Below are positions 1 to 64,000 of a DNA stretch of 64,000 nt, piece after piece. Source of the stretch: Candidatus Altiarchaeota archaeon (GTDB taxonomy: Archaea > Altiarchaeota > Altiarchaeia > IMC4 > SCGC-AAA252-I15); assembly GCA_043813075.1 (NCBI GenBank), contig JBDRLL010000003.1:54606-118605 (forward strand), written 5' to 3'. Position 1 is the first letter of the stretch, and the number at the start of each line of letters is the position of its first letter. The notes under the pieces were generated by a model that did not search any database, was not told where the DNA came from, and saw only the letters and a list, made by a program, of their open reading frames with translations. The translations under genes were made by a program, and so were the position numbers.

Positions 1-441
1 AGGGGATTCGGTGAGGAGGAGGATGGGACTTACGTCCTGTCGCTCATAGAGGCTTTATTCCTCGTGGAGGAGGTTAAGCTAGACGTTATGAAGAAGGAGA
101 AGCCCCTCTCGTTCGAAGACCTCGTTAAGCTCGGCTCAGCCAAGGAAGAGGAATTCTACAACAAATACATCGTCTACAAGGACTTGAGGAAGCGTGGCCT
201 TGTCGTGAGGACTGGATTGAAGTTTGGCACAGACTTCCGGCTCTATGACCGAGGAGGCAGTGTGGGTAAAAGCCACTCCAAATACCTGGTGCACGTGGTG
301 CCTGAGGAGTACTCCTGCAGTTTCCCTGAGATGGCGCGAGCACTACGACTAGCGAAGAACGTGAACAAGGACATGATATACGCCATAGTCGATGAGGAAT
401 GCGACGTCACGTATTACCTGGTTGATAGGATGAGGCTGTAA
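1..441 (+). CDS. endA: tRNA-splicing endonuclease, catalytic C-terminal part (5' end runs off window)
   Basis: Frame 1 is open from base 1 with no upstream stop, so the gene is 5'-truncated. Motifs GLVVRTGLKFGTDFRLY and SHSKYLVHV match the EndA catalytic domain. Confidence 0.75.
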   Translation, partial: RGFGEEEDGTYVLSLIEALFLVEEVKLDVMKKEKPLSFEDLVKLGSAKEEEFYNKYIVYKDLRKRGLVVRTGLKFGTDFRLYDRGGSVGKSHSKYLVHVVPEEYSCSFPEMARALRLAKNVNKDMIYAIVDEECDVTYYLVDRMRL

Positions 442-788
442 TGGACTACAGGAAGTTCGCCATAGACTTCATAATCGGCGGCATGATGGTGGCAGGCGCT
501 GTGACAGTGGGAGTGCTAGTGAACCCCGCCTTGGGGGGTATTATGGCCGGAGCTCCTCTGCGTCTCGCAAGCACCATATTCCTTACTGGAATGCATGAAG
601 GGGATAAACTAGCCTATGAGATGGCGAAAGGCTCGCTCTACGCAGTGTTGGGGACACTATTGTTCTCACTGTCGCTTGTGTACTTGATGCCCAAAGTGGG
701 TTTGACCAGGAGCTTTGTCTTATCCACGACAGTCTGGATGATTGCGACGATAGGGCTTTATTCCATAGGGAAGGCTGTCCTTAGGTAG
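441..788 (+). CDS. small integral membrane protein, function unknown
   Basis: 115 aa, 3-4 hydrophobic helices; start overlaps the endA stop (TAATG). Confidence 0.4.
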   Translation: MDYRKFAIDFIIGGMMVAGAVTVGVLVNPALGGIMAGAPLRLASTIFLTGMHEGDKLAYEMAKGSLYAVLGTLLFSLSLVYLMPKVGLTRSFVLSTTVWMIATIGLYSIGKAVLR

Positions 789-2423
789 TCAGCTTAGAAA
801 GGTTTTTTCAGTTACGGTTATGCTCGGCTTCTGGCTCTGATTGTAGAAGTACGTGTAAGTCGTCCCGCAACCATAAGCCTTATCACCCACGCAAGTGACT
901 ATGTGCCTGGTGTCGGACACCATGCCAGCCATCGTATTCTTGACTGTAGGGTCAAAGTAGACCCAACCACCATCATAGTACTCAACCCACGCATGGCCGT
1001 CGGCGCTGCTCGAGTTCACCAGGAATCCGGTAACCCTCCTTGCTGGTATGCCAAGGCATCTGAGGAATACTGCGGCAAGATCCGCGTGCTCATCGCACGC
1101 GCCCTTACGGTTAGAGTAAGCGTATAACCCACCATGCTCCAGCTCGTCAGCGTAGTATTCTATGTTGTCGTTCATCCAGGAGTAGACTTCAATCACCGTA
1201 TCGCCCGGTTTCCCTGACCTGAATGCCTCAGACGGGGGGCATAACATCTTCGACGCCACACTGTCCATCTCCAACGCATAGGACATGTCAGCTGACGCCA
1301 TCATCCTCTTAGACGGCCTTAAACCGCCATTCAACTCTACATCCTGGGTTATCCTTATCTCCCTTATGCCTTTACCATCGAAATCCAGCTCATAGGAGTA
1401 GACCATATTACCGTCATCATCCACAAAACTAGACTTCGGACTAATGCTTGACTTGGTTTCGATGAGACGCTGATACGGCAGGTAGTCTATGGCGGCGGGC
1501 GTCACATTCAATACGATGCTGGTGCCATACCCGGAATTCTCAACAGTCACCACCTTAGTTATCCTACGTCTCTCGACGCAATCACGGCCACACACATCAC
1601 CGCAGTCGACGCGCTCCTCCCGCCCATCAAGGATATTGTTGTTGCAGTCCTGCTGGAGTTCATTGTAGTCTTTAATGTGCTTGTTGAATCTGTCGACGAA
1701 CTCACGGTCCTGCTGGACGGACTCTGTCATCAGCGTGTTCGCGGAGTTGAGGAGTCCTGGCTTCCTCTCCGTAGCGTACTTTATCATCTGATCGATGGAC
1801 TTCAGATATAGCTCAAGAGTGTTGTCGAATATCGAGTGCATGCCAGCGAACTCTGTTGGGGGTGTGAGCATCTTCAGACGGGAATGTATCGAAGATATGC
1901 GGGAGTAGGACTCGATAGCACTCACCTTCAGGGCGTTGAAGTCGTAGTCCCTGTTGTACGCGTTGACTGCGCCACCATACTCCATGGACTCGTTGTACCA
2001 CTCATCCCTCAAAGCGTTTATCCTGTTGACGTAGTTCGTACCGGAGTCATTGCACGGGTCGCATGGCCCGCCACAGTCCACCCCCTTCTCCCCCTGATTC
2101 TGCATGCCATCGATGCACGTCGCTCTGCAGTCTTGAGGGCAGTTGAGGTAGTCTTCAGTGGTCTCGCACGCGCTGTTCCCACAGCATTCAAGGAGCTCCT
2201 GGGACACGCAACTCCCGTTCATGCACGTGTATGCAATGCAGCCGCCGGTGCCGTAACACCCCTTTTCCGGGCCGTCAACAGGAGTGTAAACACACTCCAT
2301 GCTGTCGTTGCAGTAGTCAAAGGTGCATGGATTACTGTCGTCGCACACTGGACACTGGCGAGTGCAACCTAAAGCCATGAAAACCACTAAGGCGACGACG
2401 GGAATAATGTTCCTCGACTCCAT
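789..2423 (-). CDS. secreted Cys-rich protein with C-terminal transglutaminase-like cysteine-protease domain
   Basis: N-terminal signal/TM segment, then many CxxC/CC repeats (EGF/knottin-like). C-terminus (GACDEHADLAAVFLRCLGIPARRV...GHAWVEYY..FDPT) matches the transglutaminase-like Cys-His-Asp core. Confidence 0.6.
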   Translation of the reverse strand: MESRNIIPVVALVVFMALGCTRQCPVCDDSNPCTFDYCNDSMECVYTPVDGPEKGCYGTGGCIAYTCMNGSCVSQELLECCGNSACETTEDYLNCPQDCRATCIDGMQNQGEKGVDCGGPCDPCNDSGTNYVNRINALRDEWYNESMEYGGAVNAYNRDYDFNALKVSAIESYSRISSIHSRLKMLTPPTEFAGMHSIFDNTLELYLKSIDQMIKYATERKPGLLNSANTLMTESVQQDREFVDRFNKHIKDYNELQQDCNNNILDGREERVDCGDVCGRDCVERRRITKVVTVENSGYGTSIVLNVTPAAIDYLPYQRLIETKSSISPKSSFVDDDGNMVYSYELDFDGKGIREIRITQDVELNGGLRPSKRMMASADMSYALEMDSVASKMLCPPSEAFRSGKPGDTVIEVYSWMNDNIEYYADELEHGGLYAYSNRKGACDEHADLAAVFLRCLGIPARRVTGFLVNSSSADGHAWVEYYDGGWVYFDPTVKNTMAGMVSDTRHIVTCVGDKAYGCGTTYTYFYNQSQKPSITVTEKTFLS

Positions 2424-2815
2424 CAGACATTCCTCCAGAAGCCCTTGAAAATCCTCCCGAACGCTCCGGCCAGGTTTCCTTGACCAACAGTATTTTCACC
2501 GAGGAACGACAGGAGTTCCGCGTATTTAGCCGACTCCCTAGGCCCGATAATGTATTCGCTGATGACTTCCAAGTCATGGCTGTCCAGAGAAAAGCGGGGG
2601 TTGTATTTAACATATTCCGACTCCCTGTTGGTGCCGTCGTTTTTCAAGAACACTGACTCAGCCATCCCGACTTCAACGAGTATCTGCACTATCTTCCTTG
2701 CTTCAGTGAGGCTTCCAATCATCTCCCTGAGTTCGCCCACGCTTAGCCTTCCCTTGGATTGAAGCGTCTTGACTGTGTTCAATAGTTTCTCTGAGCGGGT
2801 CTTGTATTTAGACAT
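2423..2815 (-). CDS. hypothetical protein (possible winged-helix)
   Basis: 130-aa ORF, good coding look, start overlaps stop of downstream gene; no recognisable motif. Confidence 0.35.
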   Translation of the reverse strand: MSKYKTRSEKLLNTVKTLQSKGRLSVGELREMIGSLTEARKIVQILVEVGMAESVFLKNDGTNRESEYVKYNPRFSLDSHDLEVISEYIIGPRESAKYAELLSFLGENTVGQGNLAGAFGRIFKGFWRNV

Positions 2816-2875
2816 CTTTGGTTTTGGATGGGGAATTGTTACCTATTTTAAAGAGTAATTAATATAGAGGATATC

Positions 2876-3880
2876 ATGGAGTACGACCTTCGCAAGCTCG
2901 CTAAATACCCGTTCCTTGATGAAGCGAAATCGTATGTTGCGTCACTGGGGATAGGTCTTGAAGGCATGACTGATGACCCCGTCTATTCCGCCTGCATTGA
3001 GAAGGGCAGGGAGCGTGTCATATCATGCATTAACGGGGAGTTCAAGCCTGATACGGGGGAGACACTCCCGATGCAGCTGACTGTATTGAGCTATCCTATC
3101 GCGAGGATAATAGCGAACAGCCTAAAAAGCAAACCGCTTTTCGAGAAATACGCTCTAGGGGAGGCGAAGGCTGTGGGCAGGTTCCTAGAAGACGAGGATG
3201 ACGAGGTGCTGGGGGAGATAGTCCAAGACCTTGACGTCAAATACTATGACGGGGTGATGCCGCTGGCGGAATACCTGAGGCTCGGCAGATTCCTGGCGAG
3301 GAGGAACAGCAAGTGGAAGCTGGTAAACCGCGTGGTGGACGGGGGCATGGTCAGGATGGACGTGTCAGACTTCAAGACAATTTTGAACGAGGCGGTTAGG
3401 ATAAGGGTCATGCAGCCACTGGACGTTAAGAACGTGCCTGAGAAACTCAAGGTTATCGCCAAGAACATCAACGCGTCCATGACTGGAGTCAGGGATGAGA
3501 TCAGCATCGAGAACGTTGACATGGACGCCCTGCCGGAGTGCATACAGAAGATGATTGCGATGCTCGAGACAGGCAGCGCATCCCACAACGCCATGTTCAT
3601 ACTCGCAACCTTCTTCCTGAACCTCGGCCTCAACAAGGATGATGTCCTCAAAGTGTTCATGAGGTCGCCGGACTATAAGGAGGATTTAGCCAGCTACCAG
3701 ATAGAATTCCTGTCCGGCGAGAAGGGCGGGACCGCCTACACGTGCCCCACCTGCGAGACAATCAAATCCTATGGCCTGGGGTGCAGCGACTGCACATTCC
3801 GGCATCCACTGCAGAAGTACAGGGTTAATGCGAGGGAAAATAGGAATGCCGGCAAGTATAAAAAGAGCCATAATCAATAA
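2876..3880 (+). CDS. putative DNA primase large subunit PriL-like protein with C-terminal 4-Cys cluster
   Basis: 334 aa; N-terminal KYPFLDEAK resembles the archaeal PriL N-terminus; helical; C-terminal CPTC..(x11)..CSDC metal site. Tentative. Confidence 0.4.
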   Translation: MEYDLRKLAKYPFLDEAKSYVASLGIGLEGMTDDPVYSACIEKGRERVISCINGEFKPDTGETLPMQLTVLSYPIARIIANSLKSKPLFEKYALGEAKAVGRFLEDEDDEVLGEIVQDLDVKYYDGVMPLAEYLRLGRFLARRNSKWKLVNRVVDGGMVRMDVSDFKTILNEAVRIRVMQPLDVKNVPEKLKVIAKNINASMTGVRDEISIENVDMDALPECIQKMIAMLETGSASHNAMFILATFFLNLGLNKDDVLKVFMRSPDYKEDLASYQIEFLSGEKGGTAYTCPTCETIKSYGLGCSDCTFRHPLQKYRVNARENRNAGKYKKSHNQ

Positions 3881-3886
3881 GAGTGT

Positions 3887-4204
3887 ATGGACAAAATATT
3901 CTTGGTTAAACTAGAGAGGACTAGGGCTTACTGGGACTATTATAAGATGATCTTCACTATGCTCTGCCTTGCGTGCACCGCGCTTATTGTTTCAACAGCC
4001 ATATTCTTCCACGCTGGGGCTCTGAGTTTCATAGCAGCAGTGGGTTTGAGCGCATTGTTCCTGCTTGTGATCCTCCTCCTGCTCGCGGTCATGTCGCTGA
4101 TGATATGGAGTTTTGAGAACAAGCACCTTCACGACCTGATAGCTGACGAGATAGAGGATGTCCAAGACACTCCAGAGGAGGAGCAGGAGTACCCGCTAGT
4201 CTAA
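3887..4204 (+). CDS. small membrane protein, unknown function
   Basis: 105 aa, two long hydrophobic helices, acidic C-terminus. Confidence 0.35.
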   Translation: MDKIFLVKLERTRAYWDYYKMIFTMLCLACTALIVSTAIFFHAGALSFIAAVGLSALFLLVILLLLAVMSLMIWSFENKHLHDLIADEIEDVQDTPEEEQEYPLV

Positions 4205-4345
4205 CGCAGTATTTCAGAGCAGTTGCGGGAGTATCTTCCGTGACTTCGATCTCCCATGTTCCGTTGTGGCGTCAAATCTTTCGACAGCATGCTTCTGCAG
4301 TTCCTCACGATAGACCATATTACCACATATGGTTTTTAGGGTAAA

Positions 4346-4762
4346 TCAGTAGTAGGCTAGGAGTGTTCCTGAACTGGCCCTTTCCACGGCCTTCCTGCGC
4401 ATCTGGTCGTAGTCCGGCTCTCTTACGGGCTCCACAACACCAAGGTGGTCGTTTATCCATTCCACGTATTCAACAGTCTTCTTGCAGTTGTGGATGGCGT
4501 TCTCTATGTTGTCGGGGTTGTCATTGGCCTTCATCGCGTTCAGGTAGGCGGAGCACATCTCTTTCATGTGGAGTAGTGCGGGCACGCGCATCCATTCTAT
4601 GAGGTTCTCGAGTTCTACGACGTGCAGGCCTGATAGGGTTTTGCGCAGGTTGTTTCTCGCTTCTTTGCGGATCTCCTTGTTCGGGTGCCATACGTCCGAG
4701 TGGTTGTTTATGAGCACCCGCGTGTCGATACCCCTTAAATCCATTCCCCCATTAATTATCAC
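4346..4762 (-). CDS. hypothetical protein
   Basis: 138-aa ORF immediately downstream of rbcL on the same strand; no motif recognised. Confidence 0.4.
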   Translation of the reverse strand: MIINGGMDLRGIDTRVLINNHSDVWHPNKEIRKEARNNLRKTLSGLHVVELENLIEWMRVPALLHMKEMCSAYLNAMKANDNPDNIENAIHNCKKTVEYVEWINDHLGVVEPVREPDYDQMRRKAVERASSGTLLAYY

Positions 4763-4869
4763 GGAATCAGGGGGTTAAAAAGGCGTTTCTAGAGCAAAGG
4801 AAAAGAAAAAAAACTTTTAAAATATAAGAAAATGTTTTATTATATAAGATAATTTTTTATAGTATAAGG
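4763..4869. promoter_or_regulatory. AT-rich intergenic region: rbcL terminator T-tract plus downstream-gene promoter
   Basis: On the minus strand, a T8 run follows the rbcL stop, and TATA-like ttatatataataaaac elements precede the 4762 start. Confidence 0.4.
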
Positions 4870-6132
4870 CTATTTCCCGAACTTTTTTAGCGCCTTCCTC
4901 AGCTCCTCGTGGTCTCTCGCGTAATCCTCTAGGGACACTCCCTCAAGCACCGCGTCAACCGCCTGCCGCATGCTCTTCGCCCCAGCAACCGTCCCATCCG
5001 GGTGGCCGTGAACGCCGCCGCCGGCCTGTATGATGACGTCCTTGCCCATGAAGTCCATCAAAGGCGGGACTATCCCCGCATGCATGCCGCCGCTGGAGAC
5101 AGGGAACACCGGCTTCATGCCATACCACTTCTGGGGCAGCACAAACTCGTCCATCCTAACGTCATCCTCCACTATGGCGTCGCGTATGGCCATAACCTCC
5201 CTCATGGGGCCCTCCATCTTGCCGACTGCAGTGCCGATGTGAAGCTGGTCGACCCCAATCATCCGGTATATCTTAGCCAACGCGAGCATCGTTATCCCAT
5301 GACTCTTGTTCCTGGTCAACGCGGCATGCATTGCCCTGTGGGCGTGCAAGACCAGGCCTATCTCATGCATCCTAACGGTCTGGACCGCGCTGAAACCAAG
5401 AGTCACCACGTCTATCATCGCGTAACGGCCGCCATGGTCCTTTATGAACTCCATGCGGCGTATCATCTCACTGGTCTCCGCGGTGATGTTCGCCATATAC
5501 ACCTTCTGCTCGCCGGTCTCAGAGTAAGCCTTGTCACGCGCCTCAAGAGTCTTGATCACCCGGTCTTCGAAACGGTTGAATGGCTGGTCTGTCAGGTTCT
5601 CATCGTCCTTGACTATGTCGCAGCCGCCAAGCCAGCTCCCATAGGCGACGTCAGCGTGCTGCTGTGAATCCAACCCCACCTTCGGCTTCACTATAGTCCC
5701 CACAAGAGGACGCTCACTGACCTCCAACACTTCCCTTACGCCGGAAACCCCAAAGTGAGGGCCCTTATGCGCCTTCAGCACCGCCCTCGGAAAGCCTATG
5801 TCCAGCAGCCGGAGGTTTTCAATGGCCTTCATGCCGTAGATGTTTCCGGCGATGCTGCTCATAATCTGCGGTACGTTAGAGGGCTCGAACAACTCGAGTG
5901 GATACGCTATCTTGGCCAGCCCCTTCTTCTCATCCATCCAGTACACGTGGGGCTGCAGGTTCTCACGCACCTCATCCTTCATCGTCGACACGTCAGTCCA
6001 AGTGCCGATGCTTGACTCGCCGGTAACATGCTCGCACGCCTTCGGGAAAGAGATGCCCTTAGAGGGCTCGATGTAGAACAATGTCAGCATATCATTGTCG
6101 TCCGGCGCATACTTCAGGTCGATGTAGGACAT
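4870..6132 (-). CDS. rbcL: ribulose-1,5-bisphosphate carboxylase/oxygenase large subunit, archaeal form III
   Basis: 420 aa; GGCDIVKDDENLTDQPF, GGMHAGIVP, VIIQAGGGVHGHPDG and the active-site Lys region are typical of form III RuBisCO. Confidence 0.9.
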   Translation of the reverse strand: MSYIDLKYAPDDNDMLTLFYIEPSKGISFPKACEHVTGESSIGTWTDVSTMKDEVRENLQPHVYWMDEKKGLAKIAYPLELFEPSNVPQIMSSIAGNIYGMKAIENLRLLDIGFPRAVLKAHKGPHFGVSGVREVLEVSERPLVGTIVKPKVGLDSQQHADVAYGSWLGGCDIVKDDENLTDQPFNRFEDRVIKTLEARDKAYSETGEQKVYMANITAETSEMIRRMEFIKDHGGRYAMIDVVTLGFSAVQTVRMHEIGLVLHAHRAMHAALTRNKSHGITMLALAKIYRMIGVDQLHIGTAVGKMEGPMREVMAIRDAIVEDDVRMDEFVLPQKWYGMKPVFPVSSGGMHAGIVPPLMDFMGKDVIIQAGGGVHGHPDGTVAGAKSMRQAVDAVLEGVSLEDYARDHEELRKALKKFGK

Positions 6133-6187
6133 AAGAAGATAATCGTATGACGGCTATAAAAAAGGCAGCGCTCCCTAAAGTAATCAC

Positions 6188-7330
6188 ATGAGAGTGTCTT
6201 GTAGTGCCAGTCAAAAGCCAGACGAGATATTCAAGCATCTTACTGACGTGCAGCCTGCAAGCGAGGGTATGAAGGCTGAAAAGCGCGAATACACCACAAT
6301 ATACAGTTTTCCGAGCAGGAAGGATTACGGCAGAATAACAGTGTATAACCCTGTGTTCCATTCAGGGAACACTGAAATCCCATTCAATCTCTCCCGACTG
6401 GCAAGTCCTGAAGGCCGCGATTTCGTAGCCGCCCTAACAAGAGCACGGCTTGACACGCCATACGGGGGGCCGCAGGATGAACGTGACCTACCGTACTACA
6501 GGATATGGGAGAAACACCGGACTGACGAGTCGAGTTTTATATGTTCTGTTACCGGTTCTTTCAGAAGGCATGTTCTGGGAATGCCCTGTGTTATTAGGGG
6601 CGAGGAGTCCATGCTAGAAGCCAAGATCCCTGGGGAGGATGTTGAACACCGCCAGGTCAGTTTGAGAGACTTTGACTACACCATGAGAATGGTCAACAGA
6701 TACGGTTTTAATGCCGGATTCATGGAACCCGTCATGAGCGTCTATTATCCTGATGCAGAATCCGAGTTGTATGGCGAACGTAGGAGGGAGCCGATGCTTG
6801 CGGTTTTTTTCCGCCATCATCCGAACAGGAGGCTGTACGATCACACCCACAACGAACCGGTTAGCAGAGGATATCTGCAGCACGTTGCAAAAAACTGCGG
6901 CATGTCAGTTGAAAACCTGGTTGAGGATGTCGCATGCAGCGTATTCGACATACTCGGGAAGATTCACGCAGAGGGTATACTAATCCAGGGGGAAGCCTTC
7001 CTCTGGAATTACATCCTAACTGAGAAGGGGAAGACAATGTATGTGCCAGACTTCGACCAGTCAAGGGAGATTGAATACCCTGAGGAATACCAGCGACTTG
7101 GGGGGACAGAAGTCGCAGACATGACGCTACACACGATGAGACACATTATAGAGCCCAACATACTAGACCCTGCAAAGCGTACCGCGATAATAACCAAGTG
7201 CCTTAAGAATTATGCAGACACTATGAGGAGGTATAATGCAGGATTATGCGAAACAGGGCCTATACCACCTCCTCCTGAAGGCGAGCGTGAATTCGACGTG
7301 AAATCCATTGTTGGAGAGGGCATACGATAA
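6188..7330 (+). CDS. uncharacterised protein with protein-kinase-like (PKL) fold C-terminal region
   Basis: HAEGILIQGEAFLWNYIL...MYVPDFDQS resembles the catalytic-loop/DFG-like segment of atypical kinases (RIO/Kdo/APH-like). Otherwise novel. Confidence 0.4.
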   Translation: MRVSCSASQKPDEIFKHLTDVQPASEGMKAEKREYTTIYSFPSRKDYGRITVYNPVFHSGNTEIPFNLSRLASPEGRDFVAALTRARLDTPYGGPQDERDLPYYRIWEKHRTDESSFICSVTGSFRRHVLGMPCVIRGEESMLEAKIPGEDVEHRQVSLRDFDYTMRMVNRYGFNAGFMEPVMSVYYPDAESELYGERRREPMLAVFFRHHPNRRLYDHTHNEPVSRGYLQHVAKNCGMSVENLVEDVACSVFDILGKIHAEGILIQGEAFLWNYILTEKGKTMYVPDFDQSREIEYPEEYQRLGGTEVADMTLHTMRHIIEPNILDPAKRTAIITKCLKNYADTMRRYNAGLCETGPIPPPPEGEREFDVKSIVGEGIR

Positions 7331-7345
7331 AGCAAAACAATTGCT

Positions 7346-8356
7346 ATGAGAATGCACAGGGTCCAACACAGGCAGGGGGCAGGAGATGAGAGAAAAAGGA
7401 TTAGGCTTCCTGAAGAGGAGATAGAGTTGAGGGGGCCTGAAGAGCCAGTTAGGAAGAGGCGTCAGAGGAAGCATAAGCCTGTCGTAGACTTGTACTCGTA
7501 TCACGCCACTAACGTGCCTAAGTTCAATGCCCTTGCTGAAAGCAATCCCGGCGTCAAACACATTTACGTGGGTTATGAATTGGATGGTGGATTCTCATAT
7601 GAATACGCTGCTGACGGCAGTTGGGAGGGGAGAACGTGGGATCCTGGCGAACTATCGAAACGTAGTGCCGACGACGTGTTCAGGGAATACGCCAGGGGTA
7701 GGAGGAGGGAATTCTCGTCAAAGGATGTCCTAGTGTGGCTGAAGTCCCAGGACGACAACTCTGTTAATCGATTCAACATAGATGGGTGTATTCCGCCAAA
7801 GGAAGTTTTGAAAGAGTGCATGAGGGTTCTGGAACCGGGAGGGGCGATAGAGATGACGGTACCGTATCATGACAAGGAAGTGTCTGACAGAGTCCTGACT
7901 GAAATGCAGTTAAAGACTAGTACTGTGCCGCTATCACCGCTGGATTTGACGGCAGACTCTGTGAGAAATGACCTTTTCGAGGATAAATGGCGCCACCCGG
8001 TGAAATACATCATAGAAAAGCCGGGTGGCGGCATAGAAGTGGACCGCAGACCGTTCTGGGAACGCCTAAACATGGAGCATATGAGGACGCTTGAGGGGAG
8101 GGTATATTCACAGCTTATCATGGACATTCATGAATCATTGAGGAGGGACCATGGCATGGATTACGGAGACCAGCTATTCGATGCGTTCAGGCACCCGACT
8201 ACATGGGACATATTTAGAGACGTCTCAAGACTAGAAGAAGAGGATGCTTCAAGACTCAGGGGAGTGTTGACAGGATTAGATGATGAGGGGAGAGTCCTGG
8301 AATGCCAGAAACCATTGTTCACTGAATTAATAAGAGCAGCCAAAAGACCGGTATGA
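7346..8356 (+). CDS. hypothetical protein (basic N-terminus; possible methyltransferase-like VLEPGG motif)
   Basis: 336 aa; Arg/Lys-rich N-terminus; RVLEPGGAIEMTV resembles the post-motif II/III region of class I methyltransferases but no clear GxGxG. Confidence 0.35.
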   Translation: MRMHRVQHRQGAGDERKRIRLPEEEIELRGPEEPVRKRRQRKHKPVVDLYSYHATNVPKFNALAESNPGVKHIYVGYELDGGFSYEYAADGSWEGRTWDPGELSKRSADDVFREYARGRRREFSSKDVLVWLKSQDDNSVNRFNIDGCIPPKEVLKECMRVLEPGGAIEMTVPYHDKEVSDRVLTEMQLKTSTVPLSPLDLTADSVRNDLFEDKWRHPVKYIIEKPGGGIEVDRRPFWERLNMEHMRTLEGRVYSQLIMDIHESLRRDHGMDYGDQLFDAFRHPTTWDIFRDVSRLEEEDASRLRGVLTGLDDEGRVLECQKPLFTELIRAAKRPV

Positions 8357-8410
8357 AGATGGTGATCGACCTAGACTCAGTTATATTCTGGCACCTAAAT
8401 TATTATCAAG

Positions 8411-9367
8411 GTGGATGACATGACAGAGCCCCTTGAAGTCCGCAGCCTTGTCTGCCGTAAGAACGTCGAGGTTGCACTGGTATGCCTGGATTCGCTCATC
8501 AGATTCTCCGCAGAACCCTTAAAGCTCATAATCCACGACGACGGCTCCCTGACGGAGAATGACGTTGAAAGACTCTCTGAAGGACTCGGCAACCCGGAGA
8601 TAATAAGTCGGCCATGCGCTGACGAGAGGATGGAGCCGCTACTCGAAGGCTATCCGATGATGAAGGAGGTCAGGGGCATGAACCCGCTGACCCTCAAGCT
8701 GATGGACTGCCCCATGATGTCGGACGGAGACTACGCCTTCTGCGACCCCGACGTCCTGTTCACACGGCCGTTCACGGGACTGTTCAAGTGGCCTGACGAC
8801 AAGGTTAATGCATTGTTCATGAAGGACCATTTAGACTCCTACGTGTTCAGACTGAAGGACATGGTGGGTGATGGCAGGATAAGAACTCCTTCAAAGGTTA
8901 ACACCGGCATAATATTCCTAAGGAAAGGGGCCTTCAACCCGGGCATTGTTGAGGAGGTTATGGGACGGCTGGACTACAGGCGCGGGAATTTCCTCTACGA
9001 GCAGACGTGCTGGGCAGTCATCGCAGGCAGGGTTGGGTGCATGCAATACGATTCAGAACAGGTGAAGACGACTGACAACAGGTTCATGAACCACCTGGAA
9101 AGGTACTCTGACGCAGCCGCAATACACTTGACTGGAGGGGGCAAACAGCGTTTGAACGAGCTGATGGGAAGGATGGTTTTAATGGGTGATGGAGAGCCTG
9201 AGGAGATTAAGACTATCAGGCCGTGCAGCATGGACGCCCATTCCATAATCCACATACTATGGCACTTCAACGTTTTCCAGAGATACGAGAGGGTTTACAA
9301 GAGATGCTATGAGGGGACGATACCCTGCAGGACCTTGAGGAGGATTAGGGAGGGTCTTGGCGTATAG
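8411..9367 (+). CDS. hypothetical protein, possible nucleotide-sugar transferase (DDGS / DxD-like motifs)
   Basis: 318 aa; LIIHDDGSLTEND and CDPDVLF are reminiscent of GT-A glycosyltransferases. Weak. Confidence 0.3.
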   Translation: MDDMTEPLEVRSLVCRKNVEVALVCLDSLIRFSAEPLKLIIHDDGSLTENDVERLSEGLGNPEIISRPCADERMEPLLEGYPMMKEVRGMNPLTLKLMDCPMMSDGDYAFCDPDVLFTRPFTGLFKWPDDKVNALFMKDHLDSYVFRLKDMVGDGRIRTPSKVNTGIIFLRKGAFNPGIVEEVMGRLDYRRGNFLYEQTCWAVIAGRVGCMQYDSEQVKTTDNRFMNHLERYSDAAAIHLTGGGKQRLNELMGRMVLMGDGEPEEIKTIRPCSMDAHSIIHILWHFNVFQRYERVYKRCYEGTIPCRTLRRIREGLGV

Positions 9368-9368
9368 G

Positions 9369-9959
9369 CTATATCCTGCCCTTTGTCGAGGGTATGTCAT
9401 CGCCCACAATACGCGTCGCTTCCCTCAATGATTTCGCCAGCGCCTTGAAGGTCGCCTCCACCTTGTGATGGTCATTCCTGCCCTCGACTTTAACGTTGAG
9501 GTTGAATCTGCCGTTCAACGCGAAGCTCTCGAGGAAGTGCTCTATATTCTCCTTGCTGACGTCGCCGACACGCTTCTCCTCGAACTCGCTGAACGGAAGG
9601 TCTATGACCGCATACGGTCTGCCTGACAGGTCGACGGAAACCTCTGCTCTCGCATCGTCCATGGGGACTATGGAGTGCGCCATACGGGCTATACCCTTCT
9701 TGTCGCCCAACGCCTTTTGAAATGCTTCACCCAAGCATATGCCCACATCCTCAACTAGATGGTGGTCGTCGACTTCAACATCACCCTTAGCGTCAATCTT
9801 CAAATCGAAGCCGCTGTGCTTGGAGAAGCTCTCGAGCATGTGGCCCAGGAAATTCAATGGCATGTTGACGGCGCTTTTACCGCCGCCATCTACGTTAACC
9901 TCCAGGATTACCTTAGTCTCCCTGGTCTTCCGTGATACAGAAGCTTTCCTCGCGGCCAT
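9369..9959 (-). CDS. hisB: imidazoleglycerol-phosphate dehydratase
   Basis: 196 aa; RETKETKV..VNVDGGG.., DHHLVEDVGICLGEA, GRNDHHKVEATFKALA are hallmark IGPD motifs. Confidence 0.85.
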   Translation of the reverse strand: MAARKASVSRKTRETKVILEVNVDGGGKSAVNMPLNFLGHMLESFSKHSGFDLKIDAKGDVEVDDHHLVEDVGICLGEAFQKALGDKKGIARMAHSIVPMDDARAEVSVDLSGRPYAVIDLPFSEFEEKRVGDVSKENIEHFLESFALNGRFNLNVKVEGRNDHHKVEATFKALAKSLREATRIVGDDIPSTKGRI

Positions 9960-9983
9960 TGTTGATAGGTATTGGTTTTAAGA

Positions 9984-10337
9984 TTAAATATCCTGGCTGG
10001 TGTAAGACGGCTTCATCATCCTGTCTGACTGCTTCTTAAGCCGGTAGAGCGCATTCAACGCGTTGTACGTCTTCCGGGAGAGGAATACTATTACCGTGAA
10101 CGTGACCAGCGACACCAGGAAGAAATGAGTGCTTGCCATGAGATCAGACAATAAGAGTACCAGTATTGTTATGACCAATGCTGTGAAGGCGTCCAAGAGA
10201 CGGGGGTATGCTTCTTTCCTGAATTCCCTCTGGAGGGTCTGGAGGACTATCTTGCGCATCATAGTCATAGATACTCTGATACACGATTTAATAATCAATC
10301 CCCGCGGGCATAAGACGTAATATTTAGGGGTAGTCAA
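9984..10337 (-). CDS. small membrane protein
   Basis: 117 aa with two TM helices. Confidence 0.35.
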   Translation of the reverse strand: MTTPKYYVLCPRGLIIKSCIRVSMTMMRKIVLQTLQREFRKEAYPRLLDAFTALVITILVLLLSDLMASTHFFLVSLVTFTVIVFLSRKTYNALNALYRLKKQSDRMMKPSYTSQDI

Positions 10338-10349
10338 ATATCATTAGAA

Positions 10350-11390
10350 ATGCCCTTAAAACCAGTATTCAGCATCCTGATACCGACTTCCGGAAGGCCG
10401 GAACACCTTAGGGGGTGCGTTGAATCCATTTTCAATGGCGGACACCGGGATTTGGAAGTTCTGGTCCTCGTCAACGAATCCTGCTGGAAGAGCGTGGACT
10501 ACCTTAGGAAGGCTTCCGGGGGTTACACTGGCCTTAAGTATTTTGTGGTTAAGGAGAGGCTGAGCCATGGCGCCGCGAGGAACCGGCTGGTGGACAAGTC
10601 TAGCGGGGATCTGCTGTACTTTATCGACGACGACGTCGTGCAATACGGGAATGCCCTAACCATCCTGGAGGATAAGTTCAGGGAGTATCCATGGGCTGAC
10701 GTCATCGGCGGCCCGAACCTGACTCCAGAATCGTCTAGCAGGCTCCAGAAGTATTTCGGATTCTTCTTTGAATCCTATTTCGGGAGCTCTGGGATGAGGT
10801 ACAGGTATAAGCCGATTGGGTGCGATGTTGAAGCCGATGAGAAGAAGCTGATACTCTGCAACCTGGCGTTCAGGTCGCGAGTCTTCAATGAGATGGGGCT
10901 AAGATTCAATGAGGAGATACCTTCAAACGAGGAGAACATACTCCTGGAGCAGCTCAAGTCAAAGGGGGGTAGGATGCTGTACGTCCCCTCACTTAGGGTC
11001 TACCATCACCGGAGGGATTCGCTCATAGGATTCTGCAGGCAGCTGTTCAAGTACGGGAGGGGTAGGGCCCAGAGTATCGCCCACAATCCGAGAACATTCG
11101 ACCCGGTCTTCATCCTGCCATCAGCATTATTGGCATACATCATTATCTCATTGCCAGCGTCAGGCATCCTCTTCCGAATGCCCTTGGCGGCATACCTCCT
11201 GGCAGACGTTGCCGCTTCACTAATAAAGTCTGTTGGGGAGCGTGACCTGACCGCTGTTCCCGCGCTGATGGTAATCTTCCCGCTGGGACACTTGTCCTAT
11301 GGGATGGGATTCATCTTCCAGTTGGTGAAGACCGCCTTATCGTGGAAAGCAATACATTCAGGAGGGTATGGGGGGCGTCGTCAGAGGTAG
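10350..11390 (+). CDS. family 2 glycosyltransferase with C-terminal TM helices
   Basis: FSILIPTSGRPEHL, LEVLVLVNES and YFIDDDVV (DxD) are typical GT2; hydrophobic C-terminal third. Confidence 0.7.
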   Translation: MPLKPVFSILIPTSGRPEHLRGCVESIFNGGHRDLEVLVLVNESCWKSVDYLRKASGGYTGLKYFVVKERLSHGAARNRLVDKSSGDLLYFIDDDVVQYGNALTILEDKFREYPWADVIGGPNLTPESSSRLQKYFGFFFESYFGSSGMRYRYKPIGCDVEADEKKLILCNLAFRSRVFNEMGLRFNEEIPSNEENILLEQLKSKGGRMLYVPSLRVYHHRRDSLIGFCRQLFKYGRGRAQSIAHNPRTFDPVFILPSALLAYIIISLPASGILFRMPLAAYLLADVAASLIKSVGERDLTAVPALMVIFPLGHLSYGMGFIFQLVKTALSWKAIHSGGYGGRRQR

Positions 11391-12274
11391 CCTGTTAATT
11401 GATCGAAAAGCGTACTGCTGCCTGCGCCAACAAGCTGGACCTTAACCGTAGGGTCCACTGGAAGGGGTTGGGGTATAGAGTCGCTGCCATAGGAGACTTC
11501 AGCGCCAGACTCCCTGCACAAGAGCAGTCCTGCAGCAACGTCATACGTCTTGGGGGTTGCCGCCAGCCCAGCGCCAGCCCTCAAGTCCACAATCAAGTCC
11601 GTCTTCCCTGAAGCGAGGAAGGCCAGTTCGAGTGCAGTCGAGCCATAGCATTTCAGCCATACGTCGTCAACTCCGCTGCCAGTCGCCTCCGCCAGCCTGA
11701 GCATCAAGTCATCGTGTATTCCGTACGCGCCCGCAAAATGACAGCCAATCGAGAGCACCGCATGGGTAAGATCCTTTTTGCCTGAGGCTGTGATTGTCTT
11801 CCCATTAGATCTAGCGGCATCGCCTGCGACAACCGTGTAGTCGTCATCGGTATCTAGGCGGGAGACAACACCTACGGCGACATCTTCCAGCGTCTCAGCT
11901 CCAGGGGGGAACACCGCTATGGAACATGAATATGCTGGAAGCCCGCGCCTCGCATTCCTCGAGCCATCCAACGGGTCTATCAGGTATATCGCCTCGGTGC
12001 CGCCGCCATAATGGAGTATGCCCTGATCCTCAGTCATCACTGTGGCGTTAATCCCATTGTCCTTGAAGAAGCCACCTACCGCCTCCTCCACAGGCACGTC
12101 TATCTCGAACGTCGTGTCGCCCGTCTTGCTGACCGGATGCTGCCGGTCCTCATAGGACCCGACGAGAGGCTCCACCGTCTCCCTGATGATTCCGGACAGT
12201 TCCAGCGAATTCCTCAGGTGATTCCCAACGTCAAAGTCCACTGTAAAAGTATGGTACTGTCTTTTAATCAACAT
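11381..12274 (-). CDS. suhB: inositol monophosphatase / fructose-1,6-bisphosphatase family protein
   Basis: LIDPLDGSRNARRGLP (DPIDGT motif) and a WDxAAG-like region; archaeal IMPase/FBPase family. Confidence 0.75.
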   Translation of the reverse strand: MLIKRQYHTFTVDFDVGNHLRNSLELSGIIRETVEPLVGSYEDRQHPVSKTGDTTFEIDVPVEEAVGGFFKDNGINATVMTEDQGILHYGGGTEAIYLIDPLDGSRNARRGLPAYSCSIAVFPPGAETLEDVAVGVVSRLDTDDDYTVVAGDAARSNGKTITASGKKDLTHAVLSIGCHFAGAYGIHDDLMLRLAEATGSGVDDVWLKCYGSTALELAFLASGKTDLIVDLRAGAGLAATPKTYDVAAGLLLCRESGAEVSYGSDSIPQPLPVDPTVKVQLVGAGSSTLFDQLTGYL

Positions 12275-12953
12275 ACGCTAGGGTGAACCTCCTCCTGAAA
12301 CGCTCAAACACCCTGAGCACATGAATGCTGAACACTGACATGAAGAATGCATTCCCAACCGCCCGCGAAGTGTTAGCCACCATGCCTGCAAGAACCATCG
12401 TCACATAAGACTCGATAGTGTGTGTCGGGATGAACAACAGCCATGAGAACAGGTCTAGGAACATGCCGTACGAGTATGCAGCCAGGATAGAGTACGCCAC
12501 CAGCGACGCGATCCTGAGCCTCCCACCGGCCTTAGGGATAAATGCGGCGAAACCACCGCACAATCCGAGGCCGAGCATCTGGAATGGAGTCCACGGGCCG
12601 TGGCCTATGAAGAAGTTCGACAGCATCATCGTCATCGAGCCGGCGGCGAATCCGGGCGCGAATCCGAAGACGTGTCCGACGAGTATTGTGAGGAAGAATA
12701 CGGGGCTGAATTCCACGCCGTGTATTATCTGCCTCGACAATACAGTGACCGCTACCAGCACGCTAAGCAGGCTTATCATCCTGGAATCATAGTTGCGCTC
12801 CTCAAAGTCCACGTAGAGTATGAGTATCACTAGGATTGTCAGGATTATCGCGTGCAACGCCCAGTTGAATGCTATCCCGTAGGGCTGGGTGAGCAGTGCC
12901 GTCAACGCCAGTAGTAGCGCATACAGTATTACCTTAATCGTTCCTGTCTTCAT
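12264..12953 (-). CDS. ECF transporter substrate-specific (S) component
   Basis: 229 aa, ~6 TM helices; first gene of an S-A1A2-T operon with overlapping stops/starts. Confidence 0.5.
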   Translation of the reverse strand: MKTGTIKVILYALLLALTALLTQPYGIAFNWALHAIILTILVILILYVDFEERNYDSRMISLLSVLVAVTVLSRQIIHGVEFSPVFFLTILVGHVFGFAPGFAAGSMTMMLSNFFIGHGPWTPFQMLGLGLCGGFAAFIPKAGGRLRIASLVAYSILAAYSYGMFLDLFSWLLFIPTHTIESYVTMVLAGMVANTSRAVGNAFFMSVFSIHVLRVFERFRRRFTLAYVD

Positions 12954-14313
12954 GATTCAACCTCCCGTTATCCATCATCAAAACCCTGTCTGCTATTCCA
13001 GCAAGCTTCTCGTCCTGTGTTATGAATATTATCGTCCTACCTTCACCGCGCATCACGTTTATAACATCTACTAGAGTGCGCAGCGACTTCCCGTCTATGC
13101 CCCTGGTAGGCTCGTCGAGAACCAGTATCCGCGGGTTATGGGCGGTGACAGAGGCTATGGCAAGCCTCTGGCGCTGTCCGACGCTGATGTCCCTCGGATA
13201 CGCGTTCTTATGGCCTTCAAGACCGAATCTGCGGAGCACTTCAAGTGCGTCACCGTGCACGCTGAAGTTCCTCATCGTCCCCTCAACCTCCTCTTCGACA
13301 GTCTCATGGAAGAAGGAGTCTGACGGGTTCTGCGGGAGGTAGCCGACTAGGCGAGCAAGCTCTTCAACAGAGGACTCCGACACGTCCATGCCATAGACGA
13401 GAACAGAGCCCTCCTCTGGCTTGAAGAGGCCGTTGAAGTGCTTAACGAGGGTGGTTTTCCCTGAGCCATTTTTCCCCACCAGAGCAACGCACTCCCCTTC
13501 GTTGACTTGCATGCTAACGCCGAACAAAACCTGTTTTCCGCCGTACCATTTCGAGAGGTTTGATGCTGTAATGCAGGGCTTTGTGTTTGATGTCTTTGAC
13601 TTTGGCTTGGGGTATTCAATGGGTTTGACGTCGGCGGGGCGCGTGAATCTCTTCCCATCCAGGTCGAACACGCGATCCACGTATTCTACGACGTCTTCAG
13701 TGCTGTGCTCCACCAGCACTATCGTCATGCCGTATCTCTTATTCAGGTCTGAAATCACCTTAAGGAATCCGCGCCTTGAATCCGGGTCCAACTGCGATGT
13801 AGGCTCGTCCAAGACCAGTATGCTGGGCTTCAAAGCCAGTATGGATGCTAGGACAACCTTCTGCTTCTCACCTCCGGAGAGCTCTGTTGTCTTGCGGCCG
13901 GTTAAATTGCTGATGCCCAGTTGGGATGCGACCTCCGCGACCCGTTCCCTTATCTCTCCCCTGTCGGCACCCTGGTTCTCTAGACCGAACGCTATCTCGT
14001 TCTCCACGTCAACCATCACAAACTGGTTCTCAGGATCCTGGAACACCATGCCAACCTTCCTAGACAACTCTCGTATGCCCGTACTCCTCACGTCCATGCC
14101 GTCAACCATGACCATGCCTTTGAATATGCCGCCACTGTATTTTGGGACAAGCCCGTTTAGCATCCTGCAGAACGTTGATTTACCGCAGCCTGATGAACCG
14201 GAGACGAGAATGAACTCGCTCCTGTATATGCTTAGGCTCAGATTTTCTACCGCAGGCTCGTCCCGCCCAGGATACCAGTAGGACACGTCCCTTAATTCAA
14301 CCACGTTTTCCAT
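12934..14313 (-). CDS. ecfA: ECF transporter fused tandem ATPase (EcfA1-EcfA2)
   Basis: 459 aa with two Walker A (GSSGCGKST; GKNGSGKTT), two LSGGEKQ/ISVGQRQ signatures and two Walker B (LVLDEPT; LVLDEPT). Confidence 0.85.
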   Translation of the reverse strand: MENVVELRDVSYWYPGRDEPAVENLSLSIYRSEFILVSGSSGCGKSTFCRMLNGLVPKYSGGIFKGMVMVDGMDVRSTGIRELSRKVGMVFQDPENQFVMVDVENEIAFGLENQGADRGEIRERVAEVASQLGISNLTGRKTTELSGGEKQKVVLASILALKPSILVLDEPTSQLDPDSRRGFLKVISDLNKRYGMTIVLVEHSTEDVVEYVDRVFDLDGKRFTRPADVKPIEYPKPKSKTSNTKPCITASNLSKWYGGKQVLFGVSMQVNEGECVALVGKNGSGKTTLVKHFNGLFKPEEGSVLVYGMDVSESSVEELARLVGYLPQNPSDSFFHETVEEEVEGTMRNFSVHGDALEVLRRFGLEGHKNAYPRDISVGQRQRLAIASVTAHNPRILVLDEPTRGIDGKSLRTLVDVINVMRGEGRTIIFITQDEKLAGIADRVLMMDNGRLNHEDRND

Positions 14314-15163
14314 TGTAAGTTAAGGCTGGTAGCAGCAATACCGCTGCGGGAATCAATGCGATAACATTGAATGCTGGAAGAGCCATTGATTCGTAGGGCC
14401 AGAAATACATGCTGCCGGAGAATTTAAGGTATACTAGTGTTAGGAGTGATGAGGCATATGCCAGTGATATCATCCGGTCTGCGTTAGTCCAGCGCAGGGT
14501 CCTGTACCTGCTCCTCCTGCCGGAGTATGCTCTCGCAGCCATGGACTCTGATAGGTTGAAGCCTCGCTCTAGGGATGTGACTAGCGTCGGCAAAAGCAGG
14601 CTTATGTTGTTACTGAGCCGCTCGGACAAACTGCCGTCGTCGAACTTGAACCCCCTTGACTTCTGCGCGTCACGTATGGAAGTGAAGTCCTGGGTCACTG
14701 TGGGTATGAAGCGCAACGCTATCAACCCGGTCATCGAGATGGAGGTTATGCAAGAGGGTATTATGTTGACCAGTGAGTCGGGCGTCGTCTGGGAGTTGAA
14801 GACCTGGAATGCCACCAGCATGTCGACAAGCAGTAATGCCATTATAGCCCCCATGCCGACCGACTCCAGCGTGACCGGGCCGGATAGGAATAGCAGCGGG
14901 ATGTTTAGTCCAAACATGGGGATGTGCCGTGGAATCCTGTACAATACTGTGTTGCCGGAGTGCACTAGGAATATGTTCACTAGTAGTGGCATTATTGACA
15001 CGAGCAGTCCTATCTTCATGTAGGTCTTAACCGGTTGTTTCCTCACGACAGCCACCGTTGACAGTGCTATGAGCAGCAGAATCAGGTATGCTGGGTTGTA
15101 TGTGAGCATGCTGTAGGCGAAGGCGAGGGCCAGCCAGAGCAGCCATGTGACCGTGTTTGGCAT
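14297..15163 (-). CDS. ecfT: ECF transporter transmembrane (T) component, CbiQ family
   Basis: 288 aa polytopic membrane protein directly downstream of ecfA; ARAYSG/ERGF-like coupling-helix region. Confidence 0.7.
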   Translation of the reverse strand: MPNTVTWLLWLALAFAYSMLTYNPAYLILLLIALSTVAVVRKQPVKTYMKIGLLVSIMPLLVNIFLVHSGNTVLYRIPRHIPMFGLNIPLLFLSGPVTLESVGMGAIMALLLVDMLVAFQVFNSQTTPDSLVNIIPSCITSISMTGLIALRFIPTVTQDFTSIRDAQKSRGFKFDDGSLSERLSNNISLLLPTLVTSLERGFNLSESMAARAYSGRRSRYRTLRWTNADRMISLAYASSLLTLVYLKFSGSMYFWPYESMALPAFNVIALIPAAVLLLPALTYNGKRG

Positions 15164-15230
15164 CGTGATTTATATATGATGGCGCCCTAAGAATAAAAGC
15201 TTGGATAAATTATCCAAGTGAGGTTTTGGA

Positions 15231-16208
15231 ATGGATGAAAACAGGATATTGACGATAACTGCCGTAATACTGCTGAATTTAGCGGTATTTGCCTCGGCAG
15301 CCCGCGTTGGTATTGTAGTGGATGATGGTGTGGGGGGAGTGGAAACGAAGTGCAGGGATTTCGATGAAGGAGCCACCGCCTATGACGTAATATCAGGTGC
15401 TGGTGGATTTGAGATCGAGGACTTTGGATGGGGTTATGGAGTGTGCTCGATAAACGGGCACGGATGCCCGGTCGGGAACTGCTTCTGCGACCCGGCATGG
15501 GACTTCTGGAACTTCCTGTCCAACAAAGGCAGCTGGAGCATGACTTCGGTCGGAGTCGGCGACCACCGGGTAGAGGACGGGGAGATCATAGGATTCAAGT
15601 GGGGGCAGTGGGGTGACAAGCCGGATGCGATAACGTTCGAGGAGGTGTGCCCGCCCATAAAGAAGGGGAGGACCATCATCCCCAACATAATAGGTTTCGC
15701 TGTGTTGGGCGAAGCCGTGGCAGACAAGCCGGTGGTAGTCAATATCACAGACAATCGTACTGGAGAACCAGTGAAGAACGCTAAGATCGAATTGTTCAGG
15801 GAAGGTGCAGGATGGATTGGAAGGCTCCTGCATGTGGAGGCGGACGAGAACGGGATTGCTAGGATAAACATTCCGGACGAAGGAGAGTACGGAGTCAGGA
15901 TAACGAGGTACGACTACCACCACAAGTACGACAGCATCGAAGTCAAGGAGACGACGACAACGACGACCAGCAGCACCACGACGACGATAGTGACGACGAC
16001 CACAACCACCACCAGCACCCTGAAACACTTCATAACAGGGGGGAGAGAGCATACGACGACAACAGTCAAGCCGACAACGACAATTAGGAAAAGCCCCGCC
16101 ATACTGGGTAATGCCATGGCACCGCCGACGACAAGACCAAGGCCGGTGAATAGTCAGGACAATGATGAAGGACTGATCGATAGCATAATCGGATGGCTGT
16201 TCGGGTAA
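15231..16208 (+). CDS. secreted DUF4430-like (transcobalamin/intrinsic-factor beta-like) protein with Thr/Ser-rich stalk and C-terminal anchor
   Basis: Signal peptide; W.F.SN....W...VGVGDH.VEDGEIIGFKWG fits the DUF4430 pattern seen in cobalamin-binding proteins next to ECF transporters; TTTTTTSSTTTT linker. Confidence 0.45.
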   Translation: MDENRILTITAVILLNLAVFASAARVGIVVDDGVGGVETKCRDFDEGATAYDVISGAGGFEIEDFGWGYGVCSINGHGCPVGNCFCDPAWDFWNFLSNKGSWSMTSVGVGDHRVEDGEIIGFKWGQWGDKPDAITFEEVCPPIKKGRTIIPNIIGFAVLGEAVADKPVVVNITDNRTGEPVKNAKIELFREGAGWIGRLLHVEADENGIARINIPDEGEYGVRITRYDYHHKYDSIEVKETTTTTTSSTTTTIVTTTTTTTSTLKHFITGGREHTTTTVKPTTTIRKSPAILGNAMAPPTTRPRPVNSQDNDEGLIDSIIGWLFG

Positions 16209-16231
16209 ACCCAGGACAACCACCGCATGAT

Positions 16232-16777
16232 TCACTTCAGGCTATGCGGGTCCTTAACGCTGTCCCTCCTTGCCCTGCCGGCGAGGATCATCTCGTTCTT
16301 CCTGGCAGTCAGCGTGTTCTCGAATTCCCCGACGAGGGGGTAGGGAGGATCCTTGAAGCTGACGTCACCCCCGTAGATAACAGTGTACGAGCCAGGGGGA
16401 ATAGACTTAAGACGGACGTGAGCATGTATATTACCGCTTGAGCCGGTGTCAGACCTCAAAACCTGCATGCCATAGCTGCTGCCGCCATACTCTTCAAGCA
16501 ACGCAAGCCTCGTGGAGACAACGAGCACAGCCCTCTCGCCGTCAGGCACCGGGAACTTCGGCCACGCCCTCGGGTCTCCGGAAGTGAAATCCATGTTGCC
16601 GAGGGCAGATACGATTGAGCCATCACCCATAGTGGCCCTCCTCAAATCACCGCGGGTAGTACCCCTCAGCAAGACCTCGGGGAGGATGTGGCCGTCAACC
16701 TCAACAGGCTCCTGACGTATCGACTGTATTATGTCGTCGGCCTTAACGTGAGGCACATTACTCTTCTCACCTAGCAT
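16232..16777 (-). CDS. metallophosphoesterase (YfcE/MJ0936-like)
   Basis: LVVSTRL..GNMDF (GNHD-like) and GNIHAHV motifs of calcineurin-like phosphoesterases. Confidence 0.5.
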   Translation of the reverse strand: MLGEKSNVPHVKADDIIQSIRQEPVEVDGHILPEVLLRGTTRGDLRRATMGDGSIVSALGNMDFTSGDPRAWPKFPVPDGERAVLVVSTRLALLEEYGGSSYGMQVLRSDTGSSGNIHAHVRLKSIPPGSYTVIYGGDVSFKDPPYPLVGEFENTLTARKNEMILAGRARRDSVKDPHSLK

Positions 16778-16829
16778 ATTGTATTATGGGCATCCAAGAT
16801 TTTTATGCTCGTAACTGGATTATCTTGAC

Positions 16830-18158
16830 ATGAAAGTCGTGGTGGTCGGAAACGGAGCCAGGGAACACGCTATTGCCGCTGCATTAAAGAGGAGTCAGAG
16901 CGAGCCTGAACTACACGCATTCATGAGCGCCCTGAACCCGGGGATAAGGAGGATAGTAAAGGACTATAAGGTAGGGGATCCGAACAACCCAGGGCAAGTG
17001 CTCGAATACTGCATGGAAAAAAAGGTTGAGATGGCGGTCGTCGGGCCTGAAGCCCCCCTGGCCGCAGGCCTAGTCGACGTCCTCGAGGAGGCGGAGATAC
17101 TATGTGTGGGCCCTCGAAAGAAGCCCGCGCAGTTGGAGACTGATAAGAGCTTCGCGAGAAGCCTTATGAAGGCCTACAAGGTTAAGGGGACTCCTGAATT
17201 TGGGGTTTTCGACGACTGCGAGGAAGCGTGCATGTTCATCGACGACTTTGGGGGGGACGTCGCCATAAAACCCGCGGGACTTACAGGAGGCAAAGGAGTC
17301 AAGATTATGGGGGAACACCTGGATGCTGAGGGCGCAAAGAAGTACGTTAAGGAAATCTTCGACTCCAGCATGGGTAAGATACCTAAAGTAGTGCTGGAGG
17401 AGAGGCTTATTGGGGAAGAGTTCACGCTGCAAGGATTCGTTGACGGCCGTAATGTTGTGGGAACACCCATGGTACAGGACCACAAGAGGGCTTATGAAGG
17501 CGATGTGGGGCCTAACACTGGGGGCATGGGCTCTTACAGTGACGCGGGATACATACTGCCGTTCCTCACAGAGGAGGATTATGATGAGGGACTGGATATA
17601 ATGAGGCAGGCAGTGCATGCGGTGTATAAGGAGACTGGGGAGAAGTATGTGGGGTTCCTGTACGGGCAGTTCATGGCGACAGCCGACGGCCTGAAGGTTA
17701 TTGAATTCAACGCCAGGCTAGGGGATCCGGAGGCGATGAACATACTCACCATACTCGAGTCCGACTTCCAGGACATATGCGATAGGATAACCGGGGAGAT
17801 GATTAAAGACGACCTGTCCTTCCGGAAGAAGGCCACAGTCTGCAAGTACCTCGTGCCAGAGGGATATCCTGACAGGCCCAAGGACAATGTGGAGGTGCTC
17901 ATACACGAGGACGAGATAATGGGGAAGGGAGGCACACCCTACTACGCTTCGGTTAGAGAGGAGGGGGGGAGCATATTCACGTCAAAGTCCCGTGCGATAG
18001 CGATAGTTGGTACGGCGGACTCCATAACGGAGGCGGAGCAGGTTGCGGAAGGATGCATGACCTACATACAGGGAGACCTCTTCCACAGGAAGGACATCGG
18101 CACAAGACCGCTGGTATTCAAGAGGATAGAGCATATGAAGAAGATTAGGGGGGAGTGA
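16830..18158 (+). CDS. purD: phosphoribosylamine--glycine ligase
   Basis: 442 aa; MKVVVVGNGAREHAIA, ATP-grasp (VAIKPAGLTGGKGV), FNARLGDPE motifs. Confidence 0.9.
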   Translation: MKVVVVGNGAREHAIAAALKRSQSEPELHAFMSALNPGIRRIVKDYKVGDPNNPGQVLEYCMEKKVEMAVVGPEAPLAAGLVDVLEEAEILCVGPRKKPAQLETDKSFARSLMKAYKVKGTPEFGVFDDCEEACMFIDDFGGDVAIKPAGLTGGKGVKIMGEHLDAEGAKKYVKEIFDSSMGKIPKVVLEERLIGEEFTLQGFVDGRNVVGTPMVQDHKRAYEGDVGPNTGGMGSYSDAGYILPFLTEEDYDEGLDIMRQAVHAVYKETGEKYVGFLYGQFMATADGLKVIEFNARLGDPEAMNILTILESDFQDICDRITGEMIKDDLSFRKKATVCKYLVPEGYPDRPKDNVEVLIHEDEIMGKGGTPYYASVREEGGSIFTSKSRAIAIVGTADSITEAEQVAEGCMTYIQGDLFHRKDIGTRPLVFKRIEHMKKIRGE

Positions 18159-18625
18159 TGAGAACACTTGTCGCATACTACTCTAGAGGGGGGAACACGC
18201 GCCTTGTGGCGCAGGAGATAATCAGCATAACCGGAGGAGACGTTGAGGAGCTGGGGGACGAGAAGAAGCGGAAGGGAGGCTTAGGGTGGATTACAGGGGC
18301 CAGGGATGCCTTAATGGGCAGGGAAACCAGGCTGAAACCCTTGAGGAACAATCCTTCAGACTATGACATGATTTACATAGGCTCGCCAACATGGGCGGGT
18401 AGGATGACGCCGGCAGTCAGAACATTCATAAAACAAAACGACCTTACAGGCAAGCGGATCGCATTGTTCGGAAACGCTGGAAACCAGGAGGGGAAGGCCA
18501 CCAACGACATGAGCAAGAACCTGGGCAACGCAGAAGTCTTAGGCGAGATTACGGTGCTGGACAGTCAGATGAAGTCAGGCTCATACAAGAGGATGATTAA
18601 AGAGTGGGTTAAGTCACTGATTTAG
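18155..18625 (+). CDS. flavodoxin-like protein
   Basis: MRTLVAYYSRGGNTRLVAQEI and IYIGSPTWAG are flavodoxin motifs; start overlaps purD stop. Confidence 0.7.
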   Translation: MMRTLVAYYSRGGNTRLVAQEIISITGGDVEELGDEKKRKGGLGWITGARDALMGRETRLKPLRNNPSDYDMIYIGSPTWAGRMTPAVRTFIKQNDLTGKRIALFGNAGNQEGKATNDMSKNLGNAEVLGEITVLDSQMKSGSYKRMIKEWVKSLI

Positions 18626-18626
18626 A

Positions 18627-18920
18627 ATGCCTGCCAAGAGATTCAGCAACCAGACGCCGGAACAGATATTAAGACACCTGACACGCCTACTGAAGGACAA
18701 CTACAATTACAACCTATACGTCGACCCCCTTGAAGTCGGCTTCATGATAAGCGAAAGCACTTCAGGAACGAAGAAACAGGACCGAAAGCGGCCGAAAGAC
18801 TGGGACAGCCTATCAAAGAAACAGAAGAGGAGGAAGGCTGCGATAAAACCGAGGGCAAGCAGCAAGATAAGAGGCAGGAAACAGGGCAGGACAGTGAACC
18901 TGAAGGGAGTCTCGTACTAG
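18627..18920 (+). CDS. small basic protein, unknown
   Basis: 97 aa, Lys/Arg-rich C-terminus; weak. Confidence 0.25.
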   Translation: MPAKRFSNQTPEQILRHLTRLLKDNYNYNLYVDPLEVGFMISESTSGTKKQDRKRPKDWDSLSKKQKRRKAAIKPRASSKIRGRKQGRTVNLKGVSY

Positions 18921-18987
18921 CCCACACCAATGATATGCGGTATCTTGTTTTAATTAAGCTTTCGTAGATGTTTTACTAGTCTTAGAC

Positions 18988-20106
18988 GTGGAAGAGATGG
19001 GGGGGAAGTCCATACTAATACTTGAGCGTGACCCGCTCAAGAGAAAGCGGAGATCATTTGAGATAGGGTACTGGAGGTTCTCGGAGTATTTTGTATCCGA
19101 AAGGCTGCTCAAAGAGGGATGGCAGGTCACATCACTGGATGACGAGTCCATGCCACACTTATGGCTTTTGTTGAAGTGGATGTTCAGGAGGGAGTGGATT
19201 GCAGAGTATTACTTAAGCCTCTTTCAGACGGCCATGCTAGCCTTCTCGCGGAAATCCCATCCTATCGCATGCGCCTGGCAGGGGCCGGGTTTTGTGTTCG
19301 CGGCGATACGCAAGTTGCTTGCGAGAAGCAGCGAGACTAAGCTGATAGTGGTGATGTACTACAGTTACACCCACAACACCTTAAGACATGCCATCATACG
19401 CCGTGTACTCGGATGGGTCCTCCGTGATTCTACGACAATCGTGTGCATCACTTCCACCCAGAGGAAGGAGTTCGAAAAGTCTTTTCGCCTGAAGCCAGGA
19501 CAGGTAAGGTACTTAAGAAGGGGTGTTGACACCGTATTTTTCAGTCCGCTCGCGGAGGACCGTGAAACCGGGATTAACGACTATGTGTTTTGCACTGGAG
19601 AATACGACAGGGACGACAGACTCCTGCTAAGCGCATGCATGGACCTGGGTTTGAAACTAATTCGGGTGACGAAAGAGCCGGAATACGCTTTAGAAATATT
19701 GAGGATTGCTAAGAACATCGGCGTCAGGGAGATTGAAGTCCTGATGAAAGTGGACGCTGAAACTCTGCGCAGATTATACAGGAACTCGCTGTTTGTAGTG
19801 GTGCCTGTTAAGAATGACACCCATCCGGCTGGACTTACATCCTTACTGGAGTCCATGGCCTGTGGGAAGGCGACCATCGTCAGCGAGGGGTTGACTACAG
19901 AGGATTATGCTAGAGACATGGTGGACGCCGTTTATTTTAATCGAGGTGACTTGAAGAGTTTGAAGGATAGGATGGCTCTACTGCGTGATGACGCCCACCT
20001 GAGGGCAGTCATCGGAGGAAACGCCAGGAAAGCTGTGGAGGATAACCACCGAATCGAGGATGACGTTGATGGCCTGATGCGGGTGGTGGGGGGCCTCATG
20101 GCCTAG
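18988..20106 (+). CDS. GT-B glycosyltransferase (GT4/GT1 family)
   Basis: PAGLTSLLESMACGKATIVSEG matches the E-x7-E / nucleotide-sugar binding motif of GT4 enzymes. Confidence 0.7.
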   Translation: MEEMGGKSILILERDPLKRKRRSFEIGYWRFSEYFVSERLLKEGWQVTSLDDESMPHLWLLLKWMFRREWIAEYYLSLFQTAMLAFSRKSHPIACAWQGPGFVFAAIRKLLARSSETKLIVVMYYSYTHNTLRHAIIRRVLGWVLRDSTTIVCITSTQRKEFEKSFRLKPGQVRYLRRGVDTVFFSPLAEDRETGINDYVFCTGEYDRDDRLLLSACMDLGLKLIRVTKEPEYALEILRIAKNIGVREIEVLMKVDAETLRRLYRNSLFVVVPVKNDTHPAGLTSLLESMACGKATIVSEGLTTEDYARDMVDAVYFNRGDLKSLKDRMALLRDDAHLRAVIGGNARKAVEDNHRIEDDVDGLMRVVGGLMA

Positions 20107-20112
20107 TGTTTT

Positions 20113-21426
20113 TCATTTTACCAGTGATATTATAGGGTTCCTGCTCCCGCTCCTGGTTTTACTCAACCGGTCTTTTACCACAACATCCACATCAACTTCT
20201 TCGTTTATTGCCGATCTGATCTTGTCTTCAATCTCGCGCACCATAACCGTTGAGAATTTGATTCCAGGCAGTATCTCTAGCGTTAAGTGATCCCTAGAAT
20301 CCTGTATCATACAGAAGTCGCATATGCAGTCAGGATAGTCCAGGATAAGATGATAGGCCAGGTCCAGGAGAAATCCTGAAGAGAGGATTCTCCCGCTTGG
20401 GAGCGTGAAATAGTCGTTTTTCCTGCCTTGCAGCTTCTCCAACACCTTGAATTTTCTCCCGCAAGAACATTCCTTGGTGACTATGCTGGCAAGGTCTTTC
20501 TGGCGATACCTGATGAACGGCATGGCGTAATTTAGAAGATGGGTTCCAACAACCTCTCCAACAACACCCTCTGGAAGGTCTTGGCCGTTTTCATCGAGGA
20601 TTTCAACATAGTTTATATCCTCGAAGACGTGGTAGTTGTAGGCCCTGCATTGGGCTGCTATGCGGTTTAATTCCTCGGAGGAATACTCGTCTAGGATAGT
20701 GCAGTTAAAAAAATCCGCTAGTCTGCTTCTTTCACTGGGAAGTGACATCTCTGAATTCACGAATATTGCCTTAAGTCTTTTTGGTGGGGAAACCCCATTA
20801 TGCATCATATAAACCATTAACTCACTCAATACGGATGGATAGCACGAGAGTATGTCAGGATTTTGCCGGACTAATTCCCTTGTTATCGAGGGCACATCAT
20901 CAAGAGTCCATATGAAACGCACCCAGTATAGGCCCAATATCCTGTCCAACGGATGCTTTGACGAGTAGATGCTAACCTGCTTGTGCCATGGACGCCATCG
21001 AACCCCCATCGAATACGTCCTAAGTCCAGCCAGCATATAGTGCACAAGAGTGGACTTGTCGTATATCACCTTCAGCACCTTGCCTGATGAGCCGGAACTC
21101 GCTGAGACAATGCACTTGTCCGCGTCAACGCCTTTCGCTAGAACGCCTTCCGGGAAGTTGTCTATTAACTCATCCTTAGTTGTTAACGGTAGTCTCTTGA
21201 AGTCCTGGATGGTTTTAATATCACTTGGCTTTATACCAGCATGATCATACTTTTCCCTGTACAATGGGACGTTGACGTAAGCGTGTTCAACGATTTTTTT
21301 AAGCCTATCAAATTGGTATCTCTCGATTTCTTCCCGCGAACGGTATTGAAGTCTGAATGTGGGGAATAGACCCGGCAGTAACCGGGATACCACGTTGAAT
21401 CCGTCGCTTAGGGGCAGTGTTTTCAT
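20113..21426 (-). CDS. adenylate-forming enzyme, PaaK/CapK/coenzyme F390 synthetase-like
   Basis: RLPLTTKDELIDNFPEGVLA and SSGSSGK(V) match the phenylacetate-CoA ligase-like family. The start is moved from 21546 to the internal MKTLPLS Met at 21426, which shortens the overlap with the downstream gene. Confidence 0.6.
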   Translation of the reverse strand: MKTLPLSDGFNVVSRLLPGLFPTFRLQYRSREEIERYQFDRLKKIVEHAYVNVPLYREKYDHAGIKPSDIKTIQDFKRLPLTTKDELIDNFPEGVLAKGVDADKCIVSASSGSSGKVLKVIYDKSTLVHYMLAGLRTYSMGVRWRPWHKQVSIYSSKHPLDRILGLYWVRFIWTLDDVPSITRELVRQNPDILSCYPSVLSELMVYMMHNGVSPPKRLKAIFVNSEMSLPSERSRLADFFNCTILDEYSSEELNRIAAQCRAYNYHVFEDINYVEILDENGQDLPEGVVGEVVGTHLLNYAMPFIRYRQKDLASIVTKECSCGRKFKVLEKLQGRKNDYFTLPSGRILSSGFLLDLAYHLILDYPDCICDFCMIQDSRDHLTLEILPGIKFSTVMVREIEDKIRSAINEEVDVDVVVKDRLSKTRSGSRNPIISLVK

Positions 21427-21487
21427 TATTTTAGTAGAGTATATTAACAGGCCATAAAGAAAACTGGGGGGCAAGCCACAAAGCGTA

Positions 21488-22801
21488 GTGGCTATCGCAC
21501 CTGAGACCATAATGCATTGGGTACTGGGTCTTATTAAGTTTTTCACCGTATTCTTACCTGTGGTAGAATATGTGGAGACCTACGGGTGCGCTCTAAACCA
21601 GGCTGACAGCGAGACTATTCACGGACTGCTTGAGGAGCACGGGCTAGGCGAGTCTGGTGTTGTCGTGGTAAACACGTGCACAGTCAAGTCCCCGACCGAA
21701 AACAAGATACTGAAGAAACTCAGGGAATACGAGTCTGAGGGTAGACGCGTGGTTGTGGCAGGATGCCTGCCGGCAGCAAGACCAGGAGTAGCGGACGAGT
21801 TCCCATCCTTCTCATTCATCGGAACCAACACAGGAGACATAGTGGAGGCTGTGAGCGCTACGGCCGTGGGCGAAAGGTACGTTAATATCTCGGGTCCTGG
21901 CGAGAAAATCGGGCTGCCGCACGTGAACGAGAACCCTGTCGTCGGCATCGTGCCGATATCAGAGGGTTGTCTGGGAGGCTGCAGCTACTGTCTGACTAAG
22001 AAGGCTAGGGGGAGGCTAAAGTCATACAGCGTTGATGGTATCGTCCGCCGGATTGGCGAGTTCGCTTCTAAGGGTGTCAGGGAGATATGGCTTACGTCAC
22101 AGGATACTGGAGCCTATGGGAGAGATGTTGGATGCGACCTTGTGGAACTGCTTAACGCAGTCTGCATGGTGGAAGGCGACTTCAAGGTCAGGGTCGGCAT
22201 GATGAACCCTAACTATGCGTTGGAGATGCTGGACGGTTTGATTGACGCCTACAGGAACGTTAAGATTTACAGGTTCGCGCACATTCCAGTGCAGTCTGGC
22301 AGCGACAAAGTGCTTGAAGAGATGAACAGGCGATACTGTGTGAGAGATTTCAAGAGGATTGCTGAGAGATTCAGGGAAGAATTGAATGCCACTATATCGA
22401 CGGACGTTATTGCAGGCTATCCGACTGAGACCACTGAAGAATTCGACAAGACAGTGAGGCTGATAAGGGAGTTGAAGCCTGATGTGCTTAACGTGTCCAG
22501 ATACTGGCCGAGGCCTGGCACGGAAGCCGCTTCATTAAAGCAGCTGCCCGGTAGGGAGACCAAGAGGCGTTCCAGTATTATCGTCGACTTGTTCAGGGAA
22601 ACAGGGTTGGAGAGGAATAGATGGTGGATTGGGTGGAATGGCGAGTGCATCGCCTCGAAGGATAACGGGGATGGCACGTACACTGCGCGCAACGACTGGT
22701 ACAAGCCGATAATAGTTGATGGTGAAGGACTGTTAGGAAATAATCTGATGGTTGAGGTTACTGAGGCGACATACTATGACTTGAGGGGGGAAATCACCTA
22801 G
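21488..22801 (+). CDS. MiaB-like tRNA methylthiotransferase, archaeal e-MtaB type
   Basis: VYVETYGCALNQADSE (MTTase N domain), radical SAM CLGGCSYC, C-terminal TRAM-like region; start could be the second Met at 21512. Confidence 0.85.
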   Translation: MAIAPETIMHWVLGLIKFFTVFLPVVEYVETYGCALNQADSETIHGLLEEHGLGESGVVVVNTCTVKSPTENKILKKLREYESEGRRVVVAGCLPAARPGVADEFPSFSFIGTNTGDIVEAVSATAVGERYVNISGPGEKIGLPHVNENPVVGIVPISEGCLGGCSYCLTKKARGRLKSYSVDGIVRRIGEFASKGVREIWLTSQDTGAYGRDVGCDLVELLNAVCMVEGDFKVRVGMMNPNYALEMLDGLIDAYRNVKIYRFAHIPVQSGSDKVLEEMNRRYCVRDFKRIAERFREELNATISTDVIAGYPTETTEEFDKTVRLIRELKPDVLNVSRYWPRPGTEAASLKQLPGRETKRRSSIIVDLFRETGLERNRWWIGWNGECIASKDNGDGTYTARNDWYKPIIVDGEGLLGNNLMVEVTEATYYDLRGEIT

Positions 22802-23438
22802 CCTGCAGCAACACGCCTTTTATCCTGCCGACATCCTTTGCATCAATCCTTGGGAAAGGTATCTTACTTAACGCGATGCGGAGTTCACGATCCTCTTCGG
22901 CAGGAGCATCCTGCCCCCTGACCGTTAGTGCGTCCATGAAAGCCCGTCTAGTGGACTTGTCGTCAGAACTCCTCTTGTCAGCCCGGAAATCCACGCTTTC
23001 AACCAACTTCGGGTCTTGAATAAGCTTTTCCAATGCATCATGAGGGTATGTGACCCACTCCTTCAAACCCTTCTCCAGACGCTCAGCCAACTGGCCAGCA
23101 TCCTCCCTAGAGCCGGTCGCCCTCACGATTCTCTCGGCAATAAGAGAGATTGCCCTGCTGGCATAGATTCCTGGGAAATTCATGGGGTGAAGCCACTCCG
23201 CCTCCCCCACGGGAACTGAAACCATCTCCCTGAGGATGTCTTGCACAGGCCGGTGAGGCGTAATCCCTGACTGGCGTACCGCATAATCCATTACCTGTGA
23301 TAACTTGTCGGGAGGCAATACCTTCTTCATGCCATCAAATATTTTCTCAGCCCCCGCCTCCTCGATGGTGGGTGGGAATAGATAACCCTGACCTTTACCG
23401 TCAAAGTAGTGCTGCCCCCTCCGAGTGAATGTTGGCAT
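22794..23438 (-). CDS. hypothetical protein
   Basis: 214-aa ORF, charged, no recognised motif. Confidence 0.4.
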   Translation of the reverse strand: MPTFTRRGQHYFDGKGQGYLFPPTIEEAGAEKIFDGMKKVLPPDKLSQVMDYAVRQSGITPHRPVQDILREMVSVPVGEAEWLHPMNFPGIYASRAISLIAERIVRATGSREDAGQLAERLEKGLKEWVTYPHDALEKLIQDPKLVESVDFRADKRSSDDKSTRRAFMDALTVRGQDAPAEEDRELRIALSKIPFPRIDAKDVGRIKGVLLQAR

Positions 23439-23459
23439 AATGGATAATAGGTAGGATGA

Positions 23460-24464
23460 TTATTTTAACTTGAAGTCGACGCAGTACCTTGAGACTCCGG
23501 GTGAGAAAGACCCGCACTCGACCACATCCAACACCTCGACAGCAACCCCCAATATGCCAGCAGACTCGACCGCATCACCGCTAGCACCGATACTGCTCTC
23601 CGCGAAGACATAATAATGGACGACACCACCCGTATTCAACGCCGGCAACGCAATATCCATGAAGCTTCCAGCATCCTTGGGCAGCGGCATCACTATCCTG
23701 TCAAATGTCCCGAGGCTGGGGACGACATCACGAACGTCGCCACAGTAGACGCTAACACTGGTCTTACTCATCAAAACGTTCTTACGCATGAACTCCACCG
23801 CATCAGGATTCAACTCTACCGCATGGACTTCACAGCCTGAAACACGTGAAATCAGTATTGCATACGGGCCTACGCCAGCGAACATGACGAGCACCCTTTC
23901 GCCGGGACGGGCCTGTCTCGCCACCCGCATACGCTCGCCGGATAGACGGGGGCTGAAGTAGGCCTTAGCCACGTCAAGCCGGTACCTTAGGCCGTGCTCG
24001 GAGTGTATCGTCCAGGTCCTGTCTTCCCCAGCTATCACTTGCAGGGACGGCACACGATACTCTGAGTCGACCTTCCCGGTCTTCATGAGGACAACCTTAA
24101 CGTTCTTGAAGGTTTTGATAAGCGCTTCACCCACAATATTCTTCCTTGGCAAAAGGCCTTCAGGCAGGTCGATTATGGCTATGTCGCCGATTATGTCGAA
24201 TGATGACGGCACTAGAGGCAGTTCACCTTCAGACAGAGTATTCCTAAGGGAATCAAGGAGGGAAGTCGGGGCTCTTTCGTTTAACGGACCTTCACGCTCC
24301 ACGAACTCCACGCCATCGACTTCAATTTTCTCTTTCACAGGGAAGAGCACGAATCCCTTCTCCCGAATAACTTTGCGGGAGTTATCCCAAACGCCCGAAT
24401 CCATGACAATATTCTTGACGGACTCCGCCCTCCGGACCTCAATCTTAGCGTACATCACCGACAC
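23460..24464 (-). CDS. trm5: tRNA (guanine37-N1)-methyltransferase Trm5 / Taw22-like
   Basis: VLVMFAGVGPYAILISR (motif I), VHAVELNPDAVEFMRKNV, and an N-terminal region typical of the Met-10+ family. Confidence 0.75.
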   Translation of the reverse strand: MSVMYAKIEVRRAESVKNIVMDSGVWDNSRKVIREKGFVLFPVKEKIEVDGVEFVEREGPLNERAPTSLLDSLRNTLSEGELPLVPSSFDIIGDIAIIDLPEGLLPRKNIVGEALIKTFKNVKVVLMKTGKVDSEYRVPSLQVIAGEDRTWTIHSEHGLRYRLDVAKAYFSPRLSGERMRVARQARPGERVLVMFAGVGPYAILISRVSGCEVHAVELNPDAVEFMRKNVLMSKTSVSVYCGDVRDVVPSLGTFDRIVMPLPKDAGSFMDIALPALNTGGVVHYYVFAESSIGASGDAVESAGILGVAVEVLDVVECGSFSPGVSRYCVDFKLK

Positions 24465-24471
24465 GTAAAGA

Positions 24472-24891
24472 CTATTCCCCCTTGAAGTATAAACGCTTAA
24501 TCTTCTTGCTGCTGTTCAATCCACCATCCCACTTGGATTGAATACGGACAACGCGTGCTTCAACACCCGCCTTCCTCAGCATATCCTCAACCTCTTCGAT
24601 AGTGAACGACTGGTCAGGGCCAAGCGTGACTATGTCGGGCTTCAACTCGCGTATGGGCTTCAGCATGTCGTCAGGGTCGCCGATGACCGCGTCATCCACC
24701 GACTTCAGCGACTTAACCACCTCAAGCCTCTGCCCCTCGGGTATGTGCACCACACCCTTCCGGTCTCCAGCAGTCCTGTCTGATGCGATTATGACCACAA
24801 GCCTGTCCCCCAGCCTACGGGACTCGCTTAGGTAAAGCAGATGGCCTGGATGCAGCACCTCGAAAACCCCTGTGGCAACGACTAGAACCAT
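24472..24891 (-). CDS. ribL: FAD synthetase RibL / cytidylyltransferase-family protein
   Basis: VLVVATGVFEVLHPGHLLYLSESRRLGDRLVVIIASD (HxGH nucleotidyltransferase motif); the start is moved to the internal Met because the upstream 62 codons lack homology and run into the divergent gene. Confidence 0.65.
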   Translation of the reverse strand: MVLVVATGVFEVLHPGHLLYLSESRRLGDRLVVIIASDRTAGDRKGVVHIPEGQRLEVVKSLKSVDDAVIGDPDDMLKPIRELKPDIVTLGPDQSFTIEEVEDMLRKAGVEARVVRIQSKWDGGLNSSKKIKRLYFKGE

Positions 24892-24907
24892 ATGAAGCTT
24901 ATATACG

Positions 24908-25354
24908 TTGAAGAATAAATGTATCTTCCAGATGAAGCCTGAAATCGAGTACAAGAGCCTTGAGGCGAAACAGTACGGAACCGGTGGAGAGCCGGCCAGC
25001 ATAAACAACAACAGCACTCTGACGAAAGTACTGGGCGAGGGGAAATACCTTAACGTGGGATTCATATTCAGCTGCAACTACGAGCCCAACGTGGGCGTCA
25101 TAAGAATCGAAGGCGACCTTAGGCTCGACGAGTCGGAGGACAACGTCAAGAGGGCTATGGACGAGTGGAACACGTCAGGACACAAGAAACTCCCGAAAGA
25201 CATCGCCGAGAAAGTCCACAACACGATACTGTCGAACTGCGTGCTGGAGGCAAGCATCCTGGCGAGGGACGTTAAACTACCGGTCCCACTGCCAGTCCCC
25301 CACGTCCAGATAGGCAGCGAATCAACGAAGGAGACTCAAAGTTATATCAGATGA
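24908..25354 (+). CDS. hypothetical protein
   Basis: 148-aa ORF upstream of rpl31e, same strand; no motif recognised. Confidence 0.35.
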   Translation: MKNKCIFQMKPEIEYKSLEAKQYGTGGEPASINNNSTLTKVLGEGKYLNVGFIFSCNYEPNVGVIRIEGDLRLDESEDNVKRAMDEWNTSGHKKLPKDIAEKVHNTILSNCVLEASILARDVKLPVPLPVPHVQIGSESTKETQSYIR

Positions 25355-25357
25355 AAA

Positions 25358-25660
25358 ATGAAAGAAGAAAAGCCAGATAAGAAGGAGAAGAAGTCGAAGA
25401 AGGAGGCCAAGCCCCCGGAAGAGAAGATATACTCTGTGCCATTAGGCAGCGCGCGCAAAGGATCTTCACGAGAAAAGGCCAGTAAGGCAGTGAAGGTTGT
25501 GAAAGAGTTCCTCGAGTCAAAGGCAGGGCTGGACGAATACTCCATAGACCCTGAGTTGAACAGCCAGCTATGGTCAAGGGGAATCGGCAAGCCACCCAGG
25601 AGCCTGAAGATAAAGGTTGTGAAAAACGAGGGTGAAGTCACTGTTTCACCGGTGAAGTAG
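25358..25660 (+). CDS. rpl31e: 50S ribosomal protein L31e
   Basis: 100 aa; Lys-rich N-terminus then IYSVPLGSARKG..; conserved gene order with aIF6 downstream. Confidence 0.8.
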   Translation: MKEEKPDKKEKKSKKEAKPPEEKIYSVPLGSARKGSSREKASKAVKVVKEFLESKAGLDEYSIDPELNSQLWSRGIGKPPRSLKIKVVKNEGEVTVSPVK

Positions 25661-25665
25661 GCAAC

Positions 25666-26316
25666 ATGCACTACCAGCAGCTAAGCGTGCAGGGCGAGGA
25701 TTTCATAGGCCTCCTAGGACTCGCCACGGACAGGTATGCAGTACTCGCCAGGAAGTTCCCGGATACTGATGTTTTAGGCGTGGAGTCGCTTCGGACGAGG
25801 ATATACGCCACAAACCTTGTGGGAATGTTCTGCGCCGGGAACAGTAACGGGCTTCTAGTGCCGTACTTTGTTGGCGAGGACGAGATGCAGAGGCTTAGGG
25901 AGTTCCTGAACCCCATGGGCGTTGAGGTGGGGAAGATTGAGGACATCCACACTGCCCTCGGCAACATGATAGCATGCAACGACAAAGGCTGCGTGCTAAG
26001 CCCCAAGATACTGGACTACCATGTTGTGGAGGAGGTGCTGGGTGTCGAGGCTGTCTCCATGAGTCTTGGCGGGCTTGAGGAGGTTGGCGCATGCGTTTGC
26101 GCTACAAACAAGGGATTCATCGCATCACCCTACGCTGAAGGGCAGCTAAAGGCTTTGAGCGACGTCCTTAAAGTGGGGGGCGACGTTGGGACAGTGAATT
26201 TCGGGGTTTCTTTCGTTAAGTCAGGCCTGATTGCCAACAGCAACGGCTACATGACAGGGTCAAGGACTAGTGGGATAGAGGTTGGTGAGATAGAGTCTGC
26301 GTTAGGGTTCATCTAG
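25666..26316 (+). CDS. eif6: translation initiation factor 6 (aIF6)
   Basis: ALGNMIACNDKGCVLSPKI, VGACVCATNKGFIASP and the C-terminal EVGEIESALGFI align with archaeal aIF6 pentein repeats. Confidence 0.9.
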   Translation: MHYQQLSVQGEDFIGLLGLATDRYAVLARKFPDTDVLGVESLRTRIYATNLVGMFCAGNSNGLLVPYFVGEDEMQRLREFLNPMGVEVGKIEDIHTALGNMIACNDKGCVLSPKILDYHVVEEVLGVEAVSMSLGGLEEVGACVCATNKGFIASPYAEGQLKALSDVLKVGGDVGTVNFGVSFVKSGLIANSNGYMTGSRTSGIEVGEIESALGFI

Positions 26317-26796
26317 CTTCCTTACCTTATCCACTCCACCAGATTCCTCAATAACCTTAGCCACCGCATCAGGGACAAGACTCCTCCAGTCGCCATCTTC
26401 AACTATTCTCCTACGCACTTCGGTGGCAGAGTATAGTACGCGGTTGAAGAATGGCACCTCAACCACACTAAAGCCGGCTTGCCTGAAAAGGTTGGTTTCA
26501 CGTTCCGTATTCCCGTAATACGCGTCGAAATCAAGGTTTTCACTGATCCACTCCATCCACTTGCCATCATCCCCGAAATCCGGGATTCCGACCACCTCGA
26601 AGCCGACGTCAAGCACCAGCGAGTTGACTATCATATCCTCCCGCTCTTCGAACGAGAAGGGATTATCCTTCACCCCACTCTTGTTAGAACTCCCTACGCC
26701 GATCAACAGCTCCCCTGAGTGTGCGGCAGCGTATTCTATAAGGCTTACGTGACCCTTGTGGAGCGGCTGAAACCTGCCGACAACGAGCGCTTTCAT
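26302..26796 (-). CDS. nadM: nicotinamide-nucleotide adenylyltransferase (archaeal NadM)
   Basis: MKALVVGRFQPLHKGHVSLIEYA (HxGH) and SATEVRRRI motifs. Confidence 0.85.
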   Translation of the reverse strand: MKALVVGRFQPLHKGHVSLIEYAAAHSGELLIGVGSSNKSGVKDNPFSFEEREDMIVNSLVLDVGFEVVGIPDFGDDGKWMEWISENLDFDAYYGNTERETNLFRQAGFSVVEVPFFNRVLYSATEVRRRIVEDGDWRSLVPDAVAKVIEESGGVDKVRKLDEP

Positions 26797-26834
26797 CCCG
26801 GTTTAATTAATTCGGTTCCATTGTTAATATCATT
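26791..26834. repeat. direct repeat copy 1 (promoter plus first two codons of nadM)
   Basis: 34-nt core ggtttaattaattcggttccattgttaatatcat identical to 27711-27744; the upstream tttcat(c/t)cc segment also matches. Confidence 0.8.
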
Positions 26835-26902
26835 AATGGAATAAAGGCGTTGGAATACAATAGGATATAAAAGTTGATAGGAATACGAGGGAGGTAGATT
26901 AT

Positions 26903-27598
26903 ATGGGATGGGGGAAAAAGCCCGCCAAATCTCGTTTTTGCGGTGTAAGCTATCTGGGAGAGGTTCAGGCTAATGAGATTGAGTTTATTGCGGGAAAGTT
27001 TTTATCTGACAGGAAGGATCTTGTGCTAGCCGACTTCGGCTGCGGCGGAAAACCATACAAAAATGTGTTTGAGAGATACGTTTCGAAGCATATTGGGGTG
27101 GATATCCCGTTAAACGATGATGCCGACGTATTCTTTGACGAGAAGGGGAGAGCAGACCTTCCGGACAACTCAGTGGATGTTGTAGTGTCAACCCAGACGC
27201 TGGAACACGTTGATAACCCGGTGTTTTTCCTTGAGGAGATAAGGCGTGTATTGAAGCCCGGCGGACTGCTTATTACCTCAACACACGGATGTTTCTTCTA
27301 CCACCCATGCCCGGGAGACTTCTGGAGGTGGACTGCTGAAGGATTAAAAAAACAGATAACCAATTCAGGCTACCATATCATATATTTTAAGGGGGTGCTT
27401 GGTTTAACGGGCCTGTCAATCCAGTTGTTCCAGGCTGCATTAGAGGAAAAACTGCCAAAACACATCATCAAACCCGTTTTCACATATATTATGCAGGTTC
27501 TTATCGGAATAGCGGATAAGATAGACACCGATGAAGAGAAAAAACGGGATGCTTGCATATACTTTGTAGTCGCTTCAAAAGAAGATACTGGCAGATGA
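26903..27598 (+). CDS. class I SAM-dependent methyltransferase
   Basis: LADFGCGGKPY (motif I), VVVSTQTLEHV, RVLKPGGLL (post II/III); lies wholly between the two direct repeats. Confidence 0.7.
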   Translation: MGWGKKPAKSRFCGVSYLGEVQANEIEFIAGKFLSDRKDLVLADFGCGGKPYKNVFERYVSKHIGVDIPLNDDADVFFDEKGRADLPDNSVDVVVSTQTLEHVDNPVFFLEEIRRVLKPGGLLITSTHGCFFYHPCPGDFWRWTAEGLKKQITNSGYHIIYFKGVLGLTGLSIQLFQAALEEKLPKHIIKPVFTYIMQVLIGIADKIDTDEEKKRDACIYFVVASKEDTGR

Positions 27599-27700
27599 CT
27601 AGGAGATATTAGCAGAACAAGTGACACCACCATTTTCTTACAGTTACTGGATGGGTGAGATGATGGGTAGGATATCCTGCCGAACCCATCTACGACGGTA

Positions 27701-27744
27701 TTTCATTCCAGGTTTAATTAATTCGGTTCCATTGTTAATATCAT
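27701..27744. repeat. direct repeat copy 2 (duplicated nadM promoter/start fragment, now upstream of the herA-like gene)
   Basis: Same 34-nt core plus tttcattcca; includes a duplicated ATG AAA opening a 22-codon remnant ORF on the minus strand. Confidence 0.8.
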
Positions 27745-29257
27745 GGGTATCGGCCAAGTGATAGGCTCCACTACACTAAGGAGCTTTCGTTTTGTGATAA
27801 AGGAGGGTGAGGAGGGGAAGGTCAAGAGGGATGAGTTCGTCACAGTCAGGGAGTCTGTGACAGGCAACAGGATACTCGGCGTCGTCAAGGACATTGTGAC
27901 TTCAAACGAGCTACTGCCGGACGAGTTCGGCCGCGACCTCAGGCTCGCAGACATTATACTGAAGGAGGGTGAGTATCCCGTACCAATAGTCAAGGTGCTT
28001 GGGATACAGGGGAGGGATGGGCTGGAACTCCCACGCCATGGCATAAAGCCGGGTGCGGTGGTGGAGTTGGCTGAAGACGAGATGCTGAAGGAGATACTCC
28101 ATCAGGAGGGTGGCAGGAGTGCTTTGATAGGGACTTTGTCCACCAGGGAGACTGTGCCTGTGGAGGTTAACATAAACGAGCTCGTGTCCAGGCATTGCGC
28201 AGTCCTCGCGATGACTGGTGCGGGGAAAAGCTATACTGTCGGTGTTCTGATAGAGGAGATAATGAAGAAGAAAGGGTCTGTCTTAGTGTTCGACCTGCAT
28301 GGGGAGTTCATAAACGTGAGGATGAAGGACTCGGGGGTAAAGGTGTATGATGTGGAGGGTAAGGACATGATAAAAGTTAACGTGGACTCGCTTTCATCCG
28401 GGGACTACGTGAACCTAATGCCAGACCTGACGAACACGCAGAGAGACCTTCTGGACGAGGTCCTGAATCTCGCGGACAAGTTCTACGAGAAATACGACTT
28501 GAACACCATACTGGAAGTCCTCTCCATAATCTACGACACGAAGAAGGGCGAGGAGCCGGGGGAGATGATATTCAACAACAGGGAGATAACGACGATAACC
28601 AAGAAGGTTACGCTCCCCACGATAGGCGCGCTCATGAGGAGGATAAGGAGGCTCGACAGGATCGGCGTCTTCAGTGTGAAGGGGACTCCACTGAACGAGA
28701 TAGTCAGGGAGAACCAGCTGACGGTATTCAACCTGTCTGAGGCGGACGAGAAGGTTAGTGAAATCATAGTGGCCGCCATGCTGAGGAACATATTCGACGC
28801 AAGGAAAAAATTCATGAGAGGAGGGGGCGGAGAGGGCCTGCCGACCCCGACGTTCATAGTCATCGAGGAGGCGCACAACTTCGCTCCTAGAGTGGTCGAG
28901 GCGGACTACATACCGTCCAGGGGGATAATAAGGAAGATAGCGAGGGAGGGGAGGAAGTTCGGCGTGGGGTTGTGCGTTGTGAGCCAGAGGCCTAACAAAC
29001 TGGATTCAGACGTGCTTAGCCAGTGCAACACGCAGTTCATAATGAAGATGGTGAATCCCGTCGACCAGGAGTATATAAGGCAGAGCGTGGAATCTGTTAC
29101 GGAAGATATTGTGAGGGATTTACCGAGCCTTTCAAGGGGCGAGGCCATCATATCCGGCAGCGCCATAAACCTGTCGGTACCCGCTAGGATACGTGAGAGG
29201 GAGACGGCGGTCGGCGGTCAGGATATTGATATCGTAGGTGTGTGGAATGGCAATTGA
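27743..29257 (+). CDS. HerA-like (DUF87) ATPase
   Basis: Walker A AMTGAGKSYTVGVL, Walker B FIVIEEAHNF, and VVSQRPNKLDSDVLSQCNTQFI (HerA/FtsK-like arginine finger region). Confidence 0.75.
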   Translation: MGIGQVIGSTTLRSFRFVIKEGEEGKVKRDEFVTVRESVTGNRILGVVKDIVTSNELLPDEFGRDLRLADIILKEGEYPVPIVKVLGIQGRDGLELPRHGIKPGAVVELAEDEMLKEILHQEGGRSALIGTLSTRETVPVEVNINELVSRHCAVLAMTGAGKSYTVGVLIEEIMKKKGSVLVFDLHGEFINVRMKDSGVKVYDVEGKDMIKVNVDSLSSGDYVNLMPDLTNTQRDLLDEVLNLADKFYEKYDLNTILEVLSIIYDTKKGEEPGEMIFNNREITTITKKVTLPTIGALMRRIRRLDRIGVFSVKGTPLNEIVRENQLTVFNLSEADEKVSEIIVAAMLRNIFDARKKFMRGGGGEGLPTPTFIVIEEAHNFAPRVVEADYIPSRGIIRKIAREGRKFGVGLCVVSQRPNKLDSDVLSQCNTQFIMKMVNPVDQEYIRQSVESVTEDIVRDLPSLSRGEAIISGSAINLSVPARIRERETAVGGQDIDIVGVWNGN

Positions 29258-29492
29258 GGATTTGAGGAAGAAGATCGACTCAATGGACGACAAGATACTG
29301 GGGATGATAGAGGAGAGGGTGGATTTGGCTAAGAGGATTGGGATTGTGAAGCGGAAGAAAAACCTGCCCATAGAAGACGCTGACAGGGAGGGTGAGGTGC
29401 TCGCTAGGATGGCGAGGAAGACGAGGCTCAAGAAGGATTTCGTGAGAAAAATCTTCGAAGACATAATATCCTACTGCAGGGAAGTACAGTGA
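29238..29492 (+). CDS. aroQ: chorismate mutase (AroQ class)
   Basis: 84 aa; LRKKIDSMDDKILGMIEERVDLAKRIGIVKRK... matches AroQ helices; overlaps the herA-like 3' end by 20 nt. Confidence 0.75.
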   Translation: MCGMAIEDLRKKIDSMDDKILGMIEERVDLAKRIGIVKRKKNLPIEDADREGEVLARMARKTRLKKDFVRKIFEDIISYCREVQ

Positions 29493-29499
29493 CGAGTAC

Positions 29500-30345
29500 T
29501 CACACAACCCTTCTCCTCTGCTGAGGAGGCTGCTCCCTTCTAATGACCCTTCCATCAATTACGTTCGGGTCCGGCCGGTCATGCCTTATCTGATCGGCAT
29601 GATGAGTCAGCATTTCCGGGCCTTTATGCCCTATCGCAGGCTGCGTACTTACTTCAGATAATCCGGAGAAGTCGGTTGAAAAACCCTCCCGTTGGACTGT
29701 CTTATCACATAATTGGACGAGCCTCTGGAATCTGCCCCATGTGGATGCACCACCCTTCAGAAAATCATCTATAGGCTCCGAGTTGGCTGGATCTGGAAGC
29801 ATGCCGAATTCTGAGAAGCCGAAGCTGTTATATAGGAAGTTGAAGACCTGGGTTGCCATGGCCTGCTGCTGTGGGTCTGCGATCGGCGGAACCTCCTCAG
29901 CCCGCTGTGTTGATGCATCAACCCCCCTGTGCAAAGCAGACATCTCGCTCTCGGTGAATGGACCCAAAGCCCTTACGGGACCGAGCTCGCCATTACCATC
30001 CAAGTCCATCTTGAAGTTCCTCCACAACCGGAAGCCTTTACCTGTCCGCGGGTCATATAATTCGAAGGCTATGTGATTATGCTCCATCCCACCCTGGGGG
30101 AGGGAGATGTTAGCGTCCATGTATATTGTCGCCTGTGGGCTCCGCCATACCTCATCGTGAACAGTCCTTAATGGCTCAGGTGGCGAGACATCCATAGCAA
30201 GCCTCTGGCGGGCAGTCACCCATTTGAAGGCAGGGCCTCTGCCATATTTTGCGCCAGAGTGCTCAAAACTGTTGCTGACGAGAACCTCGCCCGGCTCCTT
30301 GTCGTCAACCCCCCTCTCCATCCTAGAGTACCTTGAGATAGCCAT
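29500..30345 (-). CDS. hypothetical protein
   Basis: 281-aa ORF, no recognisable motif; divergent from the next unknown. Confidence 0.4.
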   Translation of the reverse strand: MAISRYSRMERGVDDKEPGEVLVSNSFEHSGAKYGRGPAFKWVTARQRLAMDVSPPEPLRTVHDEVWRSPQATIYMDANISLPQGGMEHNHIAFELYDPRTGKGFRLWRNFKMDLDGNGELGPVRALGPFTESEMSALHRGVDASTQRAEEVPPIADPQQQAMATQVFNFLYNSFGFSEFGMLPDPANSEPIDDFLKGGASTWGRFQRLVQLCDKTVQREGFSTDFSGLSEVSTQPAIGHKGPEMLTHHADQIRHDRPDPNVIDGRVIRREQPPQQRRRVV

Positions 30346-30417
30346 TTTAGGTTAGAATCTGGGAATGCATGGAATAAATATCATGTTTTATCCGCCTATT
30401 GCGGTAATTATATCATC

Positions 30418-31551
30418 ATGGCCGCGTTAATGAGCCCTGCACCAGCGGACCCGCGACAGCAGGCGGGTATTGACGACCGTCAGACGCAGAGGGTGTTGAG
30501 GATAGTCTTCGTGCAGGGGCCTCACACCTCTGAGAGGGAGGCTTTGGCGCTGAAGGATGCGATAGGCAGGGCGGACGTGTTCAGCCCGGAATACAACTTC
30601 GGTTCAGAGAGCGGGTTAAGGCAGGTGGAAGACAGCTACCGCCGGATGTTCGGCCTGCTTGCTGAGGGGAAGAACGCGGAATTCGATGGGAGGCGTGATC
30701 TGGAGCGGAGCAGGGAGATGGCACACGGGACATGCCCGCGTTTCGTGAACACGCAAGACGACCTGATTTACGAGGCTAGGACGCCGGTTTTATATGTCGA
30801 GAGATTCAGCGACGAGGAAGCCCGGAGATACGCTAGGATGCAGCATCAGACCATGGCTCTCGCTAGGGACTCTATCGTCAGCTTCATAAGCGGGGACTTC
30901 AATGGGGCGTTGAATAACACGCTACAGCAGGTGTCTATGGAAGCCATGCTGGAGATGGCGAGGGAGGACAACATCATACGCAATGCCCAGCAGGCCATCC
31001 CAAGGATATTGGAACACTATCCGATGCTTGCGAGAAAGAGCGAGCTAACATATGTGGTCTCCCTCGGTTCGACACACACAAGGCCGGGTGAGGAATTATC
31101 AAGACTACAGTCAGACAGGTTCAGGGTGGAGGTGTTGAACGAGCATGCGGACGTGCTTCCCACAACAAGGACTGAGCTGATAAGGGGGATAAAAACAGGT
31201 GGCGTCCCACAACTGGATGACGTCGCAGAACAGCTGGGGAGATGTGTTCTAGAGGACTTGACGAAAATGTTCGTCCCGAAAGACCATCCACTCCAGGAAA
31301 GCTATCTTGCAAAAGAACTGACATTAAAGGCGATGGCATCCAGAGTACCGCTGGATGATATCAGGGGACTGTGCAGGACTCTCGGAGAGGGTGGTAGGGA
31401 GGGGAGCGCCTCAACAGACAAGCTTAAAGAACTATTGAACGGGGTATACGCTAGGAACGGTGTTGAAGTAGACCTCGACTTCAACGTCACTCAGGTGAAC
31501 AGGATGCTGCAGACATCCTACCCATCGTTTGGTGAAAGATACCGGATATAA
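30418..31551 (+). CDS. hypothetical protein
   Basis: 377-aa ORF, helical/charged, no motif recognised. Confidence 0.4.
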   Translation: MAALMSPAPADPRQQAGIDDRQTQRVLRIVFVQGPHTSEREALALKDAIGRADVFSPEYNFGSESGLRQVEDSYRRMFGLLAEGKNAEFDGRRDLERSREMAHGTCPRFVNTQDDLIYEARTPVLYVERFSDEEARRYARMQHQTMALARDSIVSFISGDFNGALNNTLQQVSMEAMLEMAREDNIIRNAQQAIPRILEHYPMLARKSELTYVVSLGSTHTRPGEELSRLQSDRFRVEVLNEHADVLPTTRTELIRGIKTGGVPQLDDVAEQLGRCVLEDLTKMFVPKDHPLQESYLAKELTLKAMASRVPLDDIRGLCRTLGEGGREGSASTDKLKELLNGVYARNGVEVDLDFNVTQVNRMLQTSYPSFGERYRI

Positions 31552-32389
31552 CCCTCCGGCATTTATTTTAGTCGTAAAAGGTAATATTCAAGGGGAAATG
31601 ACTGATAATATCGGAGTATTAGGGCCTAAGGGCACTTTCACTGAGCAGGCTGCCAGTAAGCTCTATCCTGGAGCAGGTTTCACGTACCTGGATGATGTGG
31701 GGGATGTCTTCGAGTACGTTAACTCCGGGAAGGGGCTTGGCGTCGTGGCCATCGAGAATTCCCTTGAAGGCAGTGTCGGGAAGACGCTCGCCTGCCTCAT
31801 GGAGTACGACCTGAAAATATGCGGTGAGACGACGCTGGACATAAACCTCTGCCTTATAGCTGATGAGGGGGTTTGTGTGGGAGACGTGAGGATAGTTAGG
31901 TCGCACCCGCACGCCCTCGCCCAGTGCAAGAAGTACTTCAAGGAGAAGATGCCTGGAGTGAAGACGCAGACGACTACAAGCACTGTGACGGCGATAAAGG
32001 AGGTTAAGGGAAAGAAGGATGTTGCGGCGGTCGGACCGCGAGAGGCTGCTGGAGAGTACGGCCTCACCGTCATCGCAGAGAACATTCAGGACTTGGACAG
32101 TCAGACACGGTTCATCGCAATCTCGGAGGAGGGGGTATGGGGGGACAAGACTTCGGTCATATTCGCGTTGAAGGATAAGCCTGGCGCATTATACAACATA
32201 CTCAAGATTTTCGCTGAAAACAAGATCAACCTGACGAAGATAGAGAGCAGGCCATCCAGGAGGAAGCTTGGTGAATACGTGTTCTTCATGGACTTCAACA
32301 ACAACGGACTCGATAAGGAGGGTGTTGACGGTCTGCTGGATGAGATGAGGGATGACACGACATTCCTCAAGTATCTCGGAAGCTACTGA
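31529..32389 (+). CDS. pheA: prephenate dehydratase with C-terminal ACT domain
   Basis: IGVLGPKGTFTEQAA, ESRPS (TRF-like) and an ACT domain (VIFALKDKPGALYNILKIF). Confidence 0.85.
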   Translation: MVKDTGYNPPAFILVVKGNIQGEMTDNIGVLGPKGTFTEQAASKLYPGAGFTYLDDVGDVFEYVNSGKGLGVVAIENSLEGSVGKTLACLMEYDLKICGETTLDINLCLIADEGVCVGDVRIVRSHPHALAQCKKYFKEKMPGVKTQTTTSTVTAIKEVKGKKDVAAVGPREAAGEYGLTVIAENIQDLDSQTRFIAISEEGVWGDKTSVIFALKDKPGALYNILKIFAENKINLTKIESRPSRRKLGEYVFFMDFNNNGLDKEGVDGLLDEMRDDTTFLKYLGSY

Positions 32390-32431
32390 AACGAGCATAT
32401 TTCATTAACTAAGACCTATTATTCTATCCAG

Positions 32432-34687
32432 ATGTTTGTGGAACACCCGCTCGTGAGGAAGGATAAGCTGAGGCTCAGGAGGTATCAGGAGGCGGTGGTA
32501 GCCAGGGCCATAGACGAGAACACCCTGGTCGTGCTGCCGACAGGATTGGGCAAGACTATTGTCGCGGCGATGGTGGCGGCAGTACGGCTTGGGAAGTACC
32601 CGAACTCCAGGGTGCTTTTTGTCGCGCCCACTAAGCCGCTGGCAGTCCAGCACGAGAAGACGTTCAGGGACCTGCTGACTGTGGAGGAGACCACGGTACT
32701 AACCGGCCAAGTTAGTTCTGAAAAGAGGAGGGAGCTGTGGAACACCAGCAGGATAATATTCGCGACACCGCAGACAATACAGAACGACTTGTACAGGGGG
32801 TTGAAGCTGGATGACGTGTCGCTGATAATTTTTGACGAAGCCCACCGGGCTGTCGGGGACTACAGTTACGTTGGCATAGCAGGGGACTACGTGAAGCAGT
32901 CGCCCTACCCGCTCATACTGGGGCTGACCGCTTCACCCAGCTCGGAGCGGGAGAAGGTGGGGGAGATAAGGAAGAACCTTTTCATAAGGAACATAGAGGC
33001 CAAGACCGAGCACGACAGGGACGTGAAGCCTTACGTCCAGGATGTGAAGGTTGATTGGGTTAGGGTCGAGCTGCCGGAGGAGATAAAGGAGTTGAAGACC
33101 GTTCTTGAGGATGTTCTGAGGGAGCAGTTGAAGAACCTGAAGGAATACGGGTACCTTGAGAGCGCGCAGATACAGAAGGTCAACAAGAGGATGCTCTTGG
33201 GGATACAGCATGAGATAAGGAAGGAGATAACGGGGGGGATGGATTCTTACGGGCCGGCGTCGCTGGTGGCTTCGGCGATAAAAGTCAACCACGGGCTGGA
33301 GCTCCTTGAGACGCAGGGCGTTACCGCGCTACACGAGTACTTTAAGAGGATGTTCAGCCAGAAGACGAAGGCTGTTAGAAAGCTTGTTGGGGACCATCGG
33401 ATGATAAAGGCCTCATACACGGCGAAGAAGCTCATTGAGGAGGGTGTTGAACACCCCAAGCTGGACGAGCTCGTGAAGATAGTGACGAGACACAGGGACC
33501 AGAAGGTGCTGGTGTTCACACAGTACAGGGATTCGGTTGACAAGATAATAGAGCGGCTGAACGAGGCCGACATACTAGCGCACGAGTTCATAGGTCAGGC
33601 TGCGAGGGGCGTTAGCAAGGGGATGACGCAGAAGAAGCAGATAGACGTGTTGGAGAAGTTCAAGGAGGGCGCATACACTGCTTTGATAGCGACCTCGGTC
33701 GCTGAGGAGGGGTTGGACATCCCTAAGGTGGATGCCGTAGTCTTCTACGAGCCGGTGCCTTCGGAGATAAGGAGCATACAGAGGAGGGGTAGGACAGGCA
33801 GGAGTGCTGCGGGGAAGGTCTACGTGCTTATCGCGAAGGGGACGCGGGATGAGGGATACTATTGGGCTTCAGTGCACAAGGAACGGAGGATGGGGAATAT
33901 TGTCAGGGAGTTGAGGAGCGGGCTGGACAAGCAGCAGAGCCTCGAGGATTATGACGCTGGGGGGATTAGTGTGGAGGATAAGGTGGAGACGCCAGCGGCT
34001 TACGGGCAGCAGAGCATAGCCCAATACTCTTTCAGGGACTCTGATGAAGTCAGGATATTCGTGGATGTGAGGGAGCGGAACAGGAACATACTCGACCAGC
34101 TTAAGGAAAAGGCGGTCATAGAGGTGAGGCAGCTTCCGGTTGGAGACTATTTGCTGTCGGACAGGGTGTGTGTGGAGAGGAAGACTATGGAAGACTTCCT
34201 GCAATCGATTATAGACAAGAGGCTTATGCAACAGCTGACTGAGATGCGGCGGAACTTCATGATGCCTGTGCTCCTGGTGGAAGGGTGGAGCAACCCATAC
34301 TCTATGAGGGACATACACCCTAACGCCATAAGGGGCGTACTAGCGTCCATCGCAGTGGACTTCGAGGTGAGCATCATACCAAGCATGGATGAGGCGGACA
34401 CGGCCGGGATACTCTACGCGATGGCGAAGCGGGAGCAGGTGGATGAAAACAGGGTTGTGGGCTTGAGAGGAGAGCGCAAGCCGCTCACCCTGGAGGAGAG
34501 GCGCAGATACGTTGTGGAGTCGCTGCCAAACGTTTCCGCGGTACTGGCAGGCCGCCTGCTGGATGAATTCGGGAGTGTTGAGGGTATTATGACCGCGTCT
34601 GAGAGCGATTTGATGCGTGTTGAGGGGATAGGCGGGAAGAAAGCGGCTGAAATCAGGAATGTTGTGAAGAGCAAGCACGATAAATAG
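32432..34687 (+). CDS. hef: Hef helicase-nuclease (long form: SF2 helicase + ERCC4/XPF nuclease + HhH2)
   Basis: LVVLPTGLGKT (motif I), DEAHR (II), helicase C motifs (VATSVAEEGLDIP, QRRGRTGR), ERCC4 nuclease GDYLLSD..VERK, C-terminal tandem HhH. Confidence 0.85.
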   Translation: MFVEHPLVRKDKLRLRRYQEAVVARAIDENTLVVLPTGLGKTIVAAMVAAVRLGKYPNSRVLFVAPTKPLAVQHEKTFRDLLTVEETTVLTGQVSSEKRRELWNTSRIIFATPQTIQNDLYRGLKLDDVSLIIFDEAHRAVGDYSYVGIAGDYVKQSPYPLILGLTASPSSEREKVGEIRKNLFIRNIEAKTEHDRDVKPYVQDVKVDWVRVELPEEIKELKTVLEDVLREQLKNLKEYGYLESAQIQKVNKRMLLGIQHEIRKEITGGMDSYGPASLVASAIKVNHGLELLETQGVTALHEYFKRMFSQKTKAVRKLVGDHRMIKASYTAKKLIEEGVEHPKLDELVKIVTRHRDQKVLVFTQYRDSVDKIIERLNEADILAHEFIGQAARGVSKGMTQKKQIDVLEKFKEGAYTALIATSVAEEGLDIPKVDAVVFYEPVPSEIRSIQRRGRTGRSAAGKVYVLIAKGTRDEGYYWASVHKERRMGNIVRELRSGLDKQQSLEDYDAGGISVEDKVETPAAYGQQSIAQYSFRDSDEVRIFVDVRERNRNILDQLKEKAVIEVRQLPVGDYLLSDRVCVERKTMEDFLQSIIDKRLMQQLTEMRRNFMMPVLLVEGWSNPYSMRDIHPNAIRGVLASIAVDFEVSIIPSMDEADTAGILYAMAKREQVDENRVVGLRGERKPLTLEERRRYVVESLPNVSAVLAGRLLDEFGSVEGIMTASESDLMRVEGIGGKKAAEIRNVVKSKHDK

Positions 34688-34713
34688 GTTACTACCAATT
34701 CATAACAGACACC

Positions 34714-37023
34714 ATGGACTCCGATGCTGAGAGAAGGCTTTTATGGCGGAAGATAGGGCAGAGGGAGAAGCAGAGGCGGAATAACATAGAGGAGATTAAG
34801 AAGATAATACACTCCGGCGACCCCACAGGCAAGAAGAACGCCAAGACTCTGCTGAGGCTTGTGCTGCATGGCGAGGGCATAAAGTCCAGTGAAGCCAGCA
34901 AGATGATAGGTGTGGGCAGGAACGTCATAGACCAGTGGGCTAGACTGCTGGAGGATAAAGGCCTTATAGTAGTGGACGCCCACGGACACCCTGACCCAAA
35001 GCTGATGCCAAGCCAGGAGATTCTGAATAAACTCAACAAATACAAGCAGGAGAAGCTGAACCTGACGCTCGGCGAGGAGATACTCTCCTATGAAAGCGCT
35101 CTGGAGAAGAAGAAGGAGGAGTTGACTAAGGAGCATGAGGAGAAGATAAAGCTGGGGGAGGATTTGGAGAAGATAAAGCTTCAGCTGGCTGAGAAGGAGG
35201 AGGAGCTGAAGAAGGAGCATAGGGAGCGTCTTGACCTGGAGAAGAGGATGGTGGAGATTGAGGGGGATGCTGCCGGCGAATACGATGAGAAGCTAAGGAT
35301 GCTTAGGGAGCAGTTGAACCGTGAGCGCACGGAGCGCATGAAATTCGAGACCTTGATGAAGGAAGAGCATGATAAGCTGCTTGCGGCTGAGGAGGAGAAG
35401 AGGAGGGCGTGCGCTAAGATGGAGGAGGAGCTTATGAAGCGTGAGGCTGAGATACTGGACAGGGAGAAGTCTCTTGAGGAATACGAGGAGCTTGACGCCA
35501 TCTTCGGTGATGACGTGGAAGATAAGAGGATAAGTGACGCGAAGAAGAGCATCGACACCATCAGGGAGAGGATTGGTAAGGTGGGTGAGAAGATTGCTGG
35601 AGTGGATGATGAGTTAGGGCAGGATATACGGAGCATATTCTCTGATGAGGAGGATTTAGCCAGGATACTTGGGGAAGAGCTTGCACTGCTGAAGAGGAGG
35701 ATGGCTGATCTGGAGTCAGCAGGGAAGGGCCTGAAAGCGGATGGTTCAGGAAAGCCGCCGGACGAGAAGCCACCCGCACCACCCACCCCGCCAAAGCCAC
35801 CGGAGCCCGCATTTGGTCTGGATGCGACTGCAACAGCATTATCTGACCGGACTCCGGAAAGTGTGGTTCCAAAAACAGGGAAGCTGAAGCCTCCAGCACC
35901 ACCGACACCGCCAACACCTCCAGGACCGCCTGAGCCAGTGGATGAGGGCAAGGCCGTGGCGGAGCTGAAGACAGAAGCCGTTGCAGAGAAGAGGGAGACT
36001 ATAAAACCAACAGCAACGCCTGCGGCAGCAAAACCAGATGCGCCCACACCAAGGCAAACCACACCCCCATCACAGACTACGCCATCAACAGCAGCATCAG
36101 AGCCGACGGCCGCACCACCGGCAAAAACAAAGGTAACCCCACAATCGCCGGCACCAACACAGGAAAAAACAACAATACAAAAGCCGCCAGTGATCACTAG
36201 AACGCATACTACAGCACAGACACATCCTACCACAACGCCCGCAGGGCAGGTGACTGCGCCGACAACGCAGGCAAGAACACCAATCACTCCGCCAACATCG
36301 CCGACACCAACACAGGAAAAACCAACAACCAGTCAGCCGTCACATATCAATCAAAAAACGCCGGCAGAGCAGGGTACACCAGATGAAGAGCCGAGTGGAA
36401 AACAAGCAGAGGGAAAAACGCCGGCAACACAGGCAGGACCTCCAGAACCTCCTGGAAAACCAGGAGGAAAAGAGGAGGCTCAAGCAAAGCCGGAAAAGCG
36501 TATAGCCAGCATGGAGGAGATGAGGAAGGCTCTTGAAGAGCCGGAAGAAGAGGGAGGAATCGTTTTAAAACCCCCCAGACCACCCTCCAATGAAGAAGAG
36601 CATCCCCATGAGATACCGCTGCCCCCTGAGACAGAGGAGAAAATGATGGAAGACGAGGAGCCGGTGCGCAGGATAGCGAGCATCGAGGAGATGCGGAAGA
36701 TATTCATAGATGATAAGGAAGACGAAAAAGCGAAGGAAGAGGAGAAAAAACTCGGAGTCGACATCGAAAACCTGATCGAACTGCTGGAAAACAAGAAGAT
36801 AATCAAGATTAATGATGCTTCTAAAGCCATAGGCGTGAACGATAACACCATAAGGATATGGGCCAACAGGCTGCAGGAGAAGGGTGTGGTGACGGTAAAG
36901 AAGCATTTGATGAGGGAGGATGAGATACTGCTGAACCCGTACGTGAACACCAAGGAGATAATAGAAGCGCATGAGGCAGAGCGGATAAGGGAAGAGATTA
37001 AAAAACTGCATAAGGAACAATAA
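34714..37023 (+). CDS. large coiled-coil protein with Pro/Thr-rich low-complexity core and HTH-like modules at both ends
   Basis: 769 aa; N-terminus (MIGVGRNVIDQWARLLEDKGLIVV) and C-terminus (AIGVNDNTIRIWANRLQEKGVVTV) share a motif; long E/K-rich heptad region; ~250 aa of PPxPTPP / TTPxQT repeats; internal repeat IAS(M/I)EEMRK. Confidence 0.5.
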   Translation: MDSDAERRLLWRKIGQREKQRRNNIEEIKKIIHSGDPTGKKNAKTLLRLVLHGEGIKSSEASKMIGVGRNVIDQWARLLEDKGLIVVDAHGHPDPKLMPSQEILNKLNKYKQEKLNLTLGEEILSYESALEKKKEELTKEHEEKIKLGEDLEKIKLQLAEKEEELKKEHRERLDLEKRMVEIEGDAAGEYDEKLRMLREQLNRERTERMKFETLMKEEHDKLLAAEEEKRRACAKMEEELMKREAEILDREKSLEEYEELDAIFGDDVEDKRISDAKKSIDTIRERIGKVGEKIAGVDDELGQDIRSIFSDEEDLARILGEELALLKRRMADLESAGKGLKADGSGKPPDEKPPAPPTPPKPPEPAFGLDATATALSDRTPESVVPKTGKLKPPAPPTPPTPPGPPEPVDEGKAVAELKTEAVAEKRETIKPTATPAAAKPDAPTPRQTTPPSQTTPSTAASEPTAAPPAKTKVTPQSPAPTQEKTTIQKPPVITRTHTTAQTHPTTTPAGQVTAPTTQARTPITPPTSPTPTQEKPTTSQPSHINQKTPAEQGTPDEEPSGKQAEGKTPATQAGPPEPPGKPGGKEEAQAKPEKRIASMEEMRKALEEPEEEGGIVLKPPRPPSNEEEHPHEIPLPPETEEKMMEDEEPVRRIASIEEMRKIFIDDKEDEKAKEEEKKLGVDIENLIELLENKKIIKINDASKAIGVNDNTIRIWANRLQEKGVVTVKKHLMREDEILLNPYVNTKEIIEAHEAERIREEIKKLHKEQ

Positions 37024-37024
37024 G

Positions 37025-38344
37025 ATGGGTTCATGCACGCTGATACTAAACTACGGGAGATGCGGTTGGGGTTCATGCCTCTTCTGCGGCTATGGAAGGT
37101 CATCGGGCAGGAAGCCTGACGTCGACGCATTAAAGAGGGAATTCGACGACTTCTTCGGAAAGATGGGGGAGGACGCGGAAGAAGTGAAGGTGTTCAGTTC
37201 CGGAAGCTTCTTGGACGACAGGCAGATACCGGCGGAAGCCAGGAGACACTTCATAGGGAAATGCATGGAGAAGGATATAAGGAGGGTGACTATAGAATCC
37301 CGCCCGGAATACGTCACAAAAGAAAAGCTCGAAGAATTCGAGGGGGTGAAGGTCACCCTGGCGATAGGATTAGAGTCCGCGGACAACCAGGTTCTTGAAA
37401 GGATAAACAAGGGATTCAGGAGGGAGGACTATGAGAGGGCTGCGGACATTGTGAAAAAGTCAGGGGGTGATGTTAGGACATATCTGCTCGTGAACCCGCC
37501 ATACGTGAAGGATGTCTGTAAGAGCGTGGATGATTCCGTTGAATACGCGTTAAAACACTCTGACAGCATAGTCCTGATAAACCTCCTCCCACACAGTAAC
37601 GCGCCGCTATTCAAGAAATGGGTTGCAGGAGAATGGAGCTTCCTAGATAGGAGAGGATTCGATGAGGCGACAGCCCGGTGGGCTGACAACCCTAAAATCG
37701 AACTGGATTATGAGACATTCAAGTTCACGCCGCAATTCCCAGACCATATGAAGACGCCGATAAATGGCGTTGGGGAGGAGTATCTGACACACCCCTATTT
37801 CGAGGCCTGGCAGGACTATCTGGACAGGTTCTACCAGCCGTCTGAACGGAAGAAGACGCTGCTCCTCCTACCATGCAGCTACAGGAAACCGTACAGCGAG
37901 TCAAAGACCCACAAGGAGATAATAGGGGTTATCGGGGAAATCGGCGGGAGAGACCGCATACACGAAGTCATGCTCAGTAATGCGGGAGTCATACCAAGAG
38001 AATTCGAGGACAGATACCCCTTCAACGCATACGATTGGGATGAGAGCCTGGAGACGCCGGAGATAAGGAAGAGGTATGTGCAAGTCACGTCAGAGAGAAT
38101 AGCCAACTATTTAAGAGCGCACGGAAAAAGATATGACAGGAAGGCCTGCTACCTCCGGAGAGCGTCGGACTCCCATCAGGCAGTCGAGAAGGCGTTCAAA
38201 GAGCTTGGTATGGAATTCGACAACCTGCTTTCCCCAGAAACCGACGGCAAACTAGATGGCGGGACAAGCGGCCTTAGGAAGCCGGAAGCGCTAGATGATT
38301 TGAGGGAGGGTTTAAGACGGCTACTGCAAAATTCCACGCGATAG
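37025..38344 (+). CDS. fusion protein: RaSEA-like radical SAM domain + ArcS-type C-terminal (PC-X3-KPY-X2-S-X2-H) domain; archaeosine biosynthesis
   Basis: N-terminus CGWGSCLFCGYG with a radical-SAM/TIM-like region; C-terminus LLLLPCSYRKPYSESKTH matches the ArcS signature motif. Confidence 0.55.
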   Translation: MGSCTLILNYGRCGWGSCLFCGYGRSSGRKPDVDALKREFDDFFGKMGEDAEEVKVFSSGSFLDDRQIPAEARRHFIGKCMEKDIRRVTIESRPEYVTKEKLEEFEGVKVTLAIGLESADNQVLERINKGFRREDYERAADIVKKSGGDVRTYLLVNPPYVKDVCKSVDDSVEYALKHSDSIVLINLLPHSNAPLFKKWVAGEWSFLDRRGFDEATARWADNPKIELDYETFKFTPQFPDHMKTPINGVGEEYLTHPYFEAWQDYLDRFYQPSERKKTLLLLPCSYRKPYSESKTHKEIIGVIGEIGGRDRIHEVMLSNAGVIPREFEDRYPFNAYDWDESLETPEIRKRYVQVTSERIANYLRAHGKRYDRKACYLRRASDSHQAVEKAFKELGMEFDNLLSPETDGKLDGGTSGLRKPEALDDLREGLRRLLQNSTR

Positions 38345-38385
38345 GAGAGGCTTCACACTGGCTTCAGGTTAGGCTCCAGGAGGAA

Positions 38386-38772
38386 TTGCACGCCCACGGG
38401 CTGGAAGGCAGTGTCACACGGGCGGACGACAAGACTTTTGTCGTGGTCGTTGAGGGTGATGTTGAAGCCATAAGGAAGTTGTATAACGATGTTCACGCTG
38501 CGCTCGCTGACAACGTGAAGTTGAGTGATATCGTATTGTCAAAGACTGATCCGCCCAGGGATGTTGTGGAGGATCCGTTGAGGCAGGTTATTGATTCGGT
38601 GCAGAGGATGGAGCAGAGGATAATAAGGATAGAGAACAAGTTGAATGCGATACTCGCGCGTCTGGAGTCGGGAGGATTCAATGGGGGGAGTGATGAGTCC
38701 TATAGGGAGTATGGTTCTGGTGAGATTAGTGAAGAGTCGACGAACGCGTTTGCGAGCATGTTCGGGGACTGA
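38386..38772 (+). CDS. hypothetical protein (TTG start)
   Basis: 128-aa ORF starting at TTG; no motif recognised. Confidence 0.3.
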   Translation: MHAHGLEGSVTRADDKTFVVVVEGDVEAIRKLYNDVHAALADNVKLSDIVLSKTDPPRDVVEDPLRQVIDSVQRMEQRIIRIENKLNAILARLESGGFNGGSDESYREYGSGEISEESTNAFASMFGD

Positions 38773-38775
38773 CGC

Positions 38776-38970
38776 CTATAGGCTGGAGAGCTGGCGCTTA
38801 AGATGGGATATCTCCGTCTGGTATTGCTTAAGCTTGTGGGTTTTAGAGAGACGGCTTTCACTGCTGTTGCGGAGTTCATGAATCTTCTCCTGGTAGTCGG
38901 ATATCTTAGACTCTATATCAGTCTTCTGCTTATGCATTCGCTCGATAGCTGCTTTGGATAGTTTCGCCAT
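38776..38970 (-). CDS. small coiled-coil protein
   Basis: 64 aa, heptad-like, basic; preceded by the palindromic AT-rich promoter region. Confidence 0.3.
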   Translation of the reverse strand: MAKLSKAAIERMHKQKTDIESKISDYQEKIHELRNSSESRLSKTHKLKQYQTEISHLKRQLSSL

Positions 38971-39011
38971 CAGGTTATTTAATTAGATCCATGAGTAATA
39001 AAAGAGAAAAC

Positions 39012-39042
39012 TTATAATATAAAAACATATCTTATATTATAA
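39012..39042. promoter_or_regulatory. perfect 11-bp inverted repeat TTATAATATAA-N9-TTATATTATAA in an AT-rich intergenic region
   Basis: Arms 39012-39022 and 39032-39042 are exact reverse complements; located 42-72 nt upstream of the minus-strand start at 38970. Confidence 0.5.
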
Positions 39043-39066
39043 AAAAATTGTTTTTATTAGATAAGT

Positions 39067-39600
39067 TTATCTGGTCAGTAACTTCAGATGCCTGTCAACC
39101 CACTGATTCCTATCCTGTAGATACAAGATGACCTCAGCGAACTGGTCGTTAACATCAAAATAACGCAGGGTTATGCCATTATCCCTGTAAGGAACAAGTT
39201 CCGTTATCCGATAATGAGGGATGTATAATATGGACTCACCGCTGCTGGGAGGCTCCGCCAGAACACCAATGTTGGTCAAGTAGATGTCTGAACGAATGGG
39301 GTTTAACGGAAAATCCTGCTCTCCAATACTTACAAAAACAACATAGCTTGAATTCCCAGAAGACGTTAAGAGAACCTTCTCCTGCTCCGGGAAATACAGC
39401 TTCTTCTCCTGATTGAAATAATTGTAGAGACCGAAAATGGATAAAACACCAGCAAAAGCGCCAACAATCAGCGCGATAACACCCATATCCAACGCTGAAC
39501 CGAACACGTAGATGAAGAACACCAGGCAAGCCAATAGAGCCAGCATAATGACGCCTGAAAACCTGCCTGACATGAAATTCAAGTTCATTTTAAAACCCAA
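39067..39600 (-). CDS. membrane protein, unknown function
   Basis: 177 aa, two N-terminal TM helices then a soluble domain. Confidence 0.4.
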   Translation of the reverse strand: MGFKMNLNFMSGRFSGVIMLALLACLVFFIYVFGSALDMGVIALIVGAFAGVLSIFGLYNYFNQEKKLYFPEQEKVLLTSSGNSSYVVFVSIGEQDFPLNPIRSDIYLTNIGVLAEPPSSGESILYIPHYRITELVPYRDNGITLRYFDVNDQFAEVILYLQDRNQWVDRHLKLLTR

Positions 39601-39652
39601 AAAAACACCCTGAAAGCCTTATATATTAATTAAACAGTAGAATAAAAGAAAC

Positions 39653-40183
39653 ATGAGGATACTCTGGTGCGTGACTGGCGCAAGCCACCTGCTGGAGGAA
39701 ACCACCAGAATAATGCTTGAAACAGCCCAGAAGAACAAAGTAACTGCGGCATTCTCAAGGGCTGGGCTGGAAGTATCCAAGGTTTTCGGCGAATACGATA
39801 GGATGACTGCCGCGGCTGAAAAAACACTCTTCGAGGGGGAGGAGGGTGCGAGCTCGCCCATATGCATGAGCCTTGACTCCTATGGTCTGGTGGTAGTCGC
39901 ACCATGCACCGCTAACACGGCCGCAAAACTGGCGCACGGCATAGCGGACTCGCTTGTGACAAACATCGCAGCCCAGTCAATGAAGAGGGGTAAGGACATA
40001 CTGATACTCCCAACAGACTCTGAAGGGGAAGCGAGCTCGAAAACACTTTCAGGGAAAGAGATTAGGATTAGATGCAGGGGCGTTGACCTGGAGAACGTTG
40101 AAAGACTCGCTTCAGAGGGAGTAGTGGTGGTGAAGACGCCAGGCCAGCTCAGAGAAATGCTCGGCAGACATAAACGCCCTTAA
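39653..40183 (+). CDS. flavoprotein of the CoaC/AfpA (archaeal flavoprotein) family
   Basis: MRILWCVTGA..., VVVAPCTANTAAKLAHGIADSLV matches the PPC-decarboxylase/flavoprotein fold. Confidence 0.7.
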   Translation: MRILWCVTGASHLLEETTRIMLETAQKNKVTAAFSRAGLEVSKVFGEYDRMTAAAEKTLFEGEEGASSPICMSLDSYGLVVVAPCTANTAAKLAHGIADSLVTNIAAQSMKRGKDILILPTDSEGEASSKTLSGKEIRIRCRGVDLENVERLASEGVVVVKTPGQLREMLGRHKRP

Positions 40184-41082
40184 ACATTCCTCCTGGAATG
40201 CTTGGAGATGTCGTGGACGTAGTCCCTCAAACCGAAACCCAAGGCTATAGCCAGGCCGAGGGAGAAGCCTGCCATAAGAATCTTGAATGAATCAGTGAGG
40301 ACCGAGACGTCAACATCCTTTTTGAGTATCGGCAGCGCCAGGACGATGCCGAAGAACACTATAGTAACCTCGGTTATGAGCGCTAATATCTCCTTGAAGA
40401 CGACATTCCTCTGCCTGAGGGACTCTGACGCGTACTTTGAGAGGATGAGTGATATCACTATCAGGATGACTCCGGAAATCGCCTCCGGTATGTAGGACAG
40501 GAGACTTCCTATGAACGAGCCGATGAAGTTCAAGTCTAGCTTGATGGCTCCCTCACCCATGAACAAAAGCACTATGTACCATTTCAGGAGGCCTCCTGTA
40601 GCGCTTGCCAGTGATATGCCGCCCAACGCCCCGCCCACATTGTACTTCTTGAGCTTATCCTCAGTGCCCATCACATCCAACGCGTCTTTCACTATCTTCT
40701 CGACCACGCCGCCGATTATCAGGCCCAGTATAGTGAGCACTATGAACCAGAATAGGCTGGTCATGAAGTCGTATATTGTGAATGATATGCTCAAGCCAGT
40801 GGTCGTGAGTATCAATGCCACGACAAACCAGCGTATGTAGTGCTTTATGAAGGATCGTATGGAACCCCAAAGCTTTGAGGTCATCGCCCCATACCGGACA
40901 AACTGCCTTTCAAGCTCTTTGAGGGAGAACAAGGCTTCCACGAAGTTGGACACGATTAGGCCAACAACATAGCCTACAGTGAGGGTTATTATGGTCTGAA
41001 ACGCTATTAGAACGTACTTCATGAAGAAGCCGAACGCCTGAATCAGGTATGACGGGTCTATCTGTATGTCCATCTTGTACAA
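40180..41082 (-). CDS. polytopic membrane protein, unknown function
   Basis: 300 aa, ~6 TM helices; start codon overlaps the upstream gene. Confidence 0.45.
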   Translation of the reverse strand: MYKMDIQIDPSYLIQAFGFFMKYVLIAFQTIITLTVGYVVGLIVSNFVEALFSLKELERQFVRYGAMTSKLWGSIRSFIKHYIRWFVVALILTTTGLSISFTIYDFMTSLFWFIVLTILGLIIGGVVEKIVKDALDVMGTEDKLKKYNVGGALGGISLASATGGLLKWYIVLLFMGEGAIKLDLNFIGSFIGSLLSYIPEAISGVILIVISLILSKYASESLRQRNVVFKEILALITEVTIVFFGIVLALPILKKDVDVSVLTDSFKILMAGFSLGLAIALGFGLRDYVHDISKHSRRNV

Positions 41083-41144
41083 ATTGTTTGATGTTTAGTA
41101 AATAAGTATGCTGGCATATATAACGGCGAGTAAAACGCCATACG

Positions 41145-42611
41145 TCACACTGAATTATCCACGCCCTTAGACGGCTTAAATAGCAGGATAATGCGCAATA
41201 CGCGCAATAGAGGCTTCATCAAGGCATGGAACATTCTTGTTCTCCCGAACAGGAGGTGGGCTTTACCGCCGATTATCGCACGGTTTATCATCTTCCTGCC
41301 CACCGGGTTTTCATAGCTTGTCGCCAGGTTCTTCCTGAATATCCGCTTGTTGGACATACGTAGTACTTCTTCCGCTTTCTCTGTGTCGAAGCCTACCTTA
41401 CAGACGTATGACATGTGATCCCAGTAATCCAGGTCTGTTATGCCGACTTTCCCTTCCTCAAGGAATTCGTCCATAAGCCTGCCGTGGGGGGTGAACTTCT
41501 GGTAGACCACCATGCTGGGATTCACTTCGTCCATGAAGTCTGTCTTCTCGACTATCGAATCCATTGATTCCAGGGGAGAGCCGACTATCATGGAGGCTAT
41601 GACAAACACCCCGTTTTCAATCAGTATTGAGAACACCTCCTTGACTCGCAAGGCATCGTATCTCTTGCCGTAGTATCCCATTATCTCCTCGTTAACGTCC
41701 TCAATGCCGAAGAGTATGGCCTTCACCCCAGCCTCGCGAGCTAGGGGTATCAGGTCAGGGTGGCTTATGAACGTGTCGACCCTCGCCTGGATGCTCGCGT
41801 TGATATCCAGCTTCCGCTCTGAAATGAGTTGCAGCAGCCGCCTGGTCTTGGAGACGTCGCCGAAGAAGTTGTCGTCAGCGAACATCAGGTTTTTCACACC
41901 CATGCTCCGGGCATAGTATTCGATGTCTTCAGCCATGCGTTCGGGACTCCTTGTCCTGTATGGTGTGAAGAAGTCTTTTGAGGAGCAGAACAGGCATTTG
42001 TGGGGGCACCCCCGGGACCAGTCGACCAGTAGGAATGGTTTTTCACACCATACGAAGTCGTAGTCATTGACGTCTATCAGCCTGAAGTCCGGGCGGGGCA
42101 GGTCATCCAAGTCAACCGTATCCTGTCTCCCAGAGTATCTGACCGCGCCGTCCTCCAGATAGTAGACCCCCTTAACCAGGGAGACTGGCTTGCCTGAATC
42201 GATCGAGTCCACGAGGCTCTTGAAGACAAAGTCTCCCTCGCCGGAGACTATGTAGTCCATAACCCGGCCCTTGAGTAGTGATTCGAAGTCCCGGTCCCTG
42301 AAGAAGATGTAGCTGCCTCCTGCGACAATAACCATGGTGTCGTCGAGCTCACGCAACTCCCTTAAGAGCTTTAGTGATTTAGTGTATGAAACGGTGTGAA
42401 GCAGGCTTATGCCCAGCACCTGAGGCTTGAACTCCCTCACCGCGTCGAACAGGATGCTGTCACCGCAAGCAGTCAAGTCTATAAGACGCACTTCATGGTC
42501 AGGCTCAAGGATTGCGGCGATATACAGCAACCCTAGGGGCATCGCATTACCCAGAACTGATTCGACGTTAGAGTCGGGATTGACAAGTAAAACCCTCATC
42601 CTGGATAACAA
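41145..42611 (-). CDS. B12-binding domain radical SAM protein (class B), paralog 1
   Basis: N-terminal B12-binding Rossmann (RVLLVNP...MVIVAGG..YIVSGEGD) followed by SRGCPHKCLFC (CX3CX2C). Confidence 0.8.
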   Translation of the reverse strand: MLSRMRVLLVNPDSNVESVLGNAMPLGLLYIAAILEPDHEVRLIDLTACGDSILFDAVREFKPQVLGISLLHTVSYTKSLKLLRELRELDDTMVIVAGGSYIFFRDRDFESLLKGRVMDYIVSGEGDFVFKSLVDSIDSGKPVSLVKGVYYLEDGAVRYSGRQDTVDLDDLPRPDFRLIDVNDYDFVWCEKPFLLVDWSRGCPHKCLFCSSKDFFTPYRTRSPERMAEDIEYYARSMGVKNLMFADDNFFGDVSKTRRLLQLISERKLDINASIQARVDTFISHPDLIPLAREAGVKAILFGIEDVNEEIMGYYGKRYDALRVKEVFSILIENGVFVIASMIVGSPLESMDSIVEKTDFMDEVNPSMVVYQKFTPHGRLMDEFLEEGKVGITDLDYWDHMSYVCKVGFDTEKAEEVLRMSNKRIFRKNLATSYENPVGRKMINRAIIGGKAHLLFGRTRMFHALMKPLLRVLRIILLFKPSKGVDNSV

Positions 42612-44087
42612 TTATACTTTATCAAGGTATAAGCGCCTGGCCGCCCCCCATAATCTCCATTCCACAGGATGGTTGAAGTACCTCCGCCGCCACCTGGCTT
42701 CAGCTGAAATATTGAAGAGGTAGTGGAATACATCGTATGCAGCCACCATAAGACTGCTTCCCCCAAGCCACGCCTTCTTCACCTCCGGACCCCTGGAGGC
42801 CAGCCGCTCATGGAAGTGGGTGAAGCGGACTATGTTTGATATCGTATCCAACTGGGACTGGGCTTCCATGCTCATCCAGGGGAGACGCACGGAGTCGAAC
42901 CTCCATCCACCCCATTCTTCCAGGGAACCATGCACCATCATGCCCTGGGAGACCGCGGTTTCATGGATGGGCGTGCCAGGCTGGGGTATGAGCATCCATA
43001 GGTTACATACCTCCGTCCTAGGGTTCAGCCTCCTGAGCTCGTCCACCAGGCTGAGGGTCTTGGACAGGTCTCCTGGAGTCTCATCAGGCCAGCCGATGAT
43101 GAAGCTCACCATTGGCGTTATCCCATAGTCCCCGCACTTTCGGACAGAATCAGTTATCTGGCTGACTGTGATACCCTTCCCAATCCCGTCAAGTATCCTC
43201 TGGGAGCCTGACTCAGCGCCGAAAAACAGCGTCTCGCATCCGCTATCCCCCAGGAGTCTGGTGAACTCATCATCGTATCCGGAGAAATAGTCAGCCCTAT
43301 TATAGGCCATCCACTTCACGTCCCACCCCTCCCGTATTATCGCCGAGCAGATGCTCCGCATCCTCTCCTTGTCGACAAAGGAGTTGTCCTCCTGGAAGGT
43401 TATGCTGTTTGCGCCGACTTCTTCTATTATGTTCCTTAGCTCCTCCACCACAACCTCGGGTTTCTTCGCCCTCCAGCCGCCCTTGCTGTAGCAGTGGTTA
43501 AAGCAGAACGTGCAGTTGTGGGGGCATCCCCTGCTGGACTGGTAGGAGAAGTATTCCCTGCAGTCGATGTATTTACGCAAGTCCACCAGATCGTAGTGGA
43601 GGCTGCCTATGGCGTTCATGTCCGTGAAACCCCTCGGTGGGGTTGAGACGACAACCCCGTCTTTCTTGAATGCGATTCCGTTGACATCCTTTAGCGGACC
43701 CTCATCCCTGACAGTGTTGGCAAGCTCTATGATGGTTTCCTCGCCGTCACCACTGACGGCGATGTCGACGAGACTGCTGGCCGCAGTCTGCTCCGGCAGC
43801 ATCGTGGCGTGGGGCCCGCCCCATACTATCGGGATGTTTGGGTCTTCCTCGCGTATCATGCCTGCGACAGCGAGGCCGTGGCTTATCTGCGGCCCTGTCA
43901 TGGATGTTATGCCTGCCAGAAGATACTCGCCGTCGAGATGCTTGAGGTCTTGAATCCGTGTGTCCACGATTTTCGGGTCGTAACCAGCATTCCGGAGGAC
44001 TGTTCCAAGGTTTAGGAGCGGGAGCGGCATGTAGGGCGCCCTCTCTTTTTTTCCAGGGTATATCAGGAGTATTTTATCTGTCGCCAT
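42612..44087 (-). CDS. B12-binding domain radical SAM protein (class B), paralog 2
   Basis: DKILLIYPG..IVWGGPHATM..IAVSGDGE B12-binding domain, SSRGCPHNCTFC radical SAM; the start is moved to the internal MATDK Met (residue 44 of the ORF); contiguous with paralog 1. Confidence 0.8.
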   Translation of the reverse strand: MATDKILLIYPGKKERAPYMPLPLLNLGTVLRNAGYDPKIVDTRIQDLKHLDGEYLLAGITSMTGPQISHGLAVAGMIREEDPNIPIVWGGPHATMLPEQTAASSLVDIAVSGDGEETIIELANTVRDEGPLKDVNGIAFKKDGVVVSTPPRGFTDMNAIGSLHYDLVDLRKYIDCREYFSYQSSRGCPHNCTFCFNHCYSKGGWRAKKPEVVVEELRNIIEEVGANSITFQEDNSFVDKERMRSICSAIIREGWDVKWMAYNRADYFSGYDDEFTRLLGDSGCETLFFGAESGSQRILDGIGKGITVSQITDSVRKCGDYGITPMVSFIIGWPDETPGDLSKTLSLVDELRRLNPRTEVCNLWMLIPQPGTPIHETAVSQGMMVHGSLEEWGGWRFDSVRLPWMSMEAQSQLDTISNIVRFTHFHERLASRGPEVKKAWLGGSSLMVAAYDVFHYLFNISAEARWRRRYFNHPVEWRLWGAARRLYLDKV

Positions 44088-44127
44088 GCTTAATGTTTGA
44101 TGATTATTACAAGAGTACCATATAAAG
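44088..44127. promoter_or_regulatory. short divergent promoter region between B12-rSAM operon (minus) and Tes-like rSAM (plus)
   Basis: 40-nt AT-rich spacer (ttattacaagagtaccatataaag) between divergent starts. Confidence 0.35.
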
Positions 44128-45468
44128 ATGGAGTTGGGGAAAAGCAGGAGCCTCTGTCCCATATGCCTGAAGGAGATTGACGCGAGCATAATCCAGGATG
44201 ATGGGAGGGTGTTCATCTCTAGGGAGTGCGCTGCGCATGGATTGTTTGTTGACCCACACCTCTACGAGGATCCGGTCATATACAAGGCGCTCTCCAACAT
44301 GGACTGCGGCGGGGATGACGTCCTACCGGACACTCTAGTGTTCCACACTACACCAGCATGCAACATGGACTGCCAGTTCTGCCCTATACCAGGCGAGATG
44401 AGGTCTGGTGAAGGCCCTGAGATAGGTGAGATTATGGATGAGGTCTCCAGATTCCATGGGTCTACCATATTCCTGTGCGGGGGAGAGCCGACCATAAGGG
44501 GGGATTTGCCGGAGATAGTCGGGAAAATCTCAGGTGCAGGGAAGAATGTGCTGGTCTTCACCAACGGACTGAGACTAGCGGACAGGAAAAACGTGGATTC
44601 CCTCAAGGCCACAGGCCTGACCCAGGTCATACTCTCGTTCAGCACGTTTCAAGAGGAGAAGGACATTAAAGTCTACGGCTCCCGCGTCACTTCATTGAAG
44701 CTGAAGGCCTTGGAGAACCTGAAGGCCACGCTGACCCCGACCGGCTTCTCATTCCTAGTATTCAAGGACATTAACGAAGACGAGGTGGATAAGGTGATCG
44801 GATACGCGGTAGACAACCGGGAGTGGGTCAAGAGCATATGCTTTCAGGTGGTCTGGAGGCCTTCCGAAAGGGACTCCAGCATGGTGAAGCAGAAGGGGAT
44901 AATAGACCTTGTGCGAAAATCCGCTGGAATTGATGTTGAAGACTTCATAGAATGCACTGTCTTCGGCAGCACTGTGTCTGAGATTTTCAGGAGGATTACG
45001 GGCAGGGGTGGGCGCGTGTATTCCAGGTGCGAGCTAAGATGCCAGTCATGGGTGTCAGATGGACGACTTGTGCCATTATCCGGGATGATTGATTTGAAGA
45101 CTGTGAACGAATCGCTACGGAGAATTAACAGCCGCCTCAAGGGGTCAGCAGCCCGGAAGATTGGTGTGATGATCTTGTTTTTCCCTTACACAGAATTATT
45201 GAAGTCGTTCATATTCAACAGGGACTTCAGAAACTTCTGCCTTAGCAGGTTTTCAGGCATGCTCTCAGGTATAGTGCACGGCAGGATGTTCCGCGAGTCG
45301 TTGGGGAAGGACATGCTCGGATTCATGGTGGGGAGATATTATACCAGGTACAACATCGACTTGGGGTTGGCGGATACTTGCAGGTACTGCAGGTCTCCTG
45401 AGGGAAACGACATCTCATACTGCATATGCGATATGATAGGGTGGACTGAGAACAAGCAGACTGCTTGA
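44128..45468 (+). CDS. radical SAM protein, Tes/GDGT-MAS-like candidate (paralog A) with N-terminal Cys/His knuckle
   Basis: CPICLKEIDA...ECAAHG N-terminal motif; PACNMDCQFC (CX3CX2C); GGEPT glycine motif; ~445 aa. Confidence 0.55.
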   Translation: MELGKSRSLCPICLKEIDASIIQDDGRVFISRECAAHGLFVDPHLYEDPVIYKALSNMDCGGDDVLPDTLVFHTTPACNMDCQFCPIPGEMRSGEGPEIGEIMDEVSRFHGSTIFLCGGEPTIRGDLPEIVGKISGAGKNVLVFTNGLRLADRKNVDSLKATGLTQVILSFSTFQEEKDIKVYGSRVTSLKLKALENLKATLTPTGFSFLVFKDINEDEVDKVIGYAVDNREWVKSICFQVVWRPSERDSSMVKQKGIIDLVRKSAGIDVEDFIECTVFGSTVSEIFRRITGRGGRVYSRCELRCQSWVSDGRLVPLSGMIDLKTVNESLRRINSRLKGSAARKIGVMILFFPYTELLKSFIFNRDFRNFCLSRFSGMLSGIVHGRMFRESLGKDMLGFMVGRYYTRYNIDLGLADTCRYCRSPEGNDISYCICDMIGWTENKQTA

Positions 45469-45490
45469 TGAGCCGCTTGGTCCTGGTGAG

Positions 45491-46828
45491 TCATGGATTA
45501 TCTGATTCCCGCGACCGGAACACTTCCCTAAGGCAGAACGGAACGACTCTATCTCCCTCAAAGCCTCCGAGACTGCAGCAGGACATGAATTCATAATCCA
45601 CGTTTGACGCGTCAAAATACCTGTTAGCTATTATACTGCACACCTGAGGCAGCATCATTGTTATCGGATGGTCATTTTCCGCAATGATCTTCCATAATCC
45701 GGATGCGCTCGGCAGCATGAACAATATTGCGCGCGCGTCTCTGACGCTAGAGAGGAATGCGAGGATAGTCTTCACTAGGGCGCCTGCTTTCCCTGCTTTT
45801 CCATTGAAGTCTGTGCTAACGCTTATCTTGGATAGCCTTTCTGAGAGTGCCTGCATGTCCAGCAGATGGTTTAAAGGCGTTAGAGAATCCCCCATACGGA
45901 CTAGGTATAGCCGTAGGTAGCATGCTGAAACCCGCCTACCACCCCTCCCAGACATCTTTCGCATAAGCTGGCTGAAGCAGAAGCCGAACCTGGTGCACTC
46001 GAGGAAGTCTTCCAAGCAGGTTCCCAGATGCATGCATACCAGATCAGCGGACTTGCTTGCAGGCACTGAACGCCCCGCGTCATTCCCATTTGGATTCCAG
46101 TAGGATGAGAAAGCTAAACCCCTTATCCTACCCCTATGACGCCTCAAAAGTTCTATGAAGCCTGGAACCTGGTCCTCGTTTACGCCGTCCCGTAGGACAA
46201 CATTCAGGAAGACTGGTATGTCTAGTTGAAGTAGGTTTTTTAACGCCCCCATCTTCTTCCCGACCACTTCCTCGCCGTATAGCCGGATGCCCTGACCAGC
46301 ATCCAGTGTGTCCAATGAGAGCACTATCAGTGGCTTGTTTCTTGAGAATGAACTGGCATAATCCATGCTGCCCAGCCTAATCCCGTTGGTGAAGAATGAG
46401 GGATGATATCCCATAGACCTTAATTCACCTATTATCCCCGGCAGGTCGTCGCGCATGGTAGGCTCCCCGCCGAACAAGTATATTATGGAGCCGCCGAACC
46501 CAGCGGCAGTGGAGACTAATTCTTCCAGAGATATCGGATGTTCTTCCACCATGCCTTGAGGCTTAAAGCAGTCTGGGCAGTTCATGTTGCATAATCCGGT
46601 GACATCCAGAAAAGCAGTGTCCGGAGACCATTCACCGTCTTCAGGGTCGATGGCCAGGAGTGACTTCATTGACGCGTAGACTTGCTTGTCTTGGAAAACG
46701 TGCGGGCTCACTGAAGTGCCATGCTCCGGGCATTCCTGCCTTATGAACATTCTCCCGCCATCCTCGAAGACCGTTGCATCAACATCCCTCAAGCACTTCG
46801 GACAGATGCTCCGTGAATTTGATTCCAA
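45491..46828 (-). CDS. radical SAM protein, paralog B of 44128-45468
   Basis: CPKCLRDVDA...ECPEHG; GLCNMNCPDC (CX3CX2C); GGEPT; collinear similarity to paralogs A and C. Confidence 0.55.
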   Translation of the reverse strand: MESNSRSICPKCLRDVDATVFEDGGRMFIRQECPEHGTSVSPHVFQDKQVYASMKSLLAIDPEDGEWSPDTAFLDVTGLCNMNCPDCFKPQGMVEEHPISLEELVSTAAGFGGSIIYLFGGEPTMRDDLPGIIGELRSMGYHPSFFTNGIRLGSMDYASSFSRNKPLIVLSLDTLDAGQGIRLYGEEVVGKKMGALKNLLQLDIPVFLNVVLRDGVNEDQVPGFIELLRRHRGRIRGLAFSSYWNPNGNDAGRSVPASKSADLVCMHLGTCLEDFLECTRFGFCFSQLMRKMSGRGGRRVSACYLRLYLVRMGDSLTPLNHLLDMQALSERLSKISVSTDFNGKAGKAGALVKTILAFLSSVRDARAILFMLPSASGLWKIIAENDHPITMMLPQVCSIIANRYFDASNVDYEFMSCCSLGGFEGDRVVPFCLREVFRSRESDNP

Positions 46829-46940
46829 AAAAACCCCTCAAACACAGATTATGAGACAGGCAAGATATATTATTGTTAAGTTCTGATATTCAATAATATC
46901 AAGGGTGTACGCTAGTGCAAAGAATTTCCGAATGGTTTGA

Positions 46941-48605
46941 ATGAAAATCAGGTTGAGCTGCTTTAATCCGTTCTCATATAGCATAACCCCCCTCGGACTG
47001 GGATACAAAAACGCTTCCCACAACAACGCTGGACACGACTCTATGATACGCCTTTTTGAACGGGAGGAGTCAGCGTTCTACGACACACTGCTGTCGATGG
47101 ACTTTCTTGGGAAGAGATTCCCGCTAATATCGATACCAGAATACATACAACAGATCGAACTGGTGGAGAATGAAGTTTTCGCAGAGGAGCTCGGCTTCAT
47201 AGACAGGGGGGAGATGAACTACAGGTCCAGATTCCCCTCTGAAACAGAGAGGCTGGTTGGGATATGCGACTCCATAGCGGACAGCCTGTCAGGCAACAGT
47301 ATGGTGGGATTCAACATAACGTCAATAGCCATGGGACCGACACTATACATCTCGAAGGCAATTAGGGAGAGGGATGATGGCGTGAAGATAGTGTATGGGG
47401 GGCCGATAACAGACATGATGGCTGGAGTTTTAGACCCCATAAACGCCATGCACAAGTCCATCAACGAGTCAATGAGGAGTAGCGGCATATACGGGAGGTA
47501 CGCTGATTTTCTGGCTGGGAACGTCGACTTCCTGGTTCACGGTGAGGGTGAGGAGACTATTGTGGAAATTGCTAATGCGATTGATGATGGAGGTGACGCG
47601 GAGATACCGGGGACTACCGCCATCAGGGAGGGGTCTTTCAAGAGGAGTCGCCCTAGGAGGCCTGTTGACTTGGATGGGATATGCCGTCCAGACTTTGATG
47701 GCATAGACATGAGGACGTACGGGTATGTCACGTTCAACTTCTCCAGGGGTTGTATTAACGCGTGCACGTTCTGTGACGAGTGCCTGTTCTTCAAGGGCTA
47801 CAGAGTCAGGGATCCGGCAAAGGTTTTGGAGGAGTTGAGCGCCGGCTCAGAGAGATATCCTGGTAAAAGGTTTCTCGCGTGCGACAGCCTGCTGAACGGA
47901 GACCCTGCGAGGCTGAAGGAGCTCTGCAGGCTGATTACTGAGTCAGGGCTGCGTATAGACTGGAGCGGATACCTGCGGCTGCCTGAGACGGACGAGGAAC
48001 TAGTAGACCTGCTCTATGAGTCCGGTTTCAGGAGGCCGAAATTCGGTTTAGAGACCATCGACGATGGGGTCTATGAGGAGGTTGGCAAGCGGCAGGAGAC
48101 CGGTCACGCGCTTAGGATCATGGACTACTGCAGGAGGAAGGGCATGAAGGTGACCGCGAACTTCATGATCGGGTATCCGGGGAGGGGAATGGACTTCGAG
48201 CTGGAGGTGATGGATAGGGTTAAGGGCATACGAGGGCACTATGATTACATGCCGCTTGAATCGATAAACGTGGGTATAAGGTCGAGTGTCGCGAGCGACC
48301 CTGAGAGGTGGGGTTTCGAGATAAAAAGCACCCATGAATTCAGTGAGAGTGACTGGGAGTATTATACACTGGCAAGGTCGTATATCCCGGGAATCATAAC
48401 GTACACGAGGAATTCGCTGTCACGAAGCGAGGCTGAGAGGATATTCGAGGAATACAACAGGCACGGTCTTCTCAACAAGAGGGGGTTGGAGTATGGACTC
48501 CACAAGTATGGATTAGGATGGCTGAAAAAGTATAGGCGGTATATTCCGTTCAGCATATCCAACTGGCTTAAGCTCCAGTATCTTAAGGAGGAGATAATCA
48601 TTTGA
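46941..48605 (+). CDS. B12-binding domain radical SAM protein (class B), paralog 3
   Basis: KIVYGGP..LVHGEGEE B12-binding-like N-terminus; FSRGCINACTFC radical SAM core. Confidence 0.75.
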   Translation: MKIRLSCFNPFSYSITPLGLGYKNASHNNAGHDSMIRLFEREESAFYDTLLSMDFLGKRFPLISIPEYIQQIELVENEVFAEELGFIDRGEMNYRSRFPSETERLVGICDSIADSLSGNSMVGFNITSIAMGPTLYISKAIRERDDGVKIVYGGPITDMMAGVLDPINAMHKSINESMRSSGIYGRYADFLAGNVDFLVHGEGEETIVEIANAIDDGGDAEIPGTTAIREGSFKRSRPRRPVDLDGICRPDFDGIDMRTYGYVTFNFSRGCINACTFCDECLFFKGYRVRDPAKVLEELSAGSERYPGKRFLACDSLLNGDPARLKELCRLITESGLRIDWSGYLRLPETDEELVDLLYESGFRRPKFGLETIDDGVYEEVGKRQETGHALRIMDYCRRKGMKVTANFMIGYPGRGMDFELEVMDRVKGIRGHYDYMPLESINVGIRSSVASDPERWGFEIKSTHEFSESDWEYYTLARSYIPGIITYTRNSLSRSEAERIFEEYNRHGLLNKRGLEYGLHKYGLGWLKKYRRYIPFSISNWLKLQYLKEEIII

Positions 48606-49222
48606 CACATAGGGGAGAGCTTACCGGAGAATTGCCTGAACCCGACTGGGATGCGGTCTGGGGCAGGAATTTAGGCAAGAATCTGACGGTATTTAGGGTA
48701 TACTCTGGGCTCAGGTTCAGAAGCTATAGAAGACTGTTCAGTGGACTGGACCTGGAGGGTAGGGGGGTGCTGGAGATAGGGGGTGGGACAGGACAGTTAG
48801 GCAGCATGCTTGGGAGGGAATTCAAGTGCAATGTAACACTGATAGACGATAGTGAAGAGGCTTTCAGATTCCACTCCAGATTCGGCATAAAAGGGGTGGA
48901 TTATGTGAGGGGGGATGTCTTCAGGCATGAGGGAGTCTACCATCTAGTCTACAGTGACGGGCTTATAGAACACTACAGGGGCGCTAAGAGGGAGGATCTG
49001 ATACGGCGTCATTCCCTGTTATGCGGTGAGGGGGGTTACACCGCCTTTTTTGTGCCAAAAAAATCGTTTTTCGTTGACATGTTCCTCACACTCAGGGGCT
49101 ATTACGAGGAGAAGTACGACGTGGATGGCATCACTTCAGAGCTGGAGGAGAATGGCCTTGAGGTCCTCAAGACTGTGGAGGATTTCCATATGATAGGTGT
49201 GTTATGCGAGCAGAGGGGATAG
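48602..49222 (+). CDS. class I SAM-dependent methyltransferase
   Basis: VLEIGGGTGQLG (motif I), LIDDSEE (acidic motif II); overlaps both neighbours, so it is operonic. Confidence 0.65.
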   Translation: MTHRGELTGELPEPDWDAVWGRNLGKNLTVFRVYSGLRFRSYRRLFSGLDLEGRGVLEIGGGTGQLGSMLGREFKCNVTLIDDSEEAFRFHSRFGIKGVDYVRGDVFRHEGVYHLVYSDGLIEHYRGAKREDLIRRHSLLCGEGGYTAFFVPKKSFFVDMFLTLRGYYEEKYDVDGITSELEENGLEVLKTVEDFHMIGVLCEQRG

Positions 49223-50559
49223 CCTTTGAGGCAAGGACTAGGAGCCTCTGCCCAGTTTGCCTCAAGCAGGTGGACGCGAGCGTAAGGATTATTGAGGGTA
49301 AGGTCAGCATCAGCAAGGAATGCGACAAGCATGGCTCCTTCGAGTCGCCGCATTTTTGGGGTGATGAAGTGCTTTATCACGCGATGAAGAGGATAGCGGA
49401 CATGTGTGATGACGGGGTACCCCCGGACAACCTCGGGTTGTATCTCACACAGAAGTGCGATTTGAGTTGCAGCTACTGTTATCTGAAGGATAATGAGGAG
49501 GGGATGGAAGAGCCGAGCATAAGCGATGTCTTAGATTATGTGTCCGGATTTAAGGGGTCGACTGTCATACTAAGCGGGGGGGAGCCGACACTCAGGGACG
49601 ACCTGCCTGAGATAATCAAGGTGGTGCGGGAGAGAGGATACATGATTGTGCTCGCGACAAATGGCATGAGGCTTTCGAGAGAATACGTGGAAGACCTGAA
49701 GTCATGCGGTTTGGGCATGGTGATGCTGTCTTTCACGACCTTTAAGGAGGAATACTCAGAGAGACTGCAGGGCATCAACACTGTCGAGGCTAAGAGAAGC
49801 GCTGTAAGAAACCTTAATGACGCATGCATCCCATTGTTCCTCTACATTCCTGTTTTGAGGGGGGTGAACGACAGTGAGATAGGCGCATTCATAGATTACG
49901 CCAAATCCGTGAATGCGGTGAGGGCGGTTGACTTCAATGTGACAACACACCCAGGAGGATTCTCAGACAAGCTGACGCTCACACAGAAGGAGATTATCGA
50001 CGTGATAGGAGAGCATACTGGCGTTGGCGTTGAGGACTTTACGGACTGCACGTTATCCGTGCACCTTGCATCAGAGGCATTAAGGAAGGTATTAGGTGGT
50101 GGGAGGAGGAGTTCAGGATGTTATCTGAGACTATACTTCCTCAGGTCAGGGGAGGTCTTAAGTCCAGTGAGCGGGATTCTGGACTTGAAGTATGTTAACA
50201 TGAGGCTTCTATCAGCCAACGCTATCCTTGACTCGAAATCACCGCTCAGGAGAATCAAGGCGTTGAGCATCATCGCGGGATTGTTCCTATCAACCGCTTG
50301 GCGGAATCAGGAGGGGATGATGCTTTGTTCAAGTGTTGTCAGAAGCATTGCCTCCAGGAGAGGTGGCTCGTCTGCTGGCGGCGGATTACTATGCATTAAT
50401 GTTATGCGATTCAACGACCGCTTCAACGCTGACCTTGGTTTCACTCGGGCATGCTGCTCGCACAGCATCAGGAATGCTTCAGAGAAGCCAATGTGCGCGT
50501 GCATTAGGGAAATGTATTTCTGCAGGCCGCCTGTCTTTAAGAAAAGGAATCTAAAGTAG
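49204..50559 (+). CDS. radical SAM protein, paralog C of 44128-45468
   Basis: CPVCLKQVDA...ECDKHG; TQKCDLSCSYC (CX3CX2C); SGGEPT; ~450 aa. Confidence 0.55.
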   Translation: MRAEGIAFEARTRSLCPVCLKQVDASVRIIEGKVSISKECDKHGSFESPHFWGDEVLYHAMKRIADMCDDGVPPDNLGLYLTQKCDLSCSYCYLKDNEEGMEEPSISDVLDYVSGFKGSTVILSGGEPTLRDDLPEIIKVVRERGYMIVLATNGMRLSREYVEDLKSCGLGMVMLSFTTFKEEYSERLQGINTVEAKRSAVRNLNDACIPLFLYIPVLRGVNDSEIGAFIDYAKSVNAVRAVDFNVTTHPGGFSDKLTLTQKEIIDVIGEHTGVGVEDFTDCTLSVHLASEALRKVLGGGRRSSGCYLRLYFLRSGEVLSPVSGILDLKYVNMRLLSANAILDSKSPLRRIKALSIIAGLFLSTAWRNQEGMMLCSSVVRSIASRRGGSSAGGGLLCINVMRFNDRFNADLGFTRACCSHSIRNASEKPMCACIREMYFCRPPVFKKRNLK

Positions 50560-50565
50560 TGTATA

Positions 50566-52746
50566 ATGCAATTCTGGCGTGGGGGTATTGCAAGGGACTT
50601 GCTGTTCCTGGTCTGCCTTTCTGCGGTTATACTAGTCATCGGAGCATCCAGCATAAGGGAGAAGTCTCCAGTATGGGACGAACCATATTATGTTGGAGCG
50701 GGATACTACATGCTCAGACAGTGGGATAAACCGTGGATAAACTATACCAGCCTAGTTCCCATAATAACGCACCCCCCGCTACCGTATTACGTCAACAGCA
50801 TACCGTTCTACATATACGACTTGATTGGCGACTTCTCGGATGGAGGATTGTTTGATACAAATGAGAGCGAACTAGTCACGTATCCGCCACCAAGCGTGGA
50901 TGAGATATTGGATTTGAAGAGGGATTATCCTGAAAAATTCGGGCAGAGATTCATATACTCTGACGAATACGAGGAGTACGACCTCCTGTTCTACTCGAGG
51001 TGCTCGATGCTACTATTGCTGATACTATGCAGCACATACATGTTCGTGATTGCCAAGAGATACTACGGTTTCGAGACGGCCTGCGTGATAACCGCTTTAT
51101 TCTCGCTAAACCCGAGCATACTCGCACACGCCAGGCTGGCGACAACCGATATCGCTCCGGCATGCTTTAATCTCATATCATTCTACTACTTCACGCTTTT
51201 CATGGAGAGGAAGAGTCTGACGAGGGGTCTTGCTGTAGGCATAACACTCGGACTGGCCTTGCTCAGCAAGGAATCCAGCACCTACCTGCTGGCACTATAT
51301 TCCGCAATAGTATTCATCCGACTAGTGTCATGGTTTGTGTCGAGGGTCGTGCATGTAGTAAAGACTTGTTGTGGTCTTATGAGTGATAAAAACAGAATGT
51401 CCGAGTCCATCGCGTCGATGCTAACTTGGAGTAGGTTTAGGGGGAGCCTCCCGCTCTTAGGGCTCATAACGCTCATCTCACTGACAGGTGTTTCAGTATA
51501 CCATGGCGGGGAAAAAAGCACTATAGTATACGTTGTGGTGATAACGCTTTTCATGATCTTCTACTCTGAGGGGAGGAAGAGGGCTTTCATTGGTTTTGTC
51601 AGATGGTTTTTCCGGCTTTTGAGGTCGCTGACACCATACGCGATGATTGTTGTTTTAGCGACAACCACATTGAATGCGGGGTACTTGTTCACGGAGATAA
51701 ACTACGACTGGCTCGAGAACTGGGGGGGTATCCTGCTAAAGGACGTCCGCTTCTCGCAAGACGAGATGATGGATAGGAGCATTAGGGGTTATGCCCTTGG
51801 CTTGAGACTGCCTGTGTCAGACTACTACCTCTACACTATAATGAATACGCGAGTTCATATGAGGGTCGGGCACCCAAGCTACATAAAGGATGTTATAATC
51901 TCTAGTAGGGAGGTGGGCGAGATGAAACCCGGATTCGTGGAGGACGAGATGCTGAAGATAAGGGAGGGTGTTAGTGTGAAGAAGAGGATGGACTACTGGG
52001 TGACGCTATTCCTGATAAAAGCCCCTGAAGGGCTTCTGATACTGCTGCTCTTCTCGATATTCTACTTCTTCTCAAACCAATTCAAGAGGGGGATAGTCAA
52101 CGATAAGTTGACATGGTTCAGGACGTGCCTTGTGCTGAACATAATCACGGCCTGCATGATGATTCTCGCATCAACCATACTGATTGGCGTAAGACTTGTG
52201 TTATTCATATTTCCGCTATTGTATCTACTACTAGCGGAGCCGATGAAGGCTCTGCTGTCTGGCGGCAGAACCTCCAGGAGACTAGCATACATCATCATAG
52301 CATTATCGGTACTCCCAGCTGTCATATACCACCCGCACTACATCCCCTACTTCAATCAGTTGGTTGGCGGCCCGGAAAACGGATACACTTACGCTTCAGA
52401 CTCGAATGTTGACTGGGGTCAGGATTTGCCTGGCCTGAAGGAGTATATGGACGAGAAAGGCATTGACGAGATTAAACTGGCATACTTCGGGACCGCGAGG
52501 ATAGATGAGTATGGGATAGAGTATTTTTCACTGCCAAACAACCAGGGGATAGAGATGTTCTCTGGGCAGCGGAGTCCTGACGTGGAGTGCGGCCCTGTTG
52601 AGGGCATACTCGCAGTCAGCGCGACAAGCCTGACAGGGCAGTTCGGAGACCCCGGATGCTATGAGTGGCTTAGAGGCTACGAACCGATGGACAACATAGG
52701 ATATTCCATACTAGTCTATAACATCACCAATGCAACAGCAGGCTAG
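50566..52746 (+). CDS. GT-C fold membrane glycosyltransferase, PMT/ArnT (GT39/GT83)-like
   Basis: 726 aa, >10 TM helices; first-loop VWDEPYYVGAGYYM (DE motif) is typical of PMT_2/ArnT-family lipid-linked-sugar transferases; last gene of the rSAM operon. Confidence 0.55.
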   Translation: MQFWRGGIARDLLFLVCLSAVILVIGASSIREKSPVWDEPYYVGAGYYMLRQWDKPWINYTSLVPIITHPPLPYYVNSIPFYIYDLIGDFSDGGLFDTNESELVTYPPPSVDEILDLKRDYPEKFGQRFIYSDEYEEYDLLFYSRCSMLLLLILCSTYMFVIAKRYYGFETACVITALFSLNPSILAHARLATTDIAPACFNLISFYYFTLFMERKSLTRGLAVGITLGLALLSKESSTYLLALYSAIVFIRLVSWFVSRVVHVVKTCCGLMSDKNRMSESIASMLTWSRFRGSLPLLGLITLISLTGVSVYHGGEKSTIVYVVVITLFMIFYSEGRKRAFIGFVRWFFRLLRSLTPYAMIVVLATTTLNAGYLFTEINYDWLENWGGILLKDVRFSQDEMMDRSIRGYALGLRLPVSDYYLYTIMNTRVHMRVGHPSYIKDVIISSREVGEMKPGFVEDEMLKIREGVSVKKRMDYWVTLFLIKAPEGLLILLLFSIFYFFSNQFKRGIVNDKLTWFRTCLVLNIITACMMILASTILIGVRLVLFIFPLLYLLLAEPMKALLSGGRTSRRLAYIIIALSVLPAVIYHPHYIPYFNQLVGGPENGYTYASDSNVDWGQDLPGLKEYMDEKGIDEIKLAYFGTARIDEYGIEYFSLPNNQGIEMFSGQRSPDVECGPVEGILAVSATSLTGQFGDPGCYEWLRGYEPMDNIGYSILVYNITNATAG

Positions 52747-52749
52747 CGG

Positions 52750-53040
52750 CTATGCTTTGGAAGGAGTGTTCTGGAATCTGCTCCAGTAGGCTAGGGCAGA
52801 TACTGTCACCAAGATTATAACCAGGTAAGAGGTAAGTGAGGTTATGGCTATGCCAGCATTCTTGTTTATAAAGTATATTATAAGATGTGGTATCACACCC
52901 AGTATGGCGCTTAATCCGATCCTCTCGACTATACTGACGTCATTGCGCTTAGGGAATATTGCGAGGGATAGGGCGTACCCAGGGACGAATATGAACAAGA
53001 GGGAGATTATTGTGCCCCAGAATATGCTTTGACCGTCCAT
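52750..53040 (-). CDS. small membrane protein
   Basis: 96 aa, three TM helices. Confidence 0.35.
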   Translation of the reverse strand: MDGQSIFWGTIISLLFIFVPGYALSLAIFPKRNDVSIVERIGLSAILGVIPHLIIYFINKNAGIAITSLTSYLVIILVTVSALAYWSRFQNTPSKA

Positions 53041-53075
53041 CCTTTATTATTACACAACAAGCCCATAAAAAGCCT

Positions 53076-54161
53076 TTAAAGCATGTCTGCAATGAAGAAG
53101 GGCGAGTAGGCGAGGAATTTGACCGCGAACCGGGGGTTGAAGGCTAGGCTGCTGATAACCCTTGACGCATAGTCCATGTCGCCCCCACTCTCAAGACTGC
53201 CCCTTACAGACTGGAGTAGGTCGAAGAGACGATCCAGACTCTTTGGTGAAAGCCCGGATAAGAAACGATGTATGAACAAGTGCATGAGAAGCTCGCGTCC
53301 GACCGCCCTCTTCCATTCGCGCTCGTATTGGTCGCTGAAAGCATATTCAGCAGCCAGACCGCCCATGACGATTCCGCCGCCGGTGGAAGCCTTCACCTGC
53401 CCTCCAGCATCCCCCACAGTCACCAGACCATCGTACTGCGTCCTCATCGACGGCTTGTGTATGGGTATTATCCCGTAGTGCTCGTCGAACACCGTGTCTT
53501 TTCTGAGGCGGCCTTCATCACGCAGTTTTTTCACGAATGCCTCCATGTAGGGCCTTGGATTTCTCTTGGTGCAGAGTCCGATGCGAGCACGGTCCCCGAT
53601 GGGTATGACCCATGCGAAGAAGTCAGGGACGGTGAAATACAATTCAGCGAAATCATTGTCGCATTCAACGTCCATCTCGTACTGCATTCCAATGAGGAAT
53701 TCGCTCGGCTTTTCAATGCCCATTGTGATGTGGAGTGAGTAGTCCGTTCCGGTGGCGAGGGCTATTCGGTCGGCCTTTATCTTGGAGCCGTCACTGGTGG
53801 ATATTGTGCCATTGACGTCAACCACGCGGCCGGTGGCCCGGACTGCTCCCGCATCAACTGCCTTGTTTAAGAGGTGGCCGTCAAAACCTATACGATCCAC
53901 CACACACGCCATCGTCTTGCCGCCATCAGCCTCGAACAGCACGCCCCCTGGAGAGTAGAACCTCGCGCCACGAATCCTGTTCAATATGAAATCCCCGTCA
54001 CTAACGCCCAGTCTCTCAAGTCCAGACTTGCTTATCAGGCCCGCACACTGGACCCTGCAGACGTCGCCGCCTATCAGCGCGACATCCATTGACTTGGCGG
54101 CGTGCGTTGCTGCGATACAACCTACGGGGCCTGCACCCACCACAGCAGCGTCATATTTCAT
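53076..54161 (-). CDS. ggr: digeranylgeranylglycerophospholipid (geranylgeranyl) reductase
   Basis: MKYDAAVVGAGPVGCIAA (FAD GxGxxG), ~360 aa, FixC/GGR family architecture. Confidence 0.85.
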   Translation of the reverse strand: MKYDAAVVGAGPVGCIAATHAAKSMDVALIGGDVCRVQCAGLISKSGLERLGVSDGDFILNRIRGARFYSPGGVLFEADGGKTMACVVDRIGFDGHLLNKAVDAGAVRATGRVVDVNGTISTSDGSKIKADRIALATGTDYSLHITMGIEKPSEFLIGMQYEMDVECDNDFAELYFTVPDFFAWVIPIGDRARIGLCTKRNPRPYMEAFVKKLRDEGRLRKDTVFDEHYGIIPIHKPSMRTQYDGLVTVGDAGGQVKASTGGGIVMGGLAAEYAFSDQYEREWKRAVGRELLMHLFIHRFLSGLSPKSLDRLFDLLQSVRGSLESGGDMDYASRVISSLAFNPRFAVKFLAYSPFFIADML

Positions 54162-54859
54162 TTCTTCTTGTGCTTAGAATAAGCCAGGAGCAGCCTATTG
54201 GTTGAAACCAGTATCTTATCCTTCCTATCCGTCTTGACTTCTATCAGCTTCTTACTCTCAAGCGACTCAGCCCACTCCATGACAGTGTTCTTGTCTGAGT
54301 CGAGGAGTATCGCCGCGTCAATCAGCTTGACCCTCTTCAGTCTTGCGACAGTCTTGGCGAGTTCCTTTGGTCCGGAAGACTTGGCCTGCGACTTTTCCCT
54401 CTTTTCGGGGGATGCTATGAGGTCGTCGAATGAATCCTCTGTTAGAGGGGTCACTATCCTCTGTGATACGGGCCTCTCGGGTTCAGTGGGCCTTGCCTTG
54501 GAGGCGTATTCCAGTTCGTCGGTTATCCTCTTGACGTCATCCTCAAGACGTTTCACGTCAGATTCTCTCCCAGCGAGCTTTGACGCCCATTCGGAGTCCT
54601 TGTTTCTAACTTCTTCACGCAATTGGCGTATGGTTTCGTTGGAGCGCATGAGGTGGTATGTTAGGACATCCATCTTCTCAGCGACTGCGATAGCGTATAG
54701 CTGGTCTGGGTGCGCTCCGGTGAGGGAACGCTGGTACCATGCGTCAAGCTCCTGCTCACGCTTCAAGAGCATTGCGTGTTCACGCACGTATTTTCTCTCA
54801 AGTTCCTCGTATCTCCTGCGTTCTTCCTTAAGCTGTTTTTCCAGGTCTTCCCCAGCCAT
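54158..54859 (-). CDS. coiled-coil protein with C-terminal HTH-like module
   Basis: 233 aa, E/K/R-rich heptads; C-terminal LIDAAILLDSDKNTVMEWAESLESKKLIEV resembles the terminal modules of the 34714-37023 protein. Confidence 0.45.
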   Translation of the reverse strand: MAGEDLEKQLKEERRRYEELERKYVREHAMLLKREQELDAWYQRSLTGAHPDQLYAIAVAEKMDVLTYHLMRSNETIRQLREEVRNKDSEWASKLAGRESDVKRLEDDVKRITDELEYASKARPTEPERPVSQRIVTPLTEDSFDDLIASPEKREKSQAKSSGPKELAKTVARLKRVKLIDAAILLDSDKNTVMEWAESLESKKLIEVKTDRKDKILVSTNRLLLAYSKHKKK

Positions 54860-54862
54860 TCT

Positions 54863-55963
54863 TCAATCACCCCTTAAGTCGATCACGTCAACGTCCTCAG
54901 GCCCCGTTGAGATTATAGCCACCGTGACGCCCACCTTATCCTCTATGTTCTTTATGTGGGCTAGCGCGTCCGCCGGCAAGTCATCTATGGATGTTGCACC
55001 AGCGCATTCTGGGAACAGTTTGTCGAGGCATGTGACGCATATTCTCGTTGCACCATTCACTCTCGCAGAGTATCTGGCGAGAGTGAAGTCGAATGAGCCT
55101 ATCTTCCTCGGTCTGCCGGTTACTGTACCTACTTCGCCGAGATAACACGCTATCCGCTCGTTGTCGTTTTCGCCCTTGCACCCGGCATCCTCAGCCCACT
55201 TCAGGACGTTAGTCCATATGCTGCTGCCCTCTATCTCCTCGTTTGTCAGGTAGTGGACGTATGGGTCTTCACCAACCCTGCTCATGTAAGCCTTGTATAT
55301 GACGTACACATCGTCTACTCGTGTTGGGCCCACGCCCATGTCTGCTGCGGCGGTGGATGCTGAAGTGTCCTTGCTGGTCACATAGGGGTAGTTGCCGTAG
55401 TAGAGGCTTAGTCCGAATCCCTGGCTTGCCTCGATGAGCACTTCCTCCCCCGCATCAATGGCGTCGTTAACTATCTGGGGCACGTCGGCTATGAAGTCCT
55501 TGAGTTCTGGGAAGTCCTTGGCCTGCCTTGCCACACGATTGACTCGGGCAGCATTCGCCGGACCGCATCCGGAGCCGGTTGTCCCTATCTTCTTGCTGTT
55601 GGCTCCCCTATCCTCCTGCTTGTGTTTTTCCTCGATGACTGCGCAACGCTTGTCGACGAATACGCGCCCACGGGTATTAGTCTCATCAACCTCCTTCATC
55701 AAAGTTGGTATGTCCACGAGTACTCCCGCCCCAATCAGCAGCTTCGCTGTCTGATTCATGAACCCGCAGTTTATCATCCGCAGCCCGTATTTCCTGCCGT
55801 TGTGGACTATCGTATGGCCTGCGTTAGGCCCGACACCAGCCCGCCCTATCACCGACGGATTGTCCTTTAATGCGAGATAGGATATTATCTTGCCCTTGCC
55901 CTCATCCCCGTAATGTCCTCCAACCACTATAGAAACCATATCGTACACCCTATTTGAAAACAA
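54863..55963 (-). CDS. purA: adenylosuccinate synthetase (short archaeal type)
   Basis: GGHYGDEGKGKI (P-loop), GPNAGHT, TTGSGCGPA motifs. Confidence 0.85.
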   Translation of the reverse strand: MFSNRVYDMVSIVVGGHYGDEGKGKIISYLALKDNPSVIGRAGVGPNAGHTIVHNGRKYGLRMINCGFMNQTAKLLIGAGVLVDIPTLMKEVDETNTRGRVFVDKRCAVIEEKHKQEDRGANSKKIGTTGSGCGPANAARVNRVARQAKDFPELKDFIADVPQIVNDAIDAGEEVLIEASQGFGLSLYYGNYPYVTSKDTSASTAAADMGVGPTRVDDVYVIYKAYMSRVGEDPYVHYLTNEEIEGSSIWTNVLKWAEDAGCKGENDNERIACYLGEVGTVTGRPRKIGSFDFTLARYSARVNGATRICVTCLDKLFPECAGATSIDDLPADALAHIKNIEDKVGVTVAIISTGPEDVDVIDLRGD

Positions 55964-56013
55964 GTAAAATAGTGGGATTGAATATTATTAAGCTGGCTTC
56001 ACATTAGGTTAAG

Positions 56014-56592
56014 ATGCTGGATAAACGCGACTGCAGGGCCATTAAGGCCGATTTGGACAAGCTCAGCAGGGGTAAGATAGAGGTCATGAAGCAGTCGAGG
56101 GAGATTGTTAAGGCGTCTAAGGAGCTGATATACAGCATACACCGGGGGGACGTTAAGGGATCCCGTGCGCTTCTCGCCAACATCCGGAAGAAGAGGGGGG
56201 TGCTTGATAGGATAGCCTCAACCCCGAGGCTTAGGGCATACCATCCGTACATCAATGGCGTGCAGGAGTATGTTGAGGCTGTATCATACCACTACGTGAT
56301 GACTAGTGGGCATATTCCATCCCGGAAAGACCTTGACGTGGACAGCGAGACGTATCTGATGGGCCTGTCAGACCTGACGGGCGAGCTTATGAGGAAGGGT
56401 GTCGACGACATGGTGAATGAGAGATACGCGCATGCGATAATGATGAGGGATGCGGTGGCCGAGATTTACGGTCTCATGCTCAGTCTTGACCTGGATGGTG
56501 GTGAGGCGCGGAGAAAGTCTGATGCGGTCAAGTGGAACCTGGCGAAGCTCGAGGATTTGGTGTACGATGCCAAGATAAGGGACAAGATATGA
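56014..56592 (+). CDS. translin-family protein
   Basis: All-helical 192 aa; GLSDLTGELMRKGV and the C-terminal LEDLVYDAKIRD resemble the translin/TRAX C-terminal signature (..VYDLSIRG). Confidence 0.5.
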   Translation: MLDKRDCRAIKADLDKLSRGKIEVMKQSREIVKASKELIYSIHRGDVKGSRALLANIRKKRGVLDRIASTPRLRAYHPYINGVQEYVEAVSYHYVMTSGHIPSRKDLDVDSETYLMGLSDLTGELMRKGVDDMVNERYAHAIMMRDAVAEIYGLMLSLDLDGGEARRKSDAVKWNLAKLEDLVYDAKIRDKI

Positions 56593-57107
56593 TGGAAGAC
56601 TTCAGGTATCATATGATGGCGGCTGCCGCGATTGCGGTGATACTTTTTCTCATAGGAGTGATGGTGGGGATGGGTTTGGGCTACTATGCCATCCCATCGG
56701 TGATGGATAGGATTGACCCGACTACGACAACCACTACCAGCAGCACGACGACCACTACTACAAGCACAACGACCACGAGCACAACGACATCCACGACTTC
56801 AACAACAACCACGACCATGGAGCCGTTCTACGTTTGCGCAGAGGAGTTGATGAGGGACGAGTTCGTTGAAACCGAATGCTACGGGAAGACTAGCGGAGAA
56901 TACTACAACAGCTCGATGAAGTCCACAGTATGGTATGTGTTGAACAACACCGCTATCGGAGACCACGCCTCCAACAGGGTGAAGGTGGTGGAAGACACCT
57001 GCTACTACACCCTCAAGAAGCTGAACTTCCAGGTTGGCGCGCTTTCCACATGCGTGATACCCCAGGAAAGGAACTGCACGCTGGACGCGGACCTCATTAC
57101 AGACTGA
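56589..57107 (+). CDS. membrane-anchored protein with Thr/Ser-rich stalk and Cys-containing extracellular domain
   Basis: Start set at the internal Met (ATGA overlap with the upstream stop); TM helix, TTTTTSSTTTTTTSTTTTS linker, 4-Cys globular domain. Confidence 0.45.
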   Translation: MMEDFRYHMMAAAAIAVILFLIGVMVGMGLGYYAIPSVMDRIDPTTTTTTSSTTTTTTSTTTTSTTTSTTSTTTTTMEPFYVCAEELMRDEFVETECYGKTSGEYYNSSMKSTVWYVLNNTAIGDHASNRVKVVEDTCYYTLKKLNFQVGALSTCVIPQERNCTLDADLITD

Positions 57108-57164
57108 GGCACCGATTAGTTTAAATTCATCGATACATATTACTAGTATGTTCTCAGGGGTGAT

Positions 57165-57410
57165 GTGATGGAGTATCAGGTTGAAGTGCGCGTAAGCCTT
57201 AAAAAGGGTGTTCTTGACGCTGAAGGCGAGACCGTGCAGAAGTCCCTTAGCCTGCTCGGATTCAGGATAAGCAGGGTCGAGACTGTCAAGACGTACGTGA
57301 TAACCGTCGACGCCGGCTCTGAAGACGCGGCAGTTAAGACCGTTGAAGACGCATGCCAGAGGCTTCTAGCAAACCCGGTCATACAGGAGTATTCCATAAC
57401 GGTGGTGTAG
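57165..57410 (+). CDS. purS: phosphoribosylformylglycinamidine synthase subunit PurS
   Basis: 81 aa; VEVRVSLKKGVLDAEGETVQKSL is the typical PurS fold sequence. Confidence 0.85.
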   Translation: MMEYQVEVRVSLKKGVLDAEGETVQKSLSLLGFRISRVETVKTYVITVDAGSEDAAVKTVEDACQRLLANPVIQEYSITVV

Positions 57411-59720
57411 TTGTACAAGAAGATAGTCGAACACGTCTACGAAGTAGACCTGCTCAACGCAACAGACGATGAGTTAAAACAAGTGACTGCCGAACGGAGT
57501 CTCGGCCTATCGCTCGGCGAGATGAAGATGGTGAGAGACCACTTCAAGAACGAAGGCAGGAACCCCAGGGACGTTGAGCTGGAGGCCATAGCCCAGAGCT
57601 GGAGTGAACACTGCTGCTACAAGACGAGCAAACCCATACTGAAGGATACTGTATTCAACATCAAGGCCCCGCAGAACATCTGCGTGATAAGCGAGGACGC
57701 GGGTGTCGTGGACTTCGATGATAAACACGCCTATGTTGTGGCGCTTGAGTCTCACAATCACCCGTCTGCGCTAGACCCGTATGGTGGGGCGGCTACTGGA
57801 GTCGGCGGGATACTGCGTGATGTCGTGTGCATGGGCGCGCAGCCTATCGCATTGATTGACCCGCTGTTTTTCGGCCCGCTCGATTATGATGAGAAGAAGC
57901 TTCCTAAGGGCGTCAAACATCCTAGATACTTGTTTCACGGCGTGATAGCGGGGATAGCGGACTATGGTAATCGCGTGGGCGTGCCAACTATCGCGGGCAT
58001 GGTGTGTTTTGACGAGAGCTACGTCTCGAACTGCCTGGTTAACGTTGGTTGCATCGGGATACTGCCGAAGGACGAGATAATACACAGCAGGGCTGGCGGT
58101 TCAGGCGACGTCTTCATACTTGCTGGCGGCAAGACGGGGCGTGACGGGATTCACGGCGTCACATTCGCTTCCGCTGAACTGCATGAGGAGAGTGACGAGG
58201 AAAGCAGGCCTGCAGTCCAACTGGGTTACGCGATAATGAAGGAGCCGTTGACACACGCATGTCTTGAAGCCAACAGGAAGAAGCTTTTGACTGGCATGAA
58301 GGATTTCGGGGGAGGTGGGTTGAGCTGTGTTTCAGCGGAGATGGCGCATTCAGCCGGACTTGGCGCGACAATACGCTTGGACAATGTAATGCTGAAGGAG
58401 CCGGGGCTGGCGCCCTGGGAGATATGGGTGTCGGAGAGCCAGGAACGCATGCTGGTTTCGGTTAAGCCTGAAAACGTGGACAGCGTACTTGAGATATTCG
58501 ACTTCTGGGATGTTCCCGCCGCAGTCGTCGGAGAGGTCGACGATTCCGGGAGGATAAAGGCCACATACCAGGGCGTTGAAGTCCTGAACCTTGAGTTGGA
58601 GTACCTGATAAAGGGTGTGTGCTACAACAGGCCCTACAGGAAGCCTCAAGCCTGCCTGACTGAGGTGGAATTCGAGATGCCTGAACTCGGTGATGCTTGC
58701 ATGAGAATTCTTAACATGCAGAATGTTGGCAGCAGGGAGACGATAGTGAGGCGCTATGACCATGAAGTCAGGGGCAGCACAGTCATCAAGCCCATGCAGG
58801 GCGTGGTCAACAGGCAGACTCACGGGGATGCTTCCGTCTTGAAGCCTCTTGAAGACTCCTATCAGGGCCTTTCAATCACATCCGACGTGAACCCTTTCCT
58901 ATGCAGGGCTGACCCATATTGGGGTTCTGCGAGCGCTGTGGACGAGGTCGTGAGGAACCTTGTGGCGGTAAACAGCATGCCACACTCTATGGCTGACTGC
59001 CTTAACTTCGGGAACCCGGAGAAGGAGGAGCGGCTCGGGGACTTCGTGTCAGCTACGGAGGGATTATATTTCGCGGCTAACGCTTATGGGATACCATTCG
59101 TTTCAGGGAACGTGAGCTTATACAATGAGGCTCCGAAGGGGCCGATAGCGCCGACACCCACACTCCTGGGGGTGGGGATAGTTAAGGACGTTAGGAAGTG
59201 CGTGACCTCGGACTTGAAGGATGAGGGCAGCATAGTATACCTGATAGGGGAGACGATGAGGGAGATGCGCGGCTCCCAGTACTACCGCATGATGAATCTG
59301 GATGGCGGATGCGTTCCGACAGTAGACCCAGGTAAGACCAAGAAGAGCATGGAAGAACTGCTGGCCGCCATGGACAAGGGCATCGTTAGGAGCTGCCATG
59401 ACCTGAGCGAAGGCGGGCTGCTCGTCGCCCTGGCTGAAATGTGCTTTGGCGGGGATATGGGTGTTGAAGCGGACTTGAACGGGATGGGAGACTTGCGGAC
59501 AGACTTCAAACTGTTCAGCGAGTCCAACAGCAGGTGGCTTGTTGAGGTATCTCCAGGTAAGGCGGATGAGTTCGAGGAGAATGTGGGTTGCGTCAAGATT
59601 GGGGTCGTAAAGTCGGCTAAGAAAATCGTATTGTCTGATGGTGATGTCAAAATCGAATTGAGTCTCGAGGAGTTAAGAGACAGGTGGGATTCCGCGATAG
59701 GCAGGGAGGTCCCGGAATGA
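57411..59720 (+). CDS. purL: phosphoribosylformylglycinamidine synthase II (PurL), TTG start
   Basis: 769 aa; ALESHNHPSALDPYGGAATGVGG, tandem AIRS domains; starts at TTG immediately after the purS stop. Confidence 0.9.
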   Translation: MYKKIVEHVYEVDLLNATDDELKQVTAERSLGLSLGEMKMVRDHFKNEGRNPRDVELEAIAQSWSEHCCYKTSKPILKDTVFNIKAPQNICVISEDAGVVDFDDKHAYVVALESHNHPSALDPYGGAATGVGGILRDVVCMGAQPIALIDPLFFGPLDYDEKKLPKGVKHPRYLFHGVIAGIADYGNRVGVPTIAGMVCFDESYVSNCLVNVGCIGILPKDEIIHSRAGGSGDVFILAGGKTGRDGIHGVTFASAELHEESDEESRPAVQLGYAIMKEPLTHACLEANRKKLLTGMKDFGGGGLSCVSAEMAHSAGLGATIRLDNVMLKEPGLAPWEIWVSESQERMLVSVKPENVDSVLEIFDFWDVPAAVVGEVDDSGRIKATYQGVEVLNLELEYLIKGVCYNRPYRKPQACLTEVEFEMPELGDACMRILNMQNVGSRETIVRRYDHEVRGSTVIKPMQGVVNRQTHGDASVLKPLEDSYQGLSITSDVNPFLCRADPYWGSASAVDEVVRNLVAVNSMPHSMADCLNFGNPEKEERLGDFVSATEGLYFAANAYGIPFVSGNVSLYNEAPKGPIAPTPTLLGVGIVKDVRKCVTSDLKDEGSIVYLIGETMREMRGSQYYRMMNLDGGCVPTVDPGKTKKSMEELLAAMDKGIVRSCHDLSEGGLLVALAEMCFGGDMGVEADLNGMGDLRTDFKLFSESNSRWLVEVSPGKADEFEENVGCVKIGVVKSAKKIVLSDGDVKIELSLEELRDRWDSAIGREVPE

Positions 59721-60520
59721 AGGCGTGCATACTATTGATAGAAGGCACCAACTGCGAGGACGAGAGTGTGAGAGCCTTCAAAAGCGTCGGCATAGACGCG
59801 GAGAAAGTACACCTGAAGCAGCTGACTGGAGAATGCGTGTCAGAGAGGATGAGGAACCTTGATGAATATGACGCGCTCTTCATACCGGGAGGATGGAGTG
59901 CCGGCGACTACATACGTGCTGGCGCCATATTCGCAGCGAGAATGAAGGCGAAGCTAGGGCCCGCACTAAGGAAATTCACTGAAGACGGGAGGATCATAGT
60001 GGGCGTTTGTAACGGCTTCCAGGTGCTTGTTGAATCCGGACTGCTGCCTGGATTCGATGGGATAAGCGAACGCCCGGAGGCGGTGCTAACAATCAACGCT
60101 TCGAACAGATTCCAGTGCAGGCCATCATTCCTAAAGCACGTTAACAAGTGCAGCATCACCTCGCGCATCCCTGAAGGCAGGGTGCTCCAGGTGCCGGTCG
60201 CGCATGCGGAAGGCAGGCTCAGTTTCGGGTCCAGGAACGATGAATTTCTGGGTAAGCTGGTTGACGGCGGGCAGATAGTGTTCAGATACTGCAGAAGCGA
60301 TGGCGTTGACGCGGAAGGGGAGTTCCCATGGAACCCGAACGGATCGCTCTATGACATTGCAGGCATCTGCAATCCTGAAGGCAGCATACTCGGCATGATG
60401 CCGCATCCTGAGCGGGTCATAGAACCTGTACAGCAGGCGGACTGGACCCGTAAAAAATACGTGGAGGGCGAAGGCAGGATATTCTTCGAAAGCATCAGGG
60501 ACTACCTCAAGTCCAAGTGA
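59717..60520 (+). CDS. purQ: phosphoribosylformylglycinamidine synthase I (PurQ glutaminase)
   Basis: GVCNGFQVL (catalytic Cys), HAEGR, MMPHPER; start set at MKACILL (ATGA overlap with the purL stop). Confidence 0.85.
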   Translation: MKACILLIEGTNCEDESVRAFKSVGIDAEKVHLKQLTGECVSERMRNLDEYDALFIPGGWSAGDYIRAGAIFAARMKAKLGPALRKFTEDGRIIVGVCNGFQVLVESGLLPGFDGISERPEAVLTINASNRFQCRPSFLKHVNKCSITSRIPEGRVLQVPVAHAEGRLSFGSRNDEFLGKLVDGGQIVFRYCRSDGVDAEGEFPWNPNGSLYDIAGICNPEGSILGMMPHPERVIEPVQQADWTRKKYVEGEGRIFFESIRDYLKSK

Positions 60521-61011
60521 ACGCCCTTAGGTATGTCGGAGATGAAAGACATGTTGCCCTGCATCTTGTTCTCGAAACCGCACGTTGTCTTCAGGTCGTC
60601 GCCGCAGACGAACTTAACGTCCGCGAACAACAATCCCTGCTTTATGAGGAGGGCTATTGAATCACCCTCTGAAAGCAGTGGTTTTCCAGACCTTGTTGAT
60701 AGAATGCATTCATCCATGACGCATGACAGCATAATTCTTTCCAACGCATAACATTCCATCCTGCACTCATCGCACGTCTGGATGCACAAGTCATTTACCA
60801 CTTCCAGATGATTCCCGGTCACACTATACCGCCACTCATATCCGTTAAGAGAGTGGATGAGAAAACGTTCCGGCGCGGTAGCACCATACATGAAGTACCC
60901 GCCAGACATGAATGCCATGAGGCCTATCGCAAGATGCAGTAGAGTGAAGATCGCAGTCAACAGGATTATGCGCCGGACCCTAGCAGATTTTTCTGGCGTG
61001 CCAGGGTTCAT
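60502..61011 (-). CDS. membrane-anchored Cys-rich protein, unknown
   Basis: 169 aa; N-terminal TM helix; CIQTCDECRMECYALERIMLSCVMDEC cluster; start overlaps the PCNA stop. Confidence 0.35.
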   Translation of the reverse strand: MNPGTPEKSARVRRIILLTAIFTLLHLAIGLMAFMSGGYFMYGATAPERFLIHSLNGYEWRYSVTGNHLEVVNDLCIQTCDECRMECYALERIMLSCVMDECILSTRSGKPLLSEGDSIALLIKQGLLFADVKFVCGDDLKTTCGFENKMQGNMSFISDIPKGVHLDLR

Positions 61012-61742
61012 ACGCTCTCTATCCGTGGTGCTAGGTAATAGACAACCCTCCCGTCACCTATAGCATACTCGACCCGTAGTGGGGCGTCGGAACGTAGCTT
61101 GAGTGTGACCACGCTCGGCGCCTCAGCAGCCTTCAGTATGTTGTTCAAATGGTCTAGACTAAACACGGCACGAGACTCCTTGCTGACATTGACACTCAAA
61201 ACCTTCTCTTCAGGAAACTGTATGTCCACGCTACCGGTGTCGCCGTCACTTTTTATGCTGAAACCGCCGTCAAGCTTCAACTCCACGTGATTGCTCACCA
61301 GCTCAGCATCCTTGAGAGCTTCTTTTAGTATGTTAGGCGCAATCTTCACTTCAGCGGTGAATTCGATTGAAGGCTCCTTCGGCGGGTTTGAAGAAGCATC
61401 GATGACTGAGACGCTGAAGCTTCTCTTGGTCTCGCCGCGGAATACCATCTTAAGCCGCTGGTCTAGCGTCAAGTCAATCCGGTCCTCAGGCTTTGAACGC
61501 TTGGTTATCTTGTTCAGCTCAGCGAAGTCTATCCCAATGTTGGTGGGATTGTCAACCGAGAACTTCTCGAACGCGCTCCCTGAAAGCTCAAAGTCCACGA
61601 GAGCAATCTGAGAGGGGTCCATCGCACGAAGCTTAAGGCCTTCCTTGCTTATCTGGAAGGTGCCCTCGTCAATCAAGGCTGCAATAGCCTCAATGCTACT
61701 CCTCCAAGACTTAGTGTCGTTAATCGTTGCCTGAAACATCAA
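61008..61742 (-). CDS. pcn: DNA polymerase sliding clamp PCNA
   Basis: 244 aa; N-terminal FQATINDTKSWRSSIEAIAALIDEGTF.. and two-domain length typical of archaeal PCNA. Confidence 0.85.
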   Translation of the reverse strand: MMFQATINDTKSWRSSIEAIAALIDEGTFQISKEGLKLRAMDPSQIALVDFELSGSAFEKFSVDNPTNIGIDFAELNKITKRSKPEDRIDLTLDQRLKMVFRGETKRSFSVSVIDASSNPPKEPSIEFTAEVKIAPNILKEALKDAELVSNHVELKLDGGFSIKSDGDTGSVDIQFPEEKVLSVNVSKESRAVFSLDHLNNILKAAEAPSVVTLKLRSDAPLRVEYAIGDGRVVYYLAPRIESV

Positions 61743-61801
61743 AACACCCCAACCTAATGATGATATTAATTAACGAGTCAGGATATAAAAGCAGGAACAC
61801 G

Positions 61802-63352
61802 TCATATCGTGCTTAGCCTTCTGACCACAAAATCCCGGTCCAACGTAAGCAGGAACATGGCCGCCTTAGGGCCCTTCCGCTTGCCTATAAGCGCCAGGTA
61901 TATGGCCTCAAAGACCTGTTTTGGGTCTTCACCAACGTTCCTTGAAGTCTCGTATATCCGCTTGTGGAAGTCTTCAGGCTTCCATTCTTTCCCAAGCTCC
62001 TGTGAAATCTTCTTCAATGCTTCTAACTGTTTTTCAGTGAGGGAGTCGGATATTTTAGCTGCCTCCCCGTCGTCTATGAGATGGAAGAGTAGGTATTCTG
62101 GACCGTGCTTCTGAACCCATGTTCCCGCCAGTCTTGTGCGTTCCTTGAGGCGTTTTTCAGAGAATCCATCGTAGCCCATGGAGGACACCCGGTCGGACAG
62201 CATGCGTTCATTGTCTTCCGGTATTATCTGCGCCAAGACCGCGCAGAGGGTGAATGGGACGTTAAGGTATTCTGGCTCCCCAATCTGGGACAGGCTGTAC
62301 ATCTCCTTGAATCCTGCGTCACCCTCTTCCTTGCAGAAGTACACGCGTTCCGCGGTGTCGTATTCGTCTGTCAGCGATGTTAGGCTGGATAGGTTTATGT
62401 CCCTCTGCTTCTGAAGCCTCTTGTACATGAAGTACTTCAGTACTTCAGGCTCCGCTATCTCAAGCCAGTCTGAGAGCGTTATCACATTGCCTTGGGAGCT
62501 GGATATCTTAGCCCCGTTGAGGGTGAAGAACTCGTAGACCACAGGCAACGGCGGCTGCCAGCCGAATACTTCCTGGGATATTATCTTGCTGGTGTCATAG
62601 CTTCCGCCTGATGCTGCATGCTCTTTCCCGAAGGGCTCGCACGTGACCTTAAAGTGGTGCCATCGCGCAGCCCATTCGACACGCCAGGGAAGCTTGCCCA
62701 TACCCTGCGAAGCGTCGCTGACGCCTTTGAAGCCGCATCCCTCAACCTCCCCGCCTGAAACATCCGTGGTAACGCACTCGTAGCTGACGTTCATACCGTC
62801 GATGCCGGTCACATTAGTCGTGGATATCCTCCCGCATCCATCGCATACCGGAGTCCATGGAACATAGTCTTCAGGCAGCGGGTCGCTCCTGAACCTGTTG
62901 AGTATTTCACGTATCTTATCCCGCGTCTTGAAGGAGGTCCGTATCTCGTCGAGTAATGCGCCTGTACGGTACAATTCTGTTCCAGAGTATACCGTGGGGT
63001 TGACGCCGAATTTCTCCAAGTCCTCTAGGAACGGTTTTGCCATGTGGTCTACGAAATTGCTGTGGCAGCCGTGGGGGTCAGGGATGTCCTTGACTGGGAA
63101 ACCCAGATGATCGCGGAGGGACTCCATGCCTGCAGGCACCTTGCGGAATGGGTCGCTGTCATCAGATATCCATATCAACTCCGCATCTTGGCCGGACGCC
63201 GCCAAAGCCTTCCTGACGCAGTCCCCCCTTATAACGTCGCTGGCGTTGCCAACGTGGGGTATGCCGGATATGCTCGTCCCGGTGGCGATAACATGGCTAC
63301 CACCCCGACCAACCAATCCCTCGACTATCTCGTCACTCCAATGCATGACCAT
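61802..63352 (-). CDS. lysK: lysyl-tRNA synthetase, class I
   Basis: ATGTSISGIPHVGN (HIGH-type), Zn-binding Cys cluster (CDGCG...C), KMSSS-like region; 516 aa. Confidence 0.85.
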   Translation of the reverse strand: MVMHWSDEIVEGLVGRGGSHVIATGTSISGIPHVGNASDVIRGDCVRKALAASGQDAELIWISDDSDPFRKVPAGMESLRDHLGFPVKDIPDPHGCHSNFVDHMAKPFLEDLEKFGVNPTVYSGTELYRTGALLDEIRTSFKTRDKIREILNRFRSDPLPEDYVPWTPVCDGCGRISTTNVTGIDGMNVSYECVTTDVSGGEVEGCGFKGVSDASQGMGKLPWRVEWAARWHHFKVTCEPFGKEHAASGGSYDTSKIISQEVFGWQPPLPVVYEFFTLNGAKISSSQGNVITLSDWLEIAEPEVLKYFMYKRLQKQRDINLSSLTSLTDEYDTAERVYFCKEEGDAGFKEMYSLSQIGEPEYLNVPFTLCAVLAQIIPEDNERMLSDRVSSMGYDGFSEKRLKERTRLAGTWVQKHGPEYLLFHLIDDGEAAKISDSLTEKQLEALKKISQELGKEWKPEDFHKRIYETSRNVGEDPKQVFEAIYLALIGKRKGPKAAMFLLTLDRDFVVRRLSTI

Positions 63353-63621
63353 ATATTATTAAAATACAGCATAATATTAACCGGCGGTATGATGATGCGA
63401 ACAACCTCTGAATTGTGATGAGTGATGGGCGACCTGACCGCCATTCTGGGTGTGTCCAATGTTAAGGACGGTGTTCTTGGGGTTATGGCCGCTAAATTCA
63501 GGGATAACCTGCAGGAGTACGGGCCATATGACGGGATTACCTTAGCAGAGGGCGGGTCAAACCTTGACGAGCTGGTTACGAGACAATTAATTAGTTTCGA
63601 TTATACAAGTTAATTGACAAG

Positions 63622-64000
63622 ATGAAAGTGGGTTACCTGCACCTAGGGCCCCCTAAACATGGCGTTTGCCGTTACGGGATGCTCCTCGCCGAGGAAGCCA
63701 AGACTAGGAGTGACTTGGAGGTGATGGAGGAGAGGATTATCCTGGGGGATGATTATGGGAAGAACCGGAGGATGCTTGCTAATGCGGGGAAGAGGCTTTC
63801 TGCCGCAGATGTCGTGCACATCCAGTACACGAGGTACCCTGACCTAGTGTGGGGTAAAGGTTTCGATCACGTCCGCAATATGCTGGTGTTCATGATGCAC
63901 TGCAGGACACTGGTGGTCACCACACTCCACGACGTCTATCTGAACGAGTATTTCACTCCCGGGATGGTACTGGGTTTTTACGCGAAATACTTCAAGGGGA
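63622..64000 (+). CDS. hypothetical protein, 3' end runs off window
   Basis: Open frame from the ATG at 63622 to the window end with no stop; coding-like composition. Confidence 0.35.
   Translation, partial: MKVGYLHLGPPKHGVCRYGMLLAEEAKTRSDLEVMEERIILGDDYGKNRRMLANAGKRLSAADVVHIQYTRYPDLVWGKGFDHVRNMLVFMMHCRTLVVTTLHDVYLNEYFTPGMVLGFYAKYFKG

Follow-up and report, generated by a model that had tools for sequence, protein, structure and literature searches.

Altiarchaeota make GDGT-0 and glycosidic archaeols, along with extended GTGT/GDGTs that are so far unexplained, and carry a canonical tes gene (PMC13003381). The rubredoxin-like metal site of GDGT-MAS/Tes, which synthesises archaeal tetraether lipids, has been described (PMC9433317), and a criterion of e<1e-50 has been published for homologs of Tes (PMC8941075). 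GrsA/B belong to the B12-binding class of radical SAM (rSAM) enzymes, as do the GMGT/GDGT methylases (PMC13459092, 10.1101/2025.10.20.683597).

Organization of the island

The locus considered here lies on a contig of a Candidatus Altiarchaeota MAG, and by the window we mean the whole 64 kb stretch of DNA that was analysed. Six intact rSAM genes, together with genes for a class I methyltransferase and a GT-C glycosyltransferase, occupy positions 41145-52746 of the window:

41145..42611, (-), B12a: 488 aa; B12-binding and Radical_SAM domains (Pfam); CX3CX2C motif GCPHKCLFC
42612..44216, (-), B12b: ORF of 534 aa; B12-binding and Radical_SAM domains (Pfam); probable start Met44 at 44087, giving 491 aa
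44128..45468, (+), TesL1: 446 aa; Tes/GDGT-MAS-like; Zn_ribbon_HMPTM and Radical_SAM domains; NCBI MFH1402815.1
45491..46828, (-), TesL2: 445 aa; Tes/GDGT-MAS-like; Zn_ribbon_HMPTM and Radical_SAM domains; convergent with TesL1
46941..48605, (+), B12c: 554 aa; B12-rSAM class (probable), divergent N-terminal domain; first gene of a four-gene operon
48602..49222, (+), class I SAM-dependent methyltransferase: 206 aa; Pfam matches slightly under gathering scores
49204..50559, (+), TesL3: 451 aa; Tes/GDGT-MAS-like; Zn_ribbon_HMPTM and Radical_SAM domains; Met439-equivalent present
50566..52746, (+), GT-C glycosyltransferase (PMT/PMT_2, GT39-like): 726 aa; PMT and PMT_2 above cut-off
52750..53040, (-), three-helix membrane protein, outside the system: 96 aa; similar to the N-terminal part of DUF1616; final gene in the purA-GGR operon
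53076..54161, (-), geranylgeranyl-reductase-family (GGR) flavoprotein, neighbour: 361 aa; TIGR02032

The six rSAM genes fall within 9.4 kb, and all genes of the locus lie at the positions given in the first-pass annotation that singled it out as rSAM-dense. Archaeal genomes hold tens of rSAM genes each, and six in so short a stretch clearly exceeds the density expected from that; the clustering is not a chance event, since it also recurs in independent genomes. The operon at 46941-52746 is tightly packed, with a 4-bp overlap between B12c and the methyltransferase gene, a 19-bp overlap between the latter and TesL3, and a 6-bp gap between TesL3 and GT-C. The longest ORF for B12b overlaps TesL1 by 89 bp, an overlap that is abolished by what is probably its true start, Met44. 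A gene for an AfpA/DmrX-like flavoprotein is located 1 kb upstream of the island.

Profile-HMM searches recovered the rSAM, methyltransferase and PMT/PMT_2 assignments, with the methyltransferase matching Methyltransf_25/23/12/11 at E 1e-5 to 1e-3. All three rSAM proteins outside the TesL group had been described as having a B12-binding domain. This is correct for B12a (B12-binding 52 bits, Radical_SAM 66 bits) and B12b (43 and 73 bits). For B12c Pfam found Radical_SAM alone, with no significant B12-binding match, and the protein is assigned through NCBIfam B12-rSAM families that match from about residue 130-190, through 27-28% identity to B12a and B12b over ~300 aa, and through a faint B12-binding match in its Altiarchaeales ortholog. 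Judged by sequence, two and probably three of these proteins are of the B12 class. B12a is 24-27% identical to B12b and B12c. Its best NCBIfam match is BchE (167 bits against a cut-off of 481), and B12b matches ApyD, BchE, PhpK and HpnJ at 133-147 bits, all far under the cut-offs; the sub-threshold best families of B12a-c (BchE, ApyD, PhpK, HpnJ and RiPP C-methylases) carry no functional information.

Matches of B12a-c to rSAM_ocin_1 and ApyD at 88-147 bits would suit a RiPP cluster with its precursor encoded elsewhere, in which B12-rSAM C-methyltransferases act alongside rSAM cross-linkers, as would the SPASM rSAMs present in many related loci and a 48-aa ORF between two rSAM genes in one of them (L002). 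We find this scarcely credible. The scores are far under the cut-offs of 282 and 750, the TesL fold matches GDGT-MAS and not the SPASM peptide maturases, and no gene for a protease, a leader-binding RRE or a peptide exporter turned up in the island. The gaps between island genes are 22-112 bp, and so no precursor-peptide ORF fits into them; the sole small ORF nearby, in the absence of free intergenic space within the island, encodes the three-helix membrane protein, and a comparison of 13 loci found no small ORF shared by any pair of them. The reported absence of a short precursor-peptide ORF thus stands.

The gene following the island had been named a digeranylgeranylglycerophospholipid (DGGGPL) reductase, and its adjacency offered as an argument for lipid chemistry. 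Neither point survives. The encoded protein exceeds the TIGR02032 cut-off (164 bits against 158.8) and has 3OZ2 as its best PDB match (E 3.9e-15), but its scores of 60 and 44 bits against the DGGGPL-reductase equivalogs (cut-offs 780 and 580) rule out that identity. The 96-aa membrane-protein gene (DUF1616, E 5.7e-8) separates it from the island. The GGR gene sits on the (-) strand in a housekeeping operon with purA and a 233-aa protein, whose gene follows purA and has its stop overlapped by the GGR start, and no GGR homolog was found among 94 fetched loci, such that the adjacency is conserved in no related locus.

TesL1-3 and the Tes/GDGT-MAS superfamily

TesL1, TesL2 and TesL3 share 32-35% identity over their full length, and TesL3 is 100% identical to an NCBI protein from a Ca. 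Altiarchaeota MAG. The likeness of these ~450-aa paralogs to Tes/GDGT-MAS, suggested at the outset, is upheld at the level of the superfamily by both sequence and fold. TesL3 gives a full-length match to the GDGT-MAS structure 7TOL (E 5.5e-40, residues 5-422), and its AF2 model (pLDDT 87, pTM 0.88) aligns with 7TOL/7TOM in Foldseek at TM 0.78-0.80 over ~490 columns, compared with <=0.40 for other rSAMs. The N-terminal Cys-x2-Cys...Cys-x2-His knuckle and CX3CX2C core first noticed in the three paralogs are real. The knuckle, C-x2-C-x20-C-x2-H, matches the rubredoxin-like site of GDGT-MAS exactly in its spacing, and the C-terminal-cluster residues C306/C417/C431 are invariant in 59 family members. 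TesL1-3 keep three of the four GDGT-MAS metal sites, namely the rubredoxin-like Fe, the radical-SAM cluster and the three cysteines of the C-terminal cluster.

Unlike canonical Tes, TesL1-3 are without the N-terminal [Fe4S4] motif: two CX3CX2C motifs 25 residues apart are present in all 76 of 76 canonical homologs, and only one in TesL1-3 and their relatives. The equivalent of Met439, the methionine ligand of the C-terminal cluster, is gone in TesL1 and TesL2 and kept, among the window paralogs, in TesL3 only. Scores for the Tes family NF045702 (cut-off 450) are 104-158 bits (TesL1 128), those for TrsS are of similar height and also far under that family's cut-off, and matches to canonical Tes (25-30% identity, E about 1e-31 to 1e-41) are weaker than the published criterion. 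In a neighbor-joining tree the canonical sequences, including an Altiarchaeota Tes (L083), form a clade with 93% bootstrap support that leaves TesL1-3 outside, and the window paralogs group with sequences from L003 and L001 at 81%; this is a simple distance tree, in which midpoint rooting leaves the single-motif sequences as a paraphyletic grade and not one clade. Since they lack the [Fe4S4]N motif, fall outside the canonical clade and score under all family thresholds, TesL1-3 are not Tes orthologs, and the original Tes reading holds for the superfamily but not for orthology. We assign them to a putative undescribed branch in which the [Fe4S4]N domain has been lost and the labile Met ligand mostly lost.

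These differences are difficult to square with TesL1-3 being ordinary Tes isozymes (for GDGT-0, GTGT or macrocyclic archaeol) in an island that combines the core GDGT pathway with ring synthases. We consider such an arrangement improbable, even though GDGT-MAS is the nearest characterised protein by sequence and fold, GDGT-0 is made by Altiarchaeota (PMC13003381) and some methanogens have two Tes homologs (PMC8941075). The missing motif, the lost methionine, the low scores and the position outside a clade that itself holds an Altiarchaeota Tes all argue against it, as does the occurrence of the TesL clade in bacteria. In addition, the homologs reported to give GDGT do not include MA_1114, the second one of M. 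acetivorans (PMC8941075).

Genomic partners and distribution

An exhaustive profile search of 1.84 billion representatives gave an unannotated TesL clade that comprises ~150 or more clusters at 50% identity, with the single-motif type in 146 of the 147 top matches. Named members come from Altiarchaeota, Nanoarchaeota, Omnitrophota and Planctomycetota, and the fetched loci extend the clade to Elusimicrobiota and Thermodesulfobacteriota. The hosts include bacteria, which have fatty-acid membranes, and DPANN archaea, which are thought to be without lipid synthesis, and consequently no single 'archaeal lipid' can be the substrate of all TesL members. The TesL island is a conserved system, patchy in its distribution and probably spread by horizontal transfer.

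Enrichment relative to canonical Tes loci was computed for two partners, B12-rSAM genes (adjacent in 10/12 single-motif loci and 1/75 canonical loci; Fisher p=1.8e-10) and GT-C genes (5/12 and 1/75; p=1.2e-4). The GT-C gene directly follows a Tes-like gene both in the window and in L009. Core gene order is conserved in Ca. Altiarchaeales GCA_014727915.1 (L094), where TesL1(+)/TesL2(-)/B12c(+) is kept at 43-53% identity (TesL1 43%, same position; TesL2 46%, same orientation; B12c 53%), accompanied by two additional Tes-like paralogs, UbiA, a methyltransferase and PMT. In L003 a methyltransferase ortholog (65% identical) lies between the orthologs of B12c (69%) and TesL3. UbiA prenyltransferase genes, 23-36% identical among themselves, occur in L002, L004, L092 and L094; no UbiA or other lipid-synthesis gene was found in the 64 kb window. 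In archaea and bacteria alike, genes of the TesL clade are linked with those for B12-rSAMs, GT-C and one UbiA subfamily.

The GT-C protein of the window scores 41 bits for PMT and 38 bits for PMT_2, both over cut-off; its DE motif (D38-E39) and its soluble C-terminal domain are conserved. It is named 'phospholipid carrier-dependent glycosyltransferase' at NCBI and has a 61% identical homolog in a second Altiarchaeota MAG. The PDB fold matches of its AF2 model (pLDDT 85) are all GT-C enzymes, at low TM (0.24-0.35).

Members of the TrsS-like branch of the Tes superfamily are encoded in Moco/CobW gene neighbourhoods, with occasional fusions to NTP transferase or HD domains, and so superfamily membership alone is no proof of a lipid substrate. 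TesL might instead act on a small-molecule cofactor, as a pterin methylase or in a TrsS-like metallocofactor pathway, with the B12-rSAM clustering reflecting cofactor tailoring. The near-equal TrsS and Tes scores would accord with this, as would the upstream flavoprotein gene and the name of the Pfam N-terminal domain, HMPTM, a function once proposed for MJ0619. That assignment is, however, uncorroborated, and MJ0619 was shown to be GDGT-MAS (PMC9433317). TrsS-like proteins are two-motif proteins with a strongly hydrophilic C-terminal region, unlike the TesL clade; Moco, CobW and NTP-transferase genes are absent from the window and 12 related loci, and GT-C and UbiA partners are ill-suited to a soluble cofactor. 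A cofactor substrate is therefore very unlikely.

Candidate substrates and comparison with Tes

With a mean hydropathy of +0.32, the C-terminal helical region of the TesL clade is more hydrophobic than that of archaeal Tes (-0.11) or of Clostridial TrsS-like proteins (-0.87), and the TIM core has no such difference between the three. The TesL branch probably tailors a membrane lipid. For the island as a whole, the reading we favour, at about even odds, is an uncharacterised rSAM pathway for tailoring a hydrophobic isoprenoid lipid embedded in the membrane, which could be an archaeal ether lipid or some other molecule with a prenyl anchor. The lipid-tailoring proposal of the first-pass annotation thereby retains the Tes superfamily, the B12 class, the hydrophobic C-terminal region and UbiA in four other loci as its evidence, but loses the GGR argument, and the specific roles it gave (macrocyclisation, ring formation, methylation) stay hypothetical.

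Frequent neighbours of the GT-C, GT1, Wzx-type flippase, CBM11 and AlkP types fit lipid-linked glycan tailoring equally well, as do the SPASM rSAMs of many related loci. Here a glycan or polyprenyl-phosphate-linked sugar would be modified in place of lipid tails, with rSAM and B12-rSAM enzymes C-methylating, epimerising, dehydrating or cross-linking carrier-bound sugars, and GT-C passing the modified sugar on to an S-layer, another surface protein or a glycolipid. GT-C shows the strongest enrichment after B12-rSAM near single-motif genes (of the two partners compared). Related loci add GT1 and a Polysacc_synt flippase (L086), CBM11 domains and a phosphodiesterase (L009), a sulfatase/AlkP-type enzyme (L002), a formyltransferase, acyltransferase-3 and two PMT_2 genes (L001), and UbiA, SDR, FAD oxidoreductase and GT-C (L092), the last set resembling the mycobacterial decaprenyl-P-arabinose donor pathway. 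Nevertheless, the sole characterised relative with the TesL fold binds lipid tails, the TesL C-terminal region is more hydrophobic than that of Tes, and we know of no Tes-fold enzyme that acts on sugars. We regard glycan tailoring as a serious but rather unlikely alternative, and one that overlaps the lipid pathway, a polyprenyl-P-sugar being itself a lipid.

If the island does tailor an isoprenoid lipid, each TesL would by analogy with Tes employ 5'-deoxyadenosyl radicals that take H from unactivated sp3 carbons in a lipid tail, and would park the first radical on the C-terminal cluster and form a C-C bond (tail-to-tail coupling or a cross-link), with the paralogs differing by substrate or regiochemistry. 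B12a-c might methylate, cyclise or desaturate the chains in the manner of Gmm, the GDGT methylases, GrsA/B or Ted, the small methyltransferase could modify a heteroatom, and GT-C would add a sugar from a polyprenyl-phosphate donor on the external side of the membrane. The canonical Tes of Altiarchaeota would serve GDGT-0, and the island would yield a product other than plain GDGT-0.

Gene content of the island and its surroundings

The window is archaeal, its gene content including PCNA, class I LysRS, a Hef-type helicase-nuclease, HerA, translin, primase, eIF6 and a RuBisCO that is presumably the archaeal form III (large subunit gene 4870-6132, reverse strand, 331 bits). Because the genes flanking the radical SAM (rSAM) island at 41145-52746 are housekeeping genes, there is no sign that it is a recent mobile insertion; its GC content (0.49-0.55) is the same as that of its surroundings. 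The TesL3, TesL1 and GT-C proteins encoded in the island each have a 100% identical counterpart among the proteins of an NCBI 'Candidatus Altiarchaeota archaeon' MAG. Scans for tRNAs, Rfam families and promoters or terminators gave nothing informative.

Every gene listed in the first-pass annotation is present at its coordinates, and we confirm six rSAM genes in the island, at 41145-50559. Three of them encode the ~450-residue Tes-like paralogs TesL1, TesL2 and TesL3, which are 32-35% identical to one another over their full length and each combine a Zn_ribbon_HMPTM domain with a radical-SAM core. A role for these proteins as HMPTM or pterin methylases was considered and rejected. The other three had all been assigned a B12-binding domain. 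Such a domain is clear in B12a and B12b, where an N-terminal cobalamin-binding Rossmann domain (PF02310) precedes a CX3CX2C radical-SAM core, but B12c has no significant Pfam B12 match. B12c resembles B12-rSAM families and B12a/B12b from about residue 126, the B12 match of its ortholog is 'faint', and a PDB search returned weak matches, the best being 9CCB (34 bits).

B12-class rSAM genes of the island
41145-42611: B12a, B12-binding Pfam PF02310 at 52 bits (cut-off 32)
42612-44216: B12b, B12-binding Pfam PF02310 at 43 bits (cut-off 32)
46941-48605: B12c, B12-rSAM class with a divergent N-terminus

The longest B12b reading frame runs 89 bp into TesL1, with translation more likely to begin at Met44 (coordinate 44087). 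B12c forms one packed operon with a 206-aa class I methyltransferase, TesL3 and a 726-aa GT-C protein of the PMT/PMT_2 type, the successive junctions being a 4-bp overlap, a 19-bp overlap and a 6-bp gap. The earlier observation that no precursor peptide is encoded here holds, since the gaps within the island (22-112 bp) leave no space for one. The sole small ORF nearby (52750-53040) encodes a three-helix DUF1616-like membrane protein, and no small ORF is common to any two of 13 related loci. We therefore reject a RiPP cluster. The association that had been drawn with the geranylgeranyl-reductase-family gene at 53076-54161 (reverse strand) did not survive: this gene is part of a purA operon, which runs on the opposite strand, and no homolog is detectable in the 94 loci that we fetched. 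Nor does it match at the level of the DGGGPL-reductase equivalogs (NF041160, 60 against a cut-off of 780; NF041080, 44 bits against 580); it passes the broad family model TIGR02032 alone (164 against 158.8) and matches 3OZ2 with E 3.9e-15. We treat it as a neighbour of the island rather than as an operon member.

Several other genes of the window deserve mention in their own right.

Other genes of the window
12264-15163, reverse strand: ECF-type transporter operon with a weak S-component match, a double ABC ATPase and a CbiQ-like T component
20113-21546, reverse strand: PaaK/DVU_1553-family-like adenylating enzyme (147 bits, cut-off 300)
21488-22801, forward strand: MiaB-like-B methylthiotransferase (422 bits), its start overlapped by the divergent adenylating-enzyme gene
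34714-37023, forward strand: 769-aa protein with sub-threshold HTH matches only and no NCBIfam family, its stop abutting the start of the following RaSEA-like gene
37025-38344, forward strand: seventh rSAM gene, 2.8 kb upstream of the island
39653-40183, forward strand: 176-aa flavoprotein matching DmrX (120 bits) and AfpA (101 bits), both under cut-off, 1 kb from the island

The seventh rSAM gene matches RaSEA, the archaeosine rSAM enzyme, in its N-terminal half (140 bits, cut-off 212) and the DUF5591/ArcS alpha-subunit region in its C-terminal half; from these matches it looks like a RaSEA-ArcS-C fusion that would act in tRNA modification and not with the island. One may speculate that the flavoprotein is an electron carrier for rSAM enzymes. 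The ECF-type operon might import cobalt or a corrinoid, which would matter for an organism having several B12-rSAMs. CapK/PaaK-like enzymes recur in three related rSAM loci (L006, L086 and L092).

Tes-like proteins with a single CX3CX2C motif

The resemblance of the three paralogs to the tetraether synthase Tes (GDGT-MAS, MJ0619), proposed earlier from their size and architecture, is borne out at the level of sequence and of modelled fold. The closest solved structure is that of GDGT-MAS (7TOL, E 5.5e-40 across TesL3 residues 5-422), and an AlphaFold2 model of TesL3 built from a 59-sequence alignment (pLDDT 87, pTM 0.88) superposes in Foldseek on 7TOL/7TOM with a TM score of 0.78-0.80 over ~490 columns, the model keeping the four-domain fold apart from the N-cluster domain, which is absent; all other rSAM structures match the core of the model only (TM at most 0.40). 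A rubredoxin-like site, C-x2-C-x20-C-x2-H, is invariant in a 7-sequence alignment (C16, C19, C40 and H43 in TesL3 numbering), has the spacing of C9/C12/C33/H36 of GDGT-MAS (PMC9433317), and is accompanied by Zn-ribbon Pfam matches (PF23545) of 50-51 bits against a cut-off of 27. The cysteines of the radical-SAM (RS) motif (C85, C89 and C92) are likewise invariant, and the radical-SAM Pfam PF04055, with its partial TIM barrel, scores 46-93 bits. Across 59 of 59 family members the RS motif stays unchanged, as do C306, C417 and C431, which correspond to the C-terminal [Fe4S4]C cluster.

GDGT-MAS also has a second, N-terminal [Fe4S4] cluster, held by C73/C77/C80 and a His (PMC9433317). Our survey of this motif covered 80 loci of GTDB species representatives and several loci from metagenomes; a 4-sequence scan of the GTDB representatives gave mostly canonical Tes, which served as the control set. 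All 76 canonical homologs, whether archaeal, bacterial or TrsS-like, have two CX3CX2C motifs spaced exactly 25 residues apart, while TesL1-3 and a few relatives carry the RS motif only, the [Fe4S4]N motif being absent. The position equivalent to Met439, in GDGT-MAS the labile ligand of the C-terminal cluster, is Met in 49 of 49 two-motif proteins versus 2 of 10 single-motif proteins (TesL3 and the database homolog P0002), and is Gly in TesL1 and Asn in TesL2. An extra cysteine, C282, is conserved in proteins of the Altiarchaeota type, and canonical proteins never have it.

Against the Tes model NF045702, TesL1, TesL2 and TesL3 score 128, 104 and 158 bits (cut-off 450), and against the TrsS model NF045646 they score 116-166 bits (cut-off 490). 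In a neighbor-joining tree (a simple distance method; 415 columns, 100 bootstraps) all two-motif sequences, including those of M. okinawensis and of Altiarchaeota LacPavin (L083), form a clade with 93% support, with TesL1-3 outside it. A clade with 81% support unites the window paralogs with L003 and L001, which indicates that the three copies originated inside that lineage. The comparisons with Tes thus stand as regards fold and superfamily and fail as regards the Tes cut-off and the canonical clade; with the [Fe4S4]N motif missing as well, we reject the view that TesL1-3 are canonical Tes isozymes.

Identities of 25-30% and E-values of 1e-31 to 1e-41 separate TesL from canonical Tes genes; these E-values are against other canonical Tes genes, whereas the literature criterion is a BLASTP e<1e-50 to MA_1486/Saci_0703. 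Published Tes surveys used thresholds of e<1e-50 or >50% identity (PMC8941075, PMC13003381). The TesL genes fall short of these, so those surveys would have left them uncounted.

One homolog sits across these groups: L074 9971-11512 lies inside the canonical archaeal clade yet has one CX3CX2C motif, and a B12-rSAM gene is found 4 kb away. Its single motif may mean that the N-terminal cluster was lost independently, or that the start was miscalled.

Gene neighbourhood and spread of the single-motif clade

The strongest functional evidence for the clade is its gene neighbourhood. Using HMMs built from the window proteins, we counted neighbours within about 10 kb at independent loci. A B12-rSAM gene lies near single-motif genes at 10 of 12 loci versus 1 of 75 for canonical genes (Fisher p=1.8e-10), and a GT-C gene at 5 of 12 versus 1 of 75 (p=1.2e-4). 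Synteny in related genomes could also be verified, the core gene order being kept in L094 and the B12c-MTase-TesL3 segment (MTase being the 206-aa methyltransferase) in L003.

Loci related to the island
L003: orthologs of B12c, MTase and TesL3 (69%, 65% and 55% identity)
L094 (Ca. Altiarchaeales, GCA_014727915.1): TesL1(+)/TesL2(-)/B12c(+) order kept (43%, 46% and 53% identity)
L009 (archaeon): B12-rSAMs with a pair of Tes-like genes, the second of which has its stop overlapped by a GT-C gene in a window-like arrangement
L086 (Nanoarchaeota): four B12-rSAMs, GT1 and a flippase
L004 (Omnitrophota): Tes-like genes, several B12-rSAMs (two to three or more in L004 and L084) and UbiA
L084 (Omnitrophota): Tes-like genes, several B12-rSAMs (as for L004) and PMT_2
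L065, 4921-17651 (Thermodesulfobacteriota MAG): a single Tes-like gene with four clear B12-rSAMs, two B12-rSAM-like genes, a MiaB-like rSAM and a U32 peptidase
L090: B12-rSAM and pyruvate:ferredoxin oxidoreductase subunits

L094 has in addition two further Tes-like paralogs, UbiA, a methyltransferase, PMT and another membrane protein that is GT-like. The UbiA genes of L002, L004, L092 and L094 are homologous to one another (23-36% identity) and match no named UbiA family, NCBIfam giving weak MenA-like matches only. A protein homologous to the window GT-C over its full length (39% identity) is encoded between a UbiA gene of this subfamily and B12-rSAM genes. The island exemplifies an unannotated system that recurs in independent genomes. 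Its components are one to four Tes-fold rSAMs from which the N-terminal cluster has been lost and several B12-rSAMs, often with a GT-C, the particular UbiA subfamily and a small methyltransferase.

Some further features of these loci can be recorded. L065 is the densest B12-rSAM cluster among the loci examined. In L090 (4469-5310) and L091 (240-1081) what is apparently one Tes-like gene is broken into two ORFs, of 71 aa (Zn-ribbon) and 208 aa (rSAM); an intact Tes-like gene follows directly, and pyruvate:ferredoxin oxidoreductase subunits precede the split copy. Beside GT-C/UbiA genes lie proteins of ~200-220 residues (L001 982-1611, L092 8359-9030, L094 2098-2733 and 15362-15961) with no Pfam match, one N-terminal membrane anchor and a C-terminal 'FPPTE' in three of the four and 'QPTES' in the fourth; this family has no member in the window.

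Word-indexed protein searches returned about 9 members, and the clade looked extremely rare. The picture changed when 1.84 billion representatives were searched exhaustively with an HMMER profile: the best 150 matches were full length (262-560 bits), and 146 of the 147 new sequences among them are single-motif, placing the clade at no fewer than about 150 clusters at 50% identity. Those members whose source is named belong to Altiarchaeota/Altiarchaeales, Nanoarchaeota, Omnitrophota and Planctomycetota, and the fetched loci extend the clade to Elusimicrobiota and Thermodesulfobacteriota. Databases label these proteins just 'radical SAM protein', and our literature search found no description of a single-motif Tes-like clade.

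Possible role and relation to known systems

The C-terminal helical region (TesL3 322-400), which in GDGT-MAS is part of the lipid pocket, has a mean Kyte-Doolittle value of +0.32 in the single-motif clade, compared with -0.11 in archaeal Tes, -0.39 in other bacterial two-motif proteins and -0.87 in Clostridial TrsS-like proteins; the hydropathy of the TIM core is equal in all groups. TesL1-3 have no clear transmembrane helix. At the level of sequence this composition favours a hydrophobic substrate or peripheral membrane binding. That the island carries out radical tailoring of a membrane isoprenoid lipid is our best explanation, and we hold the chances for and against it to be about equal. 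Tes-like enzymes would then perform C-C coupling or cross-linking of the lipid, the B12 enzymes methylation, cyclisation or desaturation, and glycosylation on the outer face would be a later step. The 64-kb window contains no UbiA or other lipid-synthesis gene, and the functions that the first-pass annotation had assigned to the individual island enzymes are not established.

A serious rival is that the island tailors a polyprenyl-phosphate-linked sugar or a surface glycan, for genes of glycan type are frequent in the related loci (GT1, a Wzx-like flippase, CBM11, AlkP/sulfatase-type proteins, a formyltransferase and acyltransferase-3). The two explanations overlap because polyprenyl-phosphate carriers are themselves lipids.

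Altiarchaeota produce glycosidic archaeols, GDGT-0 and extended GTGT/GDGTs without known dedicated enzymes (PMC13003381). If the island does tailor membrane lipids, the TesL clade is a concrete candidate for such orphan lipids; a specialised tes clade for the extended GTGT/GDGTs has been sought and none found (Groninga et al. 2026). A much broader proposal, which we consider improbable, is that the clade and its B12-rSAM/UbiA/GT-C partners constitute an unrecognised, horizontally spread pathway to cross-linked and/or methylated membrane-spanning (glyco)lipids. Its product would be extended iGTGT/iGDGTs or another envelope lipid, perhaps of an outer membrane, in Altiarchaeota, and branched tetraether-like lipids in anaerobic bacteria such as Omnitrophota, Elusimicrobiota, Thermodesulfobacteriota and Planctomycetota, the latter with tails coupled by the Tes-like enzyme and methyl branches supplied by B12-rSAMs.

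Tes homologs serve to predict the producers of GDGT/brGDGT biomarkers, and published thresholds overlook the TesL clade entirely. If the clade acts on lipids, it would supply lipid biochemistry with new B12-dependent tailoring enzymes and new ones that form C-C bonds, present a naturally occurring form of the Tes mechanism that dispenses with the N-terminal cluster and Met ligand, and offer gene candidates for orphan lipids such as the Altiarchaeota extended GTGT/GDGTs and the methylated branched tetraethers of anaerobic bacteria. If it does not, the GDGT-MAS fold would have come to serve a different chemistry, and caution is due in taking a 'Tes homolog' as a tetraether marker.

Among the known systems, the window GT-C resembles PMT/ArnT (GT39/GT83) in its DE motif (D38-E39 in the first loop, conserved in at least 90% of 41 homologs), multi-helix membrane domain and soluble C-terminal domain. 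It matches PF02366 (41.2 against 22.7) and PF13231 (38.2 against 26.1) and no NCBIfam family. Its model matches GT-C enzymes exclusively, at TM 0.24-0.35 to ArnT, Pmt, STT3 and AglB; this places it in a fold class, and the fold search is compatible with a lipid, protein or glycan acceptor.

B12a and B12b share the Rossmann domain and radical-SAM core of the GDGT ring synthases GrsA/GrsB, the GMGT methylase Gmm, the GDGT methylases, the tetraether desaturase Ted and HpnP/HpnR/HpnJ, and B12c is of the same class. The NCBIfam families that the B12 enzymes match weakly include HpnJ and HpnR, and every family score is far under its cut-off, so orthology of B12a-c to any known B12 lipid rSAM is unproven. 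The grs genes (grsA/B) are reported to be absent from a Ca. Altiarchaeum MAG (PMC13003381). The GMGT synthase Gms and the bacterial membrane-spanning lipid synthase Mss are rSAM enzymes that act on lipid tails and form C(sp3)-C(sp3) bonds, and the chemistry proposed for TesL would be the same, with two hydrogen abstractions and the first radical on an auxiliary cluster; TesL is set apart by the description of Gms as a SPASM-type enzyme without a rubredoxin domain (PMC13459092).

The radical SAM (seleno)protein TrsS (NF045646) and the bacterial Tes homologs belong to the same superfamily as TesL, with the same domain order and comparable scores (116-166 bits). Unlike TesL, TrsS-like proteins have both CX3CX2C motifs, a hydrophilic C-terminus, and CobW/Moco/NTP-transferase neighbours or fusions; genes of these kinds are present around P0028 and P0195 and absent from the window and 12 related loci. 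XdhC, MoaA, MoaC, MOSC and CobW are neighbours of this branch, some members of which are fused to NTP-transferase or HD domains, and the Tes superfamily is thus not purely lipid-directed. The TrsS-like proteins of L087 (10001-11620) and L088 (10001-11356) adjoin CobW, the former with XdhC, a molybdenum hydroxylase, MOSC, MoaA/MoaC and NTP_transf_3 also nearby, and NTP_transf_3 or HD fusions occur in the set P0132, P0135, P0140 and P0166. This suggests a metallocofactor-related rather than a lipid role for the TrsS-like branch.

Closest of all is Tes/GDGT-MAS itself, with which TesL shares full-length homology, the rubredoxin-like site, the RS cluster, three C-terminal cysteines and hydrophobic C-terminal helices. 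It differs in being without the N-terminal [Fe4S4] domain (CX3CX2C...H) and 40-70 residues shorter, in having the labile Met only in TesL3, and in the additional C282. The B12-rSAM/GT-C/UbiA neighbourhood, finally, belongs to TesL and not to canonical Tes loci.

Follow-up and report, generated by a model that had tools for sequence, protein, structure and literature searches.

Three neighbouring genes in a 64,000-nucleotide stretch of a Candidatus Altiarchaeota contig (hereafter the window) encode radical SAM proteins that begin with additional cysteines and a histidine. The locus raises the question of what these proteins are: carriers of an unusual metal site, tetraether synthases (Tes, also GDGT-MAS), or enzymes acting on something else.

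Three Old Paralogs

The three open reading frames singled out by a first-pass annotation are present in the contig and are listed here with their radical SAM motifs.

44128..45468, + strand: paralog A, Tes-like radical SAM protein of the deltaN subfamily (defined below), 446 aa; PF23545 and PF04055
44359..44382, + strand: CX3CX2C of A (C78, C82, C85), residues 78-85
45491..46828, - strand: paralog B, Tes-like radical SAM protein, 445 aa, TTG start; PF23545 and PF04055; convergent with A
46568..46591, - strand: CX3CX2C of B (C80, C84, C87), residues 80-87
49204..50559, + strand: paralog C, Tes-like radical SAM protein, 451 aa; PF23545 and PF04055; inside an operon of radical SAM 3, a methyltransferase, C and a glycosyltransferase
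49456..49479, + strand: CX3CX2C of C (C85, C89, C92), residues 85-92

The annotation had described three collinear paralogs, and they are: A, B and C align collinearly with 31-36% pairwise identity, and pairwise tblastn gives E values of 1e-58 to 1e-71, far past chance. The blocks it had listed as shared (C-P-x-C...E-C-x-x-H-G, CX3CX2C and GGEPT) were found in each protein. The radical SAM superfamily profile PF04055 matches A, B and C with 63.5, 46.2 and 92.6 bits, respectively (threshold 29.5), and GGEPT is invariant. As read from their sequences, all three keep the motif of the SAM-cleaving [4Fe-4S] cluster.

The same annotation had regarded the trio as a local paralog expansion; it is not a recent one. 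Every window paralog is closer to its own orthologue in another Altiarchaeota genome: A to L084_10001 (43% identity) and B to L084_11356 (46%), both in the Altiarchaeales locus L084, and C to L001_1882 (56%). The order A(+)-B(-)-radical SAM 3(+) is also conserved in L084. Separate orthologues in the same gene order indicate that the duplication is old.

The N-Terminal Motif Is the Iron Site of the Tes Family

The N-terminal cysteines and histidine fall into one domain in each paralog.

44137..44250, + strand: rubredoxin-like Cys3His mononuclear-iron domain of A (C10, C13, C34, H37); PF23545, residues 4-41, E=1e-13
46712..46819, - strand: rubredoxin-like domain of B (C9, C12, C33, H36); PF23545, residues 4-39, E=3e-13
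49231..49347, + strand: rubredoxin-like domain of C (C16, C19, C40, H43); PF23545, residues 10-48, E=1.6e-13

PF23545 (Zn_ribbon_HMPTM, the rubredoxin-like domain of the Tes family) scores 51.0, 49.6 and 50.4 bits in A, B and C against a gathering threshold of 27. The X20 ligand spacing is identical to that of the rubredoxin site in the crystal structure of GDGT-MAS, C9-X2-C12-X20-C33-X2-H36 (7TOL; Lloyd et al. 2022; PMC9433317). The knuckle is carried by 120 of 120 word-index homologues and kept in 97-98% of the members of the deltaN subfamily. By these comparisons the C-P-x-C...C-x-x-H motif corresponds to the Tes family's rubredoxin-like mononuclear iron site (Cys3His). It resembles rubredoxin and zinc-ribbon knuckles in having two CxxC-type knuckles in a small beta-sheet domain with a single metal ion, but it uses His instead of Cys as the fourth ligand and forms one polypeptide with a radical SAM enzyme, whereas rubredoxin is a free electron carrier.

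The motif had been called unusual in the first-pass annotation, a description that a curated Pfam family, the 7TOL spacing and the near-universal presence among homologues contradict. A match to a well-known family had been named there as grounds for giving up this reading, and since the knuckle is the defining iron domain of the Tes/GDGT-MAS family, such a match was found. The motif is textbook for the family and thus adds nothing new by itself. The annotation chose its comparison family, Tes/GDGT-MAS, well, and it was right that the extra Cys/His residues provide auxiliary metal sites in addition to the SAM cluster.

The Pfam name of PF23545, "HMPTM N-terminal zinc ribbon," and the source label of one homologue (P0119), 7,8-dihydro-6-hydroxymethylpterin dimethyltransferase, suggest pterin C-methyltransferases (HMPT dimethyltransferase) of methanopterin-type cofactor biosynthesis. 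The label, however, stems from MJ0619, for which it was uncorroborated by Lloyd et al., who re-assigned the protein to GDGT-MAS (PMC9433317). Pterin and folate genes are absent from the locus, and 3-4 paralogs per locus together with prenyltransferases would make no sense for a cofactor step. We consider this function extremely improbable.

Loss of the N-Terminal Cluster and of Active-Site Residues

In GDGT-MAS, C73, C77, C80 and a conserved His ligate the N-terminal cluster ([Fe4S4]N), and three Cys and Met439 ligate the C-terminal cluster ([Fe4S4]C) (PMC9433317). Met439, a labile ligand, and the active-site Tyr459 are reported to be completely conserved across 1000 archaeal homologues (PMC9433317). 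In our alignment, A, B and C as well as 20 of 20 deltaN paralogs show gaps at the [Fe4S4]N ligand columns (C73/C77/C80/H83). As a control, all ligand columns, M439 and Y459 were conserved in 25 of 25 archaeal Tes. Among the 20 deltaN paralogs, none has the N-cluster or Y459, two have M439, and all have C338, C455 and the last Cys. Between the rubredoxin His and the radical SAM motif lie 40-43 residues versus 61 in MJ0619, about 20 fewer. The corresponding CPxxCGxCxxH motif occurs in 116 of the 120 word-index homologues but is absent from A, B, C and their closest relatives. At the Met439 column, A has G, B has N and C alone of the three keeps Met (M401); at the Tyr459 column, the residues are R, G and S, respectively. 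Because Tyr459 is absent, and Met439 is absent in most members, the chemistry may differ from that of Tes.

C338, C455 and the final Cys are the sole invariant C-terminal Cys among the 25 archaeal Tes. The window proteins have Cys aligned to all three (A 301/418/432, B 303/418/432, C 306/417/433), which are therefore the presumed ligands of a C-terminal auxiliary [4Fe-4S] cluster. This presumed ligand identity rests on invariance rather than on 7TOL coordinates.

45028..45423, + strand: predicted C-terminal auxiliary-cluster Cys of A (C301, C418, C432), in the invariant Tes columns

C276 and C305 of paralog A are candidates for the fourth ligand. A conserved C-terminal "Cys pair" had been annotated in this region; it exists only in A (C301/C305), the second Cys being replaced by Leu in B and C. 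The first Cys of the S-x-C-x-L-R block (A301, B303, C306) is conserved as the annotation had it, and the two further invariant Cys (A418/A432, B418/B432, C417/C433) had been overlooked. What really sets the three proteins apart had also gone unnoticed: their sequences have lost the [Fe4S4]N site and Tyr459, and those of A and B have lost Met439 as well. Each protein would accordingly hold one Fe and two [4Fe-4S] clusters, versus one Fe and three in GDGT-MAS.

A Distinct Branch of the Tes Family

We coin the label deltaN for proteins with the rubredoxin domain, a single CX3CX2C and three C-terminal Cys, without the N-cluster loop and Tyr459. An HMM of this subfamily, built without close relatives of A, B and C, scored them at 370, 325 and 368 bits, compared with 132, 124 and 200 for a bacterial HMM and 136, 113 and 186 for an archaeal Tes HMM. 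MJ0619 scored 368, 396 and 672 bits with the deltaN, bacterial and archaeal Tes HMMs, respectively. In a profile search of 1.84 billion representatives, the single-motif architecture was seen in about 135 of the top 148. Clustered at 50% identity, the deltaN subfamily comprises about 130 clusters or more. Hosts include Altiarchaeota, Nanoarchaeota (among the DPANN archaea) and one Omnitrophota bacterium. Relationships were drawn from a neighbour-joining tree without bootstrap support.

Neither named equivalog covers these proteins: A, B and C score 127.7, 103.7 and 158.3 bits with NF045702 (Tes/GDGT-MAS; cut-off 450) and 116.2, 117.1 and 166.0 bits with NF045646 (TrsS; cut-off 490). The radical SAM (seleno)protein TrsS and further Tes homologues from bacteria share PF23545 and PF04055 and comparable scores (117-166 bits) with the window proteins, but TrsS-like proteins keep the CPxxCGxCxxH [Fe4S4]N motif and Met439 and have further invariant Cys. 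SPASM (PF13186) gave no match in A, B or C at E<=0.1; their C-terminal Cys lie about 115 and about 14 residues apart, unlike the CX2CX5CX3C-type pattern of SPASM/twitch domains, and structural matches of paralog C to SPASM enzymes are restricted to the RS core. The best PDB sequence match of C is 7TOL (E=5.5e-40). With an AF2 model of C (pLDDT 83.8), Foldseek retrieved 7TOL over the full length (TM 0.78, E=3e-29), save for the N-cluster loop (one of four domains), and other matches only over the RS core (TM ~0.37). The predicted fold thus largely agrees with that of GDGT-MAS.

Are A, B and C then Tes isozymes, bona fide tetraether or macrocyclic-archaeol synthases that each couple a different chain-end pair, e.g., of extended C25-containing Altiarchaeota chains? 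The full-length fold match and the retained C-terminal cluster cysteines are consistent with such a prediction. Altiarchaeota have been inferred as the source of iGDGT-0 and of "extended" iGTGT/iGDGT, for which the coupling enzyme was not pinned down (PMC13003381), and the Methanosarcina Tes paralogs MA_1486 and MA_1114 differ in product spectra (PMC8941075). However, the published operational criterion for Tes asks for E<1e-50 and more than 30% identity to a confirmed Tes, and against 26 archaeal Tes (a small database that does not include MA_1486) the window proteins reach 25-30% identity and E values of 1e-32 to 1e-45. True Tes share 41-67% identity among themselves. The equivalog scores amount to about one quarter to one third of the cut-off (104-158 of 450 bits), and two invariant features of Tes, the [Fe4S4]N site and Tyr459, are absent. 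Furthermore, Altiarchaeota already possess a canonical tes with more than 50% identity to references, and the Omnitrophota bacterium carries the same cassette. Most likely, A, B and C are not the organism's canonical tetraether synthase, and we view the isozyme reading as unlikely.

A Conserved Cassette around the Paralogs

The genes around the paralogs in the window are as follows.

41145..42611, - strand: class-B (B12-binding) radical SAM 1; PF02310 and PF04055
42612..44087, - strand: class-B (B12-binding) radical SAM 2; PF02310 and PF04055, sub-threshold class-B matches; divergent from A
46941..48605, + strand: class-B-like radical SAM 3, 554 aa, first gene of the operon; PF04055; divergent from B
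48602..49222, + strand: small SAM-dependent methyltransferase; Methyltransf_25/23 matches; overlaps both neighbours
50566..52746, + strand: GT-C-type (PMT/ArnT-like) membrane glycosyltransferase; PF02366, PF13231
52750..53040, - strand: short DUF1616-like membrane protein; PF07760, 32.7 bits
53076..54161, - strand: geranylgeranyl reductase family flavoprotein; TIGR02032 (GG-red-SF), 164.3 bits against a cut-off of 158.8

The longest reading frame of radical SAM 2 (42612-44216) runs into paralog A; its true start is probably the ATG at 44087.

Several of these genes recur beside Tes-like genes elsewhere. Radical SAM 3, whose NCBIfam class-B matches begin at residue ~190, has orthologues in L001 (69%) and, at the same position, in L084 (53%). 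The methyltransferase has an orthologue at the same position in L001 (65%), and in L003 a methyltransferase lies immediately upstream of a Tes-like gene, as in the window. A glycosyltransferase homologue (44%) adjoins Tes-like genes in L002, and PMT-family genes are present in L084 and L090 too. Across 10 independent loci, at least two Tes-like paralogs were found in 9, UbiA in 8, B12-binding radical SAM genes in 7 and glycosyltransferases in 8; deltaN genes occur as 2-4 neighbouring paralogs per locus. The UbiA prenyltransferases of the related loci are divergent and match no named equivalog, and no UbiA gene was found in the 64-kb window. Clustering of lipid-modifying radical SAM genes has a precedent in gms-grs-gmm (PMC11214058). 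A, B and C sit in a conserved cassette whose probable function is the tailoring of isoprenoid lipids.

A cassette rich in radical SAM enzymes and B12-dependent C-methyltransferases could also be a secondary-metabolite cluster, with A, B and C maturing a ribosomal peptide or some other natural product that is not a lipid. The class-B radical SAM proteins of the window do show sub-threshold matches to RiPP C-methyltransferase families (TIGR03975, ApyD); for radical SAM 1, its matches to BchE, HpnR and these families are all sub-threshold. Radical SAM-SPASM genes occur in the related loci L003, L004, L085, L087 and L090, with ORFs of 48-61 aa nearby in L003 and L090. In the window, however, the gaps around the paralogs are just 22-112 nt and leave no space for a precursor gene, and Pfam detected no peptide-recognition (RRE) domain in A, B or C. 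Recurring neighbours are UbiA prenyltransferase, GGR and membrane glycosyltransferases, and the sole full-length structural relative binds lipid. A role in peptide maturation therefore appears distinctly improbable.

Proposed Role in Isoprenoid Lipid Modification

We favor, with somewhat better than even confidence, the explanation that A, B and C are old, differentiated paralogs of the deltaN branch of Tes that perform SAM-radical coupling on isoprenoid (glyco)lipid chains. By analogy with Tes, radical C-H activation and coupling on such chains is their most likely role. Reductive SAM cleavage would be followed by H abstraction at an unactivated carbon, the lipid chain being bound inside the hydrophobic C-terminal cap; the radical would be parked on the C-terminal cluster until a second SAM turnover completes a C-C (or similar) bond, with electrons entering via the rubredoxin domain. 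Gene context suggests an isoprenoid (glyco)lipid as substrate, with the paralogs acting at different positions or steps alongside the neighbouring enzymes: the three class-B radical SAM proteins might methylate or cyclise, with the small methyltransferase as co-actor, the geranylgeranyl-reductase homologue might saturate, and the GT-C glycosyltransferase might add the head group.

A more far-reaching version is tentative. DeltaN arrays, UbiA, class-B radical SAM proteins and glycosyltransferases may together form a pathway to a not-yet-assigned isoprenoid lipid class, each paralog making a C-C bond of its own at inert carbons of the chains with only two Fe-S clusters and the rubredoxin iron. 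The products might be the "extended" tetraethers ascribed to Altiarchaeota or else, in DPANN archaea and Omnitrophota, new membrane-spanning lipids that are cross-linked or cyclised. If this is true, orphan lipid biomarkers would gain a genetic marker in the cassette.

What the analysis adds is a sizeable unnamed branch of the tetraether-synthase family that lacks one of four metal sites and an invariant active-site tyrosine. Its genes come in cassettes of several paralogs, accompanied by genes for prenyltransferases and B12 radical SAM proteins, in Altiarchaeota, in DPANN archaea and in at least one bacterium of a candidate phylum. The cassette supplies candidate genes for lipid modifications still without an assigned enzyme, and the branch is a natural experiment on the purpose of the Tes N-terminal cluster. 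Surveys of "Tes homologues" by loose BLAST or Pfam architecture could miscount deltaN genes as GDGT producers, which affects lipid-biomarker interpretation.

Compared with Tes/GDGT-MAS (MJ0619; PDB 7TOL, 7TOM), the deltaN proteins have in common the C-X2-C-X20-C-X2-H iron site, the CX3CX2C and GGEPT motifs, the three invariant C-terminal Cys and a helical cap after the RS barrel. Tes is a single gene, whereas deltaN genes come as local arrays with UbiA and B12-radical-SAM genes, also in bacteria not known as makers of archaeal lipids. Gms (GMGT synthase) belongs to the radical SAM-SPASM proteins and has no rubredoxin domain (PMC13459092), and Mss (bacterial membrane-spanning lipid synthase), compared here by description, is reported not to be BLAST-detectable from Tes (PMC13159169). 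Both resemble the role proposed for the window proteins in that a radical SAM enzyme joins two unactivated sp3 lipid-tail carbons, an auxiliary cluster is thought to be used, and the genes are clustered with B12-radical-SAM lipid modifiers.

The three paralogs and their locus

The three Tes-like radical SAM paralogs of the window (A, B and C, in locus order) belong to a new branch of the fold of Tes, the archaeal tetraether-lipid synthase (GDGT-MAS). The branch, here called deltaN, has one Fe-S cluster fewer than Tes and lacks a Tes-invariant Tyr; most members also lack a Tes-invariant Met, and the gene cassette is conserved across the archaeal-bacterial divide. The N-terminal cysteine-histidine knuckle of these proteins is an already known domain. 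The window is chromosomal DNA of the Candidatus Altiarchaeota MAG, and archaeal housekeeping genes flank the locus (primase large subunit, PCNA, class I LysRS, Hef, HerA, RuBisCO and purine genes). The cassette locus spans about 41.1-54.2 kb.

Genes of the cassette locus (window coordinates)
41145-42611, - strand: B12-binding radical SAM protein 1
42612-44087, - strand: B12-binding radical SAM protein 2 (longest ORF to 44216)
44128-45468, + strand: paralog A, 446 aa
45491-46828, - strand: paralog B, 445 aa, TTG start
46941-48605, + strand: class-B-like radical SAM protein (rSAM3), operon gene
48602-49222: small SAM methyltransferase (MTase), operon gene
49204-50559, + strand: paralog C, 451 aa, operon gene
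50566-52746: GT-C/PMT-type glycosyltransferase, 726 aa, operon gene after C
52750-53040, - strand: short DUF1616-like protein, 96-aa ORF
After the DUF1616-like gene: geranylgeranyl-reductase family protein (164.3 bits, cut-off 158.8)

The four operon genes overlap or abut. A and B are convergent with 22 nt between them, and B and the operon of rSAM3 diverge from a 112-nt AT-rich spacer. The longest ORF of the second B12 radical SAM gene (42612-44216, - strand) overlaps A by 89 nt. Because its B12 domain and homology begin after an internal Met, the likely true start is the ATG at 44087, which would probably leave a 40-nt divergent spacer before A. The DUF1616-like ORF adjoins the glycosyltransferase gene and matches only the first third of DUF1616 (profile length 307); it is a short membrane protein or else what remains of a gene. 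No tRNA gene or Rfam family was found at threshold anywhere in window positions 1-64000; a promoter and terminator scan stayed at background level, its bacterial-type models being uninformative for an archaeon.

The first-pass annotation had described three collinear paralogs, and the ORFs are real and alignable over their whole length, with 31-36% identity, 85 invariant columns and pairwise E values of 1e-58 to 1e-71 (tblastn within the window). No fourth Tes-like copy was found in the 64-kb window by tblastn. All of the sequence blocks it had listed (C-P-x-C-L...E-C-x-x-H-G, GGEPT, CX3CX2C and the S-x-C-x-L-R Cys) are present in A, B and C, the CX3CX2C motif lying at residues 78-85, 80-87 and 85-92, respectively. 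The proposed C-terminal Cys pair is confined to A (C301/C305), the second position being Leu in B and C.

The knuckle is a rubredoxin-type iron site

In each paralog, a match to Pfam PF23545 (HMPTM N-terminal zinc ribbon; 49.6-51 bits, cut-off 27) precedes one to PF04055 (Radical_SAM). Their best solved relative is the GDGT-MAS/Tes of Methanocaldococcus jannaschii (MJ0619; structures 7TOL/7TOM, E=5.5e-40), in line with the earlier choice of Tes for comparison. The structure holds four metal sites (Lloyd et al. 2022, PMC9433317): a rubredoxin-type mononuclear Fe (ligands C9-X2-C12-X20-C33-X2-H36), an N-terminal [Fe4S4]N (C73, C77, C80 and a conserved His), the radical SAM cluster, and a C-terminal [Fe4S4]C whose ligands are three Cys and a labile Met439. 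[quoted passage not shown]

The N-terminal sequence of GDGT-MAS reads SLCPICLKRIPA...KKTCPEHGEF, and the knuckle spacing in A, B and C, C-X2-C-X20-C-X2-H, is exactly that of its Fe site. The suggestion that the knuckle binds metal thus agrees with the crystallographic ligands. PF23545, PF04055 and all four rubredoxin ligands occur in 120/120 homologues retrieved by word-index search. Given the shared spacing and this conservation, the knuckle is the signature of an established family and not, as had been thought, unusual: the domain is curated and crystallographically defined. A reading of A, B and C as a pterin methyltransferase goes back to an obsolete annotation of MJ0619, and we regard it as extremely improbable.

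A branch of the Tes fold separate from Tes

The paralogs score far below curated cut-offs, with 104-158 bits against 450 for the Tes profile and 116-166 bits against 490 for the TrsS profile. A deltaN HMM of 113 subfamily members, from which sequences with 40% or more identity to A, B or C had been removed, was compared with bacterial N-cluster and archaeal Tes HMMs. The archaeal Tes HMM was added because a first "canonical" HMM came mostly from bacterial sequences and gave MJ0619 about the same score as the deltaN HMM did.

HMM scores (bits) on the deltaN, bacterial N-cluster and archaeal Tes HMMs
A: 370, 132, 136
B: 325, 124, 113
C: 368, 200, 186
MJ0619: 368, 396, 672

By BLAST, A, B and C share 25-30% identity with 26 archaeal Tes (E = 1e-32 to 8e-45), whereas genuine Tes share 41-67% with MJ0619 (E<=3e-121). 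With these values the paralogs do not qualify as Tes homologues by the published working criterion (E<1e-50, >30%; PMC8941075). An AlphaFold2 model of C (pLDDT 83.8, pTM 0.86) has 7TOL as its sole full-length structural match (TM 0.78, E=3e-29); the remaining matches (HydE, MoaA, viperin, PFL-AE and SPASM enzymes) stay near TM 0.37 and are confined to the SAM barrel. Together with the column census below, the scores, BLAST values and fold match indicate that A, B and C are Tes-fold enzymes of a separate branch. Mss is probably a different family, since it is reported to be undetectable from Tes by BLAST (PMC13159169).

Loss and retention of metal ligands

Two CX3CX2C motifs fall within the first 180 residues of 116/120 homologues, the first being the [Fe4S4]N motif CPxxCGxCxxH; A, B, C and their three nearest relatives have the radical SAM CX3CX2C only. 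From the rubredoxin His to the SAM motif there are 40-43 residues in A, B and C versus 61 in MJ0619, and the part missing from the linker is a Cys-rich loop. Columns were compared among 25 archaeal Tes from GTDB genomes, MJ0619 and 20 deltaN paralogs (the three window proteins and 17 from related loci).

Conservation of metal-site columns (MJ0619 numbering; archaeal Tes, n = 25; deltaN, n = 20)
Rubredoxin C9/C12/C33: Tes conserved; deltaN 19-20/20
Rubredoxin H36: Tes 25/25; deltaN 17/20, Asp in two
[Fe4S4]N C73/C77/C80/H83: Tes 25/25; deltaN 0/20, all gaps
C338, C455 and one further C-terminal Cys: Tes 25/25; deltaN 20/20
Met439: Tes 25/25; deltaN 2/20 (C and its orthologue)
Tyr459: Tes 25/25; deltaN 0/20

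The [Fe4S4]C ligand residues are unnumbered in the text of PMC9433317. From the alignment, we infer that C338, C455 and the last Cys are presumably the three ligands, as they are the sole invariant C-terminal Cys of Tes. C225, C438 and C456 are unconserved in archaeal Tes and hence no ligands; C225, Leu in A, B and C, had been considered as a lost ligand because it is invariant in bacterial homologues, but it occurs in only 12/25 archaeal Tes. A Cys at the A276 and/or A305 column is found in 18/20 deltaN paralogs (in A, window 44953-44955 and 45040-45042). This may be a candidate Cys-for-Met swap, a fourth [Fe4S4]C ligand replacing the lost Met439.

The bacterial N-cluster group (P0005, P0008, P0013 and others, including TrsS-like proteins) has extra invariant Cys absent from archaeal Tes: one immediately follows the [Fe4S4]N motif, another occupies the MJ0619 S333 column, and a Cys-Cys insertion lies near residue 361. 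These hint at a further metal or selenocysteine site.

Size and distribution of the branch

A profile from the six closest sequences, searched against 1.84 billion representatives at 50% identity, recovered 971 proteins at E<=1e-30. The single-motif (deltaN) architecture is found in about 135 of the best 148 retrievable proteins, two-motif proteins first appearing at about rank 87. The word-index search had suggested a tiny clade of three close relatives; the profile search extends it to far more than a hundred clusters at 50% identity. Members with a name belong to MAGs of Candidatus Altiarchaeales and Nanoarchaeota and to one Omnitrophota bacterium, but most are metagenome proteins. A scan of GTDB species genomes returned mainly canonical Tes and TrsS and one close locus (L004, Omnitrophota); the window's own MAG was absent from its matches. 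Within the literature library searched, no paper on the deltaN branch or its cassette was found.

Related loci and age of the paralogs

Related loci with Tes-like genes (number of Tes-like genes; other content)
L001, ENA metagenome: 2, one truncated; identity to window 69% (rSAM3), 65% (MTase), 56% (C)
L002, ENA metagenome: 2; PMT-type glycosyltransferases (one 44% to window GT-C), methyltransferase, acyltransferase
L003, JGI metagenome: 2; order UbiA-MTase-Tes-like, many radical SAM and MTase genes
L004, Omnitrophota MAG: 2, tandem; UbiA, two B12-rSAMs, 11-gene operon with nine radical SAMs
L084, Ca. Altiarchaeales GCA_014727915.1: 4; 555-aa rSAM3 orthologue, UbiA, PMT, MTase
L085/L086, MAG: 3; UbiA, at least six B12-rSAMs, GT2
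L087, archaeon: 3; UbiA, two GT4
L088, Nanoarchaeota MAG: 2; UbiA, two B12-rSAMs, GT2
L089, JGI metagenome: 3; UbiA, B12-rSAM, two GT2
L090, JGI metagenome: 1; UbiA, two B12-rSAMs, two PMT_2, two GT2

Gene content was tallied over ten independent contexts of at least 10 kb each (the window and nine loci), leaving out L001 as too short and L086 as a duplicate of L085. At least two Tes-like paralogs are present in 9/10, UbiA in 8/10, a B12-rSAM in 7/10 and a glycosyltransferase in 8/10. The window itself has no UbiA by tblastn with five cassette UbiAs as queries; the cassette UbiAs match no named equivalog, their NCBIfam matches being weak and sub-threshold. The richest cassette seen is in L084 (7243-12729), where four adjoining deltaN paralogs are followed by the rSAM3 orthologue and UbiA.

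By neighbour-joining tree without bootstrap and best-hit identity, A pairs with L084_10001 (43%) and L002_10001 (38%), B with L084_11356 (46%) and C with L001_1882 (56%). L084 shows the identical order A(+)-B(-)-rSAM3(+). These orthologue pairs and the shared order imply that the paralogs predate the split of these Altiarchaeota lineages. A, B and C are a stable multi-enzyme set rather than a local expansion of recent date.

Near the Tes-like cassette in two loci (L003 9987-10133; L090 17502-17862), rSAM-SPASM genes have short ORFs (48, 55 and 61 aa) as neighbours, which may encode the precursor peptides of a RiPP module next to the cassette. Such ORFs and SPASM enzymes in some related loci would fit A, B and C being maturases of a RiPP or other natural product, but there is no space in the window for a precursor gene, and the genes conserved beside the paralogs encode lipid and glycan enzymes, making this quite improbable.

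Proposed mechanism and substrate

The fold and metal-ligand inventory, the intact SAM-binding apparatus, the separate branch and the conserved gene partners are established by the comparisons; the mechanism is modeled by analogy with Tes (PMC9433317; review PMC13459092). Each deltaN enzyme would cleave SAM reductively, and the 5'-deoxyadenosyl radical would take H from an unactivated lipid-chain carbon under the helical C-terminal cap. The substrate radical would be kept as a C-S adduct on the C-terminal cluster until a second SAM turnover generated the partner radical closing the bond. Electrons probably enter through the rubredoxin domain, which is surface-exposed in Tes; in deltaN they would pass onward without an intermediate [Fe4S4]N. 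In Tes, Tyr459 lies 4.2 Å from the substrate terminal carbon, and its loss suggests another substrate register or another target carbon in deltaN.

An isoprenoid (glyco)lipid is the deltaN substrate suggested by the gene partners: a prenyltransferase, a GGR-type reductase, membrane glycosyltransferases, and B12-rSAMs of the type that methylates or cyclises archaeal lipids (Grs, Gmm; PMC11214058). Canonical tes with >50% identity to references is present in Altiarchaeota, which are also the presumed producers of iGDGT-0 and of unusual "extended" tetraethers (PMC13003381); at the level of the phylum, the deltaN paralogs thus come in addition to the canonical synthase. The fold match and the tetraethers of the host would also suit true Tes isozymes. 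This is unlikely, as the features of Tes membership are missing, the phylum already has canonical tes, and the branch also occurs in bacteria; a separate Tes-fold branch is the preferred reading.

Other genes in the window

A 439-aa protein with a radical SAM domain and DUF5591 (37025-38344, +) is unrelated to the Tes-like genes. A duplicated ABC ATPase with a CbiQ-type transmembrane component (12934-15163, -) forms an ECF-type cobalt or vitamin transporter, of note given the several B12-dependent radical SAM genes of the region. The archaeal contig also carries a RuBisCO large-subunit homologue (PF00016 and PF02788, E=8e-99) at 4870-6132 (-).
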